Virus record (IMG/VR): IMGVR_UViG_3300031758_000053
Length of the DNA stretch: 64,000 nt
DNA from: an uncultured virus (IMG/VR IMGVR_UViG_3300031758_000053)
Lineage: Duplodnaviria > Heunggongvirae > Uroviricota > Caudoviricetes
Direction: 5' to 3' (one strand)
Part shown: one piece after another, positions 1-64,000 of the stretch
Numbering within the stretch: position 1 is the first letter of the stretch
Layout: each line of letters opens with the position of its first letter
Notes under the pieces: model-generated
What the model saw: only the letters and a program-made list of their open reading frames with translations
What the model was told of the DNA's origin: nothing
Database searches by the model: none
Program-made: the position numbers and the translations under genes

Positions 1-2
1 TT

Positions 3-260
3 CACACCTTCTTCATCGCCCACCCCAGCAAGATCAATCGTGCGGGCGTGGAACAGCCCCGCCCGGACGGCATGAGCATTAGCGGGTCAATGGCGTGGTG
101 GGCAAAGACTGACAACGGGATCACCGTCCACAGGCAGGAGCAGTGGGTGGAGATAGCGGTCTGGAAGTGCAGATACCGATGGGTTGGCACACAAGGGGAG
201 ACCTCCCTGCTGTACAACAAGACAGCAGGCACCTACTCCGAGAATCTAGATAAGTTCTGA
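3..260 (+). CDS. C-terminal part of Twinkle/T7 gp4-like SF4 helicase (5' truncated by window)
   Basis: Frame 3 reads HTFFIAHPSK..P..ISGSMAWWAKTDNGITVHR..KCRYRWVG..GE..L.YN, matching the C-terminal SF4 helicase motifs. Confidence 0.8.
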   Translation, partial: HTFFIAHPSKINRAGVEQPRPDGMSISGSMAWWAKTDNGITVHRQEQWVEIAVWKCRYRWVGTQGETSLLYNKTAGTYSENLDKF

Positions 261-271
261 TGACCCTACAC

Positions 272-302
272 AAGGCCCCCAGCGGGGCCTTTTTTCTTCT
301 TT
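272..302 (+). terminator. Rho-independent terminator after helicase
   Basis: AAGGCCCC-CAGC-GGGGCCTT hairpin followed by T-run. Confidence 0.8.
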
Positions 303-437
303 CCCGGCTTTTACGATTTTGCCTAACGCGACATTTTTTAACTTAATTAAAGACAAGTTGAAATGTTTACACGGCCACAGAGTGTGTGTAAACAGTGGCT
401 CATTGGGTGAGCTACCGGGGAACAAAGGGAACCAAAC

Positions 438-461
438 AAAAAAGCCCCCGAAGGGGCTTTC
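438..461 (-). terminator. Rho-independent terminator for leftward early operon
   Basis: AAAGCCCC-CGAA-GGGGCTTT hairpin with A-run on its left (U-tail on - strand), immediately after the stop at 460. Confidence 0.75.
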
Positions 462-684
462 ATCGTTGGCTCATCTTGTAAATGGCTGCCTCTAGCGTCT
501 GACATCGGGACACAAAGCGGGGCACCCGCTCTGCTGTCATCTGTCGGATGACCCATGACCCGTCCCATTCGATGTATTTCTCAAGGGGGTCAATGAACCC
601 GGTGTGGTTCTGCAGATCAACCTCGGGGTTGGCGTAGGCGGCTTTCAGGAAATCCGGGGCGCGGTTGGTGATGACCTTAATCAT
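460..684 (-). CDS. hypothetical protein (MIKVITNRAPDF...)
   Basis: ORF in operon context; start trimmed to the ATG just after the upstream stop. Confidence 0.55.
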   Translation of the reverse strand: MIKVITNRAPDFLKAAYANPEVDLQNHTGFIDPLEKYIEWDGSWVIRQMTAERVPRFVSRCQTLEAAIYKMSQR

Positions 685-688
685 GTGT

Positions 689-925
689 TTACACATCCAT
701 GACAAGGCAATAACGGCATTGAAATGAGAAGGCATCTTTCTCATGGGACACGGTTGACCCGCCTTCCTCCCACTCGTAGCACACCCAGTCGTCATCGATT
801 GCGGTGATCTTCACCGTGTAGTCTGAGCCGCTGGCGGGTGCCCATGTTTGGCCCGCTGCCAATTGGTCAGGCTTGAGGATTTGGCCGCACAAAAGTTTGC
901 GGCCATTGACTATTTCCACTCGCAT
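689..925 (-). CDS. hypothetical protein
   Basis: ORF with GGAGG SD upstream. Confidence 0.65.
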   Translation of the reverse strand: MRVEIVNGRKLLCGQILKPDQLAAGQTWAPASGSDYTVKITAIDDDWVCYEWEEGGSTVSHEKDAFSFQCRYCLVMDV

Positions 926-944
926 GTTGCCTCCTGTTTACACA

Positions 945-1262
945 TCAAAATGGAATAGGGCCACCCAGGATGACCCGCCTAGCTTCTGCCTCATCCGGCA
1001 GTCTTTGTGCTGCCATGTCGCACAGGTCTTTGCCTTCTTTCAGGCCACACCCGAACTTGGCCCGGATGGCCTTGATTGCCTCAATCCTGTTGCCATGCCT
1101 CAGTGCCTCCAGCACTGACCCGACAAAGGCTGTGTCCGGCGACACTGCTTCCACCAGAACTGCGGGGTTGTGCTTCGCCACCGCAAACAGTACATCCCAG
1201 GCTTCACGCCTTCCCGAGATGATGTCGTGCAGGATGTCCAGGGCTTGGTTGTTTACACTCAT
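945..1262 (-). CDS. protein with ribosomal L7/L12 C-terminal-like domain
   Basis: NRIEAIKAIRAKFGCGLKEGKDLCD resembles the L7/L12 CTD motif KI.AIK.VR..TGLGLKEAK.LV. Confidence 0.65.
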   Translation of the reverse strand: MSVNNQALDILHDIISGRREAWDVLFAVAKHNPAVLVEAVSPDTAFVGSVLEALRHGNRIEAIKAIRAKFGCGLKEGKDLCDMAAQRLPDEAEARRVILGGPIPF

Positions 1263-1615
1263 GATTGACCCTCCAAAGCGCGGGAATCTTCCACCATGTT
1301 GACCAGCACCAGCAGGTCAGTGCTGGACGCCTTGACGATCATCTTGCCCATCTTCTGGGCGAAGTCAGCGGTGCGAATGTCCGACACCGTGTAGGTCTGC
1401 TCCCCGTGCCGGTCAAGCAGGGGAATGAATGCGTGTAAACGCTCATCCTCCAGATTGATGCGGATCGGTCGCTTGGGATCAAGCCAGAGCACCCCGTCGT
1501 CTGTCTGGTCTGGCGTGTCACCAGACCAGTCCGCCAGGGCTATGCGCCCGGTCGGGTCGGCAAAGAATTTGTGCCCCTGCATCTCGCGGGGCCTTCTGAG
1601 GCATTTCCATTGCAT
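1259..1615 (-). CDS. hypothetical protein
   Basis: ORF with AAGGAG SD; ATGA coupling to the next gene. Confidence 0.65.
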   Translation of the reverse strand: MQWKCLRRPREMQGHKFFADPTGRIALADWSGDTPDQTDDGVLWLDPKRPIRINLEDERLHAFIPLLDRHGEQTYTVSDIRTADFAQKMGKMIVKASSTDLLVLVNMVEDSRALEGQS

Positions 1616-1648
1616 GCTGCTTCTCCTTCCCCCTGCGGGGTACTGGTT

Positions 1649-1732
1649 TCAAATCACCCCGGCCCATACCAGGGCCAGGGCCAGGATCAAGAGGGCCAGC
1701 GCTGCCAGCCCCACCTTGTCGTCGGGGGTCAT
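1649..1732 (-). CDS. 27-aa single-TM peptide (MTPDDKVGLAALALLILALALVWAGVI)
   Basis: Not in ORF track; ATGA overlap with the vWA gene stop; hydrophobic helix. Confidence 0.5.
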   Translation of the reverse strand: MTPDDKVGLAALALLILALALVWAGVI

Positions 1733-3372
1733 GCTGCCCCCTTCATCTTCTGGAAGGCAACCCGGCCCAGGTCTGCGGGCCGGTCAACCCGGACAGAACC
1801 AGCACCGTAGACGCTGCGGACGTCGTACCCGATGCCCACCCCGATAGTGGCGATGCCCAGGTTTTCCCCCTGCCTCACCTGCCGCGCTGCGTTGGCGCGG
1901 TCGCCGATACCGTCGCCCAGGACGAAGGCCACGCGGCGGGTCGCGTGGTGGCGCAACAGCATTTGATGAGCCAACCTGATGGCCGCGTAATCGTTGGTGC
2001 TGCCGCCCGTGCGGATGCGCTCCAGCATGGCGCGGGTCTTCAGTGCTGGGGTGCTGCCGAAGTCGCGGAGGCGATACAGGTCATTGTCGAAACCCAGGAT
2101 TGCGACATCGACCCCGGCTTGCATCAGGGTCTCAGCCAGCGCCCAGGTGCAGGCGGCGGCGGTGTCGATCTTGCTGAGGTTGTTGTCGAGTTCACCGAAC
2201 ATCGACCCGGACAGGTCCAGCAGCAGCACGGCGGCGGAATCGATACCGTCGCGCTCGAATCTGCGTGTAAACACATCCTCTCCACCGTGGGGGACGCGGT
2301 GCAGCGCACCAGGGTTCAAGCGGCCTGAGCGGTAACCGGGCTCGACCCAATCCTGAGCGGTGTTCTCGAAAAGCCTGCGGACTTGATACCGAAGGGCACC
2401 GGGTATCGTGACGTCCAGGGAGCGGGTCGGGTTTGTGGCCTTGTAGCGCGCCTCGCCTGCCTGGGCAGTGAAGGTGCCGCCCGTGTCGCCCTTGGTGGCT
2501 GGGGCTTGCGGCTCAACCTCCCTGCTCGGGCTGTTGGCGCGGGGCTTCCCGGCCTTGCCAGCGTCTGCTGGGGTGTCGCCCTGGTCTTCCCCTTCGCCTT
2601 CGCCATCGGACCCATCCTGGCCCTGCTGCTGGCCTTGCTGGCCGCCCTTCCCGTCGCCGGTCTGGTCGCCGGGTTGGCCGCCCTGTCCGTCGCCTTGCTC
2701 GTTGCCGGGTTGGTCGCCCTGCTGCTGGTCGTCGGGCTTGCTGCTCTGCTCGGGCTGCTGCTGCATCTGCGAGAAGACCCATTGAGCCAGGGCGAGGGTG
2801 TCGGTGCTGCTGCTGCAGGCAGGCAGGCGGCGCAGTGCTTCCCGATACACGGGCATCAGCGAGGCGGGCACGGGCACGGTGACCCCGTACTGGCGCAGGT
2901 AAACGGCGAGGCTGAAGGGGTACTGAGGGACGGCAGACCAGTCCACCGTTGCAGGGGCATCGTCCACCATGCCCCGGATGAGTTGATGCAGCAGGCCCCG
3001 GGCGTTGCCTGTCAAGCCTTCCCGGATGCAGCGGGACTCAATCCAAGCATCCTCAATTGCATTGTGTAAACGGTCCACGTAGGGCCTGCCATCGCGGGCA
3101 TTGAAGTCGGTATACCGGCGGTGGAGAAGTTCATGCAGCAGGAAGCCAGCGTAACGGGCGACCTCGGTGCGGGTGACGGTGGCATCGTCTGCGATGTCTG
3201 CAAGGGTGATATTCCCTTGCTGGTCAATGCAGGCGGATGCAATAGGGCCCCAGGTCACGGTGATGGGGGGCAGGCTCCACATCTTGCAGAGCATGGCCCC
3301 GAAGGACTCCAGGCCAGCACGGGCCTCGAAGCCCCGGACGGTGGGGCGGGACATCAGGTTTTCGATCTTCAT
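1729..3372 (-). CDS. CobT-like vWA-domain protein with N-terminal HExxH metallopeptidase-like domain
   Basis: LLHELLH and NAIEDAWIE motifs, Q/G/D-rich linker, MIDAS DLSGSM...GGST..DG; start at 3372 coupled to the AAA gene stop. Confidence 0.85.
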   Translation of the reverse strand: MKIENLMSRPTVRGFEARAGLESFGAMLCKMWSLPPITVTWGPIASACIDQQGNITLADIADDATVTRTEVARYAGFLLHELLHRRYTDFNARDGRPYVDRLHNAIEDAWIESRCIREGLTGNARGLLHQLIRGMVDDAPATVDWSAVPQYPFSLAVYLRQYGVTVPVPASLMPVYREALRRLPACSSSTDTLALAQWVFSQMQQQPEQSSKPDDQQQGDQPGNEQGDGQGGQPGDQTGDGKGGQQGQQQGQDGSDGEGEGEDQGDTPADAGKAGKPRANSPSREVEPQAPATKGDTGGTFTAQAGEARYKATNPTRSLDVTIPGALRYQVRRLFENTAQDWVEPGYRSGRLNPGALHRVPHGGEDVFTRRFERDGIDSAAVLLLDLSGSMFGELDNNLSKIDTAAACTWALAETLMQAGVDVAILGFDNDLYRLRDFGSTPALKTRAMLERIRTGGSTNDYAAIRLAHQMLLRHHATRRVAFVLGDGIGDRANAARQVRQGENLGIATIGVGIGYDVRSVYGAGSVRVDRPADLGRVAFQKMKGAA

Positions 3373-4994
3373 GCTGCCTCCTGGGAAATGATGGTTTCGT
3401 CGATAGCGGCGGAGTAGATAGCGGCCAGGGCTACCTGGGACTCCATCGGCTGCCGCGCTGCGATGGTCACTCTCCAGGCCTCGGAAGGCGGGAGAACGCT
3501 GCAAGCCTGGGCGAAGGCGATAGCCTGTCGGAAGGTCGGCGGGTCGATCAGGTCGCCGGTCTCCACCTTGGCGCGGGCCATGCTGAAGGCCTGGATGACA
3601 TGGTCGGCCATCTTCTGAGTGCACCCGGTGTGCAGCACCAGGGCGGCGGCTTCGTCGGCGGGGTCCAAGTAGGTGAGGGGCACCACAAAGGAGAAGCGAT
3701 CCATGGTCGCGGTGTTCATCGTTTGAACGCCAGCGAAGCGGCCCCCGGTGTCGCCCTGTCCGTTGCTGTTGTCGGCACCAAAAAACAGAGTCCCGGTGGC
3801 CCGCGTGTAAACCTTCTCCCCGTGGCTGATGCGGGGCTGCCCAGGCTCCAACAGCCCATTGAGCACGGCCATGACCGCAGGCGACCCGGTGGCGGGCTCA
3901 TCGATCAGGCAAACCGCGCCCGGTGTTGTGAAGGCGCGGAGGATTGGCCCAGGCTGGAACACGGTATCTCCTCCCTTGATGCCCACGGCACCACAAAAGT
4001 CGTCCACGCCTGCCAGTTTGTGCATCTGGAACCGTTCAAAGGCGCGGCCAGTGCGGGCAGCGTACTGCTGGACTGTCTGGCTCTTGCCCACGCCAGCAGG
4101 GCCAGCCAGCCAAGCATTGCGCCCGGTGGCCTCGGCCAGGGCCAACATGCGTAGCACGGGCTCGGTCCAGATGTGGCAGGCGTCAACGGGCGGCGCAGTG
4201 TCTGCCCAGGTGGAGAACATCAGCGGACGGCCCCGAGCATCGCGGGCATCGATGCCGAAGACGTCCAGAGCACTGGCACGGCCAGCAGGTCCGGCCACCT
4301 GGGCGCGGACATCGGACTCAGTGCCGTTGGCCTCAGCGGCGGCGCGGACAGGGGCCCAAGCATCAGCGACGGCCTGCCTCATTGCTGCCCTGATCTCCTC
4401 TACTGGCATCGTGATGCTGCCCAGTGAGTCGGCCAGCACTTGCACCTGGGCGCGTAGGCTCTTTGCCTCGGCCTGGGCGGCATGAGTGCCAGCATCCAGG
4501 CGGGCGGATAGGTTGGCGATGTCGGTCCCCACCTGACCGAGGCGGGCGTTAGCCCCTGCGGTCTGCTGCCCCAGGTTGGCGAGGCGCTGATCCAGAGATT
4601 GAATCTCCAGGCTGGCCTGGGTGACCTGCTGGCTGATGCTGTTGATGTGGCCTTGAGTGGTGGCGAGGTCTGCGGCGGTCTGCCGGGTGTGCTTCTCCAG
4701 TGCGGCGTAACCGGCTGGCGCTGCAGCAGGCTCAGGCTTGTTCAGGCTGGCATTGAGTCGAGCGGCCTCGGATGCGACAGTGGGCGCGGTGATGGGAGCG
4801 GGAGCAGTCATGCCCCCGGCTGTAGTGGCGAGGCGGCGAATGTCGGACAGGGAGATGTGACCTCCTGCGATCTGCGATGCCAGGACGGCCACCATCTGCG
4901 CCTTGTTGTTGGTCGCCTTCTGGCCCGTCGCGGCCCAGTAAGCGGCGGAGATGGTGTTCATGCCCATGCCCATGAGGGTGTTTGTGGCGTTCAT
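3369..4994 (-). CDS. MoxR/CbbQ/CobS-like AAA+ ATPase with N-terminal coiled coil
   Basis: Walker A GPAGVGKS, Walker B CLIDE, N.A.MDRF; adjacent to a vWA partner. Confidence 0.88.
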   Translation of the reverse strand: MNATNTLMGMGMNTISAAYWAATGQKATNNKAQMVAVLASQIAGGHISLSDIRRLATTAGGMTAPAPITAPTVASEAARLNASLNKPEPAAAPAGYAALEKHTRQTAADLATTQGHINSISQQVTQASLEIQSLDQRLANLGQQTAGANARLGQVGTDIANLSARLDAGTHAAQAEAKSLRAQVQVLADSLGSITMPVEEIRAAMRQAVADAWAPVRAAAEANGTESDVRAQVAGPAGRASALDVFGIDARDARGRPLMFSTWADTAPPVDACHIWTEPVLRMLALAEATGRNAWLAGPAGVGKSQTVQQYAARTGRAFERFQMHKLAGVDDFCGAVGIKGGDTVFQPGPILRAFTTPGAVCLIDEPATGSPAVMAVLNGLLEPGQPRISHGEKVYTRATGTLFFGADNSNGQGDTGGRFAGVQTMNTATMDRFSFVVPLTYLDPADEAAALVLHTGCTQKMADHVIQAFSMARAKVETGDLIDPPTFRQAIAFAQACSVLPPSEAWRVTIAARQPMESQVALAAIYSAAIDETIISQEAA

Positions 4995-4996
4995 GG

Positions 4997-5599
4997 TCAG
5001 ACTTCCTCTGCTGCTGCGATTTGGGATTCGAGGGCGAAGGTGTCGCCATCGGTGGGGCATGTCGGCAGGCCCAGCGCTGCCCACTTGGCCGAGAGGCGCA
5101 CGGTGTAACCGCAGGCCGGACAGGTGGCCTTGAGCATGCGGGTGCTTTGGGTCTTCTTCACCCCGACATTCAGCGCTGCATGCGGGTACGTGCCCAGGGT
5201 CTGCAAGACCTGGGCGTATTGCGCGGCGAAGTCTTCAGCACCAGCCACCATGCGCCAGTTGTCACCCGCGGGGCACAGTCCCAGGTTTGCGGCTGCCTCT
5301 ATGTAGGCGTTCGAGGTGTGCGACATGGCACCGGGTGCGGCATGGGCCAGGGCTCCCACCAGTTGCGCCAGCACCTGGGCCGGGTCGGCCAGGGTGGGAG
5401 AGACCATGACCTCATGGGTCTGGTCTGCCGAGTCGGTGTCGGCCCAGCACTCGGCGAGGGTGCCGCTGCGGCTGAAGGTGGAAGGCAGCCCGCAGGTTGC
5501 CCGGATGCGGGCGGGCAGGCTGAGACCATGCCCAGCGAACACTGGGCGAAGGGATGCGATGGCGGCTGTTAGCCAATCCTCACGGGTGGGGTGTGTCAC
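4997..5599 (-). CDS. SprT-like zincin-fold protein with C-terminal Zn ribbon, HExxH degenerate
   Basis: TREDWL..ECW..EVMVSP..PHA..STRMLKATCPACGY..PTCP; LVGALAH at the expected HExxH position; GTG start with AGGAG SD. Confidence 0.65.
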   Translation of the reverse strand: MTHPTREDWLTAAIASLRPVFAGHGLSLPARIRATCGLPSTFSRSGTLAECWADTDSADQTHEVMVSPTLADPAQVLAQLVGALAHAAPGAMSHTSNAYIEAAANLGLCPAGDNWRMVAGAEDFAAQYAQVLQTLGTYPHAALNVGVKKTQSTRMLKATCPACGYTVRLSAKWAALGLPTCPTDGDTFALESQIAAAEEV

Positions 5600-5658
5600 T
5601 TTGCTTCTCTCCTGTTTCGTCTGGGCACCGTTGCCCATCGCCCCATACGGGGAGCGCC

Positions 5659-5688
5659 AGTGTAGTGCAAGTGTTTGAACGGGTGCAA
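5659..5688 (-). promoter_or_regulatory. sigma70-like early promoter
   Basis: TTGCAC-18 nt-TACACT upstream of the leftward operon. Confidence 0.55.
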
Positions 5689-5917
5689 GTGCTATCGCTC
5701 AAGAGGGAAGTCCAGACGGGGCGCTCTAGACCACAAGTCACGTGCGCGTGATGTGCGCGTGATGCGGGTACTACGTGAAGTTATCCCGAGTCAATATCAG
5801 GGGTCTTTCCTGTATGGATGGACATGCCTCTAAAAGCCACCAGAACGGCCCAGGATCGATTCGGGGTGGCACCATATGCCCTGGTATCAAAAAAGAAAGA
5901 TCGGAGCTTCTAGCGAG

Positions 5918-6032
5918 TTGTGCACAAGTTATCCACAGGTGCTTCATAGGTAATGCCTCATTTTTGAGCACAAACAAAGGCTTATCCACAGGCTGTGGAT
6001 AACTGCTTGCCAAATGAACAAGCTGTGGATAA
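5918..6032. promoter_or_regulatory. cluster of DnaA boxes
   Basis: TTATCCACA at 5929-5937 and 5982-5990; TGTGGATAA at 5994-6002 and 6024-6032; degenerate TTGTGCACA at 5918-5926. Confidence 0.8.
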
Positions 6033-6106
6033 CATGCGAACGAATGCCACCAGCAGCAAGGGTGGCGATAGTGATCAAGGGGCGCAAAGCCCGAAGGGCG
6101 AGAACC

Positions 6107-6748
6107 GTGAGCAATATGACAGGCAAGGACTACATGCAAGCCCTGGACTCGGTGGGCCAGGACGACGGCGAGGCCGAAGACGTTTACACACTAGACGGCC
6201 CGGACACCTACAGCGAAGCGGAACAGATGGCGGATGCCGCAGAGGCACCAAAGATCAGAGGGGATGGACACGTAGTAGGGACTGCAGAGTGGAAAAGAAC
6301 CAGACCACTAACGGCACAACAGCAGGCTTTCGCCCAAGGGGTCATCCAGGGGAAAAGCCTGCGTCAGGCGTATAGGGATGCATACCCCAACGCCCAGGCC
6401 AACGACCAATCAATCAGCGCCACCGCAGCGCGACTAATGAAGGATGAGCGGATCACCAAGCTAGTCCGGGAAGCCTGGGAGGAAACACAAGAGGCGTTGA
6501 CGGATGACCCGCAGGCGATGCGAAGGCATGTGGTCAGGCAGTTGGTGGCACTCAGCAAGACGGCAGCACAAGAGGGCAGCCGCTTAAAGGCACTGGAGTT
6601 GCTGGGCCGCAGTGCAGGCATGTTCAGGGATGTGCAGCAGGCAGCAGACAAGCCTCTCACCGCAGCAGAGTTGAAGGCAGCACTGAGCGGACACCTCAAG
6701 CTAGTGGGGCAGACGCAGCGTAAACGCACGGGCACAGATGATGCGTAA
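6107..6748 (+). CDS. terS: terminase small subunit
   Basis: LTAQQQAFAQGVIQGKSLRQAYRDAY..A.RLMKDERI HTH and RLKALELLGRSAGMF motif; upstream of terL; start 6107 or 6116. Confidence 0.75.
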   Translation: MSNMTGKDYMQALDSVGQDDGEAEDVYTLDGPDTYSEAEQMADAAEAPKIRGDGHVVGTAEWKRTRPLTAQQQAFAQGVIQGKSLRQAYRDAYPNAQANDQSISATAARLMKDERITKLVREAWEETQEALTDDPQAMRRHVVRQLVALSKTAAQEGSRLKALELLGRSAGMFRDVQQAADKPLTAAELKAALSGHLKLVGQTQRKRTGTDDA

Positions 6749-6947
6749 ACAGCGGAGGGGTGGGATGACGTAAACGGTGGAGCGGTGGACCCACCGTACC
6801 CGGACCCCCCGCTGTGCATGACTGACCACCCTCCCGCGTACTACGCTCTAATCCACTCCCACATTTCTCCTCCCATCAAAACCACCCCCCATTCCTCCCA
6901 AATCCCCACCCCCCGGGGTATATATTTTTCAGAAAGATATTGTTCGC

Positions 6948-7172
6948 ATGGAAACGACCGTTTACACTGACATCATTGATTATGCGATGCCGACCATGAT
7001 GGCGGAGAGGGCGTTGAAGGAGTTGCACAACGCTGCTTTGAACAGAGAGTTTGACAAGGCGATTGAGTTTGCCTTGGAGGCGGCGATTCAATGCAGGATG
7101 GCAAGTTTTGCTTTGCGTGGAATGGCAGAAGAGGAGAGAAGGCGTGACAGACAGGTGGCAGTTGGTTCTTGA
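6948..7172 (+). CDS. hypothetical protein
   Basis: ORF between terS and the LexA-like gene. Confidence 0.6.
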   Translation: METTVYTDIIDYAMPTMMAERALKELHNAALNREFDKAIEFALEAAIQCRMASFALRGMAEEERRRDRQVAVGS

Positions 7173-7374
7173 TTTCATCAAGGCTTACATCAAGAGGCAT
7201 GGGGTATCGCCTTCTTATGAGGTGATGGCTAAGAGCTTGGGATTGAAATCAAAAGCAAACATGCACAGGATTGTGAAGAGGCTTGAGAAGGAGGGCCACC
7301 TCAAGGTGGCCCCTAGAAGGTTTTATGGTGTGAAGGTTGTGGACCGGTCTATTGATGAGGTGGTGAGTCTGTGA
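7144..7374 (+). CDS. LexA N-terminal DNA-binding-domain-only protein (wHTH)
   Basis: MTDRWQLVLDFIKAYIKRHGVSPSYEVMAKSLGLKSKANMHRIVKRLEKEGHL matches the LexA DBD; no peptidase domain; GTG start with GAGGAG SD. Confidence 0.78.
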   Translation: MTDRWQLVLDFIKAYIKRHGVSPSYEVMAKSLGLKSKANMHRIVKRLEKEGHLKVAPRRFYGVKVVDRSIDEVVSL

Positions 7375-8870
7375 CGTTATTGTCAAAGCAGGAGATTGGG
7401 CAGTACCTTGCGGTTGTGGACAAGGTGCCTGAGGTTGAGCGGAACAAGATCTTTGCCTTGTTGGAGATGGACAGGGTTGAGAGGTGCCGGGAGAGCTTTT
7501 TGTTCTTTGTTCGGCAGATGTGGCCTGGGTTTATCTCTGGGCGGCATCATCAGATCATGGCAGAGGCTTTTGAGAGGGTTGCTGCTGGGGAGTTGAAGAG
7601 GTTGATCATCAACATGCCTCCCCGGCACACCAAGTCTGAGTTTGCTTCGTACCTGCTTCCTAGTTGGTTCTTGGGCAAGTTCCCTGAGAAAAAGATCATC
7701 CAGACCGCCCACACTGCAGAATTGGCAGTGGGTTTTGGCAGAAAAGTCAGGAATCTGGTTCAAAGTGAACAATATGCCAAGGTGTTTGACACAAAGCTGT
7801 CCAGCGACTCCAAAGCTGCTGGACGGTGGAACACCCACAAGGGTGGCGACTACTTCGCTATCGGTGTTGGTGGTGCTGTGACGGGTAAGGGTGCGGATCT
7901 GTTGATCATTGATGATCCGCATAGTGAGCAGGAGGCCAAGCAGGGCAATCCTGAGGTCTATGACGGGGTGTATGAGTGGTACACCTCTGGTCCTCGGCAG
8001 CGTTTACAGCCTGGAGGGGCCATCATTGTTGTGATGACCCGCTGGTCCAAGAGAGATTTGGCTGGGCAGATCCTCAAAGGGGCAGAAAGAGACGGTTCTG
8101 ATCAGTGGGAAGTCATTGAATTCCCTGCCATATTGCCCTCGGGCAACCCTCTTTGGCCTGGATTTTGGTCAAAAGAAGCTCTGGAATCGCTCAAAGCTGA
8201 GCTTCCGGTGGCGAAATGGGAGGCTCAGTACCAGCAAAACCCGATTTCTGAGGGTGGAGCCATTGTTAAGCGTGAACAGTGGCAGATTTGGGACCAAGAG
8301 ACGCCTCCGCCGTGCGAATACATCATCCAAAGCTGGGATACCGCCTTTGAGAAGAACAATCGGGCCGACTTTTCCGCTTGTACAACGTGGGGGGTGTTTG
8401 ACCACCCCAATAAACACGGTGATTTGAGGCCAAACATCATCCTTTTGGATGCCTACAAGGCTCGTCTGGAGTTCCCGGAGCTTAAAAAGAAGGCATTTGA
8501 GATGTGGAAGGAGTGGGACCCTGACACGCTGATTGTGGAAAAGAGGGCAGCAGGTGCGCCTTTGATCTATGAGATGCGCAAGATGGGAATCCCGCTTTCG
8601 GAGTACACACCGGGCAAGGGCAGCGATAAGATAGCCCGTGTAAATTCAATCGCAGACCTGTTTGCATCAGGGGTTGTGTGGTGCCCGGAGAAGAGATGGG
8701 CAGAAGAGGTCATGGAAGAGATGGCCTCCTTCCCAAATGGGGATCATGATGACCTTGTGGACTCGTCCAGTCAGGCTTTGATGAGGTTTAGACAGGGCGG
8801 CTTCATTGCAATTGATAGCGATGAGCAAGACGAACCGATGCAAAAGCGCCGGAACGCCTCCTATTACTGA
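7371..8870 (+). CDS. terL: terminase large subunit
   Basis: Walker A INMPPRHTKSE, Walker B LLIIDDP, MTRW, nuclease SWDTA and HDDLVDS. Confidence 0.97.
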   Translation: MTLLSKQEIGQYLAVVDKVPEVERNKIFALLEMDRVERCRESFLFFVRQMWPGFISGRHHQIMAEAFERVAAGELKRLIINMPPRHTKSEFASYLLPSWFLGKFPEKKIIQTAHTAELAVGFGRKVRNLVQSEQYAKVFDTKLSSDSKAAGRWNTHKGGDYFAIGVGGAVTGKGADLLIIDDPHSEQEAKQGNPEVYDGVYEWYTSGPRQRLQPGGAIIVVMTRWSKRDLAGQILKGAERDGSDQWEVIEFPAILPSGNPLWPGFWSKEALESLKAELPVAKWEAQYQQNPISEGGAIVKREQWQIWDQETPPPCEYIIQSWDTAFEKNNRADFSACTTWGVFDHPNKHGDLRPNIILLDAYKARLEFPELKKKAFEMWKEWDPDTLIVEKRAAGAPLIYEMRKMGIPLSEYTPGKGSDKIARVNSIADLFASGVVWCPEKRWAEEVMEEMASFPNGDHDDLVDSSSQALMRFRQGGFIAIDSDEQDEPMQKRRNASYY

Positions 8871-8885
8871 TTCTGAAAGCGCAAC

Positions 8886-11279
8886 ATGGCAACCAACATT
8901 GACACCGCTCTGAACCCCTTGGATATGGGATTGATGGGCGATGAGCCTGCGATTGAGATTGAAATTGAGCAACCTGAGGGCTTAAAGATCGGAATTGATG
9001 GCGTTGAAATAGATTTGATGCCGGAACCTCTGATGGCAGAAGAATTTGATGCCAACCTCGCAGAGTTCATGGATGACGGCGACCTGCAGTCTTTGGCTTC
9101 AGAGCTTGTGGCCCTCGTAGACGCAGACATCAACTCCCGGAAAGACTGGACGGAGATGTTTGTCAAGGGCTTGGAAGTCCTTGGCATGAAGTATGAAGAG
9201 CGCACTGAGCCCTGGAACGGGGCCTGTGGCGTTTACAGCCCCCTTCTGACAGAAGCTGCCATCAGGTTTCAGTCAGAGATGATCACTGAGACCTTCCCTG
9301 CCCAGGGCCCGGTCAAGACGCAGATCATCGGCGCGGTTGATCGCCTCAAGGAAGACGCAGCAGAGCGTGTCCGCGATGACATGAACTACATGCTGACCGA
9401 GAAGATGATCGACTACCGCTCAGAGCATGAGCGCATGCTGTACTCCCTGGGGCTCTCAGGCGCAGCGTTTAAGAAGATCTACCCGAACCCCAGCACTGAA
9501 CTGCCTGCGGCTCCTTTTGTCCCGGCAGAAGACTTGATCATGCCCTATGGGGCATCCAATGTTTACACCGCAGAGCGCGTGACTCACATCATGCGCAAGA
9601 CGGAGAACGAGATCAAGAAGCTACAGGTTGCTGGCTTCTATCTGGACGAAGAACTGGGTGAGCCGGTCAGGTTCTTCACTGACATCGAAAAGAAAAAGGC
9701 AGAAGAACAAGGGTATACCCTGACTGATGATGACCGTTATCAGGTTCTGGAGATCCACGTAGACTGGGACATGCCGGGGTACGAAGATGAAGTTCCTTTG
9801 CCGTATGTGGTCACGGTTGAAAGAGGCACTCAGACGGTTCTGTCAATCCGGCGAAACTGGAACGAAGACGACAAGCGAAAACTCAAGCGACAGCACTTCG
9901 TCCAATACACCTATATTCCTGGTTTTGGCGCTTATGGTTTGGGTTATATCCACCTTATTGGTGGTTATGCTCGCGCTGGCACTTCCATCATCCGGCAATT
10001 GGTGGATGCTGGCACCCTGTCCAACCTGCCCGGTGGCCTAAAGGCTCGTGGGTTGCGGATTAAGGGCGATGACACCCCGATTGCTCCGGGTGAGTTTAGA
10101 GATGTGGATATTGCTTCTGGAAGTGTGCGTGACAACATCATGCCGCTGCCTTACAAGGAGCCAAGCCAAGTTTTGGCTGCGCTGCTTCAGTCAATTACTG
10201 AAGATGGGCGCAGACTAGCAGCGATTGCAGATCTCAAGATCAGCGATATGTCTGCCCAGGCCCCTGTGGGCACCACGCTGGCTATTCTTGAGCGTCAACT
10301 CAAGACTATGAGCGCGGTTCAAGCCCGTGTACACGCAAGCCTGCGCATGGAGTTTAAGTTGCTCAAGGAAATCATTCGTGATTTCCTGCCTGCAGATTAT
10401 TCCTACACGCCAGAGGGTGGTGATCGGTCGGTTAAACAGTCTGACTATGACTTGGTTGAGGTTATCCCGGTCAGTGATCCGAACGCAGCTACTATGGCGC
10501 AGCGGATCATGCAGTATCAAGCTGCTTTGCAATTGGCCCAAGGTGCTCCGCAGATTTATGACCTTCCTCAACTGCATCGGCAGATGTTGGAAGTATTGGG
10601 TATCAAGAACGCAGAGAAGCTGGTTCCTGTCGAAGATGATCAGAAACCTCGTGATCCCGTGTCAGAAAACATGAGTTTCTTGACCGGGAAACCAACCAAA
10701 GCATTTATCTACCAAGACCATCAGGCCCATATTGCAACCCATATGAGCCTTATGCAAGATCCCATGATCATGCAGATGATGGGGCAGAGCCCAATGGCTC
10801 AGCAAATGCAAGGCGCGGTTATGGCTCACATCGCAGAGCACATGGCCTTTGCTTATCGCCAGCAGATTGAGCAGCAGCTTGGTGTGCCCATGACGGCCCC
10901 GGATCAGGAGTTGGATGAGCAGACGGAAGTGCAGTTGTCGCGTCTGGTAGCCCAGGCAGCGCAGCAATTGCTGCAAAGCAACATGGGCAAGGCACAGCAG
11001 CAGCAAGCCCAGCAAATGGCTCAAAACCCGCAGATGCAGATGGCGCAGATGGAGCTTCAGCTTAAGGCCGAAGAACTCAAGCGCAAGGAAGCAGACAGCC
11101 AACGTGACTTCCAGATTGCACAGCAAAAGATTCAACTTGAACAGCAGCGCTTGCAAGTTGAAACACAGAAGGAAGCCGCTCGTTTACAGGCGCAACAAAA
11201 GCAAGGAGACAAGAAACTCCGAGCAGATATGGTGAAGAGTATGATTAAACCAGCGCAACAACCGCGCACAAAACAATAA
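8886..11279 (+). CDS. portal protein (P22-like, with Q-rich C-terminal barrel)
   Basis: Position after terL, size, YGLGYIHLIGG..QLVDAGTL motif, C-terminal coiled coil. Confidence 0.88.
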   Translation: MATNIDTALNPLDMGLMGDEPAIEIEIEQPEGLKIGIDGVEIDLMPEPLMAEEFDANLAEFMDDGDLQSLASELVALVDADINSRKDWTEMFVKGLEVLGMKYEERTEPWNGACGVYSPLLTEAAIRFQSEMITETFPAQGPVKTQIIGAVDRLKEDAAERVRDDMNYMLTEKMIDYRSEHERMLYSLGLSGAAFKKIYPNPSTELPAAPFVPAEDLIMPYGASNVYTAERVTHIMRKTENEIKKLQVAGFYLDEELGEPVRFFTDIEKKKAEEQGYTLTDDDRYQVLEIHVDWDMPGYEDEVPLPYVVTVERGTQTVLSIRRNWNEDDKRKLKRQHFVQYTYIPGFGAYGLGYIHLIGGYARAGTSIIRQLVDAGTLSNLPGGLKARGLRIKGDDTPIAPGEFRDVDIASGSVRDNIMPLPYKEPSQVLAALLQSITEDGRRLAAIADLKISDMSAQAPVGTTLAILERQLKTMSAVQARVHASLRMEFKLLKEIIRDFLPADYSYTPEGGDRSVKQSDYDLVEVIPVSDPNAATMAQRIMQYQAALQLAQGAPQIYDLPQLHRQMLEVLGIKNAEKLVPVEDDQKPRDPVSENMSFLTGKPTKAFIYQDHQAHIATHMSLMQDPMIMQMMGQSPMAQQMQGAVMAHIAEHMAFAYRQQIEQQLGVPMTAPDQELDEQTEVQLSRLVAQAAQQLLQSNMGKAQQQQAQQMAQNPQMQMAQMELQLKAEELKRKEADSQRDFQIAQQKIQLEQQRLQVETQKEAARLQAQQKQGDKKLRADMVKSMIKPAQQPRTKQ

Positions 11280-11288
11280 GGAGTTAAT

Positions 11289-11480
11289 ATGACCACTGCG
11301 TTTACCGTGGTTATCAAAGAAATTGAGGAGCGCCGCGAATCCATCGCGCAGGCGCTTATCTCAGGCTCGGCAAAAGATCATGCTGAGTATCGTGACTTGT
11401 GTGGCGAGATCCGGGGTCTATCGCGTGCACATGCTTTTATAACTGACCTCGTGCGAAAGATGGAAAACGACGATGAGTGA
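11289..11480 (+). CDS. hypothetical protein
   Basis: AAGGAG SD; EYRDLCGEIRGL motif typical of genes following the portal. Confidence 0.75.
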   Translation: MTTAFTVVIKEIEERRESIAQALISGSAKDHAEYRDLCGEIRGLSRAHAFITDLVRKMENDDE

Positions 11481-11877
11481 AATCCTCCTAAGTGATGGTG
11501 CAAGCACCACGGTATTGCCCGAGACCGACGCAGAAAAGGCCCGTCAGGTGCCTGATCCTGTGACTTATCACTTGCTCTGCATGCTGCCCAAAGCGGATGA
11601 AGAGTATGAAAGCGGGCTGGTCAAAGCAGGCCAGACCATGCATTTCGAAGAGGTGATGAGCCCGGTGCTGTTTGTTGCCAAGATGGGGCCTGATTGCTAC
11701 AAAGATCCGCTGCGCTTTCCCAGCGGGGCTTCATGCAAGGTAGGCGATTTCGTCTTAGTCCGACCGAATACGGGCACGCGCCTGAAGATTCATGGTACGG
11801 AGTGGCGAATCATCAACGACGACAGCGTTGAAGCGGTTGTCCAAGATCCTCGTGGCATCCAAAAGGGAGGACGCTGA
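11473..11877 (+). CDS. GroES/Cpn10-like co-chaperonin
   Basis: P...LL...P....SGL....V.KMGPD.Y...CKVGDFVL.....G.......WRIINDDSVEAVV pattern. Confidence 0.78.
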   Translation: MSEILLSDGASTTVLPETDAEKARQVPDPVTYHLLCMLPKADEEYESGLVKAGQTMHFEEVMSPVLFVAKMGPDCYKDPLRFPSGASCKVGDFVLVRPNTGTRLKIHGTEWRIINDDSVEAVVQDPRGIQKGGR

Positions 11878-11878
11878 T

Positions 11879-12808
11879 ATGTCGGAGTTCAAATTTCCAG
11901 ACGAGATTGAGGCTGAAAAGCCTACGGAAGAGAAGCTGCAAATTGAGATCGAAGGCGAAACCGAGATTGAGGTTGTTGACGACACGCCGCCGGAGGATCG
12001 CAACCGCAAGCCGATGAAGGAGGCTCCCGCAGAGGTTACCGATGATGAGTTGGAACAGTATTCTGAAGGGGTCAAAAAGCGCATCCAGCACTTCTCCAAG
12101 GGCTATCACGAGGAGCGCAGGGCCAAAGAAGCGGCGTTGCGTGAGCGTGAAGAGGCAGTACGTCTTGCTCAAAATCTTGTTGAGGAGAACAAACGCCTTC
12201 AGGGTAGTTTGGGACAAGGCCAGCAAGCCCTGCTTGAACAAGCCAAGAAGGTTGTTCAAAACGAACTTGATCAAGCCAAACAGAAGTTCAAAGCCGCTTA
12301 TGAAGCGGGAGACTCTGATGCTTTGGTTGAGGCTCAAGAAGCACTTGCCGCTGCTAAATACAAAGCAGAGCGAGTAAACAATTTCAAGCCAGCAGTTGCA
12401 CAGCCGCAAACTCCTGTGGTACAACCCGCACCACAGGCAGAGCAAAGTGTCCGTATTGATCCGAAAGCTGATGCTTGGCGTGATGCCAATCCTTGGTTTG
12501 GGTCAAATGATGAGATGACTGCTGTGGCCTTAACGGTTCACAAAAAACTTGTTGATAGCGGAGTAGACACCAACAGCGACGAGTATTACGAGAAAATCAA
12601 CTCTCGTGTACGGCAGATCTTCCCAGATGCGTTTACCTCTGAGAAGCCAGCTAAAAAAGCCGCAGTTGTAGCTCCCGCCACGCGAAGCACAGCGCCCCGA
12701 AAAATCGTGTTGACGCAATCACAAGTTCAAATCGCCAAACGGCTCGGACTGACTAATGAACAGTACGCCCGTGCGGTTGCGGAAGAAATGAGGAAACAAA
12801 ATGGCTGA
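11879..12808 (+). CDS. probable capsid scaffolding protein
   Basis: Acidic N-terminus, long coiled coil, NPWFG and LT..Q..IAKRLGL C-terminus; upstream of MCP. Confidence 0.7.
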   Translation: MSEFKFPDEIEAEKPTEEKLQIEIEGETEIEVVDDTPPEDRNRKPMKEAPAEVTDDELEQYSEGVKKRIQHFSKGYHEERRAKEAALREREEAVRLAQNLVEENKRLQGSLGQGQQALLEQAKKVVQNELDQAKQKFKAAYEAGDSDALVEAQEALAAAKYKAERVNNFKPAVAQPQTPVVQPAPQAEQSVRIDPKADAWRDANPWFGSNDEMTAVALTVHKKLVDSGVDTNSDEYYEKINSRVRQIFPDAFTSEKPAKKAAVVAPATRSTAPRKIVLTQSQVQIAKRLGLTNEQYARAVAEEMRKQNG

Positions 12809-13247
12809 ACGTAATCCCCGTGAATTGGACACCAGAGCTAAAGCTGAACGGCCCAAGCAATGGATGCCTCCACAACTCCTGCCCGATCCGAACCCGGAAG
12901 AAGGGTATGCTTTCCGTTGGATTCGCGTCAGCACTCAAGGGGTCAATGACCCGATGAATGTGTCCTCTAAGCTCCGCGAAGGCTGGGAGCCTGTAAAGGC
13001 CAGCGAACATCCCGAGATTCAACTGGGAGGAGGGGGCTCAGGTCGCTTCCCGGACAGTATTGAAGTCGGTGGGCTGCTGCTTTGCAAAACCCCAAAGGAG
13101 TTCACTGAGCAACGCAATTCATACTATCAGCGTCAAGCTGATGGGCAGATGGCGTCAGTGGACAACAACTTCATGCGCGATAACGATCCCCGGATGCCTC
13201 TTTTCCGAGAGCGCCGCTCCGAGGTGTCGTTTGGGCGCGGTCCCTAA
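12801..13247 (+). CDS. conserved head-region hypothetical protein
   Basis: GYAFRWIR..REGWEPV..GGLLLCK motif; coupled ORF. Confidence 0.7.
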   Translation: MAERNPRELDTRAKAERPKQWMPPQLLPDPNPEEGYAFRWIRVSTQGVNDPMNVSSKLREGWEPVKASEHPEIQLGGGGSGRFPDSIEVGGLLLCKTPKEFTEQRNSYYQRQADGQMASVDNNFMRDNDPRMPLFRERRSEVSFGRGP

Positions 13248-13262
13248 TCCAAGGAGTTCTCT

Positions 13263-14093
13263 ATGTCTTACCCCTCGGTAGACGCCCCTTACGGGCTAAA
13301 GCCGGTCAATTTGATCGGCGGGCAGGTGTTCGCGGGTTCCACGCGGGAATACAACATTCCCTACGGCTACTCCACGAGCATCTTTTATGGTGACTTTGTT
13401 GGTCTGACCCGTGGTCAGATTCAGCGTCTGGCGGTTTCGACCGGCACCGCTGGCAATCAGTCGGGTATCTTCCTGGGATGCTCGTACACTGATCCGACGA
13501 CCAAGCAAAAGCGCTTCTCGCAATACTGGCCCGCTTCCACGCTGGCTGGCGATGCAGTTGCCATCGTTTGCGACGATCCTGACACTGTGTTCAAGGCTGC
13601 CGTGTGCTCTGCCACTACGGCTATCGCCTCGGGCGCTCGTGCCATGATCGGCCAGAACTTGGCTTGTATCGACAACACCGGTAACAGCAACACCGGCAAC
13701 TCGGCTAACGCCCTGTTGGCACCGAACGACACCCCTGCGACGACCAGTTCGCTGCCGGTGCGTGTCCTGGGTGTGGTTCCTGAGACGGCAGTGAATCTGG
13801 GTACGGCAACGTATGTCAGCATCTCTACCGCAACGGTGACCTGCTCTGCTCTGCCGTTTGCCCTGCCGGTTGGCACTGACGTTGGCTCGATTGCAGCTAA
13901 CGGCCAGTACATCTCTTCGGGCTCGTTTGTGGACACCGCAGCTTCTGCTGGCGCGACTTCGTTCGTTCTGAACCAAGCCCCCGCCGCAGCCTTTGCTGCT
14001 AGTTCCACTCTGGTCTTCACTCAGTTCCCTGAACTGCTCGTGAAGCTCAACTTCGGTCAGCACCAGTATTACGCTGGTACGTCCATCGCCTAA
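13263..14093 (+). CDS. putative capsid decoration/minor head protein
   Basis: DAPYGLKPV..IF.GD.V beta-rich protein directly before MCP; strong SD. Confidence 0.65.
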   Translation: MSYPSVDAPYGLKPVNLIGGQVFAGSTREYNIPYGYSTSIFYGDFVGLTRGQIQRLAVSTGTAGNQSGIFLGCSYTDPTTKQKRFSQYWPASTLAGDAVAIVCDDPDTVFKAAVCSATTAIASGARAMIGQNLACIDNTGNSNTGNSANALLAPNDTPATTSSLPVRVLGVVPETAVNLGTATYVSISTATVTCSALPFALPVGTDVGSIAANGQYISSGSFVDTAASAGATSFVLNQAPAAAFAASSTLVFTQFPELLVKLNFGQHQYYAGTSIA

Positions 14094-14105
14094 GGAGTTT
14101 GAATC

Positions 14106-15014
14106 ATGGCAATTTCACGTGCCCAACTACTGAAGGAACTCCTGCCCGGTCTGAACGCCCTGTTCGGCATGGAGTACAAGCGCTACGGCGAAGAGCACAA
14201 GGAGATCTACGAGACGGAGACCTCCGAGCGTTCGTTCGAAGAAGAAACCAAGCTCTCTGGTTTCTCCGCAGCCCCGGTGAAGAACGAAGGTTCAGCAATC
14301 CAGTACGACAACGCACAGGAAGCCTGGACCGCTCGTTACAACCACGAGACCATCGCTATGGGTTTCTCCATCACCGAAGAGGCGATGGAAGACAATCTGT
14401 ACGACAGCCTGTCTGCTCGGTACACCAAGGGTCTGGCTCGCGCCATGGCCTACACCAAGCAGGTTAAGGCCGCTGCGATCCTGAACAACGGTTTCTCCAG
14501 CGCTGTTACCTACGGCGACGGGCAAGCTCTGTTCTCGACCGCGCACCCGCTGGTCTCCGGTGGCACCAACAGCAACCGTCCCACGACGAACGCTGACCTG
14601 AACGAAACGTCCCTCGAAGCGGCTGTGATCCAGATCGCTGGTTGGACGGATGAGCGTGGTCTGCTGATTGCTGCCAAGCCCCGCAAGCTGATTGTTCCTC
14701 CGAACCTCCAGTTCGTCGCAACCCGACTGCTGGAAACGTCGCTGCGTGTCGGTACTAACGATAACGACATCAACGCGCTGAAGAACAACGGCAGCATCCC
14801 GGAAGGCTACACGATCAACCACTTCTTGACCGACACCAATGCGTGGTTCCTGACCACGGATGTGCCTAACGGTCTGAAGCACTTCATTCGTGTGCCGCTG
14901 GCTACGTCGATGGACGCTGACTTTGATACCGGCAACAGCCGTTACAAGGCTCGTGAGCGTTATTCGTTCGGCGTGTCTGACCCGCTGGGCGCGTTCGGTT
15001 CTCCCGGCGCTTAA
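14106..15014 (+). CDS. major capsid protein (HK97 fold)
   Basis: MAISRAQLLKELLPGLNALFG..., GDG.ALFST.HPL, KPRKLIVPP, YKARERYSFG; strong SD and biased codons; terminator follows. Confidence 0.93.
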   Translation: MAISRAQLLKELLPGLNALFGMEYKRYGEEHKEIYETETSERSFEEETKLSGFSAAPVKNEGSAIQYDNAQEAWTARYNHETIAMGFSITEEAMEDNLYDSLSARYTKGLARAMAYTKQVKAAAILNNGFSSAVTYGDGQALFSTAHPLVSGGTNSNRPTTNADLNETSLEAAVIQIAGWTDERGLLIAAKPRKLIVPPNLQFVATRLLETSLRVGTNDNDINALKNNGSIPEGYTINHFLTDTNAWFLTTDVPNGLKHFIRVPLATSMDADFDTGNSRYKARERYSFGVSDPLGAFGSPGA

Positions 15015-15034
15015 TCCCAAAAGGGTTAAACAAC

Positions 15035-15059
15035 AAAAGGGGCCTTGTGCCCCTTTTTC
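15035..15059 (+). terminator. terminator after MCP
   Basis: AAAAGGGGC-loop-GCCCCTTTTT. Confidence 0.75.
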
Positions 15060-15158
15060 ATTTGTGCTACCCTCTTATAAACCGAGTTTAACCACAGCCC
15101 GCCGACTGACTCGGCAGACTTCTCCTCAGAGACGACGGGTGCAGATTGAGGAATAGCC

Positions 15159-15665
15159 ATGAGCTTCTCGACTTTCTCTGGCCCGGTACGTGCGGGCACC
15201 CAGCGTTACGCTCCCGGTGAAAACACCGGCCTTATCACGCTGTCTCGCACGGCTTATGTCAACGTCTCTGGCGTGGCGCTGACCACTGGCGCTGCTGCAC
15301 AGACGCTGTTTACGCTGCCTGCTGGCTCCAAGATTCTGAACTTCGTACCTGAAGTTCTGGTGACCGTTGCTGGTAACTCTGTGTCCCAGGTGGGCGTGAC
15401 CATTGGCAAGGCTGGTTCTGCGGATGCGTTTGCTGCTTCGTTTAATACCGGCACGGCTGTGGCTCGTGTAGCTCAGGCTACCGTTGACACCGCAATCTCT
15501 GGCAAGGTCGCTGCGCTGGACAACATTGGCACGGTAGATGTGCCTGTGACCGCCACGTTTACGGCTACGACGGGTAACCCGACTTCTGGGCAGATCGCAA
15601 TCACGGTTGTGTACCAGCAGCGTGCTGAAAACGGCGCACAAGTTCCTACCGCGTTCCAGAACTGA
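15159..15665 (+). CDS. virion structural protein
   Basis: MSFSTFSGPVRAG N-terminus; beta-rich; biased codons. Confidence 0.65.
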   Translation: MSFSTFSGPVRAGTQRYAPGENTGLITLSRTAYVNVSGVALTTGAAAQTLFTLPAGSKILNFVPEVLVTVAGNSVSQVGVTIGKAGSADAFAASFNTGTAVARVAQATVDTAISGKVAALDNIGTVDVPVTATFTATTGNPTSGQIAITVVYQQRAENGAQVPTAFQN

Positions 15666-15669
15666 TGAC

Positions 15670-15692
15670 GGGGGCTTCGGCCCCCCTCTTTT
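15670..15692 (+). terminator. terminator
   Basis: GGGGC-TTCG-GCCCC then CTCTTTT. Confidence 0.65.
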
Positions 15693-15704
15693 AAGGAGTG
15701 CGTA

Positions 15705-16040
15705 ATGCGTCCAGTACGAGTAATAGTTGGTGCGCAAGCAGCATCTAGGGTTATCCCTCTGGATACCTATCAAGACCCGTTCAATGTGAGTATTGGCGTG
15801 GTGCTCTCTGCGGGGGCGTCATTGACATACTCCGTAGAGCATACGTTTGATGACGTACAGGCTCCGGGTTTTGATCCGTCTGCGGCTACGTGGTTTACTA
15901 ATGCAGGTTTGTCGGCCAAAACGACATCTCTGGACGGTAACTACTCATTTCCGGTGACGGGAATTCGCTTGAACGTGACCACTTATTCCAGCGGCACGGC
16001 CACCATGACGGTCATCCAAGCCGGTATGCCAGGGAGGTAA
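15705..16040 (+). CDS. putative structural protein
   Basis: AAGGAG SD; beta-rich; PVTGIRL motif. Confidence 0.65.
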   Translation: MRPVRVIVGAQAASRVIPLDTYQDPFNVSIGVVLSAGASLTYSVEHTFDDVQAPGFDPSAATWFTNAGLSAKTTSLDGNYSFPVTGIRLNVTTYSSGTATMTVIQAGMPGR

Positions 16041-16043
16041 GGT

Positions 16044-16562
16044 ATGGCTATTGATATTGCTGCACTGCGAAAGTTTCAAGATATGTGGGAGCCTGTTATG
16101 CAGGCTATTCCCGCCGTCATGGAGCTTGAAGCCAAGAAGGCCGACATGGATCGGTGGATTGCTTCAAAGCAGAAAGAGTACGACAAGGCTATTGCAGACA
16201 TCGAAAAGGCATACGCCGACGCAGACAAGCGCATCGAAGCGCATAACGCTGCTGTCGAGAAGGCTATGGCTGATGTGGCTGCTGCGCAAGAAGACGCTGC
16301 CAAGGTCCGTGCAGAAGCTATGGACAACGCCAGGGCAGCCGCTGCTAATGCGCAAGCTAAGGCAGATGCCCTGAGCCAACAAGTGGCTGAGCGTGAATCG
16401 CGTCTTGCTGCGCTTGATGCAGAGATTGCACAGGCGATGGCTGATGCTGTTGCGCCCCGCGCTGCAAAGATTGCCGAGTTGGATGCCGAGATCAGTGCCT
16501 TGGAAAAGCGGCAGGCAACTGCTGAGAAGGCGTTGGAATCTTTGCGGGCAAGACTTGGATAA
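16044..16562 (+). CDS. Ala-rich coiled-coil protein
   Basis: GGAGG SD; heptad pattern. Confidence 0.65.
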   Translation: MAIDIAALRKFQDMWEPVMQAIPAVMELEAKKADMDRWIASKQKEYDKAIADIEKAYADADKRIEAHNAAVEKAMADVAAAQEDAAKVRAEAMDNARAAAANAQAKADALSQQVAERESRLAALDAEIAQAMADAVAPRAAKIAELDAEISALEKRQATAEKALESLRARLG

Positions 16563-16565
16563 ACC

Positions 16566-16895
16566 GTGAGCAGCCTAAGTGGTGTAAGTCACGTACAGGA
16601 CAGCGGTGAACAGGAGTACACCCATGTGGTTGCAACTGTCACTGCTTCTGGCAGTACGACGGTTTACACGCCAGCAGCGGGCAGGAAAATCCGCCTTCGG
16701 TGGATTTATGCCATCAATGACCCCGCTGCACAGACTGCTCCGCTAATCAAGGTGTTTTTGGGTGGCTCTGAAAAGTATCGTGTTTACGCCCTCAGCAAGC
16801 GACAGCTTGTGACGGGACCTGTAAACGGTGCTTTGATCGTTGATTTGAGTGCTGCGGGTAGCGTAGCTGTAACGGCTCTTCTAGAAGAGGTTTGA
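16566..16895 (+). CDS. hypothetical structural protein
   Basis: Tightly packed ORF. Confidence 0.55.
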   Translation: MSSLSGVSHVQDSGEQEYTHVVATVTASGSTTVYTPAAGRKIRLRWIYAINDPAAQTAPLIKVFLGGSEKYRVYALSKRQLVTGPVNGALIVDLSAAGSVAVTALLEEV

Positions 16896-16896
16896 C

Positions 16897-17331
16897 ATGG
16901 CAACCTTTAACAAGTTTCAAGACTTTTCCGAACAGCTTGTAAACGGCGTTCAGAACTTCACCACGGATACGTTCAAAGTTGCTCTTAGCAACACGGCTCC
17001 TGTGGCAACCAACACGGTGTTGGCGAACATCACCCAGATTGGCGCTGGTAACGGCTACACATCTGGCGGCACCGCAACGACCATCACCGTCAGCGAATCA
17101 TCGGGCACAACGACTGTGTCTGGTACGCAGGTGGTGTTTACCGCGTCTGGTGGCTCTATCGGCCCCTTTCGGTACGTCGTGCTGTACAACGACACCACCT
17201 CCACTCCGGTTAACAAGCCGCTGGTTGGCTGGTGGGACTATGGTGCTGGTGGCGTGACGCTGGCGGACACGGAAACCTTCACGGTCAAATTCAGCAACAC
17301 CAGCCCTGGTGCCATCTTCACGCTGACTTGA
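16897..17331 (+). CDS. virion appendage protein (DTFKVAL...GYTSGG family), paralog of 26711-27127
   Basis: Motifs DTxKxAL and GYTxGG shared with 26711-27127. Confidence 0.65.
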   Translation: MATFNKFQDFSEQLVNGVQNFTTDTFKVALSNTAPVATNTVLANITQIGAGNGYTSGGTATTITVSESSGTTTVSGTQVVFTASGGSIGPFRYVVLYNDTTSTPVNKPLVGWWDYGAGGVTLADTETFTVKFSNTSPGAIFTLT

Positions 17332-17343
17332 TAGGGGTGGTCG

Positions 17344-17979
17344 ATGACCATCACGTATCGACTGGTCAAGGGTTCTCCTCTGACATTTGCAGAGGAGGAC
17401 GGCAACTTTGCTGAACTTGCTGCGCGTACGGATCTGTCCTGGGCGCAATTTTCAAGTGAACCGCAAGTACGAGAGGGAACGGCCAACGCACCATCTTTGG
17501 AAGTTTTCCGAGATGGGTTGTACGAATGGTCGTACCCTAACGCACAACTGGCGCAGTCATACATCACTTTTGATGTTCCATTTGATTGGGCACCGGGCAC
17601 AGACCTTTATGTAGGTCTTCATTGGAGCCCAGGGAATAGCTCAGCGACTGGCAATGTGCGCTTTGGGGTTGAGTTTACTTACGCCTTCTCCTATGGACCT
17701 AATGGGGCGTCCAGTAGATTTGGCCCATCTCAGACGATCTATATAAACGCCAACCAAGCCGATGGTGTTGCATACACTAGCTACACCAACTTCAACAGTT
17801 ACGCTGATAGATTCCCTGGAGCACTGGTACAGCAAAACATGAGATTCCTGACCCGTATATTTCGGGACGGGGCGAATGTCGGAGATACTTTTGGGGCACC
17901 CATCTTCCTCATCGGCGCGGATTTCTTCTACCAGACAAACCGGTTTGGTACTCAGTCTTTGACGCCTCCTTTTGTTTAA
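17344..17979 (+). CDS. fibre-like structural protein
   Basis: N-terminal KGSPLTFAEEDGNF motif typical of phage fibre N-termini. Confidence 0.6.
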   Translation: MTITYRLVKGSPLTFAEEDGNFAELAARTDLSWAQFSSEPQVREGTANAPSLEVFRDGLYEWSYPNAQLAQSYITFDVPFDWAPGTDLYVGLHWSPGNSSATGNVRFGVEFTYAFSYGPNGASSRFGPSQTIYINANQADGVAYTSYTNFNSYADRFPGALVQQNMRFLTRIFRDGANVGDTFGAPIFLIGADFFYQTNRFGTQSLTPPFV

Positions 17980-17982
17980 GCC

Positions 17983-18909
17983 ATGCCTATCCAGCACTTC
18001 TACACCCAGACGGTAGCTGATGGCACTGCTACGTCTGTTGTCAGGCCGAGTGATTGGAACAGCGGCCATAGGATGGTTTACAACTTGTCTGGCAATACGC
18101 TGGGCAGTTCTCAAATCACAGGCTCAGATGTCATATTCCAAGCAGGGAATAACGTAACGCTGAGTGCGGATACAGCAGCCAGCAAACTTGTGTTCTCTGC
18201 CGCTGCTGGTGGCGGTGGGGCCGTGACGGCAAGTTTCATGGAGCCCAACATGCTGGTGGGCACGGCTTACTCGTCGTTTGGTCAGAACACGCTGTACTTC
18301 TTGCCCGTCAAACCTGCGATGGATGTCACGATGACAGCCGTCAATATGTTTGTTTCGCTTAACAACGCCACAAGCAACCAAAGTGCCGCTGTCAGTCAGA
18401 CCATTCAGTATGGCTGGTACTCTTTGGGCACAGGCGCAAGCAGTACGCAAATTGGTTTGATGCAGTCTTCTAGCATCGCCGTCATTGCTTCATACGCCTC
18501 TGCAGTTGCCACTGCAGGATATACCATCAGCCAAAGCACCAACAGCACAACGTATTCCAGCGCTGGAACTGGTAGCTCATCGGCTTGGACTGGACAGCGT
18601 ATTTTTGCCATGCCCATGGCAACGCTGTTGTCCGAAGGCGGAGAATACTATTTCATGATTAAGCAGAGCACGGCGTCTGCCAATAATACTGGGCCTTTGC
18701 GGATGTCGCACCTCGTGCTTAATAACATGACCAACGGTTCGTTTGGCCGGATGGCTCCAAACGGCAATTCGGTCAGTAATAGCACAATCGTGCCAAATTA
18801 CAACGGGTTTATTTTCTCTGCTACTTCTGCTTCTCCGCCAACTTCGTTTGGTGTTGCTGATAGACGTATCGTGAGTAATATCCGGCCTTACATCCAACTG
18901 GACGCATAA
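17983..18909 (+). CDS. Ser/Thr-rich fibre-like structural protein
   Basis: N-terminal VRPSDWN.GH motif; beta-rich. Confidence 0.6.
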   Translation: MPIQHFYTQTVADGTATSVVRPSDWNSGHRMVYNLSGNTLGSSQITGSDVIFQAGNNVTLSADTAASKLVFSAAAGGGGAVTASFMEPNMLVGTAYSSFGQNTLYFLPVKPAMDVTMTAVNMFVSLNNATSNQSAAVSQTIQYGWYSLGTGASSTQIGLMQSSSIAVIASYASAVATAGYTISQSTNSTTYSSAGTGSSSAWTGQRIFAMPMATLLSEGGEYYFMIKQSTASANNTGPLRMSHLVLNNMTNGSFGRMAPNGNSVSNSTIVPNYNGFIFSATSASPPTSFGVADRRIVSNIRPYIQLDA

Positions 18910-18910
18910 C

Positions 18911-19066
18911 ATGGCTATCGGTGACACGGGAACTGTGATTGTTCTGTACGGTGCCAGCTACCTTGTGCTTGGTACTGCGGGCGGGACGCTTGTCTATGCG
19001 ATCAAGCAGGGAGAGCCTATGCCTGCTACCGTGTACATCATCGATCTGGCAGAGGTGCCTGCGTGA
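18911..19066 (+). CDS. 51-aa hypothetical protein (MAIGDTGTVIVLYG...)
   Basis: Not in ORF track; fills the gap exactly and its TGA overlaps the GTG start of the glycosyltransferase. Confidence 0.55.
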   Translation: MAIGDTGTVIVLYGASYLVLGTAGGTLVYAIKQGEPMPATVYIIDLAEVPA

Positions 19067-19797
19067 TAGAACCGCAAATCGTCACCACCTTTGACGCGGG
19101 GTATCACAACAAAGACCTTGCGTTGTCGGTCAAGCGGCTGGAGAAGTCTGCTGCTTACAAAGATCTGTCCACGATCATTGTGATCCCGGCGTTGGGGACG
19201 TTGCCCACGAAGGTGGCAGCGAGCTTCATGAACCTGTACAGCCCGCCCAACCAGAAACGGGTGGTGCTGTGGGCGCTAGGCCAAGAGGTGGGTGAGGCGT
19301 ACTCCCGGTGCATTGAGATGATTCTTGAGCACCCTGAGCTTTCACAGTTCAAGTACGTGCTAACGATGGAGCACGACAATCTGCCTCCGCCTGATGGGCA
19401 CCTGCGTCTATTGCAAACGGCAGAAGCACATCCTGAGTACGATTGCATCGGCGGGCTGTACTGGACCAAGGGTGAAGGCGGGCAGCCCCAGATTTGGGGC
19501 AACCCCAAGGAGCCGCTGAACTTCAAGCCAATTCCTCCTGATCCTAAGGGCGGACTGGTAGAGTGCGTAGGCACCGGCATGGGGTTCAACCTCTTCCGCC
19601 TTGAGATGTTTAAGGACAAGAAGCTGCGCAAGCCTTGGTTTAAGACGCAAGCGGATTCCGGTGGTGTTGCAACGCAGGATCTCTACTTCTGGGGAGATGC
19701 GTTTAAGCACGGCCACAAAGCAGCGATTGACTGCTCTGTCCGAGTAGGTCACTATGACTACGAGGGCAAGTTTGGACAGCCGGACACGATATGGTGA
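19063..19797 (+). CDS. GT-A fold (GT2-like) glycosyltransferase
   Basis: IIVIP, YVLTMEHD (DxD position), IGGLY, GMGFNLFR..F, PWF, QDLYF, IDCSVRVGH. Confidence 0.72.
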   Translation: MIEPQIVTTFDAGYHNKDLALSVKRLEKSAAYKDLSTIIVIPALGTLPTKVAASFMNLYSPPNQKRVVLWALGQEVGEAYSRCIEMILEHPELSQFKYVLTMEHDNLPPPDGHLRLLQTAEAHPEYDCIGGLYWTKGEGGQPQIWGNPKEPLNFKPIPPDPKGGLVECVGTGMGFNLFRLEMFKDKKLRKPWFKTQADSGGVATQDLYFWGDAFKHGHKAAIDCSVRVGHYDYEGKFGQPDTIW

Positions 19798-20330
19798 CAA
19801 AAGCAAAACCGTTGGTCAAACTTGATCTAGCTTGCGGCGACCGCAAGACAGAGGGTTTTATTGGCGTAGACAAGTACAAGACCCCCAGCGTGGACAAAGT
19901 CGTTGACTTGATGAAGCCGCGTTGGCCCTGGAAAGACAACTCAGTTGATGAGGTTGTCTGCAGCCACTTCTTTGAGCACATCCCTGGTTTGCAGCGTCCA
20001 GCCTTTATGGACGAGCTTTACCGGATCATGAAGAAGGGCGCGAAGGCCACCATCGTTGTGCCGTTTGGTGGATCGGTAAGGTCTGCGCAAGACTTCACGC
20101 ACGCATGGCCTCCGGTGTTTGCGGAGTCGTTCCTGTACTTCAACAAGAAGTGGCGGGAAGATAACAAGCTGACGCACGGCCAGTACGACATCAAGTGCGA
20201 TTTTGACTTTGGGTACGGTTTTGCCCTGTCAGAAGAATGGTCCTTGCGTGCGCAGGAAGCACAGTCTTTTGCGTTGAAGCACTACACCAATGTGGCGTCT
20301 GATCTCCATGTAACGCTGACCAAGCGCTAG
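19791..20330 (+). CDS. class I SAM-dependent methyltransferase
   Basis: LDLACG..GFIGVD..DL..WPW.DNSVDEV..SHFFEH..YRIMKKGA. Confidence 0.85.
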   Translation: MVTKAKPLVKLDLACGDRKTEGFIGVDKYKTPSVDKVVDLMKPRWPWKDNSVDEVVCSHFFEHIPGLQRPAFMDELYRIMKKGAKATIVVPFGGSVRSAQDFTHAWPPVFAESFLYFNKKWREDNKLTHGQYDIKCDFDFGYGFALSEEWSLRAQEAQSFALKHYTNVASDLHVTLTKR

Positions 20331-20339
20331 GAGTAGGCC

Positions 20340-21893
20340 GTGGCCGCTGCTTTTCAAAGTAATGCGTTTCAGAACAACGCATTCCAGGCAGATGCCGGTG
20401 GCGCAAACATTGATTTTGATGCCGCAGCAGGTCTGTTCACGTACAGTGGACAGAACGCAACTCTTGCTGCCGCCAGAAACCTAAACGCCGAAGCTGGCTC
20501 TTTTACTTACACTGGTCAGGCTGCCACACTCCAGGCAGCCAGATCGGTCAATGCTGAAGCAGGCTCGTTCTCGTACACGGGTCAGAACGCAACGCTTCAG
20601 GCAGCAAAATCCATCAATGCTGAAGCTGGCGCGTTCTCATACGCAGGCCAAGCTGCAACGCTCACAGCAACCCGCAGCATCAATGCAGAAGCGGGTTCTT
20701 TTGCATACACCGGGCAAGCCGCAACTCTACAAGCGGCACGCAATGTAAACGCTGAAGCGGGAACATTTGCATACACCGGCCAAGATGCTACGCTTACGGC
20801 GGCACGTAGTGTTAACGCTGAATCTGGTGCGTTTACATACACCGGTCAAGACGCCAGCCTTACAGCAACGCGGAGCCTTAACGCCGAAGCGGGTTCGTTT
20901 GCGTATACAGGCCAAGACGCAAATTTCACGGCCACACGCAGCCTCAATGCTGAAGTTGGCACCTTTGCCTACACAGGCCAAGACGCCGCCTTCATCTATG
21001 TACAAGCCAAGGGACTTGATGCCCAGGCTGGGACATTTACATACACGGGCCAAGACGCCACATTGGCGCAGACCCGCAGCCTGAACGCTGAAGCAGGAAC
21101 ATTTAGCTACACAGGTCAGAACGCCACGCTTTCAGCGGGCCGTGTTGTAAACGCTGAGTCCGGAGCGTTCACATACACCGGCCAAGATGCAGCGTTTCTG
21201 CTCGGGCTAGTTATCAACGCGGAAGCTGGCTCCTTTGCCTACACGGGCCAGGACGCAAGTCTTGTAGCAAACCGTAGTGTCGATGCACAAGCCGGGACGT
21301 TCACCTACACCGGTCAAGATGCAACGCTACAGGCCGCCAAGAACCTCAACGCAGAGGCTGGCAGTTTTGCGTACACAGGTCAGGACGCCACGCTGCAGAC
21401 TGATCGGGTCGTTAATGCGGAAGCTGGAGCGTTTACATATACAGGCCAGGATGCGTCGCTCATAGCATCGCGCAGCCTTAACGCCGAAGCCGGTATTTTT
21501 GTTTACACCGGTCAAGACGCCGTTTTTAACGTCTCTCGGGTTGTCGATGCACAGCCTGGATCGTTTGACTATCTAGGCCAGCCTGCCACGTTCTCGCGCA
21601 CGAACCAGATCAACGCCGAAGCAGGCGCGTTTGGTGAAGCCAATCCATATGTGGAACCAGGGTACGTTGACCCGTACTATTCCACCAACCTGACAGCGGC
21701 GCTTGGCTATGGCAGGATGTTCAACGCTGAGGCCGGTGCCTTTGCGTATCTGGGTCAAGATGCAACTTTTATCAAAGCCTTCTTATTCCCTCCAGAAGAG
21801 GACGTAAAAGCAGGTGTTGTCTATGGCCCAGGCGGTATCTACACGGGCACTTACGCACCTGCAGGCAGAGCCATCTTTATATTTGACGACTAA
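20340..21893 (+). CDS. repeat fibre protein, about 19 copies of a 22-aa unit
   Basis: Unit NAEAG.F.YTGQ.A.L...R.; N-terminal AFQxNAFQxNAFQ. Confidence 0.8.
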   Translation: MAAAFQSNAFQNNAFQADAGGANIDFDAAAGLFTYSGQNATLAAARNLNAEAGSFTYTGQAATLQAARSVNAEAGSFSYTGQNATLQAAKSINAEAGAFSYAGQAATLTATRSINAEAGSFAYTGQAATLQAARNVNAEAGTFAYTGQDATLTAARSVNAESGAFTYTGQDASLTATRSLNAEAGSFAYTGQDANFTATRSLNAEVGTFAYTGQDAAFIYVQAKGLDAQAGTFTYTGQDATLAQTRSLNAEAGTFSYTGQNATLSAGRVVNAESGAFTYTGQDAAFLLGLVINAEAGSFAYTGQDASLVANRSVDAQAGTFTYTGQDATLQAAKNLNAEAGSFAYTGQDATLQTDRVVNAEAGAFTYTGQDASLIASRSLNAEAGIFVYTGQDAVFNVSRVVDAQPGSFDYLGQPATFSRTNQINAEAGAFGEANPYVEPGYVDPYYSTNLTAALGYGRMFNAEAGAFAYLGQDATFIKAFLFPPEEDVKAGVVYGPGGIYTGTYAPAGRAIFIFDD

Positions 21894-21933
21894 CACAACA
21901 TGAGTAGAATCGCAAGAACATCTGGAGGCCGCA

Positions 21934-22188
21934 ATGGCTAAGTCCCCTGCTTGGCAGCGCAAAGAAGGCAAGTCTGAAGCCGGTGGCCTCAACGCCAAGG
22001 GCCGTGCCTCTTACAACCGTGCCAACCCAGGTAAGCCCGGCTTAAAGGCTCCTCAACCCGAGGGCGGCCCTCGCAAGAAATCATTCTGCTCCAGAATGAC
22101 CGGAATGAAGAACAAGCTGACTTCCGAGAAGACAGCCAAAGATCCCAATTCTCGTATCAACAAGAGCCTGCGGGCGTGGAACTGCTGA
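21934..22188 (+). CDS. small basic phage protein (DUF6321-like, tentative)
   Basis: PAWQRKEGK..GGLNAKGRASY..RKKSFCSRM..DPNSRINKSLR.W.C; GGAGG SD. Confidence 0.7.
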   Translation: MAKSPAWQRKEGKSEAGGLNAKGRASYNRANPGKPGLKAPQPEGGPRKKSFCSRMTGMKNKLTSEKTAKDPNSRINKSLRAWNC

Positions 22189-22195
22189 GTGGTTT

Positions 22196-22447
22196 ATGGA
22201 CGCTACGGTGTTGTGGAATCTCGTCTTGACGGTCCTGCTTGGCGCGGTGGCTTTCTTTATGTCAGCCAAGTTTAAGGAGCTTGATAGATTGTCTATTTTG
22301 CTCAACCGGACAAGAGAAGAAATTGCCCGTGACCATATTACGAGGTCTGAGTTTCGGGCAGACATGAAAGAATTGCTGGAGCGTTTTGACAGGATCGAAG
22401 CCAAGCTAGATACTCTGCGGAGCAAGCCAAATGCCGGTTCAGTCTGA
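22196..22447 (+). CDS. small protein with N-terminal TM helix and coiled coil
   Basis: Hydrophobic residues 5-22, then a charged helix. Confidence 0.7.
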   Translation: MDATVLWNLVLTVLLGAVAFFMSAKFKELDRLSILLNRTREEIARDHITRSEFRADMKELLERFDRIEAKLDTLRSKPNAGSV

Positions 22448-22766
22448 AAAGCAGCGCAGGTTTATGTACGCTTCACTCGCAGGCAAGACTGATGTCCCGC
22501 CCAGCGTAGCGAAGAAGTTTGTTGGTCCCAAAGCACATGCCGAAGGAGGCACCGTGAAAAAAGAATCCCCCGCGATGATGAAGAAGGAAGTGGCCTTCAT
22601 GAAGAAGAAGGGCGCTCCTAAGGCCATGATCAAGCATGAGATGGCTGAAGCCAAGACCAAGAAGATGTCAAGTGGCGGTTTTACCCGCGCAGCCGATGGC
22701 GTTGCGAAGCACGGCAAGACCCAAGGCAAGATGATCAAGATGGCAATGGGCGGCAAAGCCTGCTAA
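22431..22766 (+). CDS. small basic protein with GG/GKT tag
   Basis: HAEGG, MSSGG..DGVAKHGKTQGKMI, MAMGG. Confidence 0.7.
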   Translation: MPVQSEKQRRFMYASLAGKTDVPPSVAKKFVGPKAHAEGGTVKKESPAMMKKEVAFMKKKGAPKAMIKHEMAEAKTKKMSSGGFTRAADGVAKHGKTQGKMIKMAMGGKAC

Positions 22767-22775
22767 GGAGCAATC

Positions 22776-22985
22776 ATGGATTACGCAGCAGAATCTAAGC
22801 GCGAAGTTGAGTCGCTGAAGAAGCGTCATCCCAAGAAGGGGATTGACCCAACGATTCCTGCCGGAATCCGTGAAATGCTTGTAGACAAGCAAAAGAGCGC
22901 TTTGACGCCAGATTCCAAGTACGCCAAGGGCGGCAAGATCGATGGCTGCGCCCAGCGCGGCAAGACTCGTGGGAAGGTGGTGTGA
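22776..22985 (+). CDS. small basic protein with GG/RGKT tag
   Basis: AAGGAG SD; ends YAKGGKIDGCAQRGKTRGKVV. Confidence 0.7.
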   Translation: MDYAAESKREVESLKKRHPKKGIDPTIPAGIREMLVDKQKSALTPDSKYAKGGKIDGCAQRGKTRGKVV

Positions 22986-22986
22986 A

Positions 22987-23385
22987 ATGGTGCTGCCATT
23001 GATTGGAAAGGCGCTTGCTCAGGGCGCAACAAAATACGCCGCCAAGCAAGCTGCTAAACAAACTGCCAAAGAAACGGCAGAGGAAGCTGCTGAACAAGCT
23101 GTTCCACAGGCTGCGAAAAAAGCCACACAATATTCGCCCGGTATGCCTGGGGCTCGCCGAACGGGTACGCGGGCAGCCAAGGACACAAAAGAACCCACAG
23201 AATACACGCCAGAAATGTCTGGTCGTTTGCGTTATCGGCAGCCCAGAGAAGATGAGTTTTTTGAAACTCGCACTCCGCGCATGAGCGATGATTACAAAAA
23301 GGGCGGTAACGTCAAAGGTTATGCAAAAGGCGGATCTATCGATGGATGCGCCAAGCGTGGGAAGACGAAAGGCAGGATCGTATGA
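22987..23385 (+). CDS. small basic protein with GG/RGKT tag
   Basis: Ends YAKGGSIDGCAKRGKTKGRIV; start trimmed to ATG 22987. Confidence 0.7.
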   Translation: MVLPLIGKALAQGATKYAAKQAAKQTAKETAEEAAEQAVPQAAKKATQYSPGMPGARRTGTRAAKDTKEPTEYTPEMSGRLRYRQPREDEFFETRTPRMSDDYKKGGNVKGYAKGGSIDGCAKRGKTKGRIV

Positions 23386-24257
23386 AGCGCCGTGTACGTA
23401 AATTTGCCGAAGGCGGCATGGAAGACTTTGAAGACAAAGCTCTTCCCAAGGCCAAGCCCCGTGATCTTGAGGACTTTGAAGACAAGGCCATGCCCAAGCG
23501 CTATTCGGCGCTTGATGCTCTTGCTTCGGGTGAAGAGAAGGGCAGCTTTGACCAAGATGTTTACGAGCGGGCAAAGCGCTTTGTAAACAAGCAAGCTGCA
23601 GCCCCAAAGGCTGCTGCCAAGGCTGCTCCTGCGCGTCCTGCTGCCCGTATGGATGCAGCGCCTGCCGGTCAGATCCCAGGGGCTGGCTCCTACACTGCTC
23701 CGCCTTCTGATGGCAGCCGGAGCATGAGCGACACAGAGCGCAACATCCTGAACACGCTCGGTGGTGTTTCTGGGTTGTCAGGTCTGCGTATGGCTGCCCG
23801 TGGCGCACAAGCCGCTAAGCCAACTGGCCGCGCATTGGCAACCACCGAAACTCCTGTGACGTTCTTGGGCGCTTCTGGCCGTCGCAATGTCACGCCCGCT
23901 GAGCGGGTTGGTGTAAACAAGATGGACAGGCTTGAAGGCCCGAAGTCTGGTACGCCGGTCAAGGGTGGCGATAGCCCGAAGCAGTTGCCTCCTGCAAAAG
24001 CTAATGTGACTCGCCGTCGGATTGGTTCCGAGACGCCGTCTCCTGCCATTGCCAAGGGCCGTGCTGAAGCTATGGAGGCTAACAAGCCCATCATGCAAGC
24101 CACGCCCAAGAAGAAGTCTCCTCGCTCTCGCACACGGGATGAGGACACGGACTACGAACTCCGCGCTCGTGGTGGCCGGGTTGGCTATGCCAAAGGTGGA
24201 CAAGTACGTGGTGGCGGCTGTGAAATGCGCGGCAAAACTAAAGGCAGGATGGTGTAA
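23382..24257 (+). CDS. low-complexity basic protein with GG/RGKT tag
   Basis: ATGA-coupled; begins MKRRVRKFAEGG, ends YAKGGQVRGGGCEMRGKTKGRMV. Confidence 0.7.
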   Translation: MKRRVRKFAEGGMEDFEDKALPKAKPRDLEDFEDKAMPKRYSALDALASGEEKGSFDQDVYERAKRFVNKQAAAPKAAAKAAPARPAARMDAAPAGQIPGAGSYTAPPSDGSRSMSDTERNILNTLGGVSGLSGLRMAARGAQAAKPTGRALATTETPVTFLGASGRRNVTPAERVGVNKMDRLEGPKSGTPVKGGDSPKQLPPAKANVTRRRIGSETPSPAIAKGRAEAMEANKPIMQATPKKKSPRSRTRDEDTDYELRARGGRVGYAKGGQVRGGGCEMRGKTKGRMV

Positions 24258-24259
24258 AC

Positions 24260-24523
24260 ATGCGCCAAAGTCGTGGTATGGGTGCTATCCGCCCGGAACT
24301 TAAGAAGCGTCGTGACAATACGGACTTCCTCCAAGATGGAAAGCGTCATGCCCGCCGCGACAACACGGATTTCACCGAGTATGCCTCTGGCGGTCTCTAC
24401 GAAAACATCTACGCAAAGCGTAAACGCATTGCCGCTGGATCAGGTGAAAAGATGCGTAAACCGGGTTCTCCCGGCGCTCCTACTGCCAAAGCCTTCAAGC
24501 GTTCCGCGTTGACAGCAAAGTAA
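24260..24523 (+). CDS. small basic protein
   Basis: MRQSRGMGAI, duplicated RRDNTDF, YASGGLYENI.AKRKRI..GSGEKMRKPG. Confidence 0.68.
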   Translation: MRQSRGMGAIRPELKKRRDNTDFLQDGKRHARRDNTDFTEYASGGLYENIYAKRKRIAAGSGEKMRKPGSPGAPTAKAFKRSALTAK

Positions 24524-24526
24524 ATC

Positions 24527-25222
24527 ATGGCAACCTCCGGCACCACTACGTTTAATCTCGACCTCAACGAAGCTGTTGAAGAAGCCTTTGAGCGTTGTGG
24601 TGCTGAGTTGCGCACGGGCTACGACCTGAAGACCGCCCGTCGATCCCTGAACCTGCTGTTCGCAGACTGGGCGAACCGTGGCATCAATATGTGGACCATT
24701 GAGCAGGGCCAACAAGTCCTGACTCCTGGCACAGCCACATACACGCTCCCCTCTGACACGGTAGACCTGATTGAGCATGTGATCCGTACGGGCGCGGGTA
24801 ACGTCTCCACGCAGACGGACCTGACCATCACGCGCATCAGTGTTTCCACCTACTCGTCCATCCCGAACAAACTGCAGCAGGCAAGGCCGATTCAGGTGTG
24901 GATCAACCGCCAGCAGCCTGCTCCAACCATCACTGTTTGGCCCACGCCAGACAACTCGCAGACCTACACGTTCGTCTACTGGCGACTGCGCCGGATTCAA
25001 GACGCTGGGGCTGGTGGTGTGTACACGCAAGACATCCCGTTCCGTTTCCTCAATGCGTTGGTCTCCGGGCTTGCGTACTACCTGTCCATGAAGATCCCTG
25101 GTGCGATGGAGCGTATGCAAGTGCTAAAGGCGCAGTACGACCAAGATTGGGATCTGGCTAGTTCCGAGGACCGTGAGAAGGCAGCCATTCGGCTGGTCCC
25201 AAGAGAGATGTTTATCAGTTAA
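24527..25222 (+). CDS. head-tail adaptor / tail tubular A-like protein
   Basis: MATSGT..F.LD....EEAFER.G....GYDL..ARRSLNL...W.N.G; WP.PD; position. Confidence 0.7.
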   Translation: MATSGTTTFNLDLNEAVEEAFERCGAELRTGYDLKTARRSLNLLFADWANRGINMWTIEQGQQVLTPGTATYTLPSDTVDLIEHVIRTGAGNVSTQTDLTITRISVSTYSSIPNKLQQARPIQVWINRQQPAPTITVWPTPDNSQTYTFVYWRLRRIQDAGAGGVYTQDIPFRFLNALVSGLAYYLSMKIPGAMERMQVLKAQYDQDWDLASSEDREKAAIRLVPREMFIS

Positions 25223-25260
25223 TTAGCCAGTTTATCGTCGCAAGATAAACTCCCTAAACT

Positions 25261-25692
25261 ATGTCAAACCGCTTCGCAAATGGTGCCAAGGCCTTCGGGT
25301 TCTGTGATCTTTGCGGTTTTCGTTTTGACCTGAAGAAGCTCAAGAACCTCACGGTAAAGACCAAGCAGACTCAGATCAAGGCCTGCCCTCAGTGCTGGAC
25401 TCCGGATCAGCCGCAGTTGCAGCTTGGGATGTATCCGGTTAGTGACCCACAAGCAATCAGAGATCCACGCCCAGACACAAACACTTGGTTTGCATCAGGT
25501 AATACAGGTCTTCAGGTTGATCCCACGCCCGGTACAGGTGTGCTGCAAGACGGTTTCCCTGGAGAGGGCAGCCGTGTAATTGAGTGGGGTTGGGCTCCAA
25601 TAGGCGGATCTAGTGGGTTTGATGCACCCTTGACACCGAATAGCTTGGTTGGCGTGGGATATGTTGGTACAGTCGCGGTATCTACCGCTTAA
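25261..25692 (+). CDS. CxxC-CxxC protein
   Basis: CDLCG...CPQCW...PQ...DPQA.R.PRPD. Confidence 0.68.
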   Translation: MSNRFANGAKAFGFCDLCGFRFDLKKLKNLTVKTKQTQIKACPQCWTPDQPQLQLGMYPVSDPQAIRDPRPDTNTWFASGNTGLQVDPTPGTGVLQDGFPGEGSRVIEWGWAPIGGSSGFDAPLTPNSLVGVGYVGTVAVSTA

Positions 25693-25698
25693 GGAGCG

Positions 25699-25863
25699 AT
25701 GATGAAAGATGTTCACAAGCACGAACGTGCAATGCACCCCGGCAAGCCGATGACCAAGCTCGCCAAGGGCGGGAAAGCCTTCAAAAAGGGTGGTCCCACC
25801 TCTGAGGACCGCATGCGCCTGGGCAAGAATATGTCCCGCGCCATGAACCAGAAGACGGGCTGA
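25699..25863 (+). CDS. 54-aa basic protein with LAKGG/FKKGG
   Basis: Not in ORF track; AAGGAG SD; MMKDVHKHERAMHPGKPMTKLAKGGKAFKKGG...GKNMSRAMNQKTG. Confidence 0.62.
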   Translation: MMKDVHKHERAMHPGKPMTKLAKGGKAFKKGGPTSEDRMRLGKNMSRAMNQKTG

Positions 25864-25867
25864 CACC

Positions 25868-26062
25868 ATGCTGCCGACCAAGAAGCTCGCCCCCGCTAAG
25901 CCGGGGCAACCTCAAGAGATCGAAACCCTCAAGGACGAGATCTGCATGGTGGTGGGCAACATCGCTATGGGCAAGCCTTCTGCTGCCAAAACCTCGGGCA
26001 TCAAGATCCGTGGGACTGGCGCTGCCACCAAGGGCACGATGGCTAGGGGTCCGATGGCATGA
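25868..26062 (+). CDS. small basic protein
   Basis: Ends IRGTGAATKGTMARGPMA, a variant of the RG.G.A.KG tag. Confidence 0.65.
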   Translation: MLPTKKLAPAKPGQPQEIETLKDEICMVVGNIAMGKPSAAKTSGIKIRGTGAATKGTMARGPMA

Positions 26063-26709
26063 ACTACACCGAGTTGAAGACCGCTGTTGAGGACTACACC
26101 GAGAACACGTTCTCGGCAACCGACTTCGCCACGATGACGGAGTTGGCTGAGCAGCGCATCTACAACTCGGTGCAGCTTCCTGCACTTCGCAAGAACGTCA
26201 CAGGCACTCTGACGGCAGGCAATCAGTACCTCGCCGCCCCAGTGGACTTCCTGTCCGTCTTCAGCCTCGCGGTCATTGATGCTTTGGGTAACTACGAATA
26301 CTTGTTGAACAAGGATGTCAACTTTATTCGCTCATCGTTTCCAAACCCGACAACGACCGGGACGCCCAAGTACTACGCTTTGTTTGGTCCTGACTCGTCG
26401 AACATCACGGACCTGACGCTCATTCTCGGCCCCACGCCGAACGCAGGACTGACCGCAGAACTGCACTACTTCTACTACCCGCAGAGCATCGTGACTGCCG
26501 GTACGTCTTGGTTGGGCGACAACTTTGACTCAGTGCTGTTCAATGCCGTCATGGTCGAAGCAGCGCGGTTCATGAAGCAAGAGGTGGATCTCGTGGCTGA
26601 GATGGACAAGCAGTACGTCCAGTCCCTGACGCTGCTGAAGAACCTGGGCGACGGCAAGAACCGTCAAGACGCATACCGCAGCGGCCAACTCAGAACGCAG
26701 GTGCTTTGA
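26059..26709 (+). CDS. head-tail adaptor-like structural protein
   Basis: MNYTELKTAV.DY.E...AE.RI..., G.PKYYA, GPTP..YFYYP. Confidence 0.7.
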   Translation: MNYTELKTAVEDYTENTFSATDFATMTELAEQRIYNSVQLPALRKNVTGTLTAGNQYLAAPVDFLSVFSLAVIDALGNYEYLLNKDVNFIRSSFPNPTTTGTPKYYALFGPDSSNITDLTLILGPTPNAGLTAELHYFYYPQSIVTAGTSWLGDNFDSVLFNAVMVEAARFMKQEVDLVAEMDKQYVQSLTLLKNLGDGKNRQDAYRSGQLRTQVL

Positions 26710-26710
26710 G

Positions 26711-27127
26711 ATGGCACTCTTCCAAACACTGTGTTCATCGTTTAAGCAGGAATCATGGCAGGGCGTCCATGACTTGGACACCGACACGCTTAAGCTGGCC
26801 CTGTACACCAGCCTTGCTGATCTTGGTGCTGCAACGACTGTTTACACCACAACGCAAGAAGTTGTGGGCACAGGGTACACGGCGGGCGGCATAGTGCTGA
26901 CAAATGTCCAAGTGCTGCTCAGTGGCACGACGGCATATGCAACCTTTGATAACCCAACATGGGCTGGGGTAAGTTTTGTCACCCGTGGTGGTTTGATTTA
27001 CAACTTCTCCAAGTCTGATAAAGCAATAGCTGTCTTAGACTTCGGTGCTGACAAAACCGCTGGGCCCAACTTCACGGTCCAGCTTCCGGTCGCAACCGCG
27101 ACAACCGCGCTCCTTCGATTTAGCTAA
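26711..27127 (+). CDS. virion appendage protein (DTLKLALY...GYTAGG family)
   Basis: SFK.E...G.HD...DT.KLALY..GYTAGG..LIYN..AIAVLDFG.DK. Confidence 0.7.
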   Translation: MALFQTLCSSFKQESWQGVHDLDTDTLKLALYTSLADLGAATTVYTTTQEVVGTGYTAGGIVLTNVQVLLSGTTAYATFDNPTWAGVSFVTRGGLIYNFSKSDKAIAVLDFGADKTAGPNFTVQLPVATATTALLRFS

Positions 27128-27136
27128 GGACTGATC

Positions 27137-27718
27137 ATGGCAAGTGAAAACGCAAAATCTCAAGACCTCGTTGCTTCTGCTTTGGCTTCCGTCAAAGAGT
27201 CCATCGATGGCGCAAAGGCTGGCGGTGTATACCGCATGGAATGCATTGGCCCGGACGGTAACGTCAAGTGGACCGCCGAGTGCCCGAACCTTGTGGTGAA
27301 CGTCGGCTTGCAAGACATGAACGCCAAGTACTTCAGTGGCAGTACTTATACCGCTACGTGGTTCATTGGCCTGTATGGCGCTGGTGCATCCAACACACCC
27401 GCAGCGGGTGACACCGCCGCTTCGCACGCTGGCTGGACTGAGGTGGTGCCTTACAGCAATGCCACTCGCCCTGCGGCAACTTTTGGAACCGCGACTACCG
27501 CTGACCCGTCTGTGATCAGCAACTCTGGCTCCCCTGCCGCGTTCTCCATCAACGCCACGGCGACGGTGGGTGGGGCTTTCCTAATTAGCAATAGCACCAA
27601 GAGCGGAACTACTGGCATCCTGTTTTCGGCGTCTGACTTCCAGTCGCCTGGGGATCGTTCAGTTGCCTCTGGTGACACGCTAAACGTCACCTACACGTTC
27701 AACCTTGATGCTGTTTAA
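27137..27718 (+). CDS. structural protein
   Basis: W....NLVVNVG..GWTE..Y..RP..GDTL.VTY. Confidence 0.7.
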   Translation: MASENAKSQDLVASALASVKESIDGAKAGGVYRMECIGPDGNVKWTAECPNLVVNVGLQDMNAKYFSGSTYTATWFIGLYGAGASNTPAAGDTAASHAGWTEVVPYSNATRPAATFGTATTADPSVISNSGSPAAFSINATATVGGAFLISNSTKSGTTGILFSASDFQSPGDRSVASGDTLNVTYTFNLDAV

Positions 27719-27731
27719 GGAGTAGTAAGTC

Positions 27732-27911
27732 ATGGCGTACAGAAAAGGTGACACCCTCAAGGTCAAAGCGGTTATCCCAACTGGGCCTGTGCTGGCCTTG
27801 CGCATGAGCGAGGATGGCGACATCTCCTACTTGCTGGAGTGGGTGGATCTAGAGGGTGAAACCCAACAGCGTTGGTTTCGCGAAGAAGAGTTGGAGCCTG
27901 CGGGGGCTTAA
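27732..27911 (+). CDS. 59-aa SH3-like small protein
   Basis: Not in ORF track; AAGGAG SD; MAYRKGDTLKVK...YLLEW...QRWFREEEL. Confidence 0.62.
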   Translation: MAYRKGDTLKVKAVIPTGPVLALRMSEDGDISYLLEWVDLEGETQQRWFREEELEPAGA

Positions 27912-27914
27912 TGA

Positions 27915-30900
27915 ATGTCGAATGGCGGATGGGGCTCAGGCTCCTGGGGTCAAGTTGCATGGGGGATGGGGCTCTATGATGGAGCCTCGTCTGAATCCGC
28001 AACTGCCGCTGATTCCGCTTCTGCAAGATTAGTTTCCCCCCGCGCCGTCTCTGAGACGGCCACAGCCGCTGATGCAACGTCAGCGGTTTTTGCAGTACCC
28101 GCGTCTGTTTCTGAGTCTGCCACCGCAGCAGACTCGATTTCGGCTACACCAAAATACGCGAGAACTGAATCTGAGACAGCAAACGCATCTGATGCTGTCT
28201 CTGTAGCCGCCAGCACGTTCAGACCGTCTATTGCTGAGACGGCAAGGGCATCGGATACAGCGTCTTCAGCCTTAGTTGTTAGGCCGTCAGTCGCAGAAAC
28301 GGCCACTGCAGCGGACACGGTCTCCGCCACCGAGACACTACGCCCAACAGTCTCTGAGACTGCAGCGGCGGCAGATGCAACGGTAGTCGCGTCCAGCACC
28401 TTCAGGCCCTCTGTATCAGAAACGGCCAGAGCCAGTGACTCCGTATCAGTCGCAGGCAGCACGTTTAGACCGACTCTGTCAGAGACAGCAACGGCGGCTG
28501 ACTCTGTAACTGCCAGAGAAATACTAGTCCCAACGGTTGCCGAGACAAGCACCGCTTCGGACTCCGTATCGGTCGCCGCCAGCACATTCAGGCCAACGGT
28601 TTCTGAGTCCGCTACTGCAGCAGACGCTACTTCATCGCGCACCGCCTTCGGTTCGTCGGTCTCAGAGACCACCACAGCGTCGGATGCTTCAACTGCAAGG
28701 CAGATATTCCAAGCCTACATAGGAACGTCTGGCTGGGGTTCTGGAGCTTGGGGCGGAGATCCTTGGGGGGGTTTGAACGACACAGCCGCGTCTATCTCTG
28801 ACTCGGTTGTTGCTTCGCCTGTTGCCAACGGCGCTGTCTCTGAGACTGCCAGGGCGTCAGACTCGGTATCCGTCGCAGCCAGCACGTTTAATCCAGCCAT
28901 CTCTGAGACGGCATCAGCGTCTGACACGGTTGTAGCGAGGCAAACCTTTGTTACGTCAGTTAGCGAGACAGCCAACGCTTCTGACAGCATTAGTGCGGCA
29001 CAGACAGCCAGAAGCACCGTATCAGAAACGGCAAACGCATCTGACTCCGTAGTTGCTAGGCAGGGCTTTACCTCCGCAGTTTCAGAAACTGCCAGAGCAT
29101 CTGACAGTGTTAGCACAACGCAGACGTTTGTCTCGTCTGTATCAGAGACGGCAAACGCTTCTGATTCCGTAGTTGCGCGTCAGACATTTGCAACGGCAGT
29201 TTCGGAAACGTCCACAGCACTAGATGCAGTAACTGCTAGACAAACATTTGCATCGTCTGAAAGTGAGACGGCAACTGCATTTGACAGTGTTAGTGCTGCG
29301 CAAACATTTAGTAACTCTGCATCTGAAACTGCCACAGCCTCTGACGCCACTTCATCGGCGCAAGGATTTGGTGTCTCTATATCTGAGACTGCCCGCGCAT
29401 CAGATACAAGCTCCGCTGCTCAAACATTTGCCACAGCAATTTCTGAGACCGCTACAGCACTAGATGCTGTGGCTGCGCGGCAGGTATTTGCAACGGCAGT
29501 TTCGGAAACGGCCAATGCGTCAGACGCAGTAGCGGCAGGGCAGTCATTCAGTACAAGTGCATCCGAGACTGCGCGTGCATCCGATGCGGTATCTGTAGCC
29601 GCCAGCACGTTTAACGCCTATATCGGCACTTCTGGTTGGGGTTCTGGTGCCTGGGGTGGAGACCCTTGGGGCGGCTTAAATGATACGGCAGCAAGTATCT
29701 CAGACGCCGTTTCTGCATCGCCTGCATTCTTTGGTTCTGTATCGGAGACGGTTAGAGCATCTGACGCATTTGCTGTTGCTGCAAGCACATTTAACACCGC
29801 AGTATCTGAAACAGCTAGGGCGTCTGATTCTGTTGCGGTTAGCCAGACGTTTGTTACCGCCGTTAGTGAGACCGCAAACGTATCTGACAGTACTGCAGCT
29901 TCTCAAGCATTTGTTGCCGCTACATCTGAAACAGCCAGAGCATCTGACGCAGTTGCCGCATCCCAAAGTTTTGGGGCTTCTGTATCTGAAACAGCCAGAA
30001 CCTCTGATGCAGTCAGTTCTGCGCAAGCGTTTAACACAGCAGTATCAGAGACAGCCAGGGCGTCCGACTCTGTATCAACCATACAGACGTTTGCTACAGC
30101 AGTATCAGAGACAGCTTCTGCATCGGACTCTGTCTCCGCAGGGCAAGTATTCGCTGCTAATACTTCAGAGACGGCTCGCGCATCTGACTCCGTATCTGTA
30201 GCGTCTAGCGTCTTCAACGCCTACATCGGAACTTCTGGCTGGGGCTCGGGGGCTTGGGGTGAAGACCCGTGGGGCGGCTTAAACGACACCGCCGCAACTG
30301 CACTGGATGTAGTTTCTGCGTCCCCCGCATTCAATGCGTTTGCATCTGAAACGGCACAAGCCTCTGATGCTTTCGCGGTCGCTGCCAGCACGTTTAATGG
30401 TCTGGTTGCCGAAACTGCCACCGCAACAGACTCCGTAGCAGCCCGCCAAGTATTTGCAACGTCAGTAACAGAGACGGCCACTGCGGCGGATAGCGTTGTT
30501 GCCACCCAATCGTTCGTAGCGGCTGTATCTGAGACGGCAACTGCGGCAGACCAAACGCAGGCGTCTCAAGCGTTTACATCGGCTGTTTCTGAAACGGCTA
30601 GGGCATCTGATACCGTTTCAGCGGCCCAGGCACCTACCTCAACAACTTCTGAAACCGCAACCGCATCTGACGCGGTTTCAACACAACAAGTCTTTGCCAC
30701 AGCGGTCACAGAGAGTGCCACGGCTGCTGATAGCACATCAGCAGGGCAGCGTTTTGTAACCAACGTAGCTGAAACGGCCACAGCGGCTGACTCCGTATCT
30801 GTTGCCGCAAGCACGTTCAACGCATTTATTGGCACTCAAGGCTGGGGTTCCGGAGCCTGGGGTGAGGATCCTTGGGGCGGTTTAAACGACACTGCTGCGA

Positions 30901-31802
30901 GCGCTTCGGACGCGGTCTCTGCATCACCTGTGTTCTTCGGGGCTGTATCAGAGGCAGCACAAGCCTCTGATGCCTTCGCTGTCGCGGCCAGCACGTTCAA
31001 TCCAGCCGTAAACGAAGCTGCTGCCGTCTCTGACGCTGCGTCTGCACAGCAAATCTTCGCCACGGCAGTCTCTGAGAACGCACAGGCGTCTGACGCTGTT
31101 GCATCAGGGCTTCTCTCATCGGCCAACATTTCGGAGACAGCAACAGCCAGCGATGTTGTTTCTGCTGGCAGCGTATTCAATGTAAGCGTCAGTGAAGGTG
31201 TAACTGCTGCCGACGCAGTCACGACCACGACCATCACGCCCGCCAGCGTGAGTGAGACTGCACGAGCCGCAGACTCCGTAGTTGCCAAGGTTGACTGGCA
31301 AGCCAGCATGAGCGAAGCCGCTCAAGCGATGGAGTTGTTTGATGCTGGCAAGCTGTTCATTGCAACACTGCTGGAGCAGTGTGGGGCGTTTGATTCAATC
31401 TTTGCCCAGAATCGCTGGCAGACCATTGACGACACGCAGAACCCTAACTGGCAAGTTGTCCCAGACGGACAGACGCCGGGGTGGCAGCACATCCAAGACT
31501 CGCAGACGCCTGGGTGGCAGCACATCAACGATACCCAGAGCCCTGCATGGCAATGCGCCACCACCGCTCAAACCCCAACCTGGGTCTTAGTAACTGACAC
31601 ACAAGCGCCTGGGTGGCAGTGTGTCACCACCGCGCCATCCCAGCCGTGGCAGAATGTAACAACTGCACAAGCGCCGGTATGGCAACCCACGCCCCCCGCC
31701 CCTCTTGACGGCTGGCAGAATGTAGACGATGATCAGTCTGCCGGGTGGCAAGATGTGGAGAGCCCTGAGTCAGCCGAGTGGGCTGATATTGATACGGGCT
31801 AA
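27915..31802 (+). CDS. 1295-aa Ser/Thr/Ala repeat fibre protein
   Basis: Roughly 50 copies of a 19-20-aa SETA.ASD.V unit, punctuated by four GWGSGAWG.DPWGGLNDTAA blocks; C-terminal Q.P.WQ repeats. Confidence 0.85.
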   Translation: MSNGGWGSGSWGQVAWGMGLYDGASSESATAADSASARLVSPRAVSETATAADATSAVFAVPASVSESATAADSISATPKYARTESETANASDAVSVAASTFRPSIAETARASDTASSALVVRPSVAETATAADTVSATETLRPTVSETAAAADATVVASSTFRPSVSETARASDSVSVAGSTFRPTLSETATAADSVTAREILVPTVAETSTASDSVSVAASTFRPTVSESATAADATSSRTAFGSSVSETTTASDASTARQIFQAYIGTSGWGSGAWGGDPWGGLNDTAASISDSVVASPVANGAVSETARASDSVSVAASTFNPAISETASASDTVVARQTFVTSVSETANASDSISAAQTARSTVSETANASDSVVARQGFTSAVSETARASDSVSTTQTFVSSVSETANASDSVVARQTFATAVSETSTALDAVTARQTFASSESETATAFDSVSAAQTFSNSASETATASDATSSAQGFGVSISETARASDTSSAAQTFATAISETATALDAVAARQVFATAVSETANASDAVAAGQSFSTSASETARASDAVSVAASTFNAYIGTSGWGSGAWGGDPWGGLNDTAASISDAVSASPAFFGSVSETVRASDAFAVAASTFNTAVSETARASDSVAVSQTFVTAVSETANVSDSTAASQAFVAATSETARASDAVAASQSFGASVSETARTSDAVSSAQAFNTAVSETARASDSVSTIQTFATAVSETASASDSVSAGQVFAANTSETARASDSVSVASSVFNAYIGTSGWGSGAWGEDPWGGLNDTAATALDVVSASPAFNAFASETAQASDAFAVAASTFNGLVAETATATDSVAARQVFATSVTETATAADSVVATQSFVAAVSETATAADQTQASQAFTSAVSETARASDTVSAAQAPTSTTSETATASDAVSTQQVFATAVTESATAADSTSAGQRFVTNVAETATAADSVSVAASTFNAFIGTQGWGSGAWGEDPWGGLNDTAASASDAVSASPVFFGAVSEAAQASDAFAVAASTFNPAVNEAAAVSDAASAQQIFATAVSENAQASDAVASGLLSSANISETATASDVVSAGSVFNVSVSEGVTAADAVTTTTITPASVSETARAADSVVAKVDWQASMSEAAQAMELFDAGKLFIATLLEQCGAFDSIFAQNRWQTIDDTQNPNWQVVPDGQTPGWQHIQDSQTPGWQHINDTQSPAWQCATTAQTPTWVLVTDTQAPGWQCVTTAPSQPWQNVTTAQAPVWQPTPPAPLDGWQNVDDDQSAGWQDVESPESAEWADIDTG

Positions 31803-31826
31803 GTTTTTGACCTTCTGAGGTAACCC

Positions 31827-33350
31827 ATGCCATCAACCTTTACGTCCAGTCTGCGACTGACCCTCCCTGCAACCGGCGAAAACGCCGGAACCTGGGGCAA
31901 TTTGGTCAACACGGGCATCACGACCCTGATCGATACGTCGATTGCGGGGACCGCCAGCATCACTGTTGGCGGAACTGATTACACACTCACCAACAACAAC
32001 GGCACGACAGACGAAGCTCGGGCCATGGTTATCAACGCCACCGGCACTCCGGGGGCTGGAAGAAACGTCATCTGCCCTGCTGCGAGCAAGATGTATGTCT
32101 TCCGCAATAACACCACGGGCGGCTTTGCGATGACGCTCAAGACCTCAGCGGGGTCCGGCATAGCCGTCCCTGCGGGGCAAAGTCGCCTGTTGTACTGTGA
32201 TGGCACCAACGTAGTTGAAACGCTCAATTCGCTCGGTTCTTTGACGCTGGGCTCTGCACTTGGCGCAGCATCAGGCGGTACGGGCCTGACGGCATCTGGA
32301 GCCAACGGGAACGTCCTGACCAGCAACGGTACAACGTGGACTTCTGCTGCGCTGCCTGCTGGTGGCCTGACCTACATTTTCACAACTACCGCTGTCACGG
32401 CAACTGACAAGCAGGGTGTTCTGACCAGCACTGCAGGTGGTGCGTTTACGGTCACTTTGCCCGCCACACCAGCCACTGGCGCTCAGGTTGTGATTGCTGA
32501 TGCAGGTGCGTCATGGGGCACCAACAATCTAACGGTTGGGCGAAACGGATCGACCATCGGCGGTTTGGCTGAAAACCTCGTGTGTGACATCACCGGGGTC
32601 AGTGTCCAGTTTGTTTACGACGGTACGACATGGGAGGTGTACGCCCAGGTCGGTGGTCAGGGCGGTAACGTTGCAACCCAGCCGGGTAACAACGCCTTCA
32701 CTGGTGCAAACACCTTCTACAACGCCACGGGCCAGACCTTCGGCACGGCGACATCAACCCAAGACGGCATCATCCTCGCAGGCCGTGCGGGCGGATCGTC
32801 TTCTTTCCGTGCAACCCTGCAGCCCACAACTCTGACGGCAAGCAGAACTTTGACGCTGCCTGACGCAACCAGCACGGTTGCGGTCTTGGGCCTTGCTCAA
32901 ACATTCACGGACACCCAGACCTTCAGTGGCTCCAGCAGTGTGCTGGGAATGGTGCTCAACGATGCAGCAGAAGTCGCCACCATCAGCGCCACAGCAGCGA
33001 CCGGCACGATCAACTACGACATCACCACGCAGTCGGTGCTGTACTACACCACCAATGCCTCTGCCAACTTTACGGTCAACCTGAGAGCCTCTTCAGGAAC
33101 TACGCTGAACACGGCGTTGGCTACAGGCCAATCGGTCACGGTGGTGTTTTTGGTTACAAACGGCGGAACGGCGTACTACAACAACGTAGTGCAGGTTGAC
33201 GGAACTACGTCAGGAGTTACTACCAGATGGCAGGGCGGTACAGCGCCTACAGCGGGTAATGCGTCGAGCGTGGACATCTACTCTTACACGGTAGTAAAAA
33301 CTGCTGCGTCAACGTACAGCGTTTTTGCTGCCCAGACGAGGTTTGCATAA
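31827..33350 (+). CDS. tail fibre protein
   Basis: L.L.LP.TGE..GTWG..VN N-terminus; F.VTLPA.P..G..V...D, NNLTVGRNG; W.GG.APT C-terminus. Confidence 0.8.
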   Translation: MPSTFTSSLRLTLPATGENAGTWGNLVNTGITTLIDTSIAGTASITVGGTDYTLTNNNGTTDEARAMVINATGTPGAGRNVICPAASKMYVFRNNTTGGFAMTLKTSAGSGIAVPAGQSRLLYCDGTNVVETLNSLGSLTLGSALGAASGGTGLTASGANGNVLTSNGTTWTSAALPAGGLTYIFTTTAVTATDKQGVLTSTAGGAFTVTLPATPATGAQVVIADAGASWGTNNLTVGRNGSTIGGLAENLVCDITGVSVQFVYDGTTWEVYAQVGGQGGNVATQPGNNAFTGANTFYNATGQTFGTATSTQDGIILAGRAGGSSSFRATLQPTTLTASRTLTLPDATSTVAVLGLAQTFTDTQTFSGSSSVLGMVLNDAAEVATISATAATGTINYDITTQSVLYYTTNASANFTVNLRASSGTTLNTALATGQSVTVVFLVTNGGTAYYNNVVQVDGTTSGVTTRWQGGTAPTAGNASSVDIYSYTVVKTAASTYSVFAAQTRFA

Positions 33351-34249
33351 TGCCGATGCTCGGAACTCGGGGTGCTGCCTCCGCTCGTGGGTTTGGGATG
33401 CTTGGTCGCTTTGTCGCGCCCCCAGGTCAACAAGCCTATACCGGTGACGGGACTTATTCTTGGGTTTGCCCTGCCGGTGTTACCTCTGTTTCCGTTGTTT
33501 GCGTCGGTGGAGGCGGCGGGGGAGGTGGTGGCAGCAGTGGGTCTTCTGGTGGCGGTGGTGGCGGCGGTGGTGGGGATTTAAGTTACATAAATAATTACTC
33601 AGTTACCCCAGGGGTTAGTTATACCGTAGTTGTTGGTATCTATGGACTTGGAGGAACGGCGAACAACTCGGGCGATTACGGTGGTTCTAGTTACTTTAAT
33701 AATAGCAGCACTGTTCTTGCAAAAGGTGGCAGGGGCGGCGGAACACCATCCGGAGGTTCAGGCCCTGCAAACCCAAACACTACCGTAGGCACTGGAGTTA
33801 ATGCAGGCGGGGCAGGCGGTAACGGTGATGGCGGCGGTTCAGGGGGCGGTGGCGGCACGGGCGGCTATACGGCAGGGGGAGGCCAAGGTGGGCCGTTTAA
33901 CACATCAGGCAGTAGTAGTGCTGGCGACTCAGGTGGCGGTGGGGGCGGTAATGGAGTTCCCGGTGGCGGTGGCGGTGGCGGTGGCATAGGGCTTTTAGGT
34001 TCTGGCAGCGGCGGTTCTGGCGGCGGGTCAGGCGGTAACGGTGGTGGCGGGGGCTCAGGTGGTTTCTCAGGTGGAACGGGTCCAAGTATCGGCGCTGGCG
34101 CGAATGGCGGGCAATACGGTGGTGGTGGCGGTGGAGGTGGGCAGAGCGGGGGCGGCGAGAACGGTGGGTTAGGCAACGTCGGCGCAGTTCGTATCATTTG
34201 GCCCGGGACCACGCGCCAATTTCCATCAACTAATACAGGGAACGTGTAA
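33350..34249 (+). CDS. glycine-rich tail fibre-associated protein
   Basis: GTYSWVCPAGVTSVSVVCVGGGGGG; GAVRIIW. Confidence 0.75.
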   Translation: MPMLGTRGAASARGFGMLGRFVAPPGQQAYTGDGTYSWVCPAGVTSVSVVCVGGGGGGGGGSSGSSGGGGGGGGGDLSYINNYSVTPGVSYTVVVGIYGLGGTANNSGDYGGSSYFNNSSTVLAKGGRGGGTPSGGSGPANPNTTVGTGVNAGGAGGNGDGGGSGGGGGTGGYTAGGGQGGPFNTSGSSSAGDSGGGGGGNGVPGGGGGGGGIGLLGSGSGGSGGGSGGNGGGGGSGGFSGGTGPSIGAGANGGQYGGGGGGGGQSGGGENGGLGNVGAVRIIWPGTTRQFPSTNTGNV

Positions 34250-34711
34250 ATGACACACTTTATCAAACTCAATAATGGCGTACCAGAAGGCAACGTAATT
34301 GTTGAAGAAAATTTGCGTCAAGTTCTTACAAATGCGACATTTCCAACTGTGATAACGGACTCATTTATTGAGCCGTTTGGCTATGGTATTTATGATTTTC
34401 GTAGCCAGCCACCCGTTGCTCGGTATCAAAAAAATATCGAGGTTACTCCTGTAAAAAATCAGTACGGAATCTGGTGTCAAACATGGGAAACAGTTGCTAT
34501 GAGCGATAGCGAGAAAACATTAGAAGATGAGCGTAAATCTGCCGAGGTGCGCTTTACTCGTAATCAAAAGCTCTATCAGACCGACTGGACTCAGTTAATT
34601 GACGCCCCGGTGGACAAAGCCGCATGGGCGGCGTACCGTCAAGAACTGCGTGACATCACTTCTCAAACCGGCTTCCCTTGGGAAGTTCAGTGGCCCACTC
34701 AGCCGGAGTAA
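34250..34711 (+). CDS. tail fibre assembly chaperone
   Basis: RN.KL..TDWTQL.DAP.DK.AWA.YRQ.LRDI..Q.GFP..V.WP..P. Confidence 0.85.
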   Translation: MTHFIKLNNGVPEGNVIVEENLRQVLTNATFPTVITDSFIEPFGYGIYDFRSQPPVARYQKNIEVTPVKNQYGIWCQTWETVAMSDSEKTLEDERKSAEVRFTRNQKLYQTDWTQLIDAPVDKAAWAAYRQELRDITSQTGFPWEVQWPTQPE

Positions 34712-34714
34712 CAC

Positions 34715-35737
34715 ATGGCAAACCTTTCCAACATCATCACGCCCAGTAACGTCCTGACGGCGACCAGCACCAACACGCTGAGCAACAAGACGATCAGCGG
34801 GGCCAGCAATACCGTTACGAATATCCCGTTAAGCACGGGCGTGACGGGTACTTTGCCTGTAGCTAATGGCGGCACAGGCGTTACATCTGTTGGTACGTCT
34901 GGAAATGTGCTGACCAGTAACGGAACTGCTTGGACAAGTTCTGCACCGCCTGGGGCAGATGTTCAAGTATTTACTTCTTCCGGCACTTGGACCAAGCCAT
35001 CTGGCAAGACGACGGTGATGGTCGGGGTTTGGAGTGGTGGTGGTGGCGGTGCTCGATCTGCCAATAACGAAGATGGCGGTGGAGGTGGTGGAGGCGGCGG
35101 TTATTTTCAAAAAATATTTACTGCCGCGTCCTTAGGGTCAACGGAGTCTGTCACTATTGGTGCAGGTGGGGCAGGTGGCACCACCACTAACTCTGTTGGT
35201 TCTGCTGGGGGCACTTCATCTTTCGGCTCCTTGATCTCTTTGGCCGGAGGTCAGGGAGGTTCTATATCAAGTAGCCCTGGTGTCCCTGGAGCCCCTCCAC
35301 AAGGGGGTCAAGGTGCTGCTGGTACTTATCCAGATTACACATTTGCGTCAGTATTTGGAGGTGGATCTGGAGCAAAAGGCGGGAATGGGACTACTAGTTT
35401 TGAAGGCGGTCGTTCTGCTTTTGGCGGTGGTGGTGGAGGTAGCGGCGGTCGTGGCCCTGCAAACCAAGCAGGTGGTGCAGGTGGATTATCTGGCGCTTCA
35501 AGCGCAATTGTTTATGTGGGTGGCGGTGGTGCTGGCGGCTCTTCTGGTGTAGCTGGTACTGCGGGAACTAATGGATCAGGTGGGGGTGGTGGCGGCGGAA
35601 CTAATAGCGGCACGGCTGGAGCGGGTGGGGCAGGAGGTTTTCCTTCTGGTGGAGGTGGCGGCGGAGGAACCGGAAGTGTTGCGTCTGGAAACGGGGGCAA
35701 TGGCGCTGCTGGTCAAGTTATCGTAATTTCTTGGTAA
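34715..35737 (+). CDS. glycine-rich fibre protein
   Basis: TGTLPVANGGTG; FTSSGTWTKP; Gly-rich domain. Confidence 0.75.
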   Translation: MANLSNIITPSNVLTATSTNTLSNKTISGASNTVTNIPLSTGVTGTLPVANGGTGVTSVGTSGNVLTSNGTAWTSSAPPGADVQVFTSSGTWTKPSGKTTVMVGVWSGGGGGARSANNEDGGGGGGGGGYFQKIFTAASLGSTESVTIGAGGAGGTTTNSVGSAGGTSSFGSLISLAGGQGGSISSSPGVPGAPPQGGQGAAGTYPDYTFASVFGGGSGAKGGNGTTSFEGGRSAFGGGGGGSGGRGPANQAGGAGGLSGASSAIVYVGGGGAGGSSGVAGTAGTNGSGGGGGGGTNSGTAGAGGAGGFPSGGGGGGGTGSVASGNGGNGAAGQVIVISW

Positions 35738-35743
35738 ATCGCT

Positions 35744-35989
35744 ATGAAAAACTACGCAATTATTGAGTCCGACATCGTCATAAACGCCGTTCTAGCATCT
35801 CCCGAATACGCAGCAGAACAGGGCTGGGTAGCACTGCCAGAGGGAGCGGGCATTGGTTGGTCCTTCGATGGCACCAACTGGACAGCACCCCCTCCCTCGC
35901 CTTCTGCGCCTGAACCTTCTAGCCCGACCAAAGAAGAACTGCTTGCTCAAATTCAGGCTTTGCAGGCGCAAATTAACGCACTGCCATGA
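35744..35989 (+). CDS. fibre-associated small protein
   Basis: YAIIE...V.N..., IGW.FDG..W..P. Confidence 0.65.
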   Translation: MKNYAIIESDIVINAVLASPEYAAEQGWVALPEGAGIGWSFDGTNWTAPPPSPSAPEPSSPTKEELLAQIQALQAQINALP

Positions 35990-36399
35990 CCCAAGCAGAC
36001 GAAATCAAACTGCTTCAAGAGCAGGCCCGTGCCGAGTTAAACAGGCTTGAAGCCCAAAGCACAGCCAAGGAAGTCGCTGGCAAAGCCATCGGCAAGCAGG
36101 GGCTGTTCTACATCACGTTCATCGTGGTGATCGGTGTCTTGGCCTCCTTGGCGCTTGAATCCGAGAAGATTGCTGCGGTAATGGGTCTGCTTGGTGCTGC
36201 GTTGACGGCGCTTATCTCCATGCTTAACGGTATTGCCGGGGCCAACCCCAAGCAAGAGAAGCCTGAGTTTGAGGTCATCAAGTCCCTGATTGAAAAGCTC
36301 GACAGGCTTGACCGTCCAGAGCAGCCCATGCGTGTGGATGTAAACGACGGCAAGGTCACGGTCACCAAGGGTGAAGACACCATCACCACAAGGAGCTAA
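35986..36399 (+). CDS. two-TM membrane protein (lysis cassette)
   Basis: Two hydrophobic helices; precedes the holin. Confidence 0.65.
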   Translation: MTQADEIKLLQEQARAELNRLEAQSTAKEVAGKAIGKQGLFYITFIVVIGVLASLALESEKIAAVMGLLGAALTALISMLNGIAGANPKQEKPEFEVIKSLIEKLDRLDRPEQPMRVDVNDGKVTVTKGEDTITTRS

Positions 36400-36401
36400 A
36401 C

Positions 36402-36905
36402 ATGCTGTCCCTTCTCTCAACGCTTGGGGGCCTGCTCATCAGCGGCTTGCCGAAGCTGCTTGATTACTTCCAGAACCGCGCAGACCAGAAGCACGAACTT
36501 GAACTTGCCCGCGTGCAGATCGAGCGGGAGTTGCAGCTTGCTGCCCAAGGTTTTGCTGCCCAGGCCCGCATGGAAGAGATCCGCACCGACCAGATTGCCA
36601 TGCAGACTGAGGCCAAGATGACCGAGGCTGCGCTCGACCATGACAAGAAGGTGCTGGAGAAGGCCAGCAAGTGGGTCGCCAGCTACGTGGGCACCGTCAG
36701 GCCGACGGTCACGTACATCTTCATCCTTGAGCTTGTCGCCATTAACGCAGCCATCGCTTGGTATGCGTTTAATCAGCAGGGGTTGATCAACAACGTGGAT
36801 GACCTCATCCGCATCACTACGGTGATCTTCTCTGATGACGAGATGGCAATGCTTGGGGGTATACTAGGGTTTTGGTTTGGATCGCGTAGCTGGAGCAAGA
36901 AATGA
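36402..36905 (+). CDS. putative holin (3TM-type)
   Basis: VRP.VTY, TM helices, I.GFWFG.R C-terminus; next to the endolysin. Confidence 0.7.
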   Translation: MLSLLSTLGGLLISGLPKLLDYFQNRADQKHELELARVQIERELQLAAQGFAAQARMEEIRTDQIAMQTEAKMTEAALDHDKKVLEKASKWVASYVGTVRPTVTYIFILELVAINAAIAWYAFNQQGLINNVDDLIRITTVIFSDDEMAMLGGILGFWFGSRSWSKK

Positions 36906-37387
36906 CTATTGGTTTGTACGCTGTTGTCAATAAACACAATGGCAGGGCGTACATTGGCAGCTCCACAAATGTTGAACTGCGAATGCGGCATCACAAGTGC
37001 TACATCAATACAGGTCGGTTTTTGCACTATCAAGGCTACGCTGAAGACGCAAAGGCGTATGGCGTAGGCGGTTTTGACTTTAAGGTGATTTGCAAAACCG
37101 ACTCAATTGAAGAGGCAAAAGAACTGGAGACTGCATTTCTTGAAATGTGGTTGAGTGACTTGTACAACAAGGCACCAAGCGCCAATGGTGCAACTGGAGT
37201 CAAGCGCAAACGACATCTTTATGTCAAGGCGGCAGCAAAGCGTCTGGCTGACCCTGACTATCGGGCTAAACTTAGTGCGGCGTGTAAGGGCAAAAGGCAA
37301 GTATTGAAGTGCCCGCATTGCGAGGTTGAAGGCGGCGGCGGGAATATGCGCCGTTATCACTTTGACAAGTGTGGGAGCAAGAAGTGA
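36902..37387 (+). CDS. GIY-YIG homing endonuclease
   Basis: GLYAVVN..NGRAYIGSS..R...H; E...; YN; C-terminal CPHC..MRRYHFDKC. Confidence 0.82.
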   Translation: MTIGLYAVVNKHNGRAYIGSSTNVELRMRHHKCYINTGRFLHYQGYAEDAKAYGVGGFDFKVICKTDSIEEAKELETAFLEMWLSDLYNKAPSANGATGVKRKRHLYVKAAAKRLADPDYRAKLSAACKGKRQVLKCPHCEVEGGGGNMRRYHFDKCGSKK

Positions 37388-37887
37388 AACTGAGCCCCAT
37401 CGGTGCGGCGCTGATGCACCGGTACGAAGGGTATCGGAACAGGCCATATTTATGCCCGGCCCAAATTTGGACGGTTGGCTGGGGAAGAGTTCTGTATCAA
37501 GAGCAGATCAGACTGCCTGTAGTTCGTGTAGGCGACTACCAAGGCATGATCCGCAAAGAGTTCCCGCTGCGCCCTGAAGACAATCGCGCCTGGACTAAAG
37601 ATGAGATTGAAGAGCTCTTCAGCGAAGATGTCGCGTCTTTTGAGCGTGGTGCTCTTCGACTGTCTCCTAATCTGGTTGGTCGTCAAGGCGCATTTGACGC
37701 TGTGGTCTCTTTTGCATTCAACGCAGGCCTGGGAAATTATCAGCGCAGCACCATCCGGATGAAGAATAATCGCGGTGAGTTTGAAGATGCCGCTGATGCA
37801 TTCATGATGTGGACAAAGGGTGGTGGCAAGGAATTGCCAGGACTGGTCAGGCGGCGCAGGGATGAACGTGCGTTGTTTTTGGGGTAG
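37384..37887 (+). CDS. endolysin, GH24 lysozyme
   Basis: EG.R..PYLCPA..WTVGWG; FDA.VSFAFN.G.G; GLVRRR..ER.LF; GTG start overlaps the HEG stop. Confidence 0.92.
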   Translation: MKLSPIGAALMHRYEGYRNRPYLCPAQIWTVGWGRVLYQEQIRLPVVRVGDYQGMIRKEFPLRPEDNRAWTKDEIEELFSEDVASFERGALRLSPNLVGRQGAFDAVVSFAFNAGLGNYQRSTIRMKNNRGEFEDAADAFMMWTKGGGKELPGLVRRRRDERALFLG

Positions 37888-37889
37888 TC

Positions 37890-39773
37890 ATGCCACTCAA
37901 GAAATTTGTAGCCAAGTCTGGTGTAAACAGAGAAAACACCCGCTACTTCAATGAGGGCGGCTGGTACTCCTGTGACAAGATCCGCTTCCGTCAAGGAAGT
38001 CCAGAAAAGATTGGCGGCTGGCAGCAGGTCAGCAATGAGCAGTTCCTGGGTGTGTGCCGCTCCTTGTGGGCGTGGTCGGCTTTGTCAGGCGTGGCTTATG
38101 TAGGGCTTGGCACAAACCTGAAGTACTACATCGCGCTGTCTGGTGGGGGCACGTACAACGATGTCACGCCCATCCGAAGCACAGCAACACTGAACAATCC
38201 GTTTACAGGCAACGGCACCACCACCGTCACTGTGACTGATGTTGCTCACGGCTGCATCACGGGTGATTTCGTAACTTTCAGTGGCGCGACAGGCACTTAC
38301 GACACCATTTTTAATGCAGAGTTTCAAGTCACGGTTCTGACCGCCGACACATACACCATCACAACCGGCTCCAACATTGCTGTTGGCTCTTATGGTGGCG
38401 CTACTGTCCTTGCAAGTTACCAAGTAAGTGTTGGTGATGTTCTGCAAACAGCAGTGACTGGCTGGGGTGCCGGAGGATGGGGCCTTGGGACTTGGGGCAA
38501 CGGCCTTGCAAGCACATCGTCTATCCGTGTTTGGAACAATGACAACTTTGGCGAAGACTTGATCTTTGGGCCTAAGGATGGTCCGCTGTATTACTGGGAC
38601 CAGACAGCAGGTTTAAGCACTCGTGGCGTGGCGCTGACATCTTTGGCTGGTGCCTCTGATGTGCCTACCGTGCAGCACTTGGTTGTGGTGTCCGACACAT
38701 CGCGTTTTGTTTTGGCGCTGGGCTGTAATGACTACGGCTCTGCCACGCAAGACACAATGCTGATCAGATGGTCGGATCAGGAGAGCGCGGTCAATTGGAC
38801 CCCTTCTGCAACCAATCAAGCGGGCAGCTTGCGCCTGTCTCACGGCTCTGTCATTGAGGCTGTAGCCCAGGTCCGCCAGGAGTTCTTGGTTTGGACCGAC
38901 ACAGCCTTGTACTCACTGCAGTACCTGGGGCCTCCTATTGTCTGGGGCTCACAGATCCTATCCGACAGCGTTTCCATCCTTAGTGACCGCGCATGGGCGA
39001 CGGCTGCTGGTGTGACGTACTGGATGGGTAACGGTAAGTTTTATATGTACGACGGTCGCGTCCAGAATCTGGTCTGCGATCTGCGTCAGTTTGTGTTTAA
39101 CAATTTCAACCTAAACCAATCTCAGCAGGTTTTTGCATCCACAAACGAGCAGTTCAATGAAGTTTGGTGGTTTTACTGCTCCAAGAATAGCACCGCGATT
39201 GACAGTTACGTGATCTACAACTACGTCGAGAAGGCGTGGTATTACGGAACGATGGGCAGGACCGCTTGGATTGACACCAGCGTGTCCAATGATGTGCCAA
39301 TGGCTACCGACTACAACCGGCGCTTGATTTATCACGAGACCGGCGTTGATGACAACGCCACGACGACCACGCTGCCGATTGCAGCGTTCATTACTTCGTC
39401 CGAGTTTGATATTGAAGACGGGCACAACTTTGGGTTTGTCTGGCGGGTGCTGCCTGATGTGAACTTCACCGGTTCCATATCTGAAAGCCCGACGATGAAC
39501 CTGACGCTGTTACCTTTGCAGAACTCAGGCTCAGGGTATACCCGAGGTGTGGTGCCTGTTGCTTCCGTGACTTCAGATATGTCGGTGGCAGGTGAAAACG
39601 CTTACCCTGTAGTGCGTAGCGCCACAGTGCCGATTGACCAGTTCACGGGGCAGGTAAACATTCGAGTGCGTGGCAGGCAGATTTCTCTCAAGGCCGCATC
39701 AGACCAACTTGGTGTGCAGTGGCAGCTTGGTGCATGTCGTTTAGACATCAGGCCTGACGGACGTAAATCGTGA
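37890..39773 (+). CDS. tail stabilisation/nozzle protein (P22 gp10 / tubular B-like)
   Basis: RFR.G.PEKIGGW, IRWSDQE..W.P.ATNQAG, EVWWFY, R.RGRQ, PDGR. Confidence 0.78.
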   Translation: MPLKKFVAKSGVNRENTRYFNEGGWYSCDKIRFRQGSPEKIGGWQQVSNEQFLGVCRSLWAWSALSGVAYVGLGTNLKYYIALSGGGTYNDVTPIRSTATLNNPFTGNGTTTVTVTDVAHGCITGDFVTFSGATGTYDTIFNAEFQVTVLTADTYTITTGSNIAVGSYGGATVLASYQVSVGDVLQTAVTGWGAGGWGLGTWGNGLASTSSIRVWNNDNFGEDLIFGPKDGPLYYWDQTAGLSTRGVALTSLAGASDVPTVQHLVVVSDTSRFVLALGCNDYGSATQDTMLIRWSDQESAVNWTPSATNQAGSLRLSHGSVIEAVAQVRQEFLVWTDTALYSLQYLGPPIVWGSQILSDSVSILSDRAWATAAGVTYWMGNGKFYMYDGRVQNLVCDLRQFVFNNFNLNQSQQVFASTNEQFNEVWWFYCSKNSTAIDSYVIYNYVEKAWYYGTMGRTAWIDTSVSNDVPMATDYNRRLIYHETGVDDNATTTTLPIAAFITSSEFDIEDGHNFGFVWRVLPDVNFTGSISESPTMNLTLLPLQNSGSGYTRGVVPVASVTSDMSVAGENAYPVVRSATVPIDQFTGQVNIRVRGRQISLKAASDQLGVQWQLGACRLDIRPDGRKS

Positions 39774-41140
39774 CGATCTGGGCAGCCATCATCAAGCGCT
39801 TTACCGCGCCTGCGCTACCCAAGCCAACGCTAGACTACGACAAGTCCTATATGGACGCGCTTGTCAATGTGCTGCGCCTGTACTTCAATCAGCTTGACAA
39901 CTTACTGGGGCAGATCGTGGCAACTACAGGAAACCCAGTACCAATCTCTATTGGCGGCACCAATGTTGATGCGTTCGGGCGGCTAAGAACCAGCGCTCCG
40001 TACACGCTGTTTGATTCTCAGAACCGCTACGCTATTGACAATCAGTTTGACACCAGCACCGCCACTGGAGGCTCAACCACGTACTTGACCAACGAATCAT
40101 CGGTGAGGATGAATGTCACCACCTCCAGTGGGTCTGAAGTTGTAAGACAGACTTACAGGTGCATGCCGTACCAGCCGGGTAAGGGGTTGTTGTGTTTGGC
40201 TACGTTCGTCATGAACACTGCCAAGACCGGGCTGCGTCAACGGGCGGGGTACTTTGGAACCCAAAACGGCGTCTTCCTCCAGCAAGCGGACAGCACTGTT
40301 TCCTTCGTCCTGAGGTCTTACATCTCAGGATCTGTCAGCGATGCGCGGGCGGTCAACCAAGCGGACTGGAACGGCGACAAACTTGATGGGACGGGGGACT
40401 CCGGCTACACCCTGGACCTGACCAAAGCACAAATTTTGTGGATGGACTTTGAGTGGCTTGGGGTTGGATCTGTTCGGTGCGGGTTCATCATTGACGGCAA
40501 CTACATCGTCTGCCACACCTTTGAGAATGCAAACGACATCACTTCTGTTTACATGACCACGGCAATTTTGCCGGTCAGGTACGAGATTACCAACACCGCA
40601 GCGACGGCAAGCGCTTCGTTCATGAAGCAAATTTGCTCCTCGGTGGTTTCAGAAGGTGGGTACGAACAGACATCCATTGAGCACGTGGCCCGCAGAACTG
40701 CAACACTGACCGGGATAGGCACGACTTTTGTACCGTTGGTGTCCATCCGGCTGGCTTCTACGGCGCTGAACGCAGTGGTGCTCCCTGCCAAATTTAACGT
40801 AATGCCGACCTCAACGGGGGACGATTTTGAGGTTATTCTGGCAAAGAACAGCACGGGGCTGACTGGGGCTTCTTGGGCTGCAGTTGCAAGTGACGCCAAC
40901 GTGGAGATGGACACTTCTGCCACGGCCATGACGGTAGGCGCCATTGTAGATATCCAGTACGTTAAGTCCACTAACCAGTCCAGCGGGACGATCAACCAGA
41001 CTGCTGGGTACAACTGGGATCTTCAGTTGGGCTCCTCCTTGACTGGGACGAGTGATATCTATACGCTGGGCATCCGGGTGCTGTCTGGCTCTTCCGGTGC
41101 GGCCATCGGGTCTTTGACCTTCTACGATTTGACGCAGTGA
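39770..41140 (+). CDS. virion structural protein
   Basis: N-terminal LP....Y....L...LRLYFNQLD segment fused to a DAFGRLR..P.TLFD..YQPGK..WLGVG.VR.GF domain. Confidence 0.7.
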   Translation: MTIWAAIIKRFTAPALPKPTLDYDKSYMDALVNVLRLYFNQLDNLLGQIVATTGNPVPISIGGTNVDAFGRLRTSAPYTLFDSQNRYAIDNQFDTSTATGGSTTYLTNESSVRMNVTTSSGSEVVRQTYRCMPYQPGKGLLCLATFVMNTAKTGLRQRAGYFGTQNGVFLQQADSTVSFVLRSYISGSVSDARAVNQADWNGDKLDGTGDSGYTLDLTKAQILWMDFEWLGVGSVRCGFIIDGNYIVCHTFENANDITSVYMTTAILPVRYEITNTAATASASFMKQICSSVVSEGGYEQTSIEHVARRTATLTGIGTTFVPLVSIRLASTALNAVVLPAKFNVMPTSTGDDFEVILAKNSTGLTGASWAAVASDANVEMDTSATAMTVGAIVDIQYVKSTNQSSGTINQTAGYNWDLQLGSSLTGTSDIYTLGIRVLSGSSGAAIGSLTFYDLTQ

Positions 41141-41151
41141 TAGGTTAAGAA

Positions 41152-44100
41152 ATGGCTCTTCCGCTGTATCAAACGCTATCTTCTCAAGAACAGTTTGAGC
41201 GTCTTGGCGCAGCCATGCCGACCGGGTGGGAAACCACCACAGACCCACTTGCAAGAATCAACTTACTCAACCAACTTGGTGTAAGTGGGGATCAGCTAAG
41301 AGATGTCCTTGGGTACTCTCAAGGCGATGTTGATTGGATGCAAAGCAAGGGTCTGGGAGTTCCTGCTCCCACCCCTGCGCCAACTCCAGCCCCAATACAA
41401 CAGAACGCTTATCAAACCCTGGCACAAGAGCCTGGATTTGACACCGATGCATATACATACGAAGACCTCGTATCTGATTACGTTGCCCCGACGCCGACTC
41501 TGGCTCCAACACCCGCGCTCAATCAATACGGATATTCCGAAGAAGATTGGAATGCTTTTAGCCCTGAAGCGCGTAGTTTTATCGAGCGACCAGAAACCGC
41601 AAATCTTGGTCGTGGCACGGACACCAGGGATTTCCTTGGTGATGATATTCAAATCAATAAGGAAATAGGACAAACAGGCGATAGTTGGTCTGGTAAAACT
41701 ACAACTTACCAAGCATATGATGCCTACGGTAACCCAACGCAAACATTTGATGTTTCTGAGAGTGGCCTAAAAGAAGGCTTGGCTATAGCGGCTACTATGG
41801 CCGCTTCAATGGCTACGCTAAACCCGGCATTTACCGCTGGGATTGGTGGAACTATTGCATCCACACTAGGTATCCAGGGGTTATCTGCAGCGGCAACATC
41901 GGCTCTTGGTAGTGCTGCTGTTAATGCAGCAGTTACGGCTGCAAAAGGTGGCAGTTTTGAAGATGTTTTGCAAGCAGCAGCAGCAAGCGGGCTTGGAAGC
42001 GTAGCGGCAGAAAAAGTTGCTGCGTTTGCAAACTCGGCTGGCTCTCAAGTTGCAAGCCAACTAAACAGTTCTGCACTTGGCCAAGCCGTAACAAGCGGCA
42101 TCACTGCGGGTGCGCGGGCACTCCCATCGGCGATTGCAACCGGTGACTTTGGCAACGTCCTGACCAGCGCACTGACTGGCGGAGCCACGGCAGGCATTAC
42201 CACGGGTATTTCCAACCTGACTGGGTTTACACCGTCTGAGATCAATGCTGCTGTAAACATTGCACAGGGTGCTGCGTCTGGTGACTATGCCAAGATGCTG
42301 GCGGGGGCTGGTTCGTTTACGGATAGCCCAATCCCTGGCCTTGCTTCCAAAGCCTTGACGCTGAAAGAAGCGGTTGAGTCTGGTAATCCAACAAGGATCA
42401 TGTCAGCCATGCAGGGCTTTGGCTCTGCGATGGATGCGTACAACAACCAGCAGGCACGAGACAACAGCAAGACAGACACAGGCGACGAAACCGCCCGCCT
42501 TCAGGCCCGTTATGGCACTGCAGATGACGCAGTCATCAAGCAGATTGAGGCCATGTCTCCCAAGACAACTGGCCCTGCCGGCACAACGGCAGATGTTGAG
42601 CAGGCTCTGTACGAGGATGTGCTGAGACAAGCTCCGTCTGTTACAGAGTCCACCATCACGCCTGAGGAGTTGGCTCGGATTGTCAGCGGGGACACAGCGC
42701 CTACGGCCAAAACAACTACCGAAACAACCGCTCCGGTCCAAGGCCCATACGACAAGTATGTTGACTTCGGTGAGGCGTTCCGCGCAGCCAGAAGCGTGCT
42801 TGGTGCTGGCAAATCGTTTACATGGACCGATCCGATCACCGGCTCAACAAAGACTTACACAACGGACTACGCTCCTGCCGCACCAAAGGATGCAGGTGCC
42901 GGAAGAGGTATCGCACCAGGGGTGACTGCAGCAAATGCAGCACAGCTTTCTGCAATTCCGTTGCGAACAGAAACTGCGCGAACTGTTTCAACGCCTAAGT
43001 TGACCGACACAGATTCCGGCATTGACTATTCTGCCGCTGCTACTGATATGCAGGGAACCGCGCCAAGTGCAGACGCAACATATGCAACGCTAAGTCAAAA
43101 CGCACAGAGCCTTGCCAATGCCGCTAAGGGCACTGCTTTCCAAACGCCGACAGCGCTAGTATTAGATGCCGTGTCCCAATTGGGGACATCGTTTTCGTCT
43201 GCCTTTGGCGGCGTAGGTAAAGACAATACAACTCTGCAAGAGTTTAAGAAAATACAAGATATTGCAACAAGCATAACGCCTGATGCTGTTTTAAAAGATC
43301 TTGCAAGCCTTAACAAGAGTATTCAAAGTGCTGATGGCGTTCTGCAAACATTAGGTGCAGTTGGCGCAGGTATTTATAAGCAACCTTTAGCAATAGGTTG
43401 GCAAATTGGCTCTGAAATTGTTCAAGAAATACCATTGCTTGGTATAGGCAAGGCAGTTCAAGTTGGTGCTAAAGCTCTTGAATTTAGCAAAAGAATTGCC
43501 GATACCTTGGGTGTCACTACTTCGGTGGCGTCCAATATGCTGGAAAACGGCGGGTCCGCAAGAAACGAGACTTATGACGCTACGCAAGCACTATTAAAAG
43601 ACAGCGTAAAGTCTGGACAAATTACACAAGTAGAAGCTGACACGATTGCGCAAAAGCAAGCAGACAATGCTTTTGTTAAATCAATGGCAGTGACTGGTGC
43701 AATATCGTTTATACCCGGTGGCACCGCCCTGGAAAAACGCATTATTGTTGGCGGCGCAGTAAATGACGCCAAGAGTGCCATTACAACCGGCTTGAAGGTT
43801 GCGGCAAAAGAAACAGTTCCAGAAGGCGTGGAAGAGGGTGCCACAGACTATATAACTCAAGGAGAGTCATTAAGGTCTATTGGCAAGGGATACGCAGATG
43901 TAAGCCCAAGTCAAGTTGCTGCTGCAACAGGTCTAGGCGCAATCATTGGCGCTGGGTCTTCTGGCAGTATTGCCACGGGCGCAGGTGTTGTTGACACTTT
44001 GAGTGGGTCAACAGGTGCAGCCGCCACGGAGCCTGGAGTAGCGCAAACCGTCTCATCTGGCGATGTAACAAAACCCGCAGTCAAAACAGAGCCAACATTT

Positions 44101-45306
44101 GACCCCAACACTGTGGTTGCCACAGATCCAGATACGGGCGATACGTTGACTCTTGGTGATTTAACCGGCTCAACTATTAGTTCTGCTGGCACCACCACAA
44201 AGATTGACCCAACTTTAGAGCCACTAAGTGACACTGAGCTTGACAGCGACCAGATCATCAATGACTACATCAATGAAGTCCTTGGTGGCAATGCGCCTGC
44301 AACAAGCTCAACGGAGAATGTTGTTTTAGGCACTGATCCAGATACTGGGGCAGAAGTCACGATGGGTGACTTGGGCTTGACGCCAAAAACCACAACTGAA
44401 ACTGCGCCTGATTTATCTACGCCTATTGCAACAGATCAAAACACAGGTGAAGTGATTACGCTTGGTGATGTAACGGCAACAACCGCTCCAGATACAACAC
44501 CCAAGACTGAGGCCACATCAGATACCGCACCCAAGCCGGATACGCGGCCCGACACACAGCCTGATGTCCAGCCGGACACACAACCAGAACCGGACACAAC
44601 ACCTGATGTTGCCCCGGATACTGCTCCTGATACGGCACCAGATACCGCACCAGACACGGCTCCCGACACAGTCCCGGATGTTGCGCCAGACACGGCTCCT
44701 GATACTACGCCTGACGTAACTCCTGATACTGCTCCAGACACCACTCCGGACACCACTCCGGACACCACGCCGGACACCACGCCGGACACTGCTCCGGATA
44801 CCGCGCCTGATGTGGCTCCGGACACCACGCCAGATACCACGCCAGATACCACGCCAGATACCACTCCTGATACCACGCCTGATGTAGCGCCGGATACGAC
44901 ACCCGACACTGTGACGGACACCACTCCAGATACAAAAACAGAAATACCTCCTGAAGTTAAGCCGCGTGTGAGCGTTGAACCCCCAACGCCTGAACCTACC
45001 CCCGCTCCTACGCCTGCACCAACTCCGCCGCCTCCTGCGCCGACACCAGCACCTCCGGCTCCAACTCCTGCGCCGACACCTGCTCCTACGCCTAAGCCAG
45101 CGACTACGTCTAAACCCAAAGCCCCTAGTCCTGCGCCTAAGCCTCAGGCACAATCACCGCAGATGACTCCAGAGCTTGCAGCGTTTATTCAGGAACTGAT
45201 GCGGACAGAAGAAGCGGATCTGGAAGCAATGACGATGGTGCGCAAAGCAGAGCGCGAAGAAAAGCGCAAAGGCGCTCGTGAAAAACTGAAGTCTAGAAAG
45301 GCTTGA
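41152..45306 (+). CDS. putative internal virion/ejection protein with Pro/Thr/Asp repeats
   Basis: 1384 aa, Ala/Gly-rich helices, PDTT/PDTA and PAPT tracts; position after tail genes. Confidence 0.68.
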   Translation: MALPLYQTLSSQEQFERLGAAMPTGWETTTDPLARINLLNQLGVSGDQLRDVLGYSQGDVDWMQSKGLGVPAPTPAPTPAPIQQNAYQTLAQEPGFDTDAYTYEDLVSDYVAPTPTLAPTPALNQYGYSEEDWNAFSPEARSFIERPETANLGRGTDTRDFLGDDIQINKEIGQTGDSWSGKTTTYQAYDAYGNPTQTFDVSESGLKEGLAIAATMAASMATLNPAFTAGIGGTIASTLGIQGLSAAATSALGSAAVNAAVTAAKGGSFEDVLQAAAASGLGSVAAEKVAAFANSAGSQVASQLNSSALGQAVTSGITAGARALPSAIATGDFGNVLTSALTGGATAGITTGISNLTGFTPSEINAAVNIAQGAASGDYAKMLAGAGSFTDSPIPGLASKALTLKEAVESGNPTRIMSAMQGFGSAMDAYNNQQARDNSKTDTGDETARLQARYGTADDAVIKQIEAMSPKTTGPAGTTADVEQALYEDVLRQAPSVTESTITPEELARIVSGDTAPTAKTTTETTAPVQGPYDKYVDFGEAFRAARSVLGAGKSFTWTDPITGSTKTYTTDYAPAAPKDAGAGRGIAPGVTAANAAQLSAIPLRTETARTVSTPKLTDTDSGIDYSAAATDMQGTAPSADATYATLSQNAQSLANAAKGTAFQTPTALVLDAVSQLGTSFSSAFGGVGKDNTTLQEFKKIQDIATSITPDAVLKDLASLNKSIQSADGVLQTLGAVGAGIYKQPLAIGWQIGSEIVQEIPLLGIGKAVQVGAKALEFSKRIADTLGVTTSVASNMLENGGSARNETYDATQALLKDSVKSGQITQVEADTIAQKQADNAFVKSMAVTGAISFIPGGTALEKRIIVGGAVNDAKSAITTGLKVAAKETVPEGVEEGATDYITQGESLRSIGKGYADVSPSQVAAATGLGAIIGAGSSGSIATGAGVVDTLSGSTGAAATEPGVAQTVSSGDVTKPAVKTEPTFDPNTVVATDPDTGDTLTLGDLTGSTISSAGTTTKIDPTLEPLSDTELDSDQIINDYINEVLGGNAPATSSTENVVLGTDPDTGAEVTMGDLGLTPKTTTETAPDLSTPIATDQNTGEVITLGDVTATTAPDTTPKTEATSDTAPKPDTRPDTQPDVQPDTQPEPDTTPDVAPDTAPDTAPDTAPDTAPDTVPDVAPDTAPDTTPDVTPDTAPDTTPDTTPDTTPDTTPDTAPDTAPDVAPDTTPDTTPDTTPDTTPDTTPDVAPDTTPDTVTDTTPDTKTEIPPEVKPRVSVEPPTPEPTPAPTPAPTPPPPAPTPAPPAPTPAPTPAPTPKPATTSKPKAPSPAPKPQAQSPQMTPELAAFIQELMRTEEADLEAMTMVRKAEREEKRKGAREKLKSRKA
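44488..45100 (+). repeat. coding 12-nt tandem repeats (PDTT/PDTA/PDVA) followed by PAPT repeats
   Basis: Degenerate CCnGAyACn units with synonymous variation. Confidence 0.85.
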
Positions 45307-45308
45307 TC

Positions 45309-47009
45309 ATGGAAGACGATTATGTTGTTACCCCTGGCGGCGTTGTCAGTGTTGGGGGAGAGCCATATGTTGATCCCGCTCTAGACTACTCCACGCTTCT
45401 GCCCACATCAGATCCTTTGCCTGCTGGCAGTTATGACATTGACAAGGATCTTGCAAGCTGGACTGGCGGTGCAAAAGATATTCTTGGCTCTTACAAGAAG
45501 CTCTTTGAAAAGATCAAGTCAGGCAATGCGGGGGCTACTGAATACGCCGCTGCCGCTGGCATCCTTGGCCTTTTGATGCCAAGTCTTAACCAGCCCAAGA
45601 CCAAGGGCTGGAAGGGATCAGTTGACTTAAATCGTCAGTTCACCCGCACGCCCATTGCTCAGCCTGTGTTTACACCGTATGCGCAAAGCGCTGCTCCGGT
45701 GATGGGACGACAGTTCTTCAACTCGACGTATGGTGCTGCGCCTGCTGCGGCACCTGCTGCTCCCGCACCTACTACGCCACCGACCTTTCCTGATGCAACT
45801 CTTCCGGGGACTCTTGTCCCGCAAGAGCCAAACTATGCAGAGTCGGCTGGCGCGGCAGAAGGTGGCCTGATGGGCTATGCCCGTGGTGGCAAAGCGATGC
45901 CTCCTCGTTACTTGCGCGGACAAACTGATGGCATGGCAGACAAGATTCCCAGCAATATTGATGGGGTCCAACCTGCCAAGCTCAGTCACGGTGAGTTCGT
46001 GATCCCTGCTGATGTGGTTTCCCACCTTGGGAATGGCAACTCTGATGCTGGAGCCAAGGTTCTGTACAAGATGATGGACCGCGTTCGTCAGGCCAGGACC
46101 GGCAACAAGAAGCAAGGTAAACAGATCAACCCGGAGAAATTTACACCGGGCGGCATTGCTGGCTATGCCGGTGGTGGTGCTGTTGCGTTCCAGACGGGCG
46201 GAACAACTGCGCCGCTGGGTGCTTCTAGTGAGCAGAACATCTCTGAATGGGCTGGTCCCTATGTAGGCGACATGCTCAGCAAGACTGCTGCGTTGACCAA
46301 CACGCCTTACCAAGCCTACCAGGGTCCGCTTGTCGCTGGCACCTCACCGCTGCAGAGCAAGGTGTTTGGCGGCCTAGAGAGCTTGAGCTTCCCCGGACAA
46401 CTGGGGCAGTCGTTTACAGCACAAGGTGCGTATCAACTGCCCAGCATGACTTCTACGGGGGTCACCGGTCAAACTACAGGGCCTACTGGCATCGCGTCTC
46501 AGTACATGAATCCGTACCTAAACGCTGTGCTGACGCCTCAACTGGAAGAGCTTCGCCGTCAGTCTCAGATCACGCAGATGGGCACGGCTGGCAAACTAGC
46601 CCAGGCGGGTGCGTATGGCGGTTCTCGTCAGGCCATCATGGACGCCGAGACCCAGCGTAACCTGCTGCAAGAGCAAAACAAGGCCATTGGTACTGGGTAT
46701 TCCAACGCTTATGACCGGGCGATGGGTCAGTTCAACACTGAGCAGCAACAGGCCAGAACTCTTGCAGACATGATGGAAGAGGCTGGTCAGAAGCAACGCG
46801 GCATCGAACAAGAAGGCATCACCGCAATCCAGAAGCAGTACGAGACTGAGTTGCTTGATCCGTTTACAAAGCTGCGATTCCAGAAGGAAATGCTGCAAGG
46901 TCTGCCGGTTGCGACTGCTTCCACCACTGCCAATCAATCCACGATGGGGCAGCTTGGTTCCGGGTTTGAGAACATTGGCAAGTTGATGAAAGAACTCGGC
47001 CTTTCCTGA
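45309..47009 (+). CDS. putative DNA ejection/transfer protein
   Basis: DGMAD.IP..LSHGEFVIPADVVS.LGNG.S.AGA; YMNPY; GAYGGSRQ. Confidence 0.7.
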   Translation: MEDDYVVTPGGVVSVGGEPYVDPALDYSTLLPTSDPLPAGSYDIDKDLASWTGGAKDILGSYKKLFEKIKSGNAGATEYAAAAGILGLLMPSLNQPKTKGWKGSVDLNRQFTRTPIAQPVFTPYAQSAAPVMGRQFFNSTYGAAPAAAPAAPAPTTPPTFPDATLPGTLVPQEPNYAESAGAAEGGLMGYARGGKAMPPRYLRGQTDGMADKIPSNIDGVQPAKLSHGEFVIPADVVSHLGNGNSDAGAKVLYKMMDRVRQARTGNKKQGKQINPEKFTPGGIAGYAGGGAVAFQTGGTTAPLGASSEQNISEWAGPYVGDMLSKTAALTNTPYQAYQGPLVAGTSPLQSKVFGGLESLSFPGQLGQSFTAQGAYQLPSMTSTGVTGQTTGPTGIASQYMNPYLNAVLTPQLEELRRQSQITQMGTAGKLAQAGAYGGSRQAIMDAETQRNLLQEQNKAIGTGYSNAYDRAMGQFNTEQQQARTLADMMEEAGQKQRGIEQEGITAIQKQYETELLDPFTKLRFQKEMLQGLPVATASTTANQSTMGQLGSGFENIGKLMKELGLS

Positions 47010-47018
47010 GGAATAGAT

Positions 47019-48584
47019 ATGTACGCAGCACAGCAATCCTCAATCGATCCGGCCCTGGCCGCGCTGATGCAAACAGCGCAGATGGTGACGCCTGACAACA
47101 CGCCGACCGTCGCGGCTCAGGTGGCGCAAGCAGCTAAACAGAAGATGGCCCCTCAGGGCATCGCTCAAGGCATGCCTGAGGCTCAGGAAGACTTCCAAGC
47201 TGCTATGCCGTCCATGATGCGCAACATGCAGCAGCAGCAGATGCAGCAGATGGTTAAACAGGCCATGCAGCCACAGCCTGCTGGGATTGAAGGTTTACCC
47301 GCGCCCAACATGCAAAACATGGCAGAGGGCGGTGTTGTTGGTTTTGCTGGTGACGAATTTGGTTCATATGTGTCAGAGGATGTCGCCCTTGATGAGTTGC
47401 GTGTAGCAGAAGCCAAGCGCAAGCGCGAAGATGCAGAGCGCCGTCGGCAGTTTGAGTTTCTTGAAGGCGCGGGTGCGCCTCAAGCTGCACAGTATCGAGA
47501 GCCTGTGAGAGCAGCACAACCTGCAGCACAACCTGCAGCCAAACCTGCAGCGCCGCCTGCTGCTGAGTCCAAGCCGCAATCTAAACCGCAGACAAGACCT
47601 CAGGCTGCTCCGCAAGCTGCACAACCGGCAGCCGGTATAGAGCAGTTGGTGGAGCCCAAGTTCCGTGGAGAGGGCATTCCAACCGCTGGTCAAGGGATCA
47701 TGACAGAAGCGCAAGATTCCGTTAAACGATTGCGCGACATTGAAGAGGCTCGTTCGGCAGCCAGAGCCAAGATGCCTGACCTGAACGAACGCGGCATCGC
47801 TGCTCTGCAAAGGGCGGAGGCAGAGCGTAAACGGCTTGGTGAGGTTGACCGCTCAGATGATGAGCGCCGTCGTTGGGCTGGTGTGTTCCGTGGCTGGGGC
47901 GGTGATCGTGATGCGTATGACCGCGTCTTGACTGGAATTGCCAGCCGGGACAGCGCAGCCAACCAAGCTCAATTGCAGTTTGATCAAGCGCAGATCAAGT
48001 TGCAGCAGGCTCAACAGGCAGAGGCTTTGGGTCAGTTTGACCGCAAGGCGGCACTTGAGAAGGAAGCTGCGGAGTTGATGACCAAGGCACGCAAGAACGC
48101 CTTGGATGCTCAGCAGATTGCAGCCAATTTGGCAACAAGTCAGTTTGCCACCGAGGCCAATCTCTTCAACACTAAGAGCAGTGCCCAGCAGCGTGGACTT
48201 GATCGTGAGCAGCAAGCCAAGTTTGAAACTGAAAAGTTAAAAATTGAAGGAGCAAAGCTCAAGCAACAGGCCGAGCAAAACAATCAGATGAAGCTGGCTA
48301 ATCTAATTAACTCTGCAAACATCACTGTAAACAGTGCCGTAGAAAAGATGGAGAAGGCACTTGATGCCAAGTATCCGCAAATGACATACATCAAAACGAT
48401 GTCGCCAAAGCAGATACAAGATGATCCAAGATCATCTGTCTTATACGAGACGTATAACAATGAGAGAAACTCTTTGTATAAGCAAATGGTTGAGCCCGCT
48501 GTGATGGAACGAAACAGATTGGCTGCGCAGGTTGGCGGAGGTAACATCACGCGGTACGATGCTCAGGGCAACCTTGTTAGGTAA
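47019..48584 (+). CDS. putative internal virion/ejection protein
   Basis: GI..LPA.NM..MAEGG.V.FA; Q/A-rich coiled coil. Confidence 0.68.
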   Translation: MYAAQQSSIDPALAALMQTAQMVTPDNTPTVAAQVAQAAKQKMAPQGIAQGMPEAQEDFQAAMPSMMRNMQQQQMQQMVKQAMQPQPAGIEGLPAPNMQNMAEGGVVGFAGDEFGSYVSEDVALDELRVAEAKRKREDAERRRQFEFLEGAGAPQAAQYREPVRAAQPAAQPAAKPAAPPAAESKPQSKPQTRPQAAPQAAQPAAGIEQLVEPKFRGEGIPTAGQGIMTEAQDSVKRLRDIEEARSAARAKMPDLNERGIAALQRAEAERKRLGEVDRSDDERRRWAGVFRGWGGDRDAYDRVLTGIASRDSAANQAQLQFDQAQIKLQQAQQAEALGQFDRKAALEKEAAELMTKARKNALDAQQIAANLATSQFATEANLFNTKSSAQQRGLDREQQAKFETEKLKIEGAKLKQQAEQNNQMKLANLINSANITVNSAVEKMEKALDAKYPQMTYIKTMSPKQIQDDPRSSVLYETYNNERNSLYKQMVEPAVMERNRLAAQVGGGNITRYDAQGNLVR

Positions 48585-48589
48585 TCCAT

Positions 48590-51500
48590 ATGGCTATTCG
48601 CATCCAGCTTTTTGATGGGTCGCTTCTTGAGTTCCCTGATAACACCCCTCAGGATGTTATTGATCGAGTAGCCAAGCAAGAAACACTGGCCCGTCAGCCC
48701 GCTCCGCAACCTCGACCTGTCATTGAGCCCCCTAAGAAAGAGGGGGTGATGGCTGCGTTTGGCAAAGGGCTAGAAAGCCTGCTGGGCTCTAGCCGCACTG
48801 CCGTTGGTGCGTTTACAGGATCTCCTGAAGAAGCTGCCCTGGCTGCTCTGGAGAGGCAGAAGCAGTCTCCCTACGCCGACCAAGTCAGCTTAGAGAAGGT
48901 CTCAGAGGCTGCTAAACGAGGCCTGCTGCCCGCCGCTGGTGAGGTCGCTAGGCAGGTGCCTCTGGCTATTGCTGAGCAGGCTCCGAACGTCCTGGCAACA
49001 CTTGGTTCTGCCAAGGCTGGCTCTTTGCTTGGCGCAAAGCTGGGGACGGCTGTCGCGCCTGGAGTTGGCACAGTAGTTGGAGGTATCGGCGGTGGCATCT
49101 TGGGAGCGCTTACCCCGTCTTTGCTCCAGCAGTTTGGCGGGAACATCCAGCGTCAAGCCCAAGAGCAGCAAGCTCAAGGCAAGCCCATCGACATCAGCAG
49201 GACATCAGCAGGCTTGGCTGCTGTGCCCCAGGCAGGTCTTGATGTTGCCGCATCCCTAATCCCACTGGGCAGGACGTTTGCTGGCAAGGTTCTAGGCCCG
49301 CAAGTTGAAGAACTGTTGAAACGCGGGTCAGTTGAGGGCGCAGAGCGTTTAGCTCGTGAGAGCCTGCCCACTGTGTTGGGCAAGGGTGCTGCGATCAGCA
49401 TCGCTACTGAAGTCCCGACCGAAGTTATCCAGACCATGCTTGAGCGCTCTCAGGCTGGTCTTGCCCTGACCACCCCGGATGCTTTGGCTGAGTATGGCAA
49501 TGTGGCATACCAAGCTGGTCTACTTGCGCCTATTGGTGCTGTGGGTCGTGTGGGTGAGCGTGCTGCAGCGCGGAGTGAAGCTCTTCTGCCCGGTCAACGC
49601 CGTGGTGAGTCCGATATGGACTTCGCCAACCGGCTGAGTCAAGAGATCGGGAATGATCGTGCTTATGTTGCAATGCAGCAAGCAGAGCAGGCAGAAGCCG
49701 CTAAGCGTCAAGCTGCACTGGAGCAGATGAAACAGGCCATCGGTGATGGCTTGCTGACGCCCGAGGTGGTTAAACAGTGGGGCTTTGGGAAAGGCTCCAT
49801 CTTTGATTCCCTGGTCAACAAGAACCTGAGCAATCCTGAGGATGCGTCCTTTGTGGCCGATGTCTTGGCCGCGTACCGGCCTAAGGCTCACCCCAATACG
49901 CAGGTCAAGATTGATGATGCGCTGGCTGGCATTGAAGCCATGTTTGGTGCCAAGCCAACCTCGCAAACTGAAGGAGCAGCAGATGTTGGAACGGCTATCA
50001 CCGAACCAAGTGGAGCGGGCGTTCAAGTGGCTGGCGAGCCCAGTGCAGGAGCCACCACCCCAAGACTTGGAGCCCCTGAACCAGCAGGAGTGGTTCCTCC
50101 TGTCGAGGATGCTAGACAACCTGCTGGAGGAGCAGAAGCAGCACCGCCTGCAGTAGCTCCGCCTCTTGCGCTGCCTGCGCCTGTTGAGCCTGAAGTAGTT
50201 ACTCCTGCCGCAGAAGCCGTCACGCCGCCAACAGAGCCGGTTGTTGAAACGCCTGCTGCTGAGAAGCCCGTTGAAGCGCCGGCTGCTCAGAAACCTGCTG
50301 TTGAGTTGCCCAAGTCATTGCAGGATATGTCTCCTGCAAACAGGCAGTTGTATGAGCTTGATCGCAACATAGAAGAAGCGAAGACTCCTGCATCTGGTAT
50401 TGACTGGGAAATCAAGGACACGCTTGCCCCAGAAGAGAGGGGCATGACATTTGAAAGCGCGACCGACCAGCTTAACTCGTACTTGGCTGGCATCAAAGAT
50501 CTTGACGGTAAGCTACGCAGTGGCAACAGGACTGGCTCCACCCCAGGTCGTTTGATTGAGATGTGGAAAAACGCTTCGCAAACGCAGGCGTTTATAGAGC
50601 AGCAGAAACAACAGAAACCCGAGCTTTGGGCGAACTATCAAGCTCGTCAAGCTGATGTTGCCAATCTCAAGGAGGGTGATGCAGTTATCACGCCCAATGG
50701 CGAACAAGCCATCCTTGATAAGAAGTTCCCAAAGAACTGGCGAGTTAAGCTCCCCAATGAAGAGATGCGGCTGTACCCGCCAACCAGCTTTAGACGCGCA
50801 GAGCCTGCCGCTAAGCTATCGGCAGCACAGATCCCCAAGTACAAGATTGTTCAAACGCAAGTCGAGGGTTTGGACGGCAAGATCAAACGCGCCTGGAATG
50901 TTGTTGATGCCAAGGACGACTACATACAAGACACGTTTGATACGCGGGCAGAAGCTCAAGACTGGGTCCGTGGCGTAAAGGAAAGAGCAGCCAAGCCATC
51001 ACTGGCTGAAGAAGCCAAGCCGCTGCCCATCACACCCGAGATACAGGAAAAGATTGATCAACTTGAGAAGGTTCTCAAGAAGATCATGAACAAGTACGGC
51101 CTGAAGGATGTTGCCCTCAAGCTGATCGACAACATGAAGGCAGAAGGCGAGTACGCACAGAGCGTGGTTCGTCTGGCCCTGGATGCTGTAAACCCGGTGC
51201 AGGCCTTGAGGCATGAGTCCATCCATGCTCTGAAGGAACTGGGCTTCTTCTCTCCACAACAATGGGCAGCACTTGAAAAGCAAGCCAAGAGCAAGTGGAT
51301 TGATCAGTACCTTAAGACCAAGAACATCAACAAGGAAGACCTAGAGGAGGGCCAGAAGTCCCGCTATGACGCATACATGGAGCTTTACAAGGGCGACATG
51401 GACGCGATCATTGAAGAGGCAATTGCTGATGCCTTTGGGGACTTTGATGTAAACAAGGCTCCTCCGGGCCTGATGCAAGCCATCCTGACCCGGCTGCGTA

Positions 51501-54500
51501 ACTTCTTTGATGCGGTCAAGACTGCCTTTGGTGGTGAAGTCACCGCAGAGCAAGTGTTCCGTAAGGTTGAGAAGGGTGCTCTGAAGGCGGAGGCTAAGGC
51601 AGAAGCTGCCCCGGCTAAACAAAGTTTGCGTGAAGTTCCTCTGTCCACTCGTGGGTTGATGGAAGTTCAGCCCATCGTAGCGATGCAGGAGCTTGGGCTC
51701 AAAACAGATGCTGTCCGCAAGCCGGGTGGCATTGAGTTGTTTAACGATGTCCGCTCCATCGCTCTTGCACTTAATCAAGACACCATCCGAAACAAGGGCA
51801 AGATCGCCAAGACCGATACCTCATTGACCTCGGAAAAAGAACTTGCGAGGGCAATGGTTGATGAGATTGGCTACCAGCTAAAAGCAACTGCAGGGACCGG
51901 CACTGGCAAAGGTTGGTACTCGGACAACTATCCCAAGGCAGTTAAGAAGCTGGGCAAGCTGTTCCCAGAGCTTGAGACAGATCCATATGCCAGAACTGTT
52001 TTCTCTGCATTGGTTGCTATTACCTCCAATGGCGAGAAAGTATCTCTCAACGTAAAGAACGCCATTAAGCTCTACGAAGACATTCGTATGGGCAAAGACC
52101 CGCGTAATATTGGTTCTCGCCGCAAAACTGCACTGGATAATAACATTGCAGTTGTCATGCAGCTAATGAAGCAATATGGTCCCACTGGAATGCGCAATGA
52201 ATTATTGCGTGAGATTACAGTTAAGGACATGAACGCTATCCTGCGTTCACGCGGAGAAAAGCCCGATACCTCTTATCTTGCGGATACCAAAGTACCTGCT
52301 GCGGCATTGTATTTCGGGCCAAAGCTAGGCGCATTCTTCTCCAATCTTGAAGGCGCAGAGGGCTATCTGACGATGGATATGTGGTGGACCCGGACGGTTA
52401 ACCGCATGCGTGGGCAGTTGGAATCAAAGGCCACCGAAGCGTCCATCAAGAAGTTTGCCGCGATGATGGATAAGCCAAATGCCACCCGAGATGAGGTGGT
52501 GGCGGCAACCATCCCGCTGCGTAACAAATATGAAGAGTTTGGCTGGCACACTGAACTAGAAGAGTTAGTGGGCCGCAAAGAGCCAGCAGAAGATAAGGAC
52601 AAGCCAGCCTGGACGGCAAGGGCGAAGCGTCAAGCTGGCCCCGCATATGAAGCTCTCTTGTTTGAACATCGTCTTGAGAAGATGGCTAACACCATCTACA
52701 AGAACGAGTATGAGTTGCTGGAAGAGGCTCCGTTTACATCCACCGACCGAGAGTTCATGTACCGCACGGCTAGGCGGACTCAGAGCCTGCTCAAGGCCGA
52801 AGGCATTAACCTGTCACTAGCAGACATCCAGGCCGCTCTCTGGTACTACGAGAAGCGTCTGTATCAACATTTGAGTGGAAGGAAAGCAGATGACATCGGA
52901 TACGACGAAGCCATCACCCAACTCGCAGGGGAAAGTACTCGACCCGCAGGACCCTCTGTGGTCTTCGCTGGACAACCTGTTTCTGGGGCTGGAGCCACAG
53001 GAGCGGGCGCAGCAGTTGCTGGAGTTAGTGCGCAGCCTGTCCAGCTAAAGCCAAGCCTGCGTGAAAAAGCATCCTGGGATGACAAGCGCATTGAGCGTTT
53101 AATTGATCAATACGGCTACACCGATGGGCGTACCTACGGTATTGCTGCGTATGTAAACCCGGAAGAGTTTGTCCGCGCAACCACTCCGTCCAAAGAGTTT
53201 GCCGATGAACTCAAGGCAGAGGCTGGGGCACTTGACCGCGATCAGATAGCCAAAGAAACTCAAACGCCATTCTTGGAATGGGACATTGAGAAGGGCGTCA
53301 TCGTTGGTCATGAAGGCAGGCATCGTATGTCTGCGCTTTCTGCTGAAGGTGTTGAGTCTGCCCCGGTCGTGCTGTACGTCAAGGATCGGTATGGCTCTAA
53401 AAAGCCGGATCAGTATGAGCGCCAGGATTCTGTATCCATCAAGGGGCAGAAATTCCAAGACGGTGTTGGCAGACCTCTGACGGCCACCAACCTGATTCCA
53501 CTTGAGTACAGGCAGGCCAAGTCACTGAGAGAAGAATTTGCCGCAGCGGCTGGTGTTAAGTACAGCCTGCGCGTAAACATCCCGGCAAGCGCACGCGCAC
53601 GGGTTGTTGCCACTATTGCCTCCCGTCAAGAGAAGGGCTTTGTTGAGCGCCTCATGGAGGCGATCTCTCCAACGTCCTACTCCGACTTCCGTGCCCAGGC
53701 TCTGAACCGCTACAACCAGCTTGGTGTTTACGACAAGATCCGCGCCAAGAAGATGGGTGGTGCTGCGCTGCTTGCTGATTCCAGCGCTGAGTCTGCTGCC
53801 CTGCTGTCTGACCTGGGTGCTGGTCTAACCGCTTCCGCGCTGGGTGTGCATGACCGGATGGGTGGCATTCCTGTGTTCAGGAACGGTATCACCATCATCA
53901 GCAACCAAAACGGCACGATCAAAGGCCCGACCGCGATCTTTGCCCCGTTGGCTGCTGATCCGGCTCATTATCAGGACTATCAGTTCTGGGCTGGCGTGAA
54001 GCGTGGTTCGCGCTACATGCAAAACCCACAAGGCAAGTACGAAGAGAAACTGTTTACACCATCAGACGTCAAAGAGGCGGAAGTAATTCGCAAGGCATAC
54101 CTCAAGGCGGGGATTGACTTTGAGGCCATGCAAAAGGAGTGGATCAAGTACAACGACGGTCTCGTCCAGTACATGGTCGATACCGGCGTGCTCTCACAGG
54201 AGCGTGCTGACCTGTACCGTAAACACGCAGACTATCTGCCCTTCTATCGGCAGATGGACGGCAGAGAGACCATTGGCCCGAAGGTTTTCCAAGCCATCTC
54301 TGGTGTCAAGCCGCCTAAAGCCGCTAAGGGTGGAGAGGCCCTGCTTGATGACTTTTTAGAAAACATTGTCCGCAACACTCAGTCTGCGATCCAGGCTGGC
54401 GTCAAGAATGTCGCAGCCCAAAGAGCCGCCAAGGTGGCTATGGACATCGGCATGGCATCGCGGCTGGGCTTCAAGTCCTCCGCAGCCGGAACCTTTGATG

Positions 54501-56158
54501 TTCTGGAGAACGGTCAGGTTGTCACGTACCAATCAAAGGATGAGCTTTTCATCAACGCCATCAAGAGCCTTGGTATTCCTGACCTGCCGTTTATAGGACT
54601 GTTGTCTGGCCCCGCGAACTTGCTTCGCAATCTGGTAACCAAAGACCCAGGCTTCATGCTTGCCAACCTGATGCGTGACTCAATGTCCGCATGGGTTACC
54701 TCCGGCGTGAAGATGACCCCGATGGTAAACACCTTCACCAACTTTGGTGCTGCTATCGCAGGCAAAGACCCGGCCTTCCAAGCTCTGATGAACGCAGGCA
54801 TTTTGGGTGGCTATGAGTTCTCGCAGAACGTGGAGCAGAGCGGGCGTGAGTTCGGCAAGGCTCTGAGGAAGCAAGCCAAGATCAAGTCCACCGGGCTCAA
54901 GGGCGCAGCAGAGATGGGCGCTAAGCCGTTTACATCTCTGTGGGATGCGCTGGAGAAAGGTTCCACTGCATCTGACGCAGCCACTCGGATGGAGGTCTAC
55001 AAGCGCACGCTGGCCGAGACCAACAACGAAGCAGAGGCTCTGTTTAGAGCGCTTGAGGTGATGAACTTCAACCGTAAAGGATCTTCTGCTGTCGTAAGAA
55101 TTCTTACCGCTGCGGTGCCGTTCTTAAACGCACGCATGCAGGGCCTGGATGTTCTGTACCGCGCAGCTTCGGGGCAGATGAACGCTCGTGATGCAGCGCA
55201 GATCCAGAAGCAGTTCTTTGTGCGCGGCGCAATGATTGCATCCTTGTCTGCCGCTTACTGGCTGCTGACGCATGACGATGAGGAATACAAGAAGCAGGAG
55301 CAGGAGACAAGAGACAACTACTGGCTTCTTCCTTCGCTGGGCGTCAAGATCCCGATCCCCTTTGAAATCGGTGTGTTGTTCAAGGTGATCCCTGAGCGCA
55401 TCCTTGGTTACACATTTGGTAGCGACACGGGTGAAGACTTCCTGAAGTCGATGGCTCGGCAGTTGACCAGCACCCTTGCGTTTAATCCAATCCCGCAGGC
55501 GGTTATGCCTGTTGTGGAGACGATGACCAACTTCTCCTTCTTCACCATGCGCCCGATTGTTGGGCAGGGACTGGAAGGGTTGCAACCTGCGTACCAAGTT
55601 GGGCCGGGTACGTCTCGTCTGGCAGAAGGTTTAGGAGAGATGACCAAGGGGATGGCAAAGGAGTTGCAAGTCTCCCCAATGAAGATCGATCAGTTGATCA
55701 GCGGGTACACCGGCACGATGGGCATGTATCTGATGAACCTGATGGATGCCGTTTACGACATGAACACGGACTCGCCCAAGCCTGCCAGAAGGTTTGAGCA
55801 GATGCCTCTGATCCGTCGCTTTGCAGTTGATCCTGAGGCCCGTGGAAACGTCACCGCGTACTACGAACTCAAGAACTCGGTGGACTCCATCGTCCGCACC
55901 TCCAACATGCTTGAGAGGACGATGAACTATGAGGAGTTGCCCGGTTACCTGATGGACAACATGAAGATGTTGGCCTCCAAGGATTACATCCTTGATCTTG
56001 AGAAGACCATGAAGGAGTTCCGGGAGATGAAGATCCTGATCCGCTCAGCTTCTATGGACGCAGATGCCAAGAAGGACGCCATCCTGGCAATCGATCAGAT
56101 GGAGAACCAATTGACATCCAACATCCAGTACATGAAGAAGCTGGCTAAGGGAGACTGA
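48590..56158 (+). CDS. 2522-aa polyvalent ejection protein (metallopeptidase HExxH, HhH-glycosylase-like, ParB-like and LPD38-like regions)
   Basis: HESIH at 51212; GWY..TS..N..K...F..NL....T.D.W..R..QA.LW; HEGRHR at 53309; RDNYW...KIPIPFEIG.LFK..PER near the C-terminus. Confidence 0.8.
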   Translation: MAIRIQLFDGSLLEFPDNTPQDVIDRVAKQETLARQPAPQPRPVIEPPKKEGVMAAFGKGLESLLGSSRTAVGAFTGSPEEAALAALERQKQSPYADQVSLEKVSEAAKRGLLPAAGEVARQVPLAIAEQAPNVLATLGSAKAGSLLGAKLGTAVAPGVGTVVGGIGGGILGALTPSLLQQFGGNIQRQAQEQQAQGKPIDISRTSAGLAAVPQAGLDVAASLIPLGRTFAGKVLGPQVEELLKRGSVEGAERLARESLPTVLGKGAAISIATEVPTEVIQTMLERSQAGLALTTPDALAEYGNVAYQAGLLAPIGAVGRVGERAAARSEALLPGQRRGESDMDFANRLSQEIGNDRAYVAMQQAEQAEAAKRQAALEQMKQAIGDGLLTPEVVKQWGFGKGSIFDSLVNKNLSNPEDASFVADVLAAYRPKAHPNTQVKIDDALAGIEAMFGAKPTSQTEGAADVGTAITEPSGAGVQVAGEPSAGATTPRLGAPEPAGVVPPVEDARQPAGGAEAAPPAVAPPLALPAPVEPEVVTPAAEAVTPPTEPVVETPAAEKPVEAPAAQKPAVELPKSLQDMSPANRQLYELDRNIEEAKTPASGIDWEIKDTLAPEERGMTFESATDQLNSYLAGIKDLDGKLRSGNRTGSTPGRLIEMWKNASQTQAFIEQQKQQKPELWANYQARQADVANLKEGDAVITPNGEQAILDKKFPKNWRVKLPNEEMRLYPPTSFRRAEPAAKLSAAQIPKYKIVQTQVEGLDGKIKRAWNVVDAKDDYIQDTFDTRAEAQDWVRGVKERAAKPSLAEEAKPLPITPEIQEKIDQLEKVLKKIMNKYGLKDVALKLIDNMKAEGEYAQSVVRLALDAVNPVQALRHESIHALKELGFFSPQQWAALEKQAKSKWIDQYLKTKNINKEDLEEGQKSRYDAYMELYKGDMDAIIEEAIADAFGDFDVNKAPPGLMQAILTRLRNFFDAVKTAFGGEVTAEQVFRKVEKGALKAEAKAEAAPAKQSLREVPLSTRGLMEVQPIVAMQELGLKTDAVRKPGGIELFNDVRSIALALNQDTIRNKGKIAKTDTSLTSEKELARAMVDEIGYQLKATAGTGTGKGWYSDNYPKAVKKLGKLFPELETDPYARTVFSALVAITSNGEKVSLNVKNAIKLYEDIRMGKDPRNIGSRRKTALDNNIAVVMQLMKQYGPTGMRNELLREITVKDMNAILRSRGEKPDTSYLADTKVPAAALYFGPKLGAFFSNLEGAEGYLTMDMWWTRTVNRMRGQLESKATEASIKKFAAMMDKPNATRDEVVAATIPLRNKYEEFGWHTELEELVGRKEPAEDKDKPAWTARAKRQAGPAYEALLFEHRLEKMANTIYKNEYELLEEAPFTSTDREFMYRTARRTQSLLKAEGINLSLADIQAALWYYEKRLYQHLSGRKADDIGYDEAITQLAGESTRPAGPSVVFAGQPVSGAGATGAGAAVAGVSAQPVQLKPSLREKASWDDKRIERLIDQYGYTDGRTYGIAAYVNPEEFVRATTPSKEFADELKAEAGALDRDQIAKETQTPFLEWDIEKGVIVGHEGRHRMSALSAEGVESAPVVLYVKDRYGSKKPDQYERQDSVSIKGQKFQDGVGRPLTATNLIPLEYRQAKSLREEFAAAAGVKYSLRVNIPASARARVVATIASRQEKGFVERLMEAISPTSYSDFRAQALNRYNQLGVYDKIRAKKMGGAALLADSSAESAALLSDLGAGLTASALGVHDRMGGIPVFRNGITIISNQNGTIKGPTAIFAPLAADPAHYQDYQFWAGVKRGSRYMQNPQGKYEEKLFTPSDVKEAEVIRKAYLKAGIDFEAMQKEWIKYNDGLVQYMVDTGVLSQERADLYRKHADYLPFYRQMDGRETIGPKVFQAISGVKPPKAAKGGEALLDDFLENIVRNTQSAIQAGVKNVAAQRAAKVAMDIGMASRLGFKSSAAGTFDVLENGQVVTYQSKDELFINAIKSLGIPDLPFIGLLSGPANLLRNLVTKDPGFMLANLMRDSMSAWVTSGVKMTPMVNTFTNFGAAIAGKDPAFQALMNAGILGGYEFSQNVEQSGREFGKALRKQAKIKSTGLKGAAEMGAKPFTSLWDALEKGSTASDAATRMEVYKRTLAETNNEAEALFRALEVMNFNRKGSSAVVRILTAAVPFLNARMQGLDVLYRAASGQMNARDAAQIQKQFFVRGAMIASLSAAYWLLTHDDEEYKKQEQETRDNYWLLPSLGVKIPIPFEIGVLFKVIPERILGYTFGSDTGEDFLKSMARQLTSTLAFNPIPQAVMPVVETMTNFSFFTMRPIVGQGLEGLQPAYQVGPGTSRLAEGLGEMTKGMAKELQVSPMKIDQLISGYTGTMGMYLMNLMDAVYDMNTDSPKPARRFEQMPLIRRFAVDPEARGNVTAYYELKNSVDSIVRTSNMLERTMNYEELPGYLMDNMKMLASKDYILDLEKTMKEFREMKILIRSASMDADAKKDAILAIDQMENQLTSNIQYMKKLAKGD
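49983..50156 (+). CDS. candidate overprinted 57-aa gene nested in +1 frame of the polyvalent gene
   Basis: AAGGAG SD at 49971-49976; MLERLSPNQVERAFKWL...EWFLLSRMLDNLLEEQKQHRLQ. Confidence 0.5.
   Translation: MLERLSPNQVERAFKWLASPVQEPPPQDLEPLNQQEWFLLSRMLDNLLEEQKQHRLQ
52890..53048 (+). CDS. candidate overprinted 52-aa gene nested in +1 frame of the polyvalent gene
   Basis: GGAAGGAAAGCAG-ATG; MTSDTTKPSPNSQGKVLDPQDPLWSSLDNLFLGLEPQERAQQLLELVRSLSS. Confidence 0.4.
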   Translation: MTSDTTKPSPNSQGKVLDPQDPLWSSLDNLFLGLEPQERAQQLLELVRSLSS

Positions 56159-56408
56159 GCTTCTTGACCGTGTCATTGAGCACGGTCATCTCGTCCTTCT
56201 TGTAAACAGACCAGATCCTAGCCTGCCCGTGGATGCCGTTAAAACTGCCCTGGTGGCAGTCCTTGCATAACGGTATGCAGAGATAGTGGAGCCCCTGCTT
56301 GATGTGGTGAGCATCAGAGGGGCCTCTTGCTTCACAGACCCCGCATGGGAGTTCCTTGATTCGCGCCAAATGTTCCCTGTCGAGCGAGGTCAGGTTTTTG
56401 CTGTTCAT
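56145..56408 (-). CDS. Ref/DUF968-like HNH Zn-finger nuclease
   Basis: PCGVC....DAHH....IPLCKDCH....GIH. Confidence 0.72.
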   Translation of the reverse strand: MNSKNLTSLDREHLARIKELPCGVCEARGPSDAHHIKQGLHYLCIPLCKDCHQGSFNGIHGQARIWSVYKKDEMTVLNDTVKKLSLP

Positions 56409-56637
56409 CTGCAATCTCAATGAGCTTCTGTAGGTAGTGCGCAGCTTTTTTAATATCAGTCACGCCGCCCTTTGCCGGGTTTCCAATGGTGTTGAAACGC
56501 GCCAAATATCCAATGGCAGACCCCAGCAGGAAACCTTGAAATTGTTCTGGCGTCATCCATGCTTCCATTGCGTCCCAAGGCTCGACGGACAACTGTTTAT
56601 AGTGTGAGCCAGCGATCTGAATTTCATTAGCGCTCAA
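56332..56637 (-). CDS. DUF3310 (SaV / T7 gp1.7-like) protein
   Basis: Q..GSHY...EPWD....F..G.AI.Y..R...KGG..DI.KA.HYL..LIE. Confidence 0.8.
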   Translation of the reverse strand: MSANEIQIAGSHYKQLSVEPWDAMEAWMTPEQFQGFLLGSAIGYLARFNTIGNPAKGGVTDIKKAAHYLQKLIEIADEQQKPDLARQGTFGANQGTPMRGL

Positions 56638-56744
56638 AATAGGGCCTCGCCTGCTTCTGTAGCCTGCGCATAAGCGGACTTACGCGGGGCAGTGTTTATA
56701 AAACATCTTCCGTCTTTGTAGCTGAACATGAAGGGCCAGTTCAC
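56634..56744 (-). CDS. 36-aa hypothetical protein
   Basis: GTG start overlaps the upstream TGA; its stop overlaps the next start. Confidence 0.45.
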   Translation of the reverse strand: MNWPFMFSYKDGRCFINTAPRKSAYAQATEAGEALF

Positions 56745-57004
56745 CACGGCATCTTTTGGAGCGCGGACGTATCGAACTTCGGTTCCTTTGGCTTCTTCTT
56801 GTAGTTTGACTTCGGTGTGTGGCGCATCACCTTGTCCAGAAACTGTTGCGTCTCCGCAGGCATCTGCGTCTCTGAACTCAGACGCTCCTCCGTCAGCCAC
56901 GAGTGATTGCATGACTTGCATATCCTCCTGCGCCATACCATGTCCTCTGTTCGTCGGGACTCTGGTGTAAGTTGTTTGATACTGCCGCATTTTGGGCATT
57001 TCAT
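56741..57004 (-). CDS. NrdR-N-like Zn-ribbon protein
   Basis: MKCPKCG......SR......RRR.C..C...W.T.E. Confidence 0.72.
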   Translation of the reverse strand: MKCPKCGSIKQLTPESRRTEDMVWRRRICKSCNHSWLTEERLSSETQMPAETQQFLDKVMRHTPKSNYKKKPKEPKFDTSALQKMPW

Positions 57005-57489
57005 TCCTCCCCTCGCAATCCACGCCACTGTCTGAACTTCTGCCCGTTCTTCTTGGGGCCGTAAGACATTGTGTACATCGCATCCTTTGGTGATGATCCT
57101 TGTGGATACCAATCAATGCCATCCCAATAGGCATAGACAGACTCAATTTCCTGGCCGGGTCGCCAGCTTTGGTCAACCATGTAAACGCCGGGGCGAACGG
57201 GATCGACATCTGGCGGGAACCAGGGCGTGAGAAACGGGTCTTCCAGTTTTTTGTACTCCATACCAAACAGGGCATTTAGCCCTGGCAGTAATTCCTGAAG
57301 TAACGCGCTTCTGTCAACATGGCTGAAGTCCGCCAAAGGCTGTTCTCTGATGAAATCGTGCAGCTCCAAGATCACATCAATGGCAATCTTCACGCTGGCA
57401 CCTTCGCCATCAGTGAACCTGATCCAGTCGCCGTAGAGTTCTACATTCTCTGCGCGGTCGATCTCCGCGCCGTCGTCGTTGATGTTCAT
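57001..57489 (-). CDS. chimeric protein: acidic N-terminus, copy of MCP N-terminal peptide, TPWF..PVR.G.Y..WRGL domain
   Basis: AGGAG SD; ELLPGLNALFGMEYK identical to MCP residues 11-25. Confidence 0.8.
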   Translation of the reverse strand: MNINDDGAEIDRAENVELYGDWIRFTDGEGASVKIAIDVILELHDFIREQPLADFSHVDRSALLQELLPGLNALFGMEYKKLEDPFLTPWFPPDVDPVRPGVYMVDQSWRPGQEIESVYAYWDGIDWYPQGSSPKDAMYTMSYGPKKNGQKFRQWRGLRGEE

Positions 57490-57773
57490 ATCGCTCCTAG
57501 TTGCCACACACTATTTGCCACCGGCTTGCGTACAGGCACAGCCTTGACTGCCTTGGGCTTTACTCGCAGCACAGGTGGCTTGCTCTTGGTTAGATATAGC
57601 CCACGCTTGGCACCGGGCACCATGTTTACAAGGCACCCCTTTTTGACCAAGTTGTGCACCGCATAGCGGGCCTTGTCGGGCCACTGATGAAAGTGCTGAC
57701 GGATCTCTTTCATGGTGCGTAGGCGGTAACAGAAGTCCAGCACAGCGGCGGAGTGTTCTTTGACGAACTTCAT
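57486..57773 (-). CDS. putative wHTH DNA-binding protein
   Basis: AV.NLVKKG.L helix; C-terminal NSVWQL; ATGA coupling. Confidence 0.55.
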   Translation of the reverse strand: MKFVKEHSAAVLDFCYRLRTMKEIRQHFHQWPDKARYAVHNLVKKGCLVNMVPGAKRGLYLTKSKPPVLRVKPKAVKAVPVRKPVANSVWQLGAI

Positions 57774-57952
57774 TGCTTCTCCTGCGTTGGAAAAAAGTTC
57801 TTGGGTGAAGACCCAAAACACAACAGCACGGTAAGCGCAAACCACCACCCAGACCACCCGCGCTCTGCCACCAGCCAAGCAGTGCCAGTAAGGACAAAGA
57901 TGTCAAACACAAGCATGCCGAAGTACATGAGCATGCGGTAGCTGTTTTTCAT
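57770..57952 (-). CDS. small membrane protein
   Basis: Two hydrophobic segments, GWSGWWF. Confidence 0.6.
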   Translation of the reverse strand: MKNSYRMLMYFGMLVFDIFVLTGTAWLVAERGWSGWWFALTVLLCFGSSPKNFFPTQEKQ

Positions 57953-58200
57953 TCCTCCCCCTTCAGATACCGCTCCACCGCCCGAGCGAAGTGGTGGTGG
58001 AACCCGCCGTTCTGGTGCCACAGGTCAGCGATGACCTCGTCGGTGAGGGTGCGTTCAATGGGCGGGTGTGTGTAAAGAGGTGTTAGCCCTTCGGACCGAT
58101 GGCTGGCTGTGTTTGCCCACGCACGTATGCTCATGTGCGAGCGAAGGTCGTTGAGTTCCTCCAACTGATGGTTCCATGCCCATACAACAGGTTCACTCAT
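57949..58200 (-). CDS. hypothetical protein (PLYTHP..LTDE.I..FARAVE)
   Basis: Motif common in small phage proteins; coupled ORF. Confidence 0.62.
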   Translation of the reverse strand: MSEPVVWAWNHQLEELNDLRSHMSIRAWANTASHRSEGLTPLYTHPPIERTLTDEVIADLWHQNGGFHHHFARAVERYLKGEE

Positions 58201-58381
58201 CTTCCACCTCCACAAAGTCTCCGTTAGGACACGGACCATGCCCGACCCACGGGCCGATCCACGATTGACGCTGCGCGTCTGGGGATACAGGGTTGATGTT
58301 TACATTCCGTCTGCATTGTTTGCACTGATCAAGCAAGGGATTTGACATGCAGCGGGCGAAGTCTTGGGCGAGGTATTTCAT
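58193..58381 (-). CDS. Cys-rich hypothetical protein
   Basis: DFARC..C..C.R. Confidence 0.6.
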   Translation of the reverse strand: MKYLAQDFARCMSNPLLDQCKQCRRNVNINPVSPDAQRQSWIGPWVGHGPCPNGDFVEVEDE

Positions 58382-58549
58382 TTACTTTGCCCTTACGCAG
58401 CGGTACTCAGTAGGCTTGATGCCTAACTCTTTAGCAGCGTTTTCACAAAGTTGTTGACCGTGAAACTCGCCGATTGGTCTCCAATCAGTCTTGACATAAG
58501 AGCGGTTCATGGCTACCACAGTCCAAAGCATAAGAATGTACGTTGTCAT
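58382..58549 (-). CDS. 55-aa protein with hydrophobic N-terminus and Cys pair
   Basis: Not in ORF track; MTTYILMLWTVVAM..EF....CENAAKEL...YRCVRAK. Confidence 0.55.
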   Translation of the reverse strand: MTTYILMLWTVVAMNRSYVKTDWRPIGEFHGQQLCENAAKELGIKPTEYRCVRAK

Positions 58550-58782
58550 GTTCTGCTCCTGATTGCCTCACCAACATCACCCAGGTAGTCAGCGTAACGT
58601 GATGTCTTGTCACGCATGCTGTCGGCCAGCTTGGCGCAGGCTTCTCGCTCCATCAGACAACCTGCTTCAAACGCTGCCCAGTTGCTGCTTCGTTTGATAA
58701 CCTCAAAGTCTTCCACGGTAGGCGGTGAGGTAGTCTTGCGTGTAGCTTTCATCCAAGCCAGCCATGCTTCTTCGATGGTCAT
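58546..58782 (-). CDS. hypothetical protein (EREACAKL..AIR.R)
   Basis: Coupled ORF; common phage motif. Confidence 0.6.
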   Translation of the reverse strand: MTIEEAWLAWMKATRKTTSPPTVEDFEVIKRSSNWAAFEAGCLMEREACAKLADSMRDKTSRYADYLGDVGEAIRSRT

Positions 58783-59042
58783 ACTTGCCCCTCCGCTCTT
58801 GCAATAGCGGCGCGGGCCGCATTGATGTCGCTTTGCAAGTCCCACTTCTTCTGGAAGTAATCTGTAGCGTAGGTGCCCCAATGCTCAATTGCATCGGTTG
58901 CATCTTTCAACGCCTGTAGCAGGTCAGCATTCACCGCATGCAACCGGCGCAGTTCGGCGGCGGCTTCATCGCAGGTTGGGAATCCGCTGTATCGCGCTCC
59001 CAATTGGTCAGCCAGCCGCAGTGCAGTAGGTTGTTCATTCAT
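58779..59042 (-). CDS. hypothetical protein (QP.ALRLAD..AAAELRRLH..ARAAIARA)
   Basis: Coupled ORF; common phage motif. Confidence 0.65.
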   Translation of the reverse strand: MNEQPTALRLADQLGARYSGFPTCDEAAAELRRLHAVNADLLQALKDATDAIEHWGTYATDYFQKKWDLQSDINAARAAIARAEGQV

Positions 59043-59350
59043 ACTTTCCTCCCCCACAAACGCCCCCAGCGTTTACGCCAAGCGTCGGCGGTCTCCTCAG
59101 AAACCTCCTCCATGATGGCGTCGGCTTCATTCAGAGCATGCTCCATCTCCACCAGCACACGGTCTTGCTCGGTGTTCTGCGCCTCTAGGCTGCACTTACT
59201 AGGCATGCAGTCCTGCGTGGCGCAGTGTGGCTGCTCCAGCGCGGCCTCCAACGCCCGCTCCGCATCACAAGGCTGCGTGCAAGAAATCTCGCGGCGGTAT
59301 CCGCGCAGGGACTTCAGCGCCTGACGCGCAGCGTCTCTTAGGTTACTCAT
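59039..59350 (-). CDS. hypothetical protein
   Basis: LR.AA.QAL N-terminus; coupled. Confidence 0.6.
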   Translation of the reverse strand: MSNLRDAARQALKSLRGYRREISCTQPCDAERALEAALEQPHCATQDCMPSKCSLEAQNTEQDRVLVEMEHALNEADAIMEEVSEETADAWRKRWGRLWGRKV

Positions 59351-59531
59351 CTTTCACCTCATCAAACTCAAACACTTCGTGAATATCGCCCCAAACTGCG
59401 TTTTTGATTTGTTCAATGATCTCGTGCTGACTCGGGGCATCGGTGTGTTTATACGCACGGCGCAAACCGCGTTCGATGCCACGGTCGATGGCATCCTCAA
59501 GGATGACGCGAATCTTCGGTTTAATGCCCAT
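59343..59531 (-). CDS. hypothetical protein
   Basis: G..RAYKHTD.P motif. Confidence 0.6.
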   Translation of the reverse strand: MGIKPKIRVILEDAIDRGIERGLRRAYKHTDAPSQHEIIEQIKNAVWGDIHEVFEFDEVKDE

Positions 59532-59742
59532 GAGGTTTGCCTCCTTCGTCCAACGGCTGCATACCCATCATGTGCATAGCTTTACGCACAGCGTCCGACA
59601 GGTCGAGCCAGTCGTTCCAGCCAACAACCGACGGAAGTTCAACTTTGACGCACACCCCGTCAACCATCGTGACGGTAGCCATCAGCGTTTTCATTTCGTC
59701 ATCATCGATCTCGATCCTGGTCGGAGTTACAGACAGTTTCAT
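59521..59742 (-). CDS. hypothetical protein
   Basis: Coupled ORF with SD. Confidence 0.55.
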   Translation of the reverse strand: MKLSVTPTRIEIDDDEMKTLMATVTMVDGVCVKVELPSVVGWNDWLDLSDAVRKAMHMMGMQPLDEGGKPHGH

Positions 59743-59963
59743 TTCAGTCTCTCCTTGAGCATGGCATCTGCGTAGTCGTAAGCCAACTTCGCCGCCTCTG
59801 TTGGCATGTAATCCTCACAAGTCACCTGCAGAGCATTCGCCGCGAAGTAATCGCGCAGGGTCATGCCTGTATAAACGATATTGTCTGTAACCCTGACGGT
59901 GAATGCGGGGCCGCCTGTGCCTTTGACATCAAGCGTTGCATCCCATTGCTCTAGTTCAGTCAT
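59739..59963 (-). CDS. hypothetical protein (GMTLRDYFAA..AY..ADAML family)
   Basis: Widespread small phage protein motif; AGGAGG SD. Confidence 0.75.
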   Translation of the reverse strand: MTELEQWDATLDVKGTGGPAFTVRVTDNIVYTGMTLRDYFAANALQVTCEDYMPTEAAKLAYDYADAMLKERLK

Positions 59964-60169
59964 ACATCCTCCTTCAACAGCCCTCTCCAGGGTAGGTCTT
60001 GGAACCGGGAAGAAACTTGATTGAGAGACGCACCGCCGACGGTCCTTGCCGCGAAGTTCCACCCGGCACCATTCCAGTACGAATACTCACGGTTGCCGCA
60101 GTGGTCACGCTCGTAGATACCGATCCGCACGGGGTGCTCTCCCCCATCAAACCAAGGGGTTTTGTTCAA
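59960..60169 (-). CDS. TPWF..PVR.G.Y..WRGL domain protein
   Basis: TTG start overlapping the upstream TGA; paralog of the 57001 C-terminal domain. Confidence 0.62.
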   Translation of the reverse strand: MNKTPWFDGGEHPVRIGIYERDHCGNREYSYWNGAGWNFAARTVGGASLNQVSSRFQDLPWRGLLKEDV

Positions 60170-60366
60170 ACGAAGTACCCCACAAGAGCGGCAATCAAAC
60201 CAACCACAGCGAAGATCACCAAGACACCGATGGCAAACTTGGCGGTCTCCTCCAGCATCATTTCCCTGGAGTAGAAGTCTGGCTCTTCCTGCCCCACCTC
60301 CGTTGAGGCTTCTGCCGCTTCTGGATAGCGGCCCTGCTGATCGCATCCATTTGGAACTTTGTTCAT
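60166..60366 (-). CDS. small membrane protein (DQQGRYPEAA motif)
   Basis: C-terminal TM helix; coupled. Confidence 0.6.
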   Translation of the reverse strand: MNKVPNGCDQQGRYPEAAEASTEVGQEEPDFYSREMMLEETAKFAIGVLVIFAVVGLIAALVGYFV

Positions 60367-60587
60367 TGCATCCTCTCAACTTTCTTGGCGAGAAGCCACT
60401 TGTCCAGTAATGAAGGTTGTGCTGGCGGCTCATCGGGTTTTGCCTCAATCAACTTGGCAAACACCCACCTGTCACCGAGCCTGTTGATTGATCTTGACCA
60501 CTTCAAGGCATTGGCCCGGTTTGTTTCACGTGGAACGTCCTTGACGTTCCACAACTCCCTGGCGTGTTTCAACAGCTTGGTGTTCAT
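60363..60587 (-). CDS. hypothetical protein
   Basis: NR....W.RS...LGDRW. Confidence 0.6.
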   Translation of the reverse strand: MNTKLLKHARELWNVKDVPRETNRANALKWSRSINRLGDRWVFAKLIEAKPDEPPAQPSLLDKWLLAKKVERMQ

Positions 60588-60823
60588 TGCTCAACCCCTC
60601 TCTCAAACTTGCGGTAGGTATGGAGGATGCCCTCCATAAGGGTGTGAGCACTCATCCCTTCCAGGGATGCCAGCTTGCAGATCAGGATTGACAGTGCTGT
60701 GTAAATCACGACAGAGTCCATGCCGCCATGCTTCATTGCCAACTCTTCTGCGTTGACTGTGAAGTCTTTGATCAACTGGCTGATCATGATGTTGTCGATC
60801 TCGTCTTGAGTTGCTTCTTCCAT
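60584..60823 (-). CDS. hypothetical protein
   Basis: GAGG SD; coupled. Confidence 0.6.
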   Translation of the reverse strand: MEEATQDEIDNIMISQLIKDFTVNAEELAMKHGGMDSVVIYTALSILICKLASLEGMSAHTLMEGILHTYRKFERGVEQ

Positions 60824-60826
60824 GTC

Positions 60827-61009
60827 TCACCTCTTGATGTTCTTCTGGCTCTTCTGCGGAGCCTTGTTCACCTCAGGGAATGACGCAGGCTGAGTTCCTG
60901 CCCCTCGTTCAGAGGCCCAGATCAGGGTCGCCTTGTCCTTCGCCGCCTGCGCCTTGCGCTGGTTCTCCGGCTTCATGCTGTCGGGCATGGTCTTCTCTTT
61001 TCGCTTCAT
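60827..61009 (-). CDS. hypothetical basic protein
   Basis: AAGGAG SD upstream; overlaps the 3' end of the RHH ORF. Confidence 0.45.
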   Translation of the reverse strand: MKRKEKTMPDSMKPENQRKAQAAKDKATLIWASERGAGTQPASFPEVNKAPQKSQKNIKR

Positions 61010-61304
61010 GTTGGTTCTCCTTGATTGCTAGTTTCTGAAGGTCTTCGTTTACAAGATCAGCGAATGACTTCCCAGACGGGAACCTCATACGCGCTGCCTT
61101 GTTCTCTGCTACGGATCGCATAGCATCTTTGAGTGCCGTGTTGTAGCCATGTGAGTATCTATCACCTGCCGCAATACGCGCATCAATACTTTCCCTAATG
61201 ACCTGAGCCATCGGCACATCATTCTTGGATGCAAAGCGTTTAAGCCTTGCATACTGGTCAAATGTCAGGTAAGCCATGAAAGGCTTGAGGTTAGAAATCG
61301 TCAT
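60909..61304 (-). CDS. ribbon-helix-helix DNA-binding protein
   Basis: FMAYLT..QY.RLK.FA....PMAQVIRESID. Confidence 0.62.
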   Translation of the reverse strand: MTISNLKPFMAYLTFDQYARLKRFASKNDVPMAQVIRESIDARIAAGDRYSHGYNTALKDAMRSVAENKAARMRFPSGKSFADLVNEDLQKLAIKENQHEAKREDHARQHEAGEPAQGAGGEGQGDPDLGL

Positions 61305-61677
61305 TGGCGTCCTCGTACTCTTTGACCAACTGATCAAACAGAGCCTGAGCCTTGGCATTGCCATGCAACTCGGTACGCGACAGGATGCCGCACCGTTTAC
61401 ACAACTCATCTACCGCCTCGTTTTCTGAGGTCGGCCACCCAAGGTGGTCCCAGAAGTTTGGGTTCTTGCACAGAATCCCGGCCTTCTGGACCCGGTTGTT
61501 GTATGCAGTCGGTGTTTCGTCGTCTTGTATTCGCACGATGGCGCAGGCATACCTTGTCCCGACAAAGTCCCGGAGGATCTCCTCCGGCACCTCGTCAGGG
61601 TGCAGAGACAGGGTGAGCACGTAGCCCGTCCGGTCCTGCTTCAAGGCTACCTTCCGTGCTTCAAACTGAAGTGCCAC
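61291..61677 (-). CDS. conserved hypothetical protein
   Basis: LTL..HPD.VP...; AG.LC..P.F; CGI.SRTEL..N. Confidence 0.7.
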   Translation of the reverse strand: MALQFEARKVALKQDRTGYVLTLSLHPDEVPEEILRDFVGTRYACAIVRIQDDETPTAYNNRVQKAGILCKNPNFWDHLGWPTSENEAVDELCKRCGILSRTELHGNAKAQALFDQLVKEYEDANDDF

Positions 61678-61984
61678 GGAGTCTTCCCTCCAGCCATTGA
61701 ATGATGATGTTCAAACGGGCTACCTCTTCATGCAGGACAACAATGGTCTTGTTCTTGTCTGCAATCAACAGGTCATGCTGCGTCAATTCCTGACGCAGAA
61801 CCTCCTGCCCTCGGGTGACCTTGGGCTTCTTGGAAGCCTTGCTGCGCTCCTTGGAGTTAACCAAGTAAACGTAAGTGATGTCACAGCCAACAGCTACAGC
61901 CACATCCTTGGGCTTGGCGCTGGGGTTTTCCGCTTGGTACTTGCGAACAGCAGCGGCCTTGTTCATCTTCTTTTCAGAACTCAT
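61661..61984 (-). CDS. HTH plus coiled-coil protein
   Basis: KAAAVR.Y..NP.AKP.DVA...G....YVY.V. Confidence 0.6.
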   Translation of the reverse strand: MSSEKKMNKAAAVRKYQAENPSAKPKDVAVAVGCDITYVYLVNSKERSKASKKPKVTRGQEVLRQELTQHDLLIADKNKTIVVLHEEVARLNIIIQWLEGRLRGTSV

Positions 61985-62243
61985 CGAAGTCATCCTCCTT
62001 CTTGGGGGCAGCCTCACGGGTCATGCGACCCACAGACAAAGACAGGTACGTTGCACCGGCCTTGCTCTTCTTCTTCCACCCGGACAGCTTGTAGATGTAC
62101 AAGCCGTTCTCGATGGTGACGTTGCTCATATCCTTGGGGTTGATGGCAATCTCACCCCAGTAGTCAGGACTCTTCTCGCTCTTCTTGGATTGAGCGGCCA
62201 TCAAACGCCCGGAGTCGGGCTTCTGTTCAAACGTGTTGTTCAC
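61974..62243 (-). CDS. putative ssDNA-binding protein
   Basis: K....PDY.G......LSGWKK.SK.G..YLSLSV; acidic-aromatic tail DDFDEF; near Sak. Confidence 0.62.
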   Translation of the reverse strand: MNNTFEQKPDSGRLMAAQSKKSEKSPDYWGEIAINPKDMSNVTIENGLYIYKLSGWKKKSKAGATYLSLSVGRMTREAAPKKEDDFDEF

Positions 62244-62413
62244 AGCTTCTCCACATACTTCTTGATTGCAGTCTCAACTGCGAGGGACTTGGAAACCTTC
62301 AACTCTTCCAAGCCTGCGGGCAGGGTCTTCCTGATCGCCTCTTGGATTTCAGAGATCAGGGCTTCAGTCTCCAGGGGCAGACTGATGATGTACCGCTTCT
62401 TTGCTTCACTCAC
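62240..62413 (-). CDS. 57-aa hypothetical protein
   Basis: Not in ORF track; AAGGAG SD with GTG start; fills the gap with overlaps at both ends. Confidence 0.55.
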   Translation of the reverse strand: MSEAKKRYIISLPLETEALISEIQEAIRKTLPAGLEELKVSKSLAVETAIKKYVEKL

Positions 62414-63080
62414 TTGCGTTCTCCTTGAACTTCGCCTTCATTTCGCTGAAGACATCGCGCACCCGAGTAAACAGATCCGGGTGATTGCTCTTGAGGTCAT
62501 CGATCTTGGTCTGGTTTGCTTTCCAGTAAGACTTCAAACCGGCTTCCGTCTTGCAGATCAAGACAAACTCCACCATCCCATCTGCGAACAACTCCGCAGA
62601 CGCACGGTCCAACTCAGAATGAACCGCAGCAGCCTTGACTACCGGGTCTTCCTTCTTGGTCTCTTCCTTCTTGGGCTCCTCTTCATCCTCCGCCATCGGA
62701 AGGTCTTCACCTGCGTAGATGTTTAACCCCAGGCCATGCAGCGCCAGAGCCTTAGCCATGCAGCGCATGATTGCGGTGTTGACTTGAAACGAATCCGGGT
62801 TTGGGATCGGCTTGTTGCGGTGATCCATCACGGGCAGGAAACAGGTCATCTCCTTGCCAAAGATCGTGACCCGCACCCACACCATGCCTGTACCGCCGTT
62901 CACCTCCATGTAAGGAATGGTTGTGCCGTCTGCGCGTTCAAACGTCTCAACGTGGAACGTGGCTAAGGGGTCTGCCTTCAGTGCCTCTGCCCATGCGTGT
63001 GACCATGAGAGGTATGAGAGGTTGTTCTTCTTCTCAACGTGCTTTGATACGTCGAGCGCCAACAATTTACTGATCGTCAT
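62406..63080 (-). CDS. sak: Sak (Rad52-like, DUF1071) single-strand annealing protein
   Basis: VEKK..LSYLSW..AW; LPVMD..N; N..IMRC..KA.A.HGLGL.IYAGED.P. Confidence 0.88.
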   Translation of the reverse strand: MTISKLLALDVSKHVEKKNNLSYLSWSHAWAEALKADPLATFHVETFERADGTTIPYMEVNGGTGMVWVRVTIFGKEMTCFLPVMDHRNKPIPNPDSFQVNTAIMRCMAKALALHGLGLNIYAGEDLPMAEDEEEPKKEETKKEDPVVKAAAVHSELDRASAELFADGMVEFVLICKTEAGLKSYWKANQTKIDDLKSNHPDLFTRVRDVFSEMKAKFKENASE

Positions 63081-63939
63081 CTGATTTCCTTTCGTCTTGG
63101 AACTGCTTGCACCATTGAGCCACGCCGCAGAAGTTGCCCGTACAACGGCGTGGTTCTCCCAGTCTTGTTTCAACGTATCCCTTCTCCTTCTCTGCCAATG
63201 CTTTGGCTTCTTCTTCATCCTTGAGGACGCGGATGGCTGTCTTCCTGCCCTCTCTCTTGACGGCATAGACCGTCTCTGACATCCAACGATCCTCGTTGGA
63301 ACAAGGGGCCAACTCATCTCCTAGATCGTGATCAACCTTGGAGATGCGATGCGCCTCAAGCCTTTCCCGGATGTAGGCTTCTGTCTTCTCCAGAGGCCAC
63401 ACCTCAAGATCAACCATCTCAATCGGGGCCTTTGGATAGCCCTCCTTGGTCTCATGGCGGCTGAAGTCCCGAACCAGAGCGCAGATGCGAAGACCCACAA
63501 CCTTTTTGCCCTTGACCTTCTCAACCAAGAACCTGTAGACGTTTAACTGCTGGACCCACTCCAGCTTCTCTTGCATCACTGCCCACGCAGATGTGAACTT
63601 GTAGTCTGTGATGATGACGCCGAAGGGCGTCTCCTCTTGCAGGTCAATCGCTCCGCTGATCGTTACTCCATCCACCTCATAGAACAGGCGCTCTTCAGTA
63701 ATGAAGCCTGGGGTCTGCCCTCTTTCCATCACTACGTGCAGTGCCGAGCCGAGCATCGACCACAGCATGTCAGAGACATCCTGCTCAATAGCATCGTCGT
63801 ATTGTTCGCGCAAGCGCCTGATGCGCGGCGGGCTCATCAACTCCGTGACGCTGTACTGCGACTTGCCCTTGCTGTAGTATTCGCGGGAAGCGAGTGTCAC
63901 TAGGGGAAGTGGCACATCATGTTTGTTTGTGATCTTCAA
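63067..63939 (-). CDS. PD-(D/E)XK (Cas4/RecB-like) exonuclease
   Basis: YSVT.L..P..; G.A.H; E; SG.ID; DYK; QLN.Y; C...C....C.Q; TTG start with GGAGAG SD. Confidence 0.85.
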   Translation of the reverse strand: MKITNKHDVPLPLVTLASREYYSKGKSQYSVTELMSPPRIRRLREQYDDAIEQDVSDMLWSMLGSALHVVMERGQTPGFITEERLFYEVDGVTISGAIDLQEETPFGVIITDYKFTSAWAVMQEKLEWVQQLNVYRFLVEKVKGKKVVGLRICALVRDFSRHETKEGYPKAPIEMVDLEVWPLEKTEAYIRERLEAHRISKVDHDLGDELAPCSNEDRWMSETVYAVKREGRKTAIRVLKDEEEAKALAEKEKGYVETRLGEPRRCTGNFCGVAQWCKQFQDERKSDDDQ

Positions 63940-63967
63940 GGAAGCTCTCCGATGTGTGATGATCCAC

Positions 63968-63996
63968 ATGATAGTGCTAGTGCGAACACTCTGCAA
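63968..63996 (-). promoter_or_regulatory. sigma70-like promoter for the right-hand leftward operon
   Basis: TTGCAG-17 nt-TATCAT upstream of the nuclease SD. Confidence 0.62.
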
Positions 63997-64000
63997 GTGG

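Follow-up and report, generated by a model that had tools for sequence, protein, structure and literature searches.

A copy of the capsid protein N-terminal arm recurs on unrelated small proteins of tailed phages and may serve as a docking tag

Background

In phage P22, a helix-turn-helix at the C-terminus of the scaffold binds the N-terminal arm (N-arm) of the coat protein, which is helical only in the procapsid (PMC9965877). In phage 80alpha, the C-terminal helix-and-hook of the scaffold packs on helix alpha1 of the N-arm and SaPI1 CpmB competes there (PMC5644958). T-even internal proteins are diverse and have only a capsid targeting sequence in common (PMC3012670).

The window analysed here is a whole stretch of 64,000 nucleotides from an uncultured tailed phage of a lake (IMG/VR IMGVR_UViG_3300031758_000053). 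One of its small genes carries, between two domains, a peptide (the tag) closely similar to the N-arm of the phage's own major capsid protein (MCP). The contact proposed below resembles that of P22 in pairing a basic scaffold C-terminus with the N-terminal helix of an HK97-fold coat protein; it differs in that there is no sequence similarity between the two systems and in that the contact in the window's phage is a putative one.

CpmB is like the tag in that a short helix from one partner of the scaffold/MCP N-arm contact has been put on another protein. However, CpmB is a satellite's copy of the scaffold C-terminal motif, whereas the tag is the phage's own copy of the MCP N-arm. CpmB competes at the contact; the window's tag is not known to affect capsid size or assembly. 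The tag was also considered as a scaffold mimic of the CpmB type; this was rejected, as the copied piece is the MCP N-arm and the tag profile had no match to the scaffold frame.

Results and discussion

Genome context

The genome group of the window includes Planktothrix phage Pag-Yong1, Pelagibacter phages HTVC023P and HTVC027P and Roseobacter phages CRP-901 and CRP-902, all tailed phages. Its MCP shows 55 to 74% identity to those of these three phage sets, and 61 to 74% to the first seven cultured relatives among the matches listed (Pag-Yong1, HTVC023P/027P and others). In the head module (Table 1), two genes without known function lie between the scaffold-like gene and the MCP gene, and the tail genes lie downstream of the latter. 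The GroES-like gene was called from the position of the annotated genes of Pag-Yong1 and CRP-902.

The tagged gene sits elsewhere, on the minus strand, in a series of small genes (56145-64000) whose other products include an exonuclease, a zinc-ribbon protein and a protein with DUF3310. The label 'early/middle arm', given to this cluster in the preliminary description, was deduced from gene order alone. The last gene of the structural operon, which converges on the accessory cluster, encodes a protein of 2522 aa (48590-56158, plus strand) whose PHROG matches are confined to its last ~700 residues and to PHROGs without known function. Near the other end of the window, a 631-aa protein (1729-3624, minus strand) has PHROG matches that are CobT-like (cobaltochelatase subunit), and is possibly the product of a vWA/AAA-associated host-takeover gene.

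Table 1. Positions of the features discussed (window coordinates unless another source is named)
Feature	Position	Strand	Evidence or remark
Terminase	7371-8870	+	
Portal	8886-11279	+	
GroES-like co-chaperonin gene, head module, between portal and scaffold	11473..11877	+	ORF; same-position gene in Pag-Yong1 and CRP-902 annotated GroES
Scaffold-like coiled-coil protein, 309 aa	11879..12808	+	Placed between portal and MCP
Scaffold C-terminal 45 residues, basic (pI 10.95), conserved	12671..12805	+	Alignments, charge computation
MCP, 302 aa	14106..15014	+	PF25209 (E 8.6e-15), PF10124, phrog_371
MCP N-arm, residues 2-28, source motif of tag	14109..14189	+	
Accessory gene, 162 aa + stop: N-domain, MCP-arm-like helix, C-domain	57001..57489	-	ORF list, homologue starts, AF2
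C-domain, residues 84-162, phrog_26541	57004..57240	-	PHROG E 1.2e-8
MCP N-arm-like tag, residues 57-83	57241..57321	-	BLASTP, peptide profile (63 bits), dN/dS
15-residue core identical to MCP residues 11-25	57250..57294	-	36/45 bases shared with own MCP
N-domain, residues 1-56, acidic (pI 4.05), three strands + helix	57322..57489	-	AF2, charge computation
Second, stand-alone C-domain copy (approximate start)	59960..60169	-	BLASTP 15/40 identities, E 1e-6, to ORF residues 88-127
T4 gene 61.1	L183 3967-4131		Gene 23 match at T4 105116-105229

A gene of three modules

The open reading frame that carries the tag (hereafter the ORF) ends at 57001-57003 and can be read either from GTG 57507 (168 aa) or from ATG 57489 (162 aa). 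The latter is likely to be the start, because homologues begin there, an SD-like AGGAG closely precedes it and the ATG shares bases with the stop of the preceding ORF. At the other end the stop overlaps the start codon (ATG 57004) of a gene downstream for an NrdR-like zinc-ribbon protein, so that there are ATGA overlaps with both neighbours.

An AF2 model of the protein (pLDDT 77.5, from a 41-row alignment) divides it into three parts. The N-domain is found in relatives alone or with other tails. The tag is predicted as a separate helix at residues 60-75. The C-domain is beta-rich and well predicted; it belongs to phrog_26541. The match spans residues 84-159 counted from ATG 57489 (in the 168-aa reading, residues 90-165) and takes in positions 4-72 of the 77 in the profile. 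It also occurs as stand-alone phage proteins of ~75 aa, sometimes in tandem, and most of the 150 representatives among the matches listed match only this domain. The stand-alone copy in the window closes a longer open frame; the phage thus has fused and free versions of the domain.

No Pfam match was obtained for the ORF, nor did tblastn find a match to it in cultured phages. Foldseek returned no PDB match to its model at E ≤ 0.001 and the best Z in a wide VIA-align search was 4.0, so that at the thresholds used neither domain is like any solved structure; BFVD matches were to small phage proteins only, all of them uncharacterised. The ORF was rejected as a capsid paralogue (HK97-fold, PF25209/Mu gpT-like), since only 24 residues align with the MCP and there is no Pfam match. 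An apparent relative of 2870 aa with repeats (P0009) proved to be a low-complexity artefact.

An old copy of the MCP N-terminus

In a single BLASTP comparison the ORF matched the MCP N-terminus with 18 identities in 24 residues (E 3e-10). The preliminary description had reported that 15 residues are shared, with codons that differ only synonymously, and this was confirmed: between the core and MCP positions 14136-14180, eight codons and 9 of 45 bases differ, with no residue change. By the Nei-Gojobori method there are 8.0 synonymous differences in 10.8 sites and 1.0 non-synonymous difference in 34.2 sites (Fisher p = 6e-6), the latter being a path-averaging artefact of one TTA/CTC leucine pair. 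The similarity stops at the segment, as the 60 bases on either side of its 27 codons are identical to the MCP flanks at chance level (13/60 and 16/60).

Compared with the 13 distinct MCP arm sequences of relatives, the core is identical at 34 to 39 of 45 bases, while pairs of MCP arms are identical at 32 to 44 (median 37, 78 pairs). No sampled MCP gene came closer to the core than 39/45 bases and no recent DNA donor was found among them. This divergence indicates that the copy dates from when these phages separated, or from before. Among 9,948 stop-to-stop frames taken from 59 sources (the window and loci), a peptide profile picked up MCP N-termini, homologues of the ORF and one other small ORF; all other frames scored ≤ 6 bits.

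Selection on the segment

Among 29 candidates, eight proteins are homologues of the ORF. Four have the segment, two (P0004 and P0005) lack exactly 35 residues there and two consist of the C-domain only. For the four homologues compared at the DNA level (window, L002, L041 and L042), dN/dS of the segment was 0.10 to 0.26 where dS was not saturated, in the range of the N-domain (0.15 to 0.34) and the C-domain (0.06 to 0.18). These values indicate that the segment evolves under purifying selection, and they carry out the dN/dS check that the preliminary description had suggested. Together with the distance of at least six bases from any sampled MCP gene, they also uphold its argument that the peptide has been selected and does not stem from a recent duplication of DNA.

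The same description had held that its interpretation would fail if homologues lacked the segment or showed it decaying. The first is partly the case, as P0004 and P0005 are without it entirely; elsewhere it is conserved rather than decaying. As its dN/dS is like that of the domains on either side, the segment functions as part of the protein in those homologues that have it, and it is dispensable as a whole.

The insert (57241-57345) shows far greater synonymous divergence than the adjoining N-domain (57340-57489), for example 0.72 versus 0.15 between the window and L002. This suggests either that the gene has a mosaic history or that synonymous sites of its N-domain are under constraint.

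The tag on unrelated carrier proteins

To find non-MCP copies, records of related viruses were searched with three queries: the MCP, an alignment of the tag (27 columns) and an alignment of a carrier family. On sequence evidence, a helix like the MCP N-arm is present on at least five kinds of small protein without mutual similarity. The full arrangement of the window (N-domain, tag, C-domain) recurs in L002, L041 and P0001-P0003, and an N-domain followed only by the tag is found in L042, P0010 and P0016. In record G004 (95% complete, with an MCP 91% identical to that of the window) the tag is at the C-terminal end of a protein of 128 aa, here called an X-domain carrier. A 90-aa relative of this carrier in the complete record G024 ends in a half-diverged tag. 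A different carrier of 119 aa (Y-domain) also has the tag at its end in G023 (99% complete), while in the fragment G040 it stands at the start of a 77-aa protein, before a Z-domain. Thus the question raised in the preliminary description, whether non-MCP matches recur in related genomes, has a positive answer for X, Y, Z and N-domain carriers.

The X family, of ~90 aa and defined by the carriers of G004 and G024, has 255 members at E ≤ 0.001 among 1275 candidates from a protein collection. The tail was found in all 15 IMG/VR loci detected with the family alignment, and the tail motif in 117 of the best 120 of the 255 members. A profile built from 26 MCP arms only matched 56 of 120 X-family proteins and none of 120 shuffled controls. 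Conversely, 16 of the records searched contain an MCP gene, and in each of them the tail part of the X-family profile matched the N-terminus of MCP. Pooled pN/pS was 0.35 for the tail and 0.23 for the body, with pS saturated.

When the tag was removed, the two X members matched each other and no other pair matched: N-domain, C-domain, X, Y and Z show no mutual similarity (best cross-family E 0.35). Computed charges make three of the carriers strongly acidic and a fourth basic. Pfam and PHROG searches gave no family for the X, Y, Z and N-domain carriers, the one weak PHROG match, for P0010, being below Pfam-like certainty.

Two further searches added no carriers. With MCP residues 1-40 as the query, the best 120 of 935 protein matches were MCP fragments only. 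A pattern scan of IMG/VR for the glutamine-bearing (Q-type) tag gave nine loci, made up of four known carriers, two truncated MCPs and three chance matches.

Distribution among relatives

A non-MCP copy is present in three of the seven records that are ≥ 90% complete (G004, G023 and G024). None was detected at the sensitivities used in the other four (G021, G022, G026 and G027), and in nine cultured relatives tblastn (E ≤ 10) found the MCP copy only. The tag is therefore dispensable for assembly. Fifteen short fragments around MCP genes also had no non-MCP copy, as expected from their size, and the window itself has no X-family gene.

In G026 the MCP gene is seen at both ends of the record (1128-2030 and 64788-65462), as expected of a circularly permuted or terminally redundant assembly and not of a second capsid gene.

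Positions kept by the copies

The MCP N-arm is highly constrained, with 16 of 27 positions invariant among 26 distinct arms from 142 MCP frames. Ten non-MCP copies keep only part of this pattern. R5, L12 and P14 are found in all ten, E11, L13 and G21 in nine, and positions 8, 9, 16, 19 and 20 are always hydrophobic. In contrast, of the sites that are invariant in MCP, G15, N17 and A18 are each kept in four copies and S4 and Q7 in only two. The kept hydrophobic positions (8/9, 12/13, 16 and 19/20 in MCP numbering) are spaced by three to four residues, forming one face of a helix. The copies may therefore share one of the several jobs of the MCP arm, namely a contact made in the helical state.

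The preliminary description had asked whether a copy co-varies with its own genome's MCP. No such co-variation emerged: between the window, G004, G023 and G024 the MCP arms hardly differ, unlike the tags. None of 13 X-family contigs holds an MCP gene with which to extend the comparison.

A rule that the MCP-invariant K10 is never K in the copies held in the ten copies and was dropped, as many X-family tails have K. Two IMG/VR fragments (L175 and L176) hold truncated MCP genes with Q in place of the otherwise invariant K at this position of the arm.

A putative docking tag

We tentatively favour, as plausible rather than probable and by analogy with known scaffolds, a portable docking tag that binds the partner of the MCP N-arm and tethers its carriers to proheads. 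The middle module of the ORF is an old copy of the MCP N-terminal arm helix, kept by selection, and one instance of a peptide that the clade has put on five or more kinds of small carrier without detectable mutual similarity. The tag would bind whatever the helical MCP arm binds during head assembly, most likely the conserved basic C-terminal end of the scaffold or, alternatively, the assembling MCP lattice. Docking would tether the carrier domains to nascent proheads, either as cargo to be packaged or as modulators of scaffold-MCP assembly. The copy, its selection, its recurrence and its conserved positions are the observations on which this proposal builds; partner, binding and outcome are what it would add to them.

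The choice of dock is suggested by the scaffold itself. Scaffold homologues are 32 to 54% identical overall, and their last ~45 residues are both the best conserved and the most basic. By analogy with P22 and 80alpha this would be the MCP-binding end; conservation, charge and these precedents are why the scaffold C-terminus (or the MCP lattice) is proposed as the dock of the tag. Complex prediction for the scaffold C-terminus and the ORF, run without controls, gave a score of 0.00, which carries no weight either way as to binding. The AF2 model of MCP has a pLDDT of 36 (13-row alignment), with a low-confidence helix at 5-19, and PDB sequence and profile searches with MCP gave nothing useful. 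Given this low confidence, the helical state of the arm is taken from the model of the ORF and from analogy.

Some features of the locus fit docking less well. The gene is outside the head module, among small minus-strand genes beside replication and nuclease genes, where packaged proteins are not usually encoded. In the ORF the tag lies inside the chain and not at an end. Among the genes of the head module none was recognised as encoding a head protease able to release cargo. Furthermore, the tag does not serve this phage as a general loading signal, since it is missing from those large proteins of the window that are presumed to be internal to the virion.

Alternatives to docking

The preliminary description had thought first of a decoy or inhibitor, in which carriers present the arm helix and occupy a host defence protein that senses MCP without triggering it. 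Capsid proteins do trigger several defences (CapRel, Lit and PifA), and the MCP arm hardly varies within the clade; it would thus be a good target for a defence, as the phage cannot escape by mutating it. Tagged genes are, moreover, patchy accessories among small genes without known function, present in three of seven near-complete relatives, and a patchy accessory distribution is typical of counter-defence genes. However, no MCP sensor is known for these uncultured phages, and many copies have changed at positions where MCP is invariant; a sensor matched to MCP might not accept such drift. A decoy would need the peptide only, yet in the 255-member X family the carrier domain is more constrained than the tail. 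A literature search at title and abstract level gave no example of a phage-encoded capsid decoy. Many unrelated carriers with one tag are better explained by a docking or address label than by a single dedicated decoy; the decoy reading, which we consider unlikely, is nonetheless a serious rival.

An assembly poison or exclusion factor, with the tag titrating the scaffold or MCP of co-infecting relatives or delaying the phage's own head assembly, has the evidence for docking in common with the preferred reading. The arm is the same in all relatives and a mimic would therefore act across phages; competition by SaPI1 CpmB at the N-arm/scaffold contact redirects assembly (PMC5644958). The same invariance means, however, that the phage could not spare its own assembly, and nothing marks its scaffold as resistant. 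We consider this reading improbable.

Less probable still is a chaperonin signal, in which GroEL and the phage's GroES-like protein would recognise the amphipathic arm and the tagged proteins would be clients or blockers. A GroES-like gene is indeed present in the head module of the window and of cultured relatives, and the conserved part of the tag is the hydrophobic face of a helix. However, chaperonin recognition is generally not sequence-specific, which fits poorly with the retention of R5, E11, P14 and G21.

Finally, a recombination scar, that is, a functionless piece of the MCP gene that landed in an interdomain linker, is compatible with homologues that lack the segment (P0004 and P0005) and with the free shuffling of the gene's domains, but it is disfavoured, and in our view hardly credible, on the sequence record of purifying selection, recurrence on unrelated carriers and residues kept while synonymous sites are saturated. 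As a whole, the interpretation offered in the preliminary description is partly supported.

Comparison with T4

The putative docking tag has its nearest counterpart in the capsid targeting sequence of T4, which is likewise a short conserved peptide on diverse small proteins and loads these into the prohead. One short peptide common to otherwise unrelated small proteins is what was found here, on five carrier types. There are also differences. The T4 sequence is not described as a copy of MCP, whereas the tag of the window is a copy of the MCP N-arm. In T4 the signal stands at the N-terminus and the head protease removes it; neither an N-terminal position nor removal by a protease characterises the tag. 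It is internal in the ORF, C-terminal in the X, Y and N-domain-only forms and N-terminal only in the form of G040. For the tag, moreover, both a protease and the packaging of carriers are putative.

A second parallel lies within the T4 genome itself. Residues 3-40 of gp61.1, a protein of 54 aa annotated as hypothetical and encoded by a gene that adjoins the primase gene, match residues ~58-95 of gp23 with 45% identity (E 1.4e-5 within the T4 genome). Like the ORF, gp61.1 is a small protein, encoded outside the head genes, that copies an N-terminal part of its own MCP. Unlike the proteins of the window it consists of the copy and a lysine-rich tail, with no carrier domain; the two have no sequence relation and gp61.1 is uncharacterised. 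A search of the literature outside subscription journals, at the level of titles and abstracts, found no published account of MCP-arm copies.

Conclusions

Judged by its conservation and recurrence in sequence, the feature is real, selected and recurrent, and it is best filed with the known class of short head-assembly docking peptides. A bolder form of the docking proposal, which we think doubtful taken as a whole, is that tailed phages use a coat-arm label to bring diverse proteins, small and for the most part acidic, into the prohead by way of the scaffold for co-injection into the next host, for instance for counter-defence in the first minutes, and that this design is widespread and unrecognised, with T4 gene 61.1 as a tractable example.

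Short docking peptides are known to decide both the contents of phage heads (the T4 targeting sequence) and their shape (SaPI1 CpmB). A coat-arm tag on hundreds of small proteins without known function would name a partner and a site of action for a large share of the phage 'dark matter', and capsids could be loaded with proteins by means of this natural handle. If, instead, the decoy reading is true, the tagged proteins would be the first case in which a phage encodes a mimic of an immune trigger from the capsid. The parallel between T4 gp61.1 and gp23 offers a model system.
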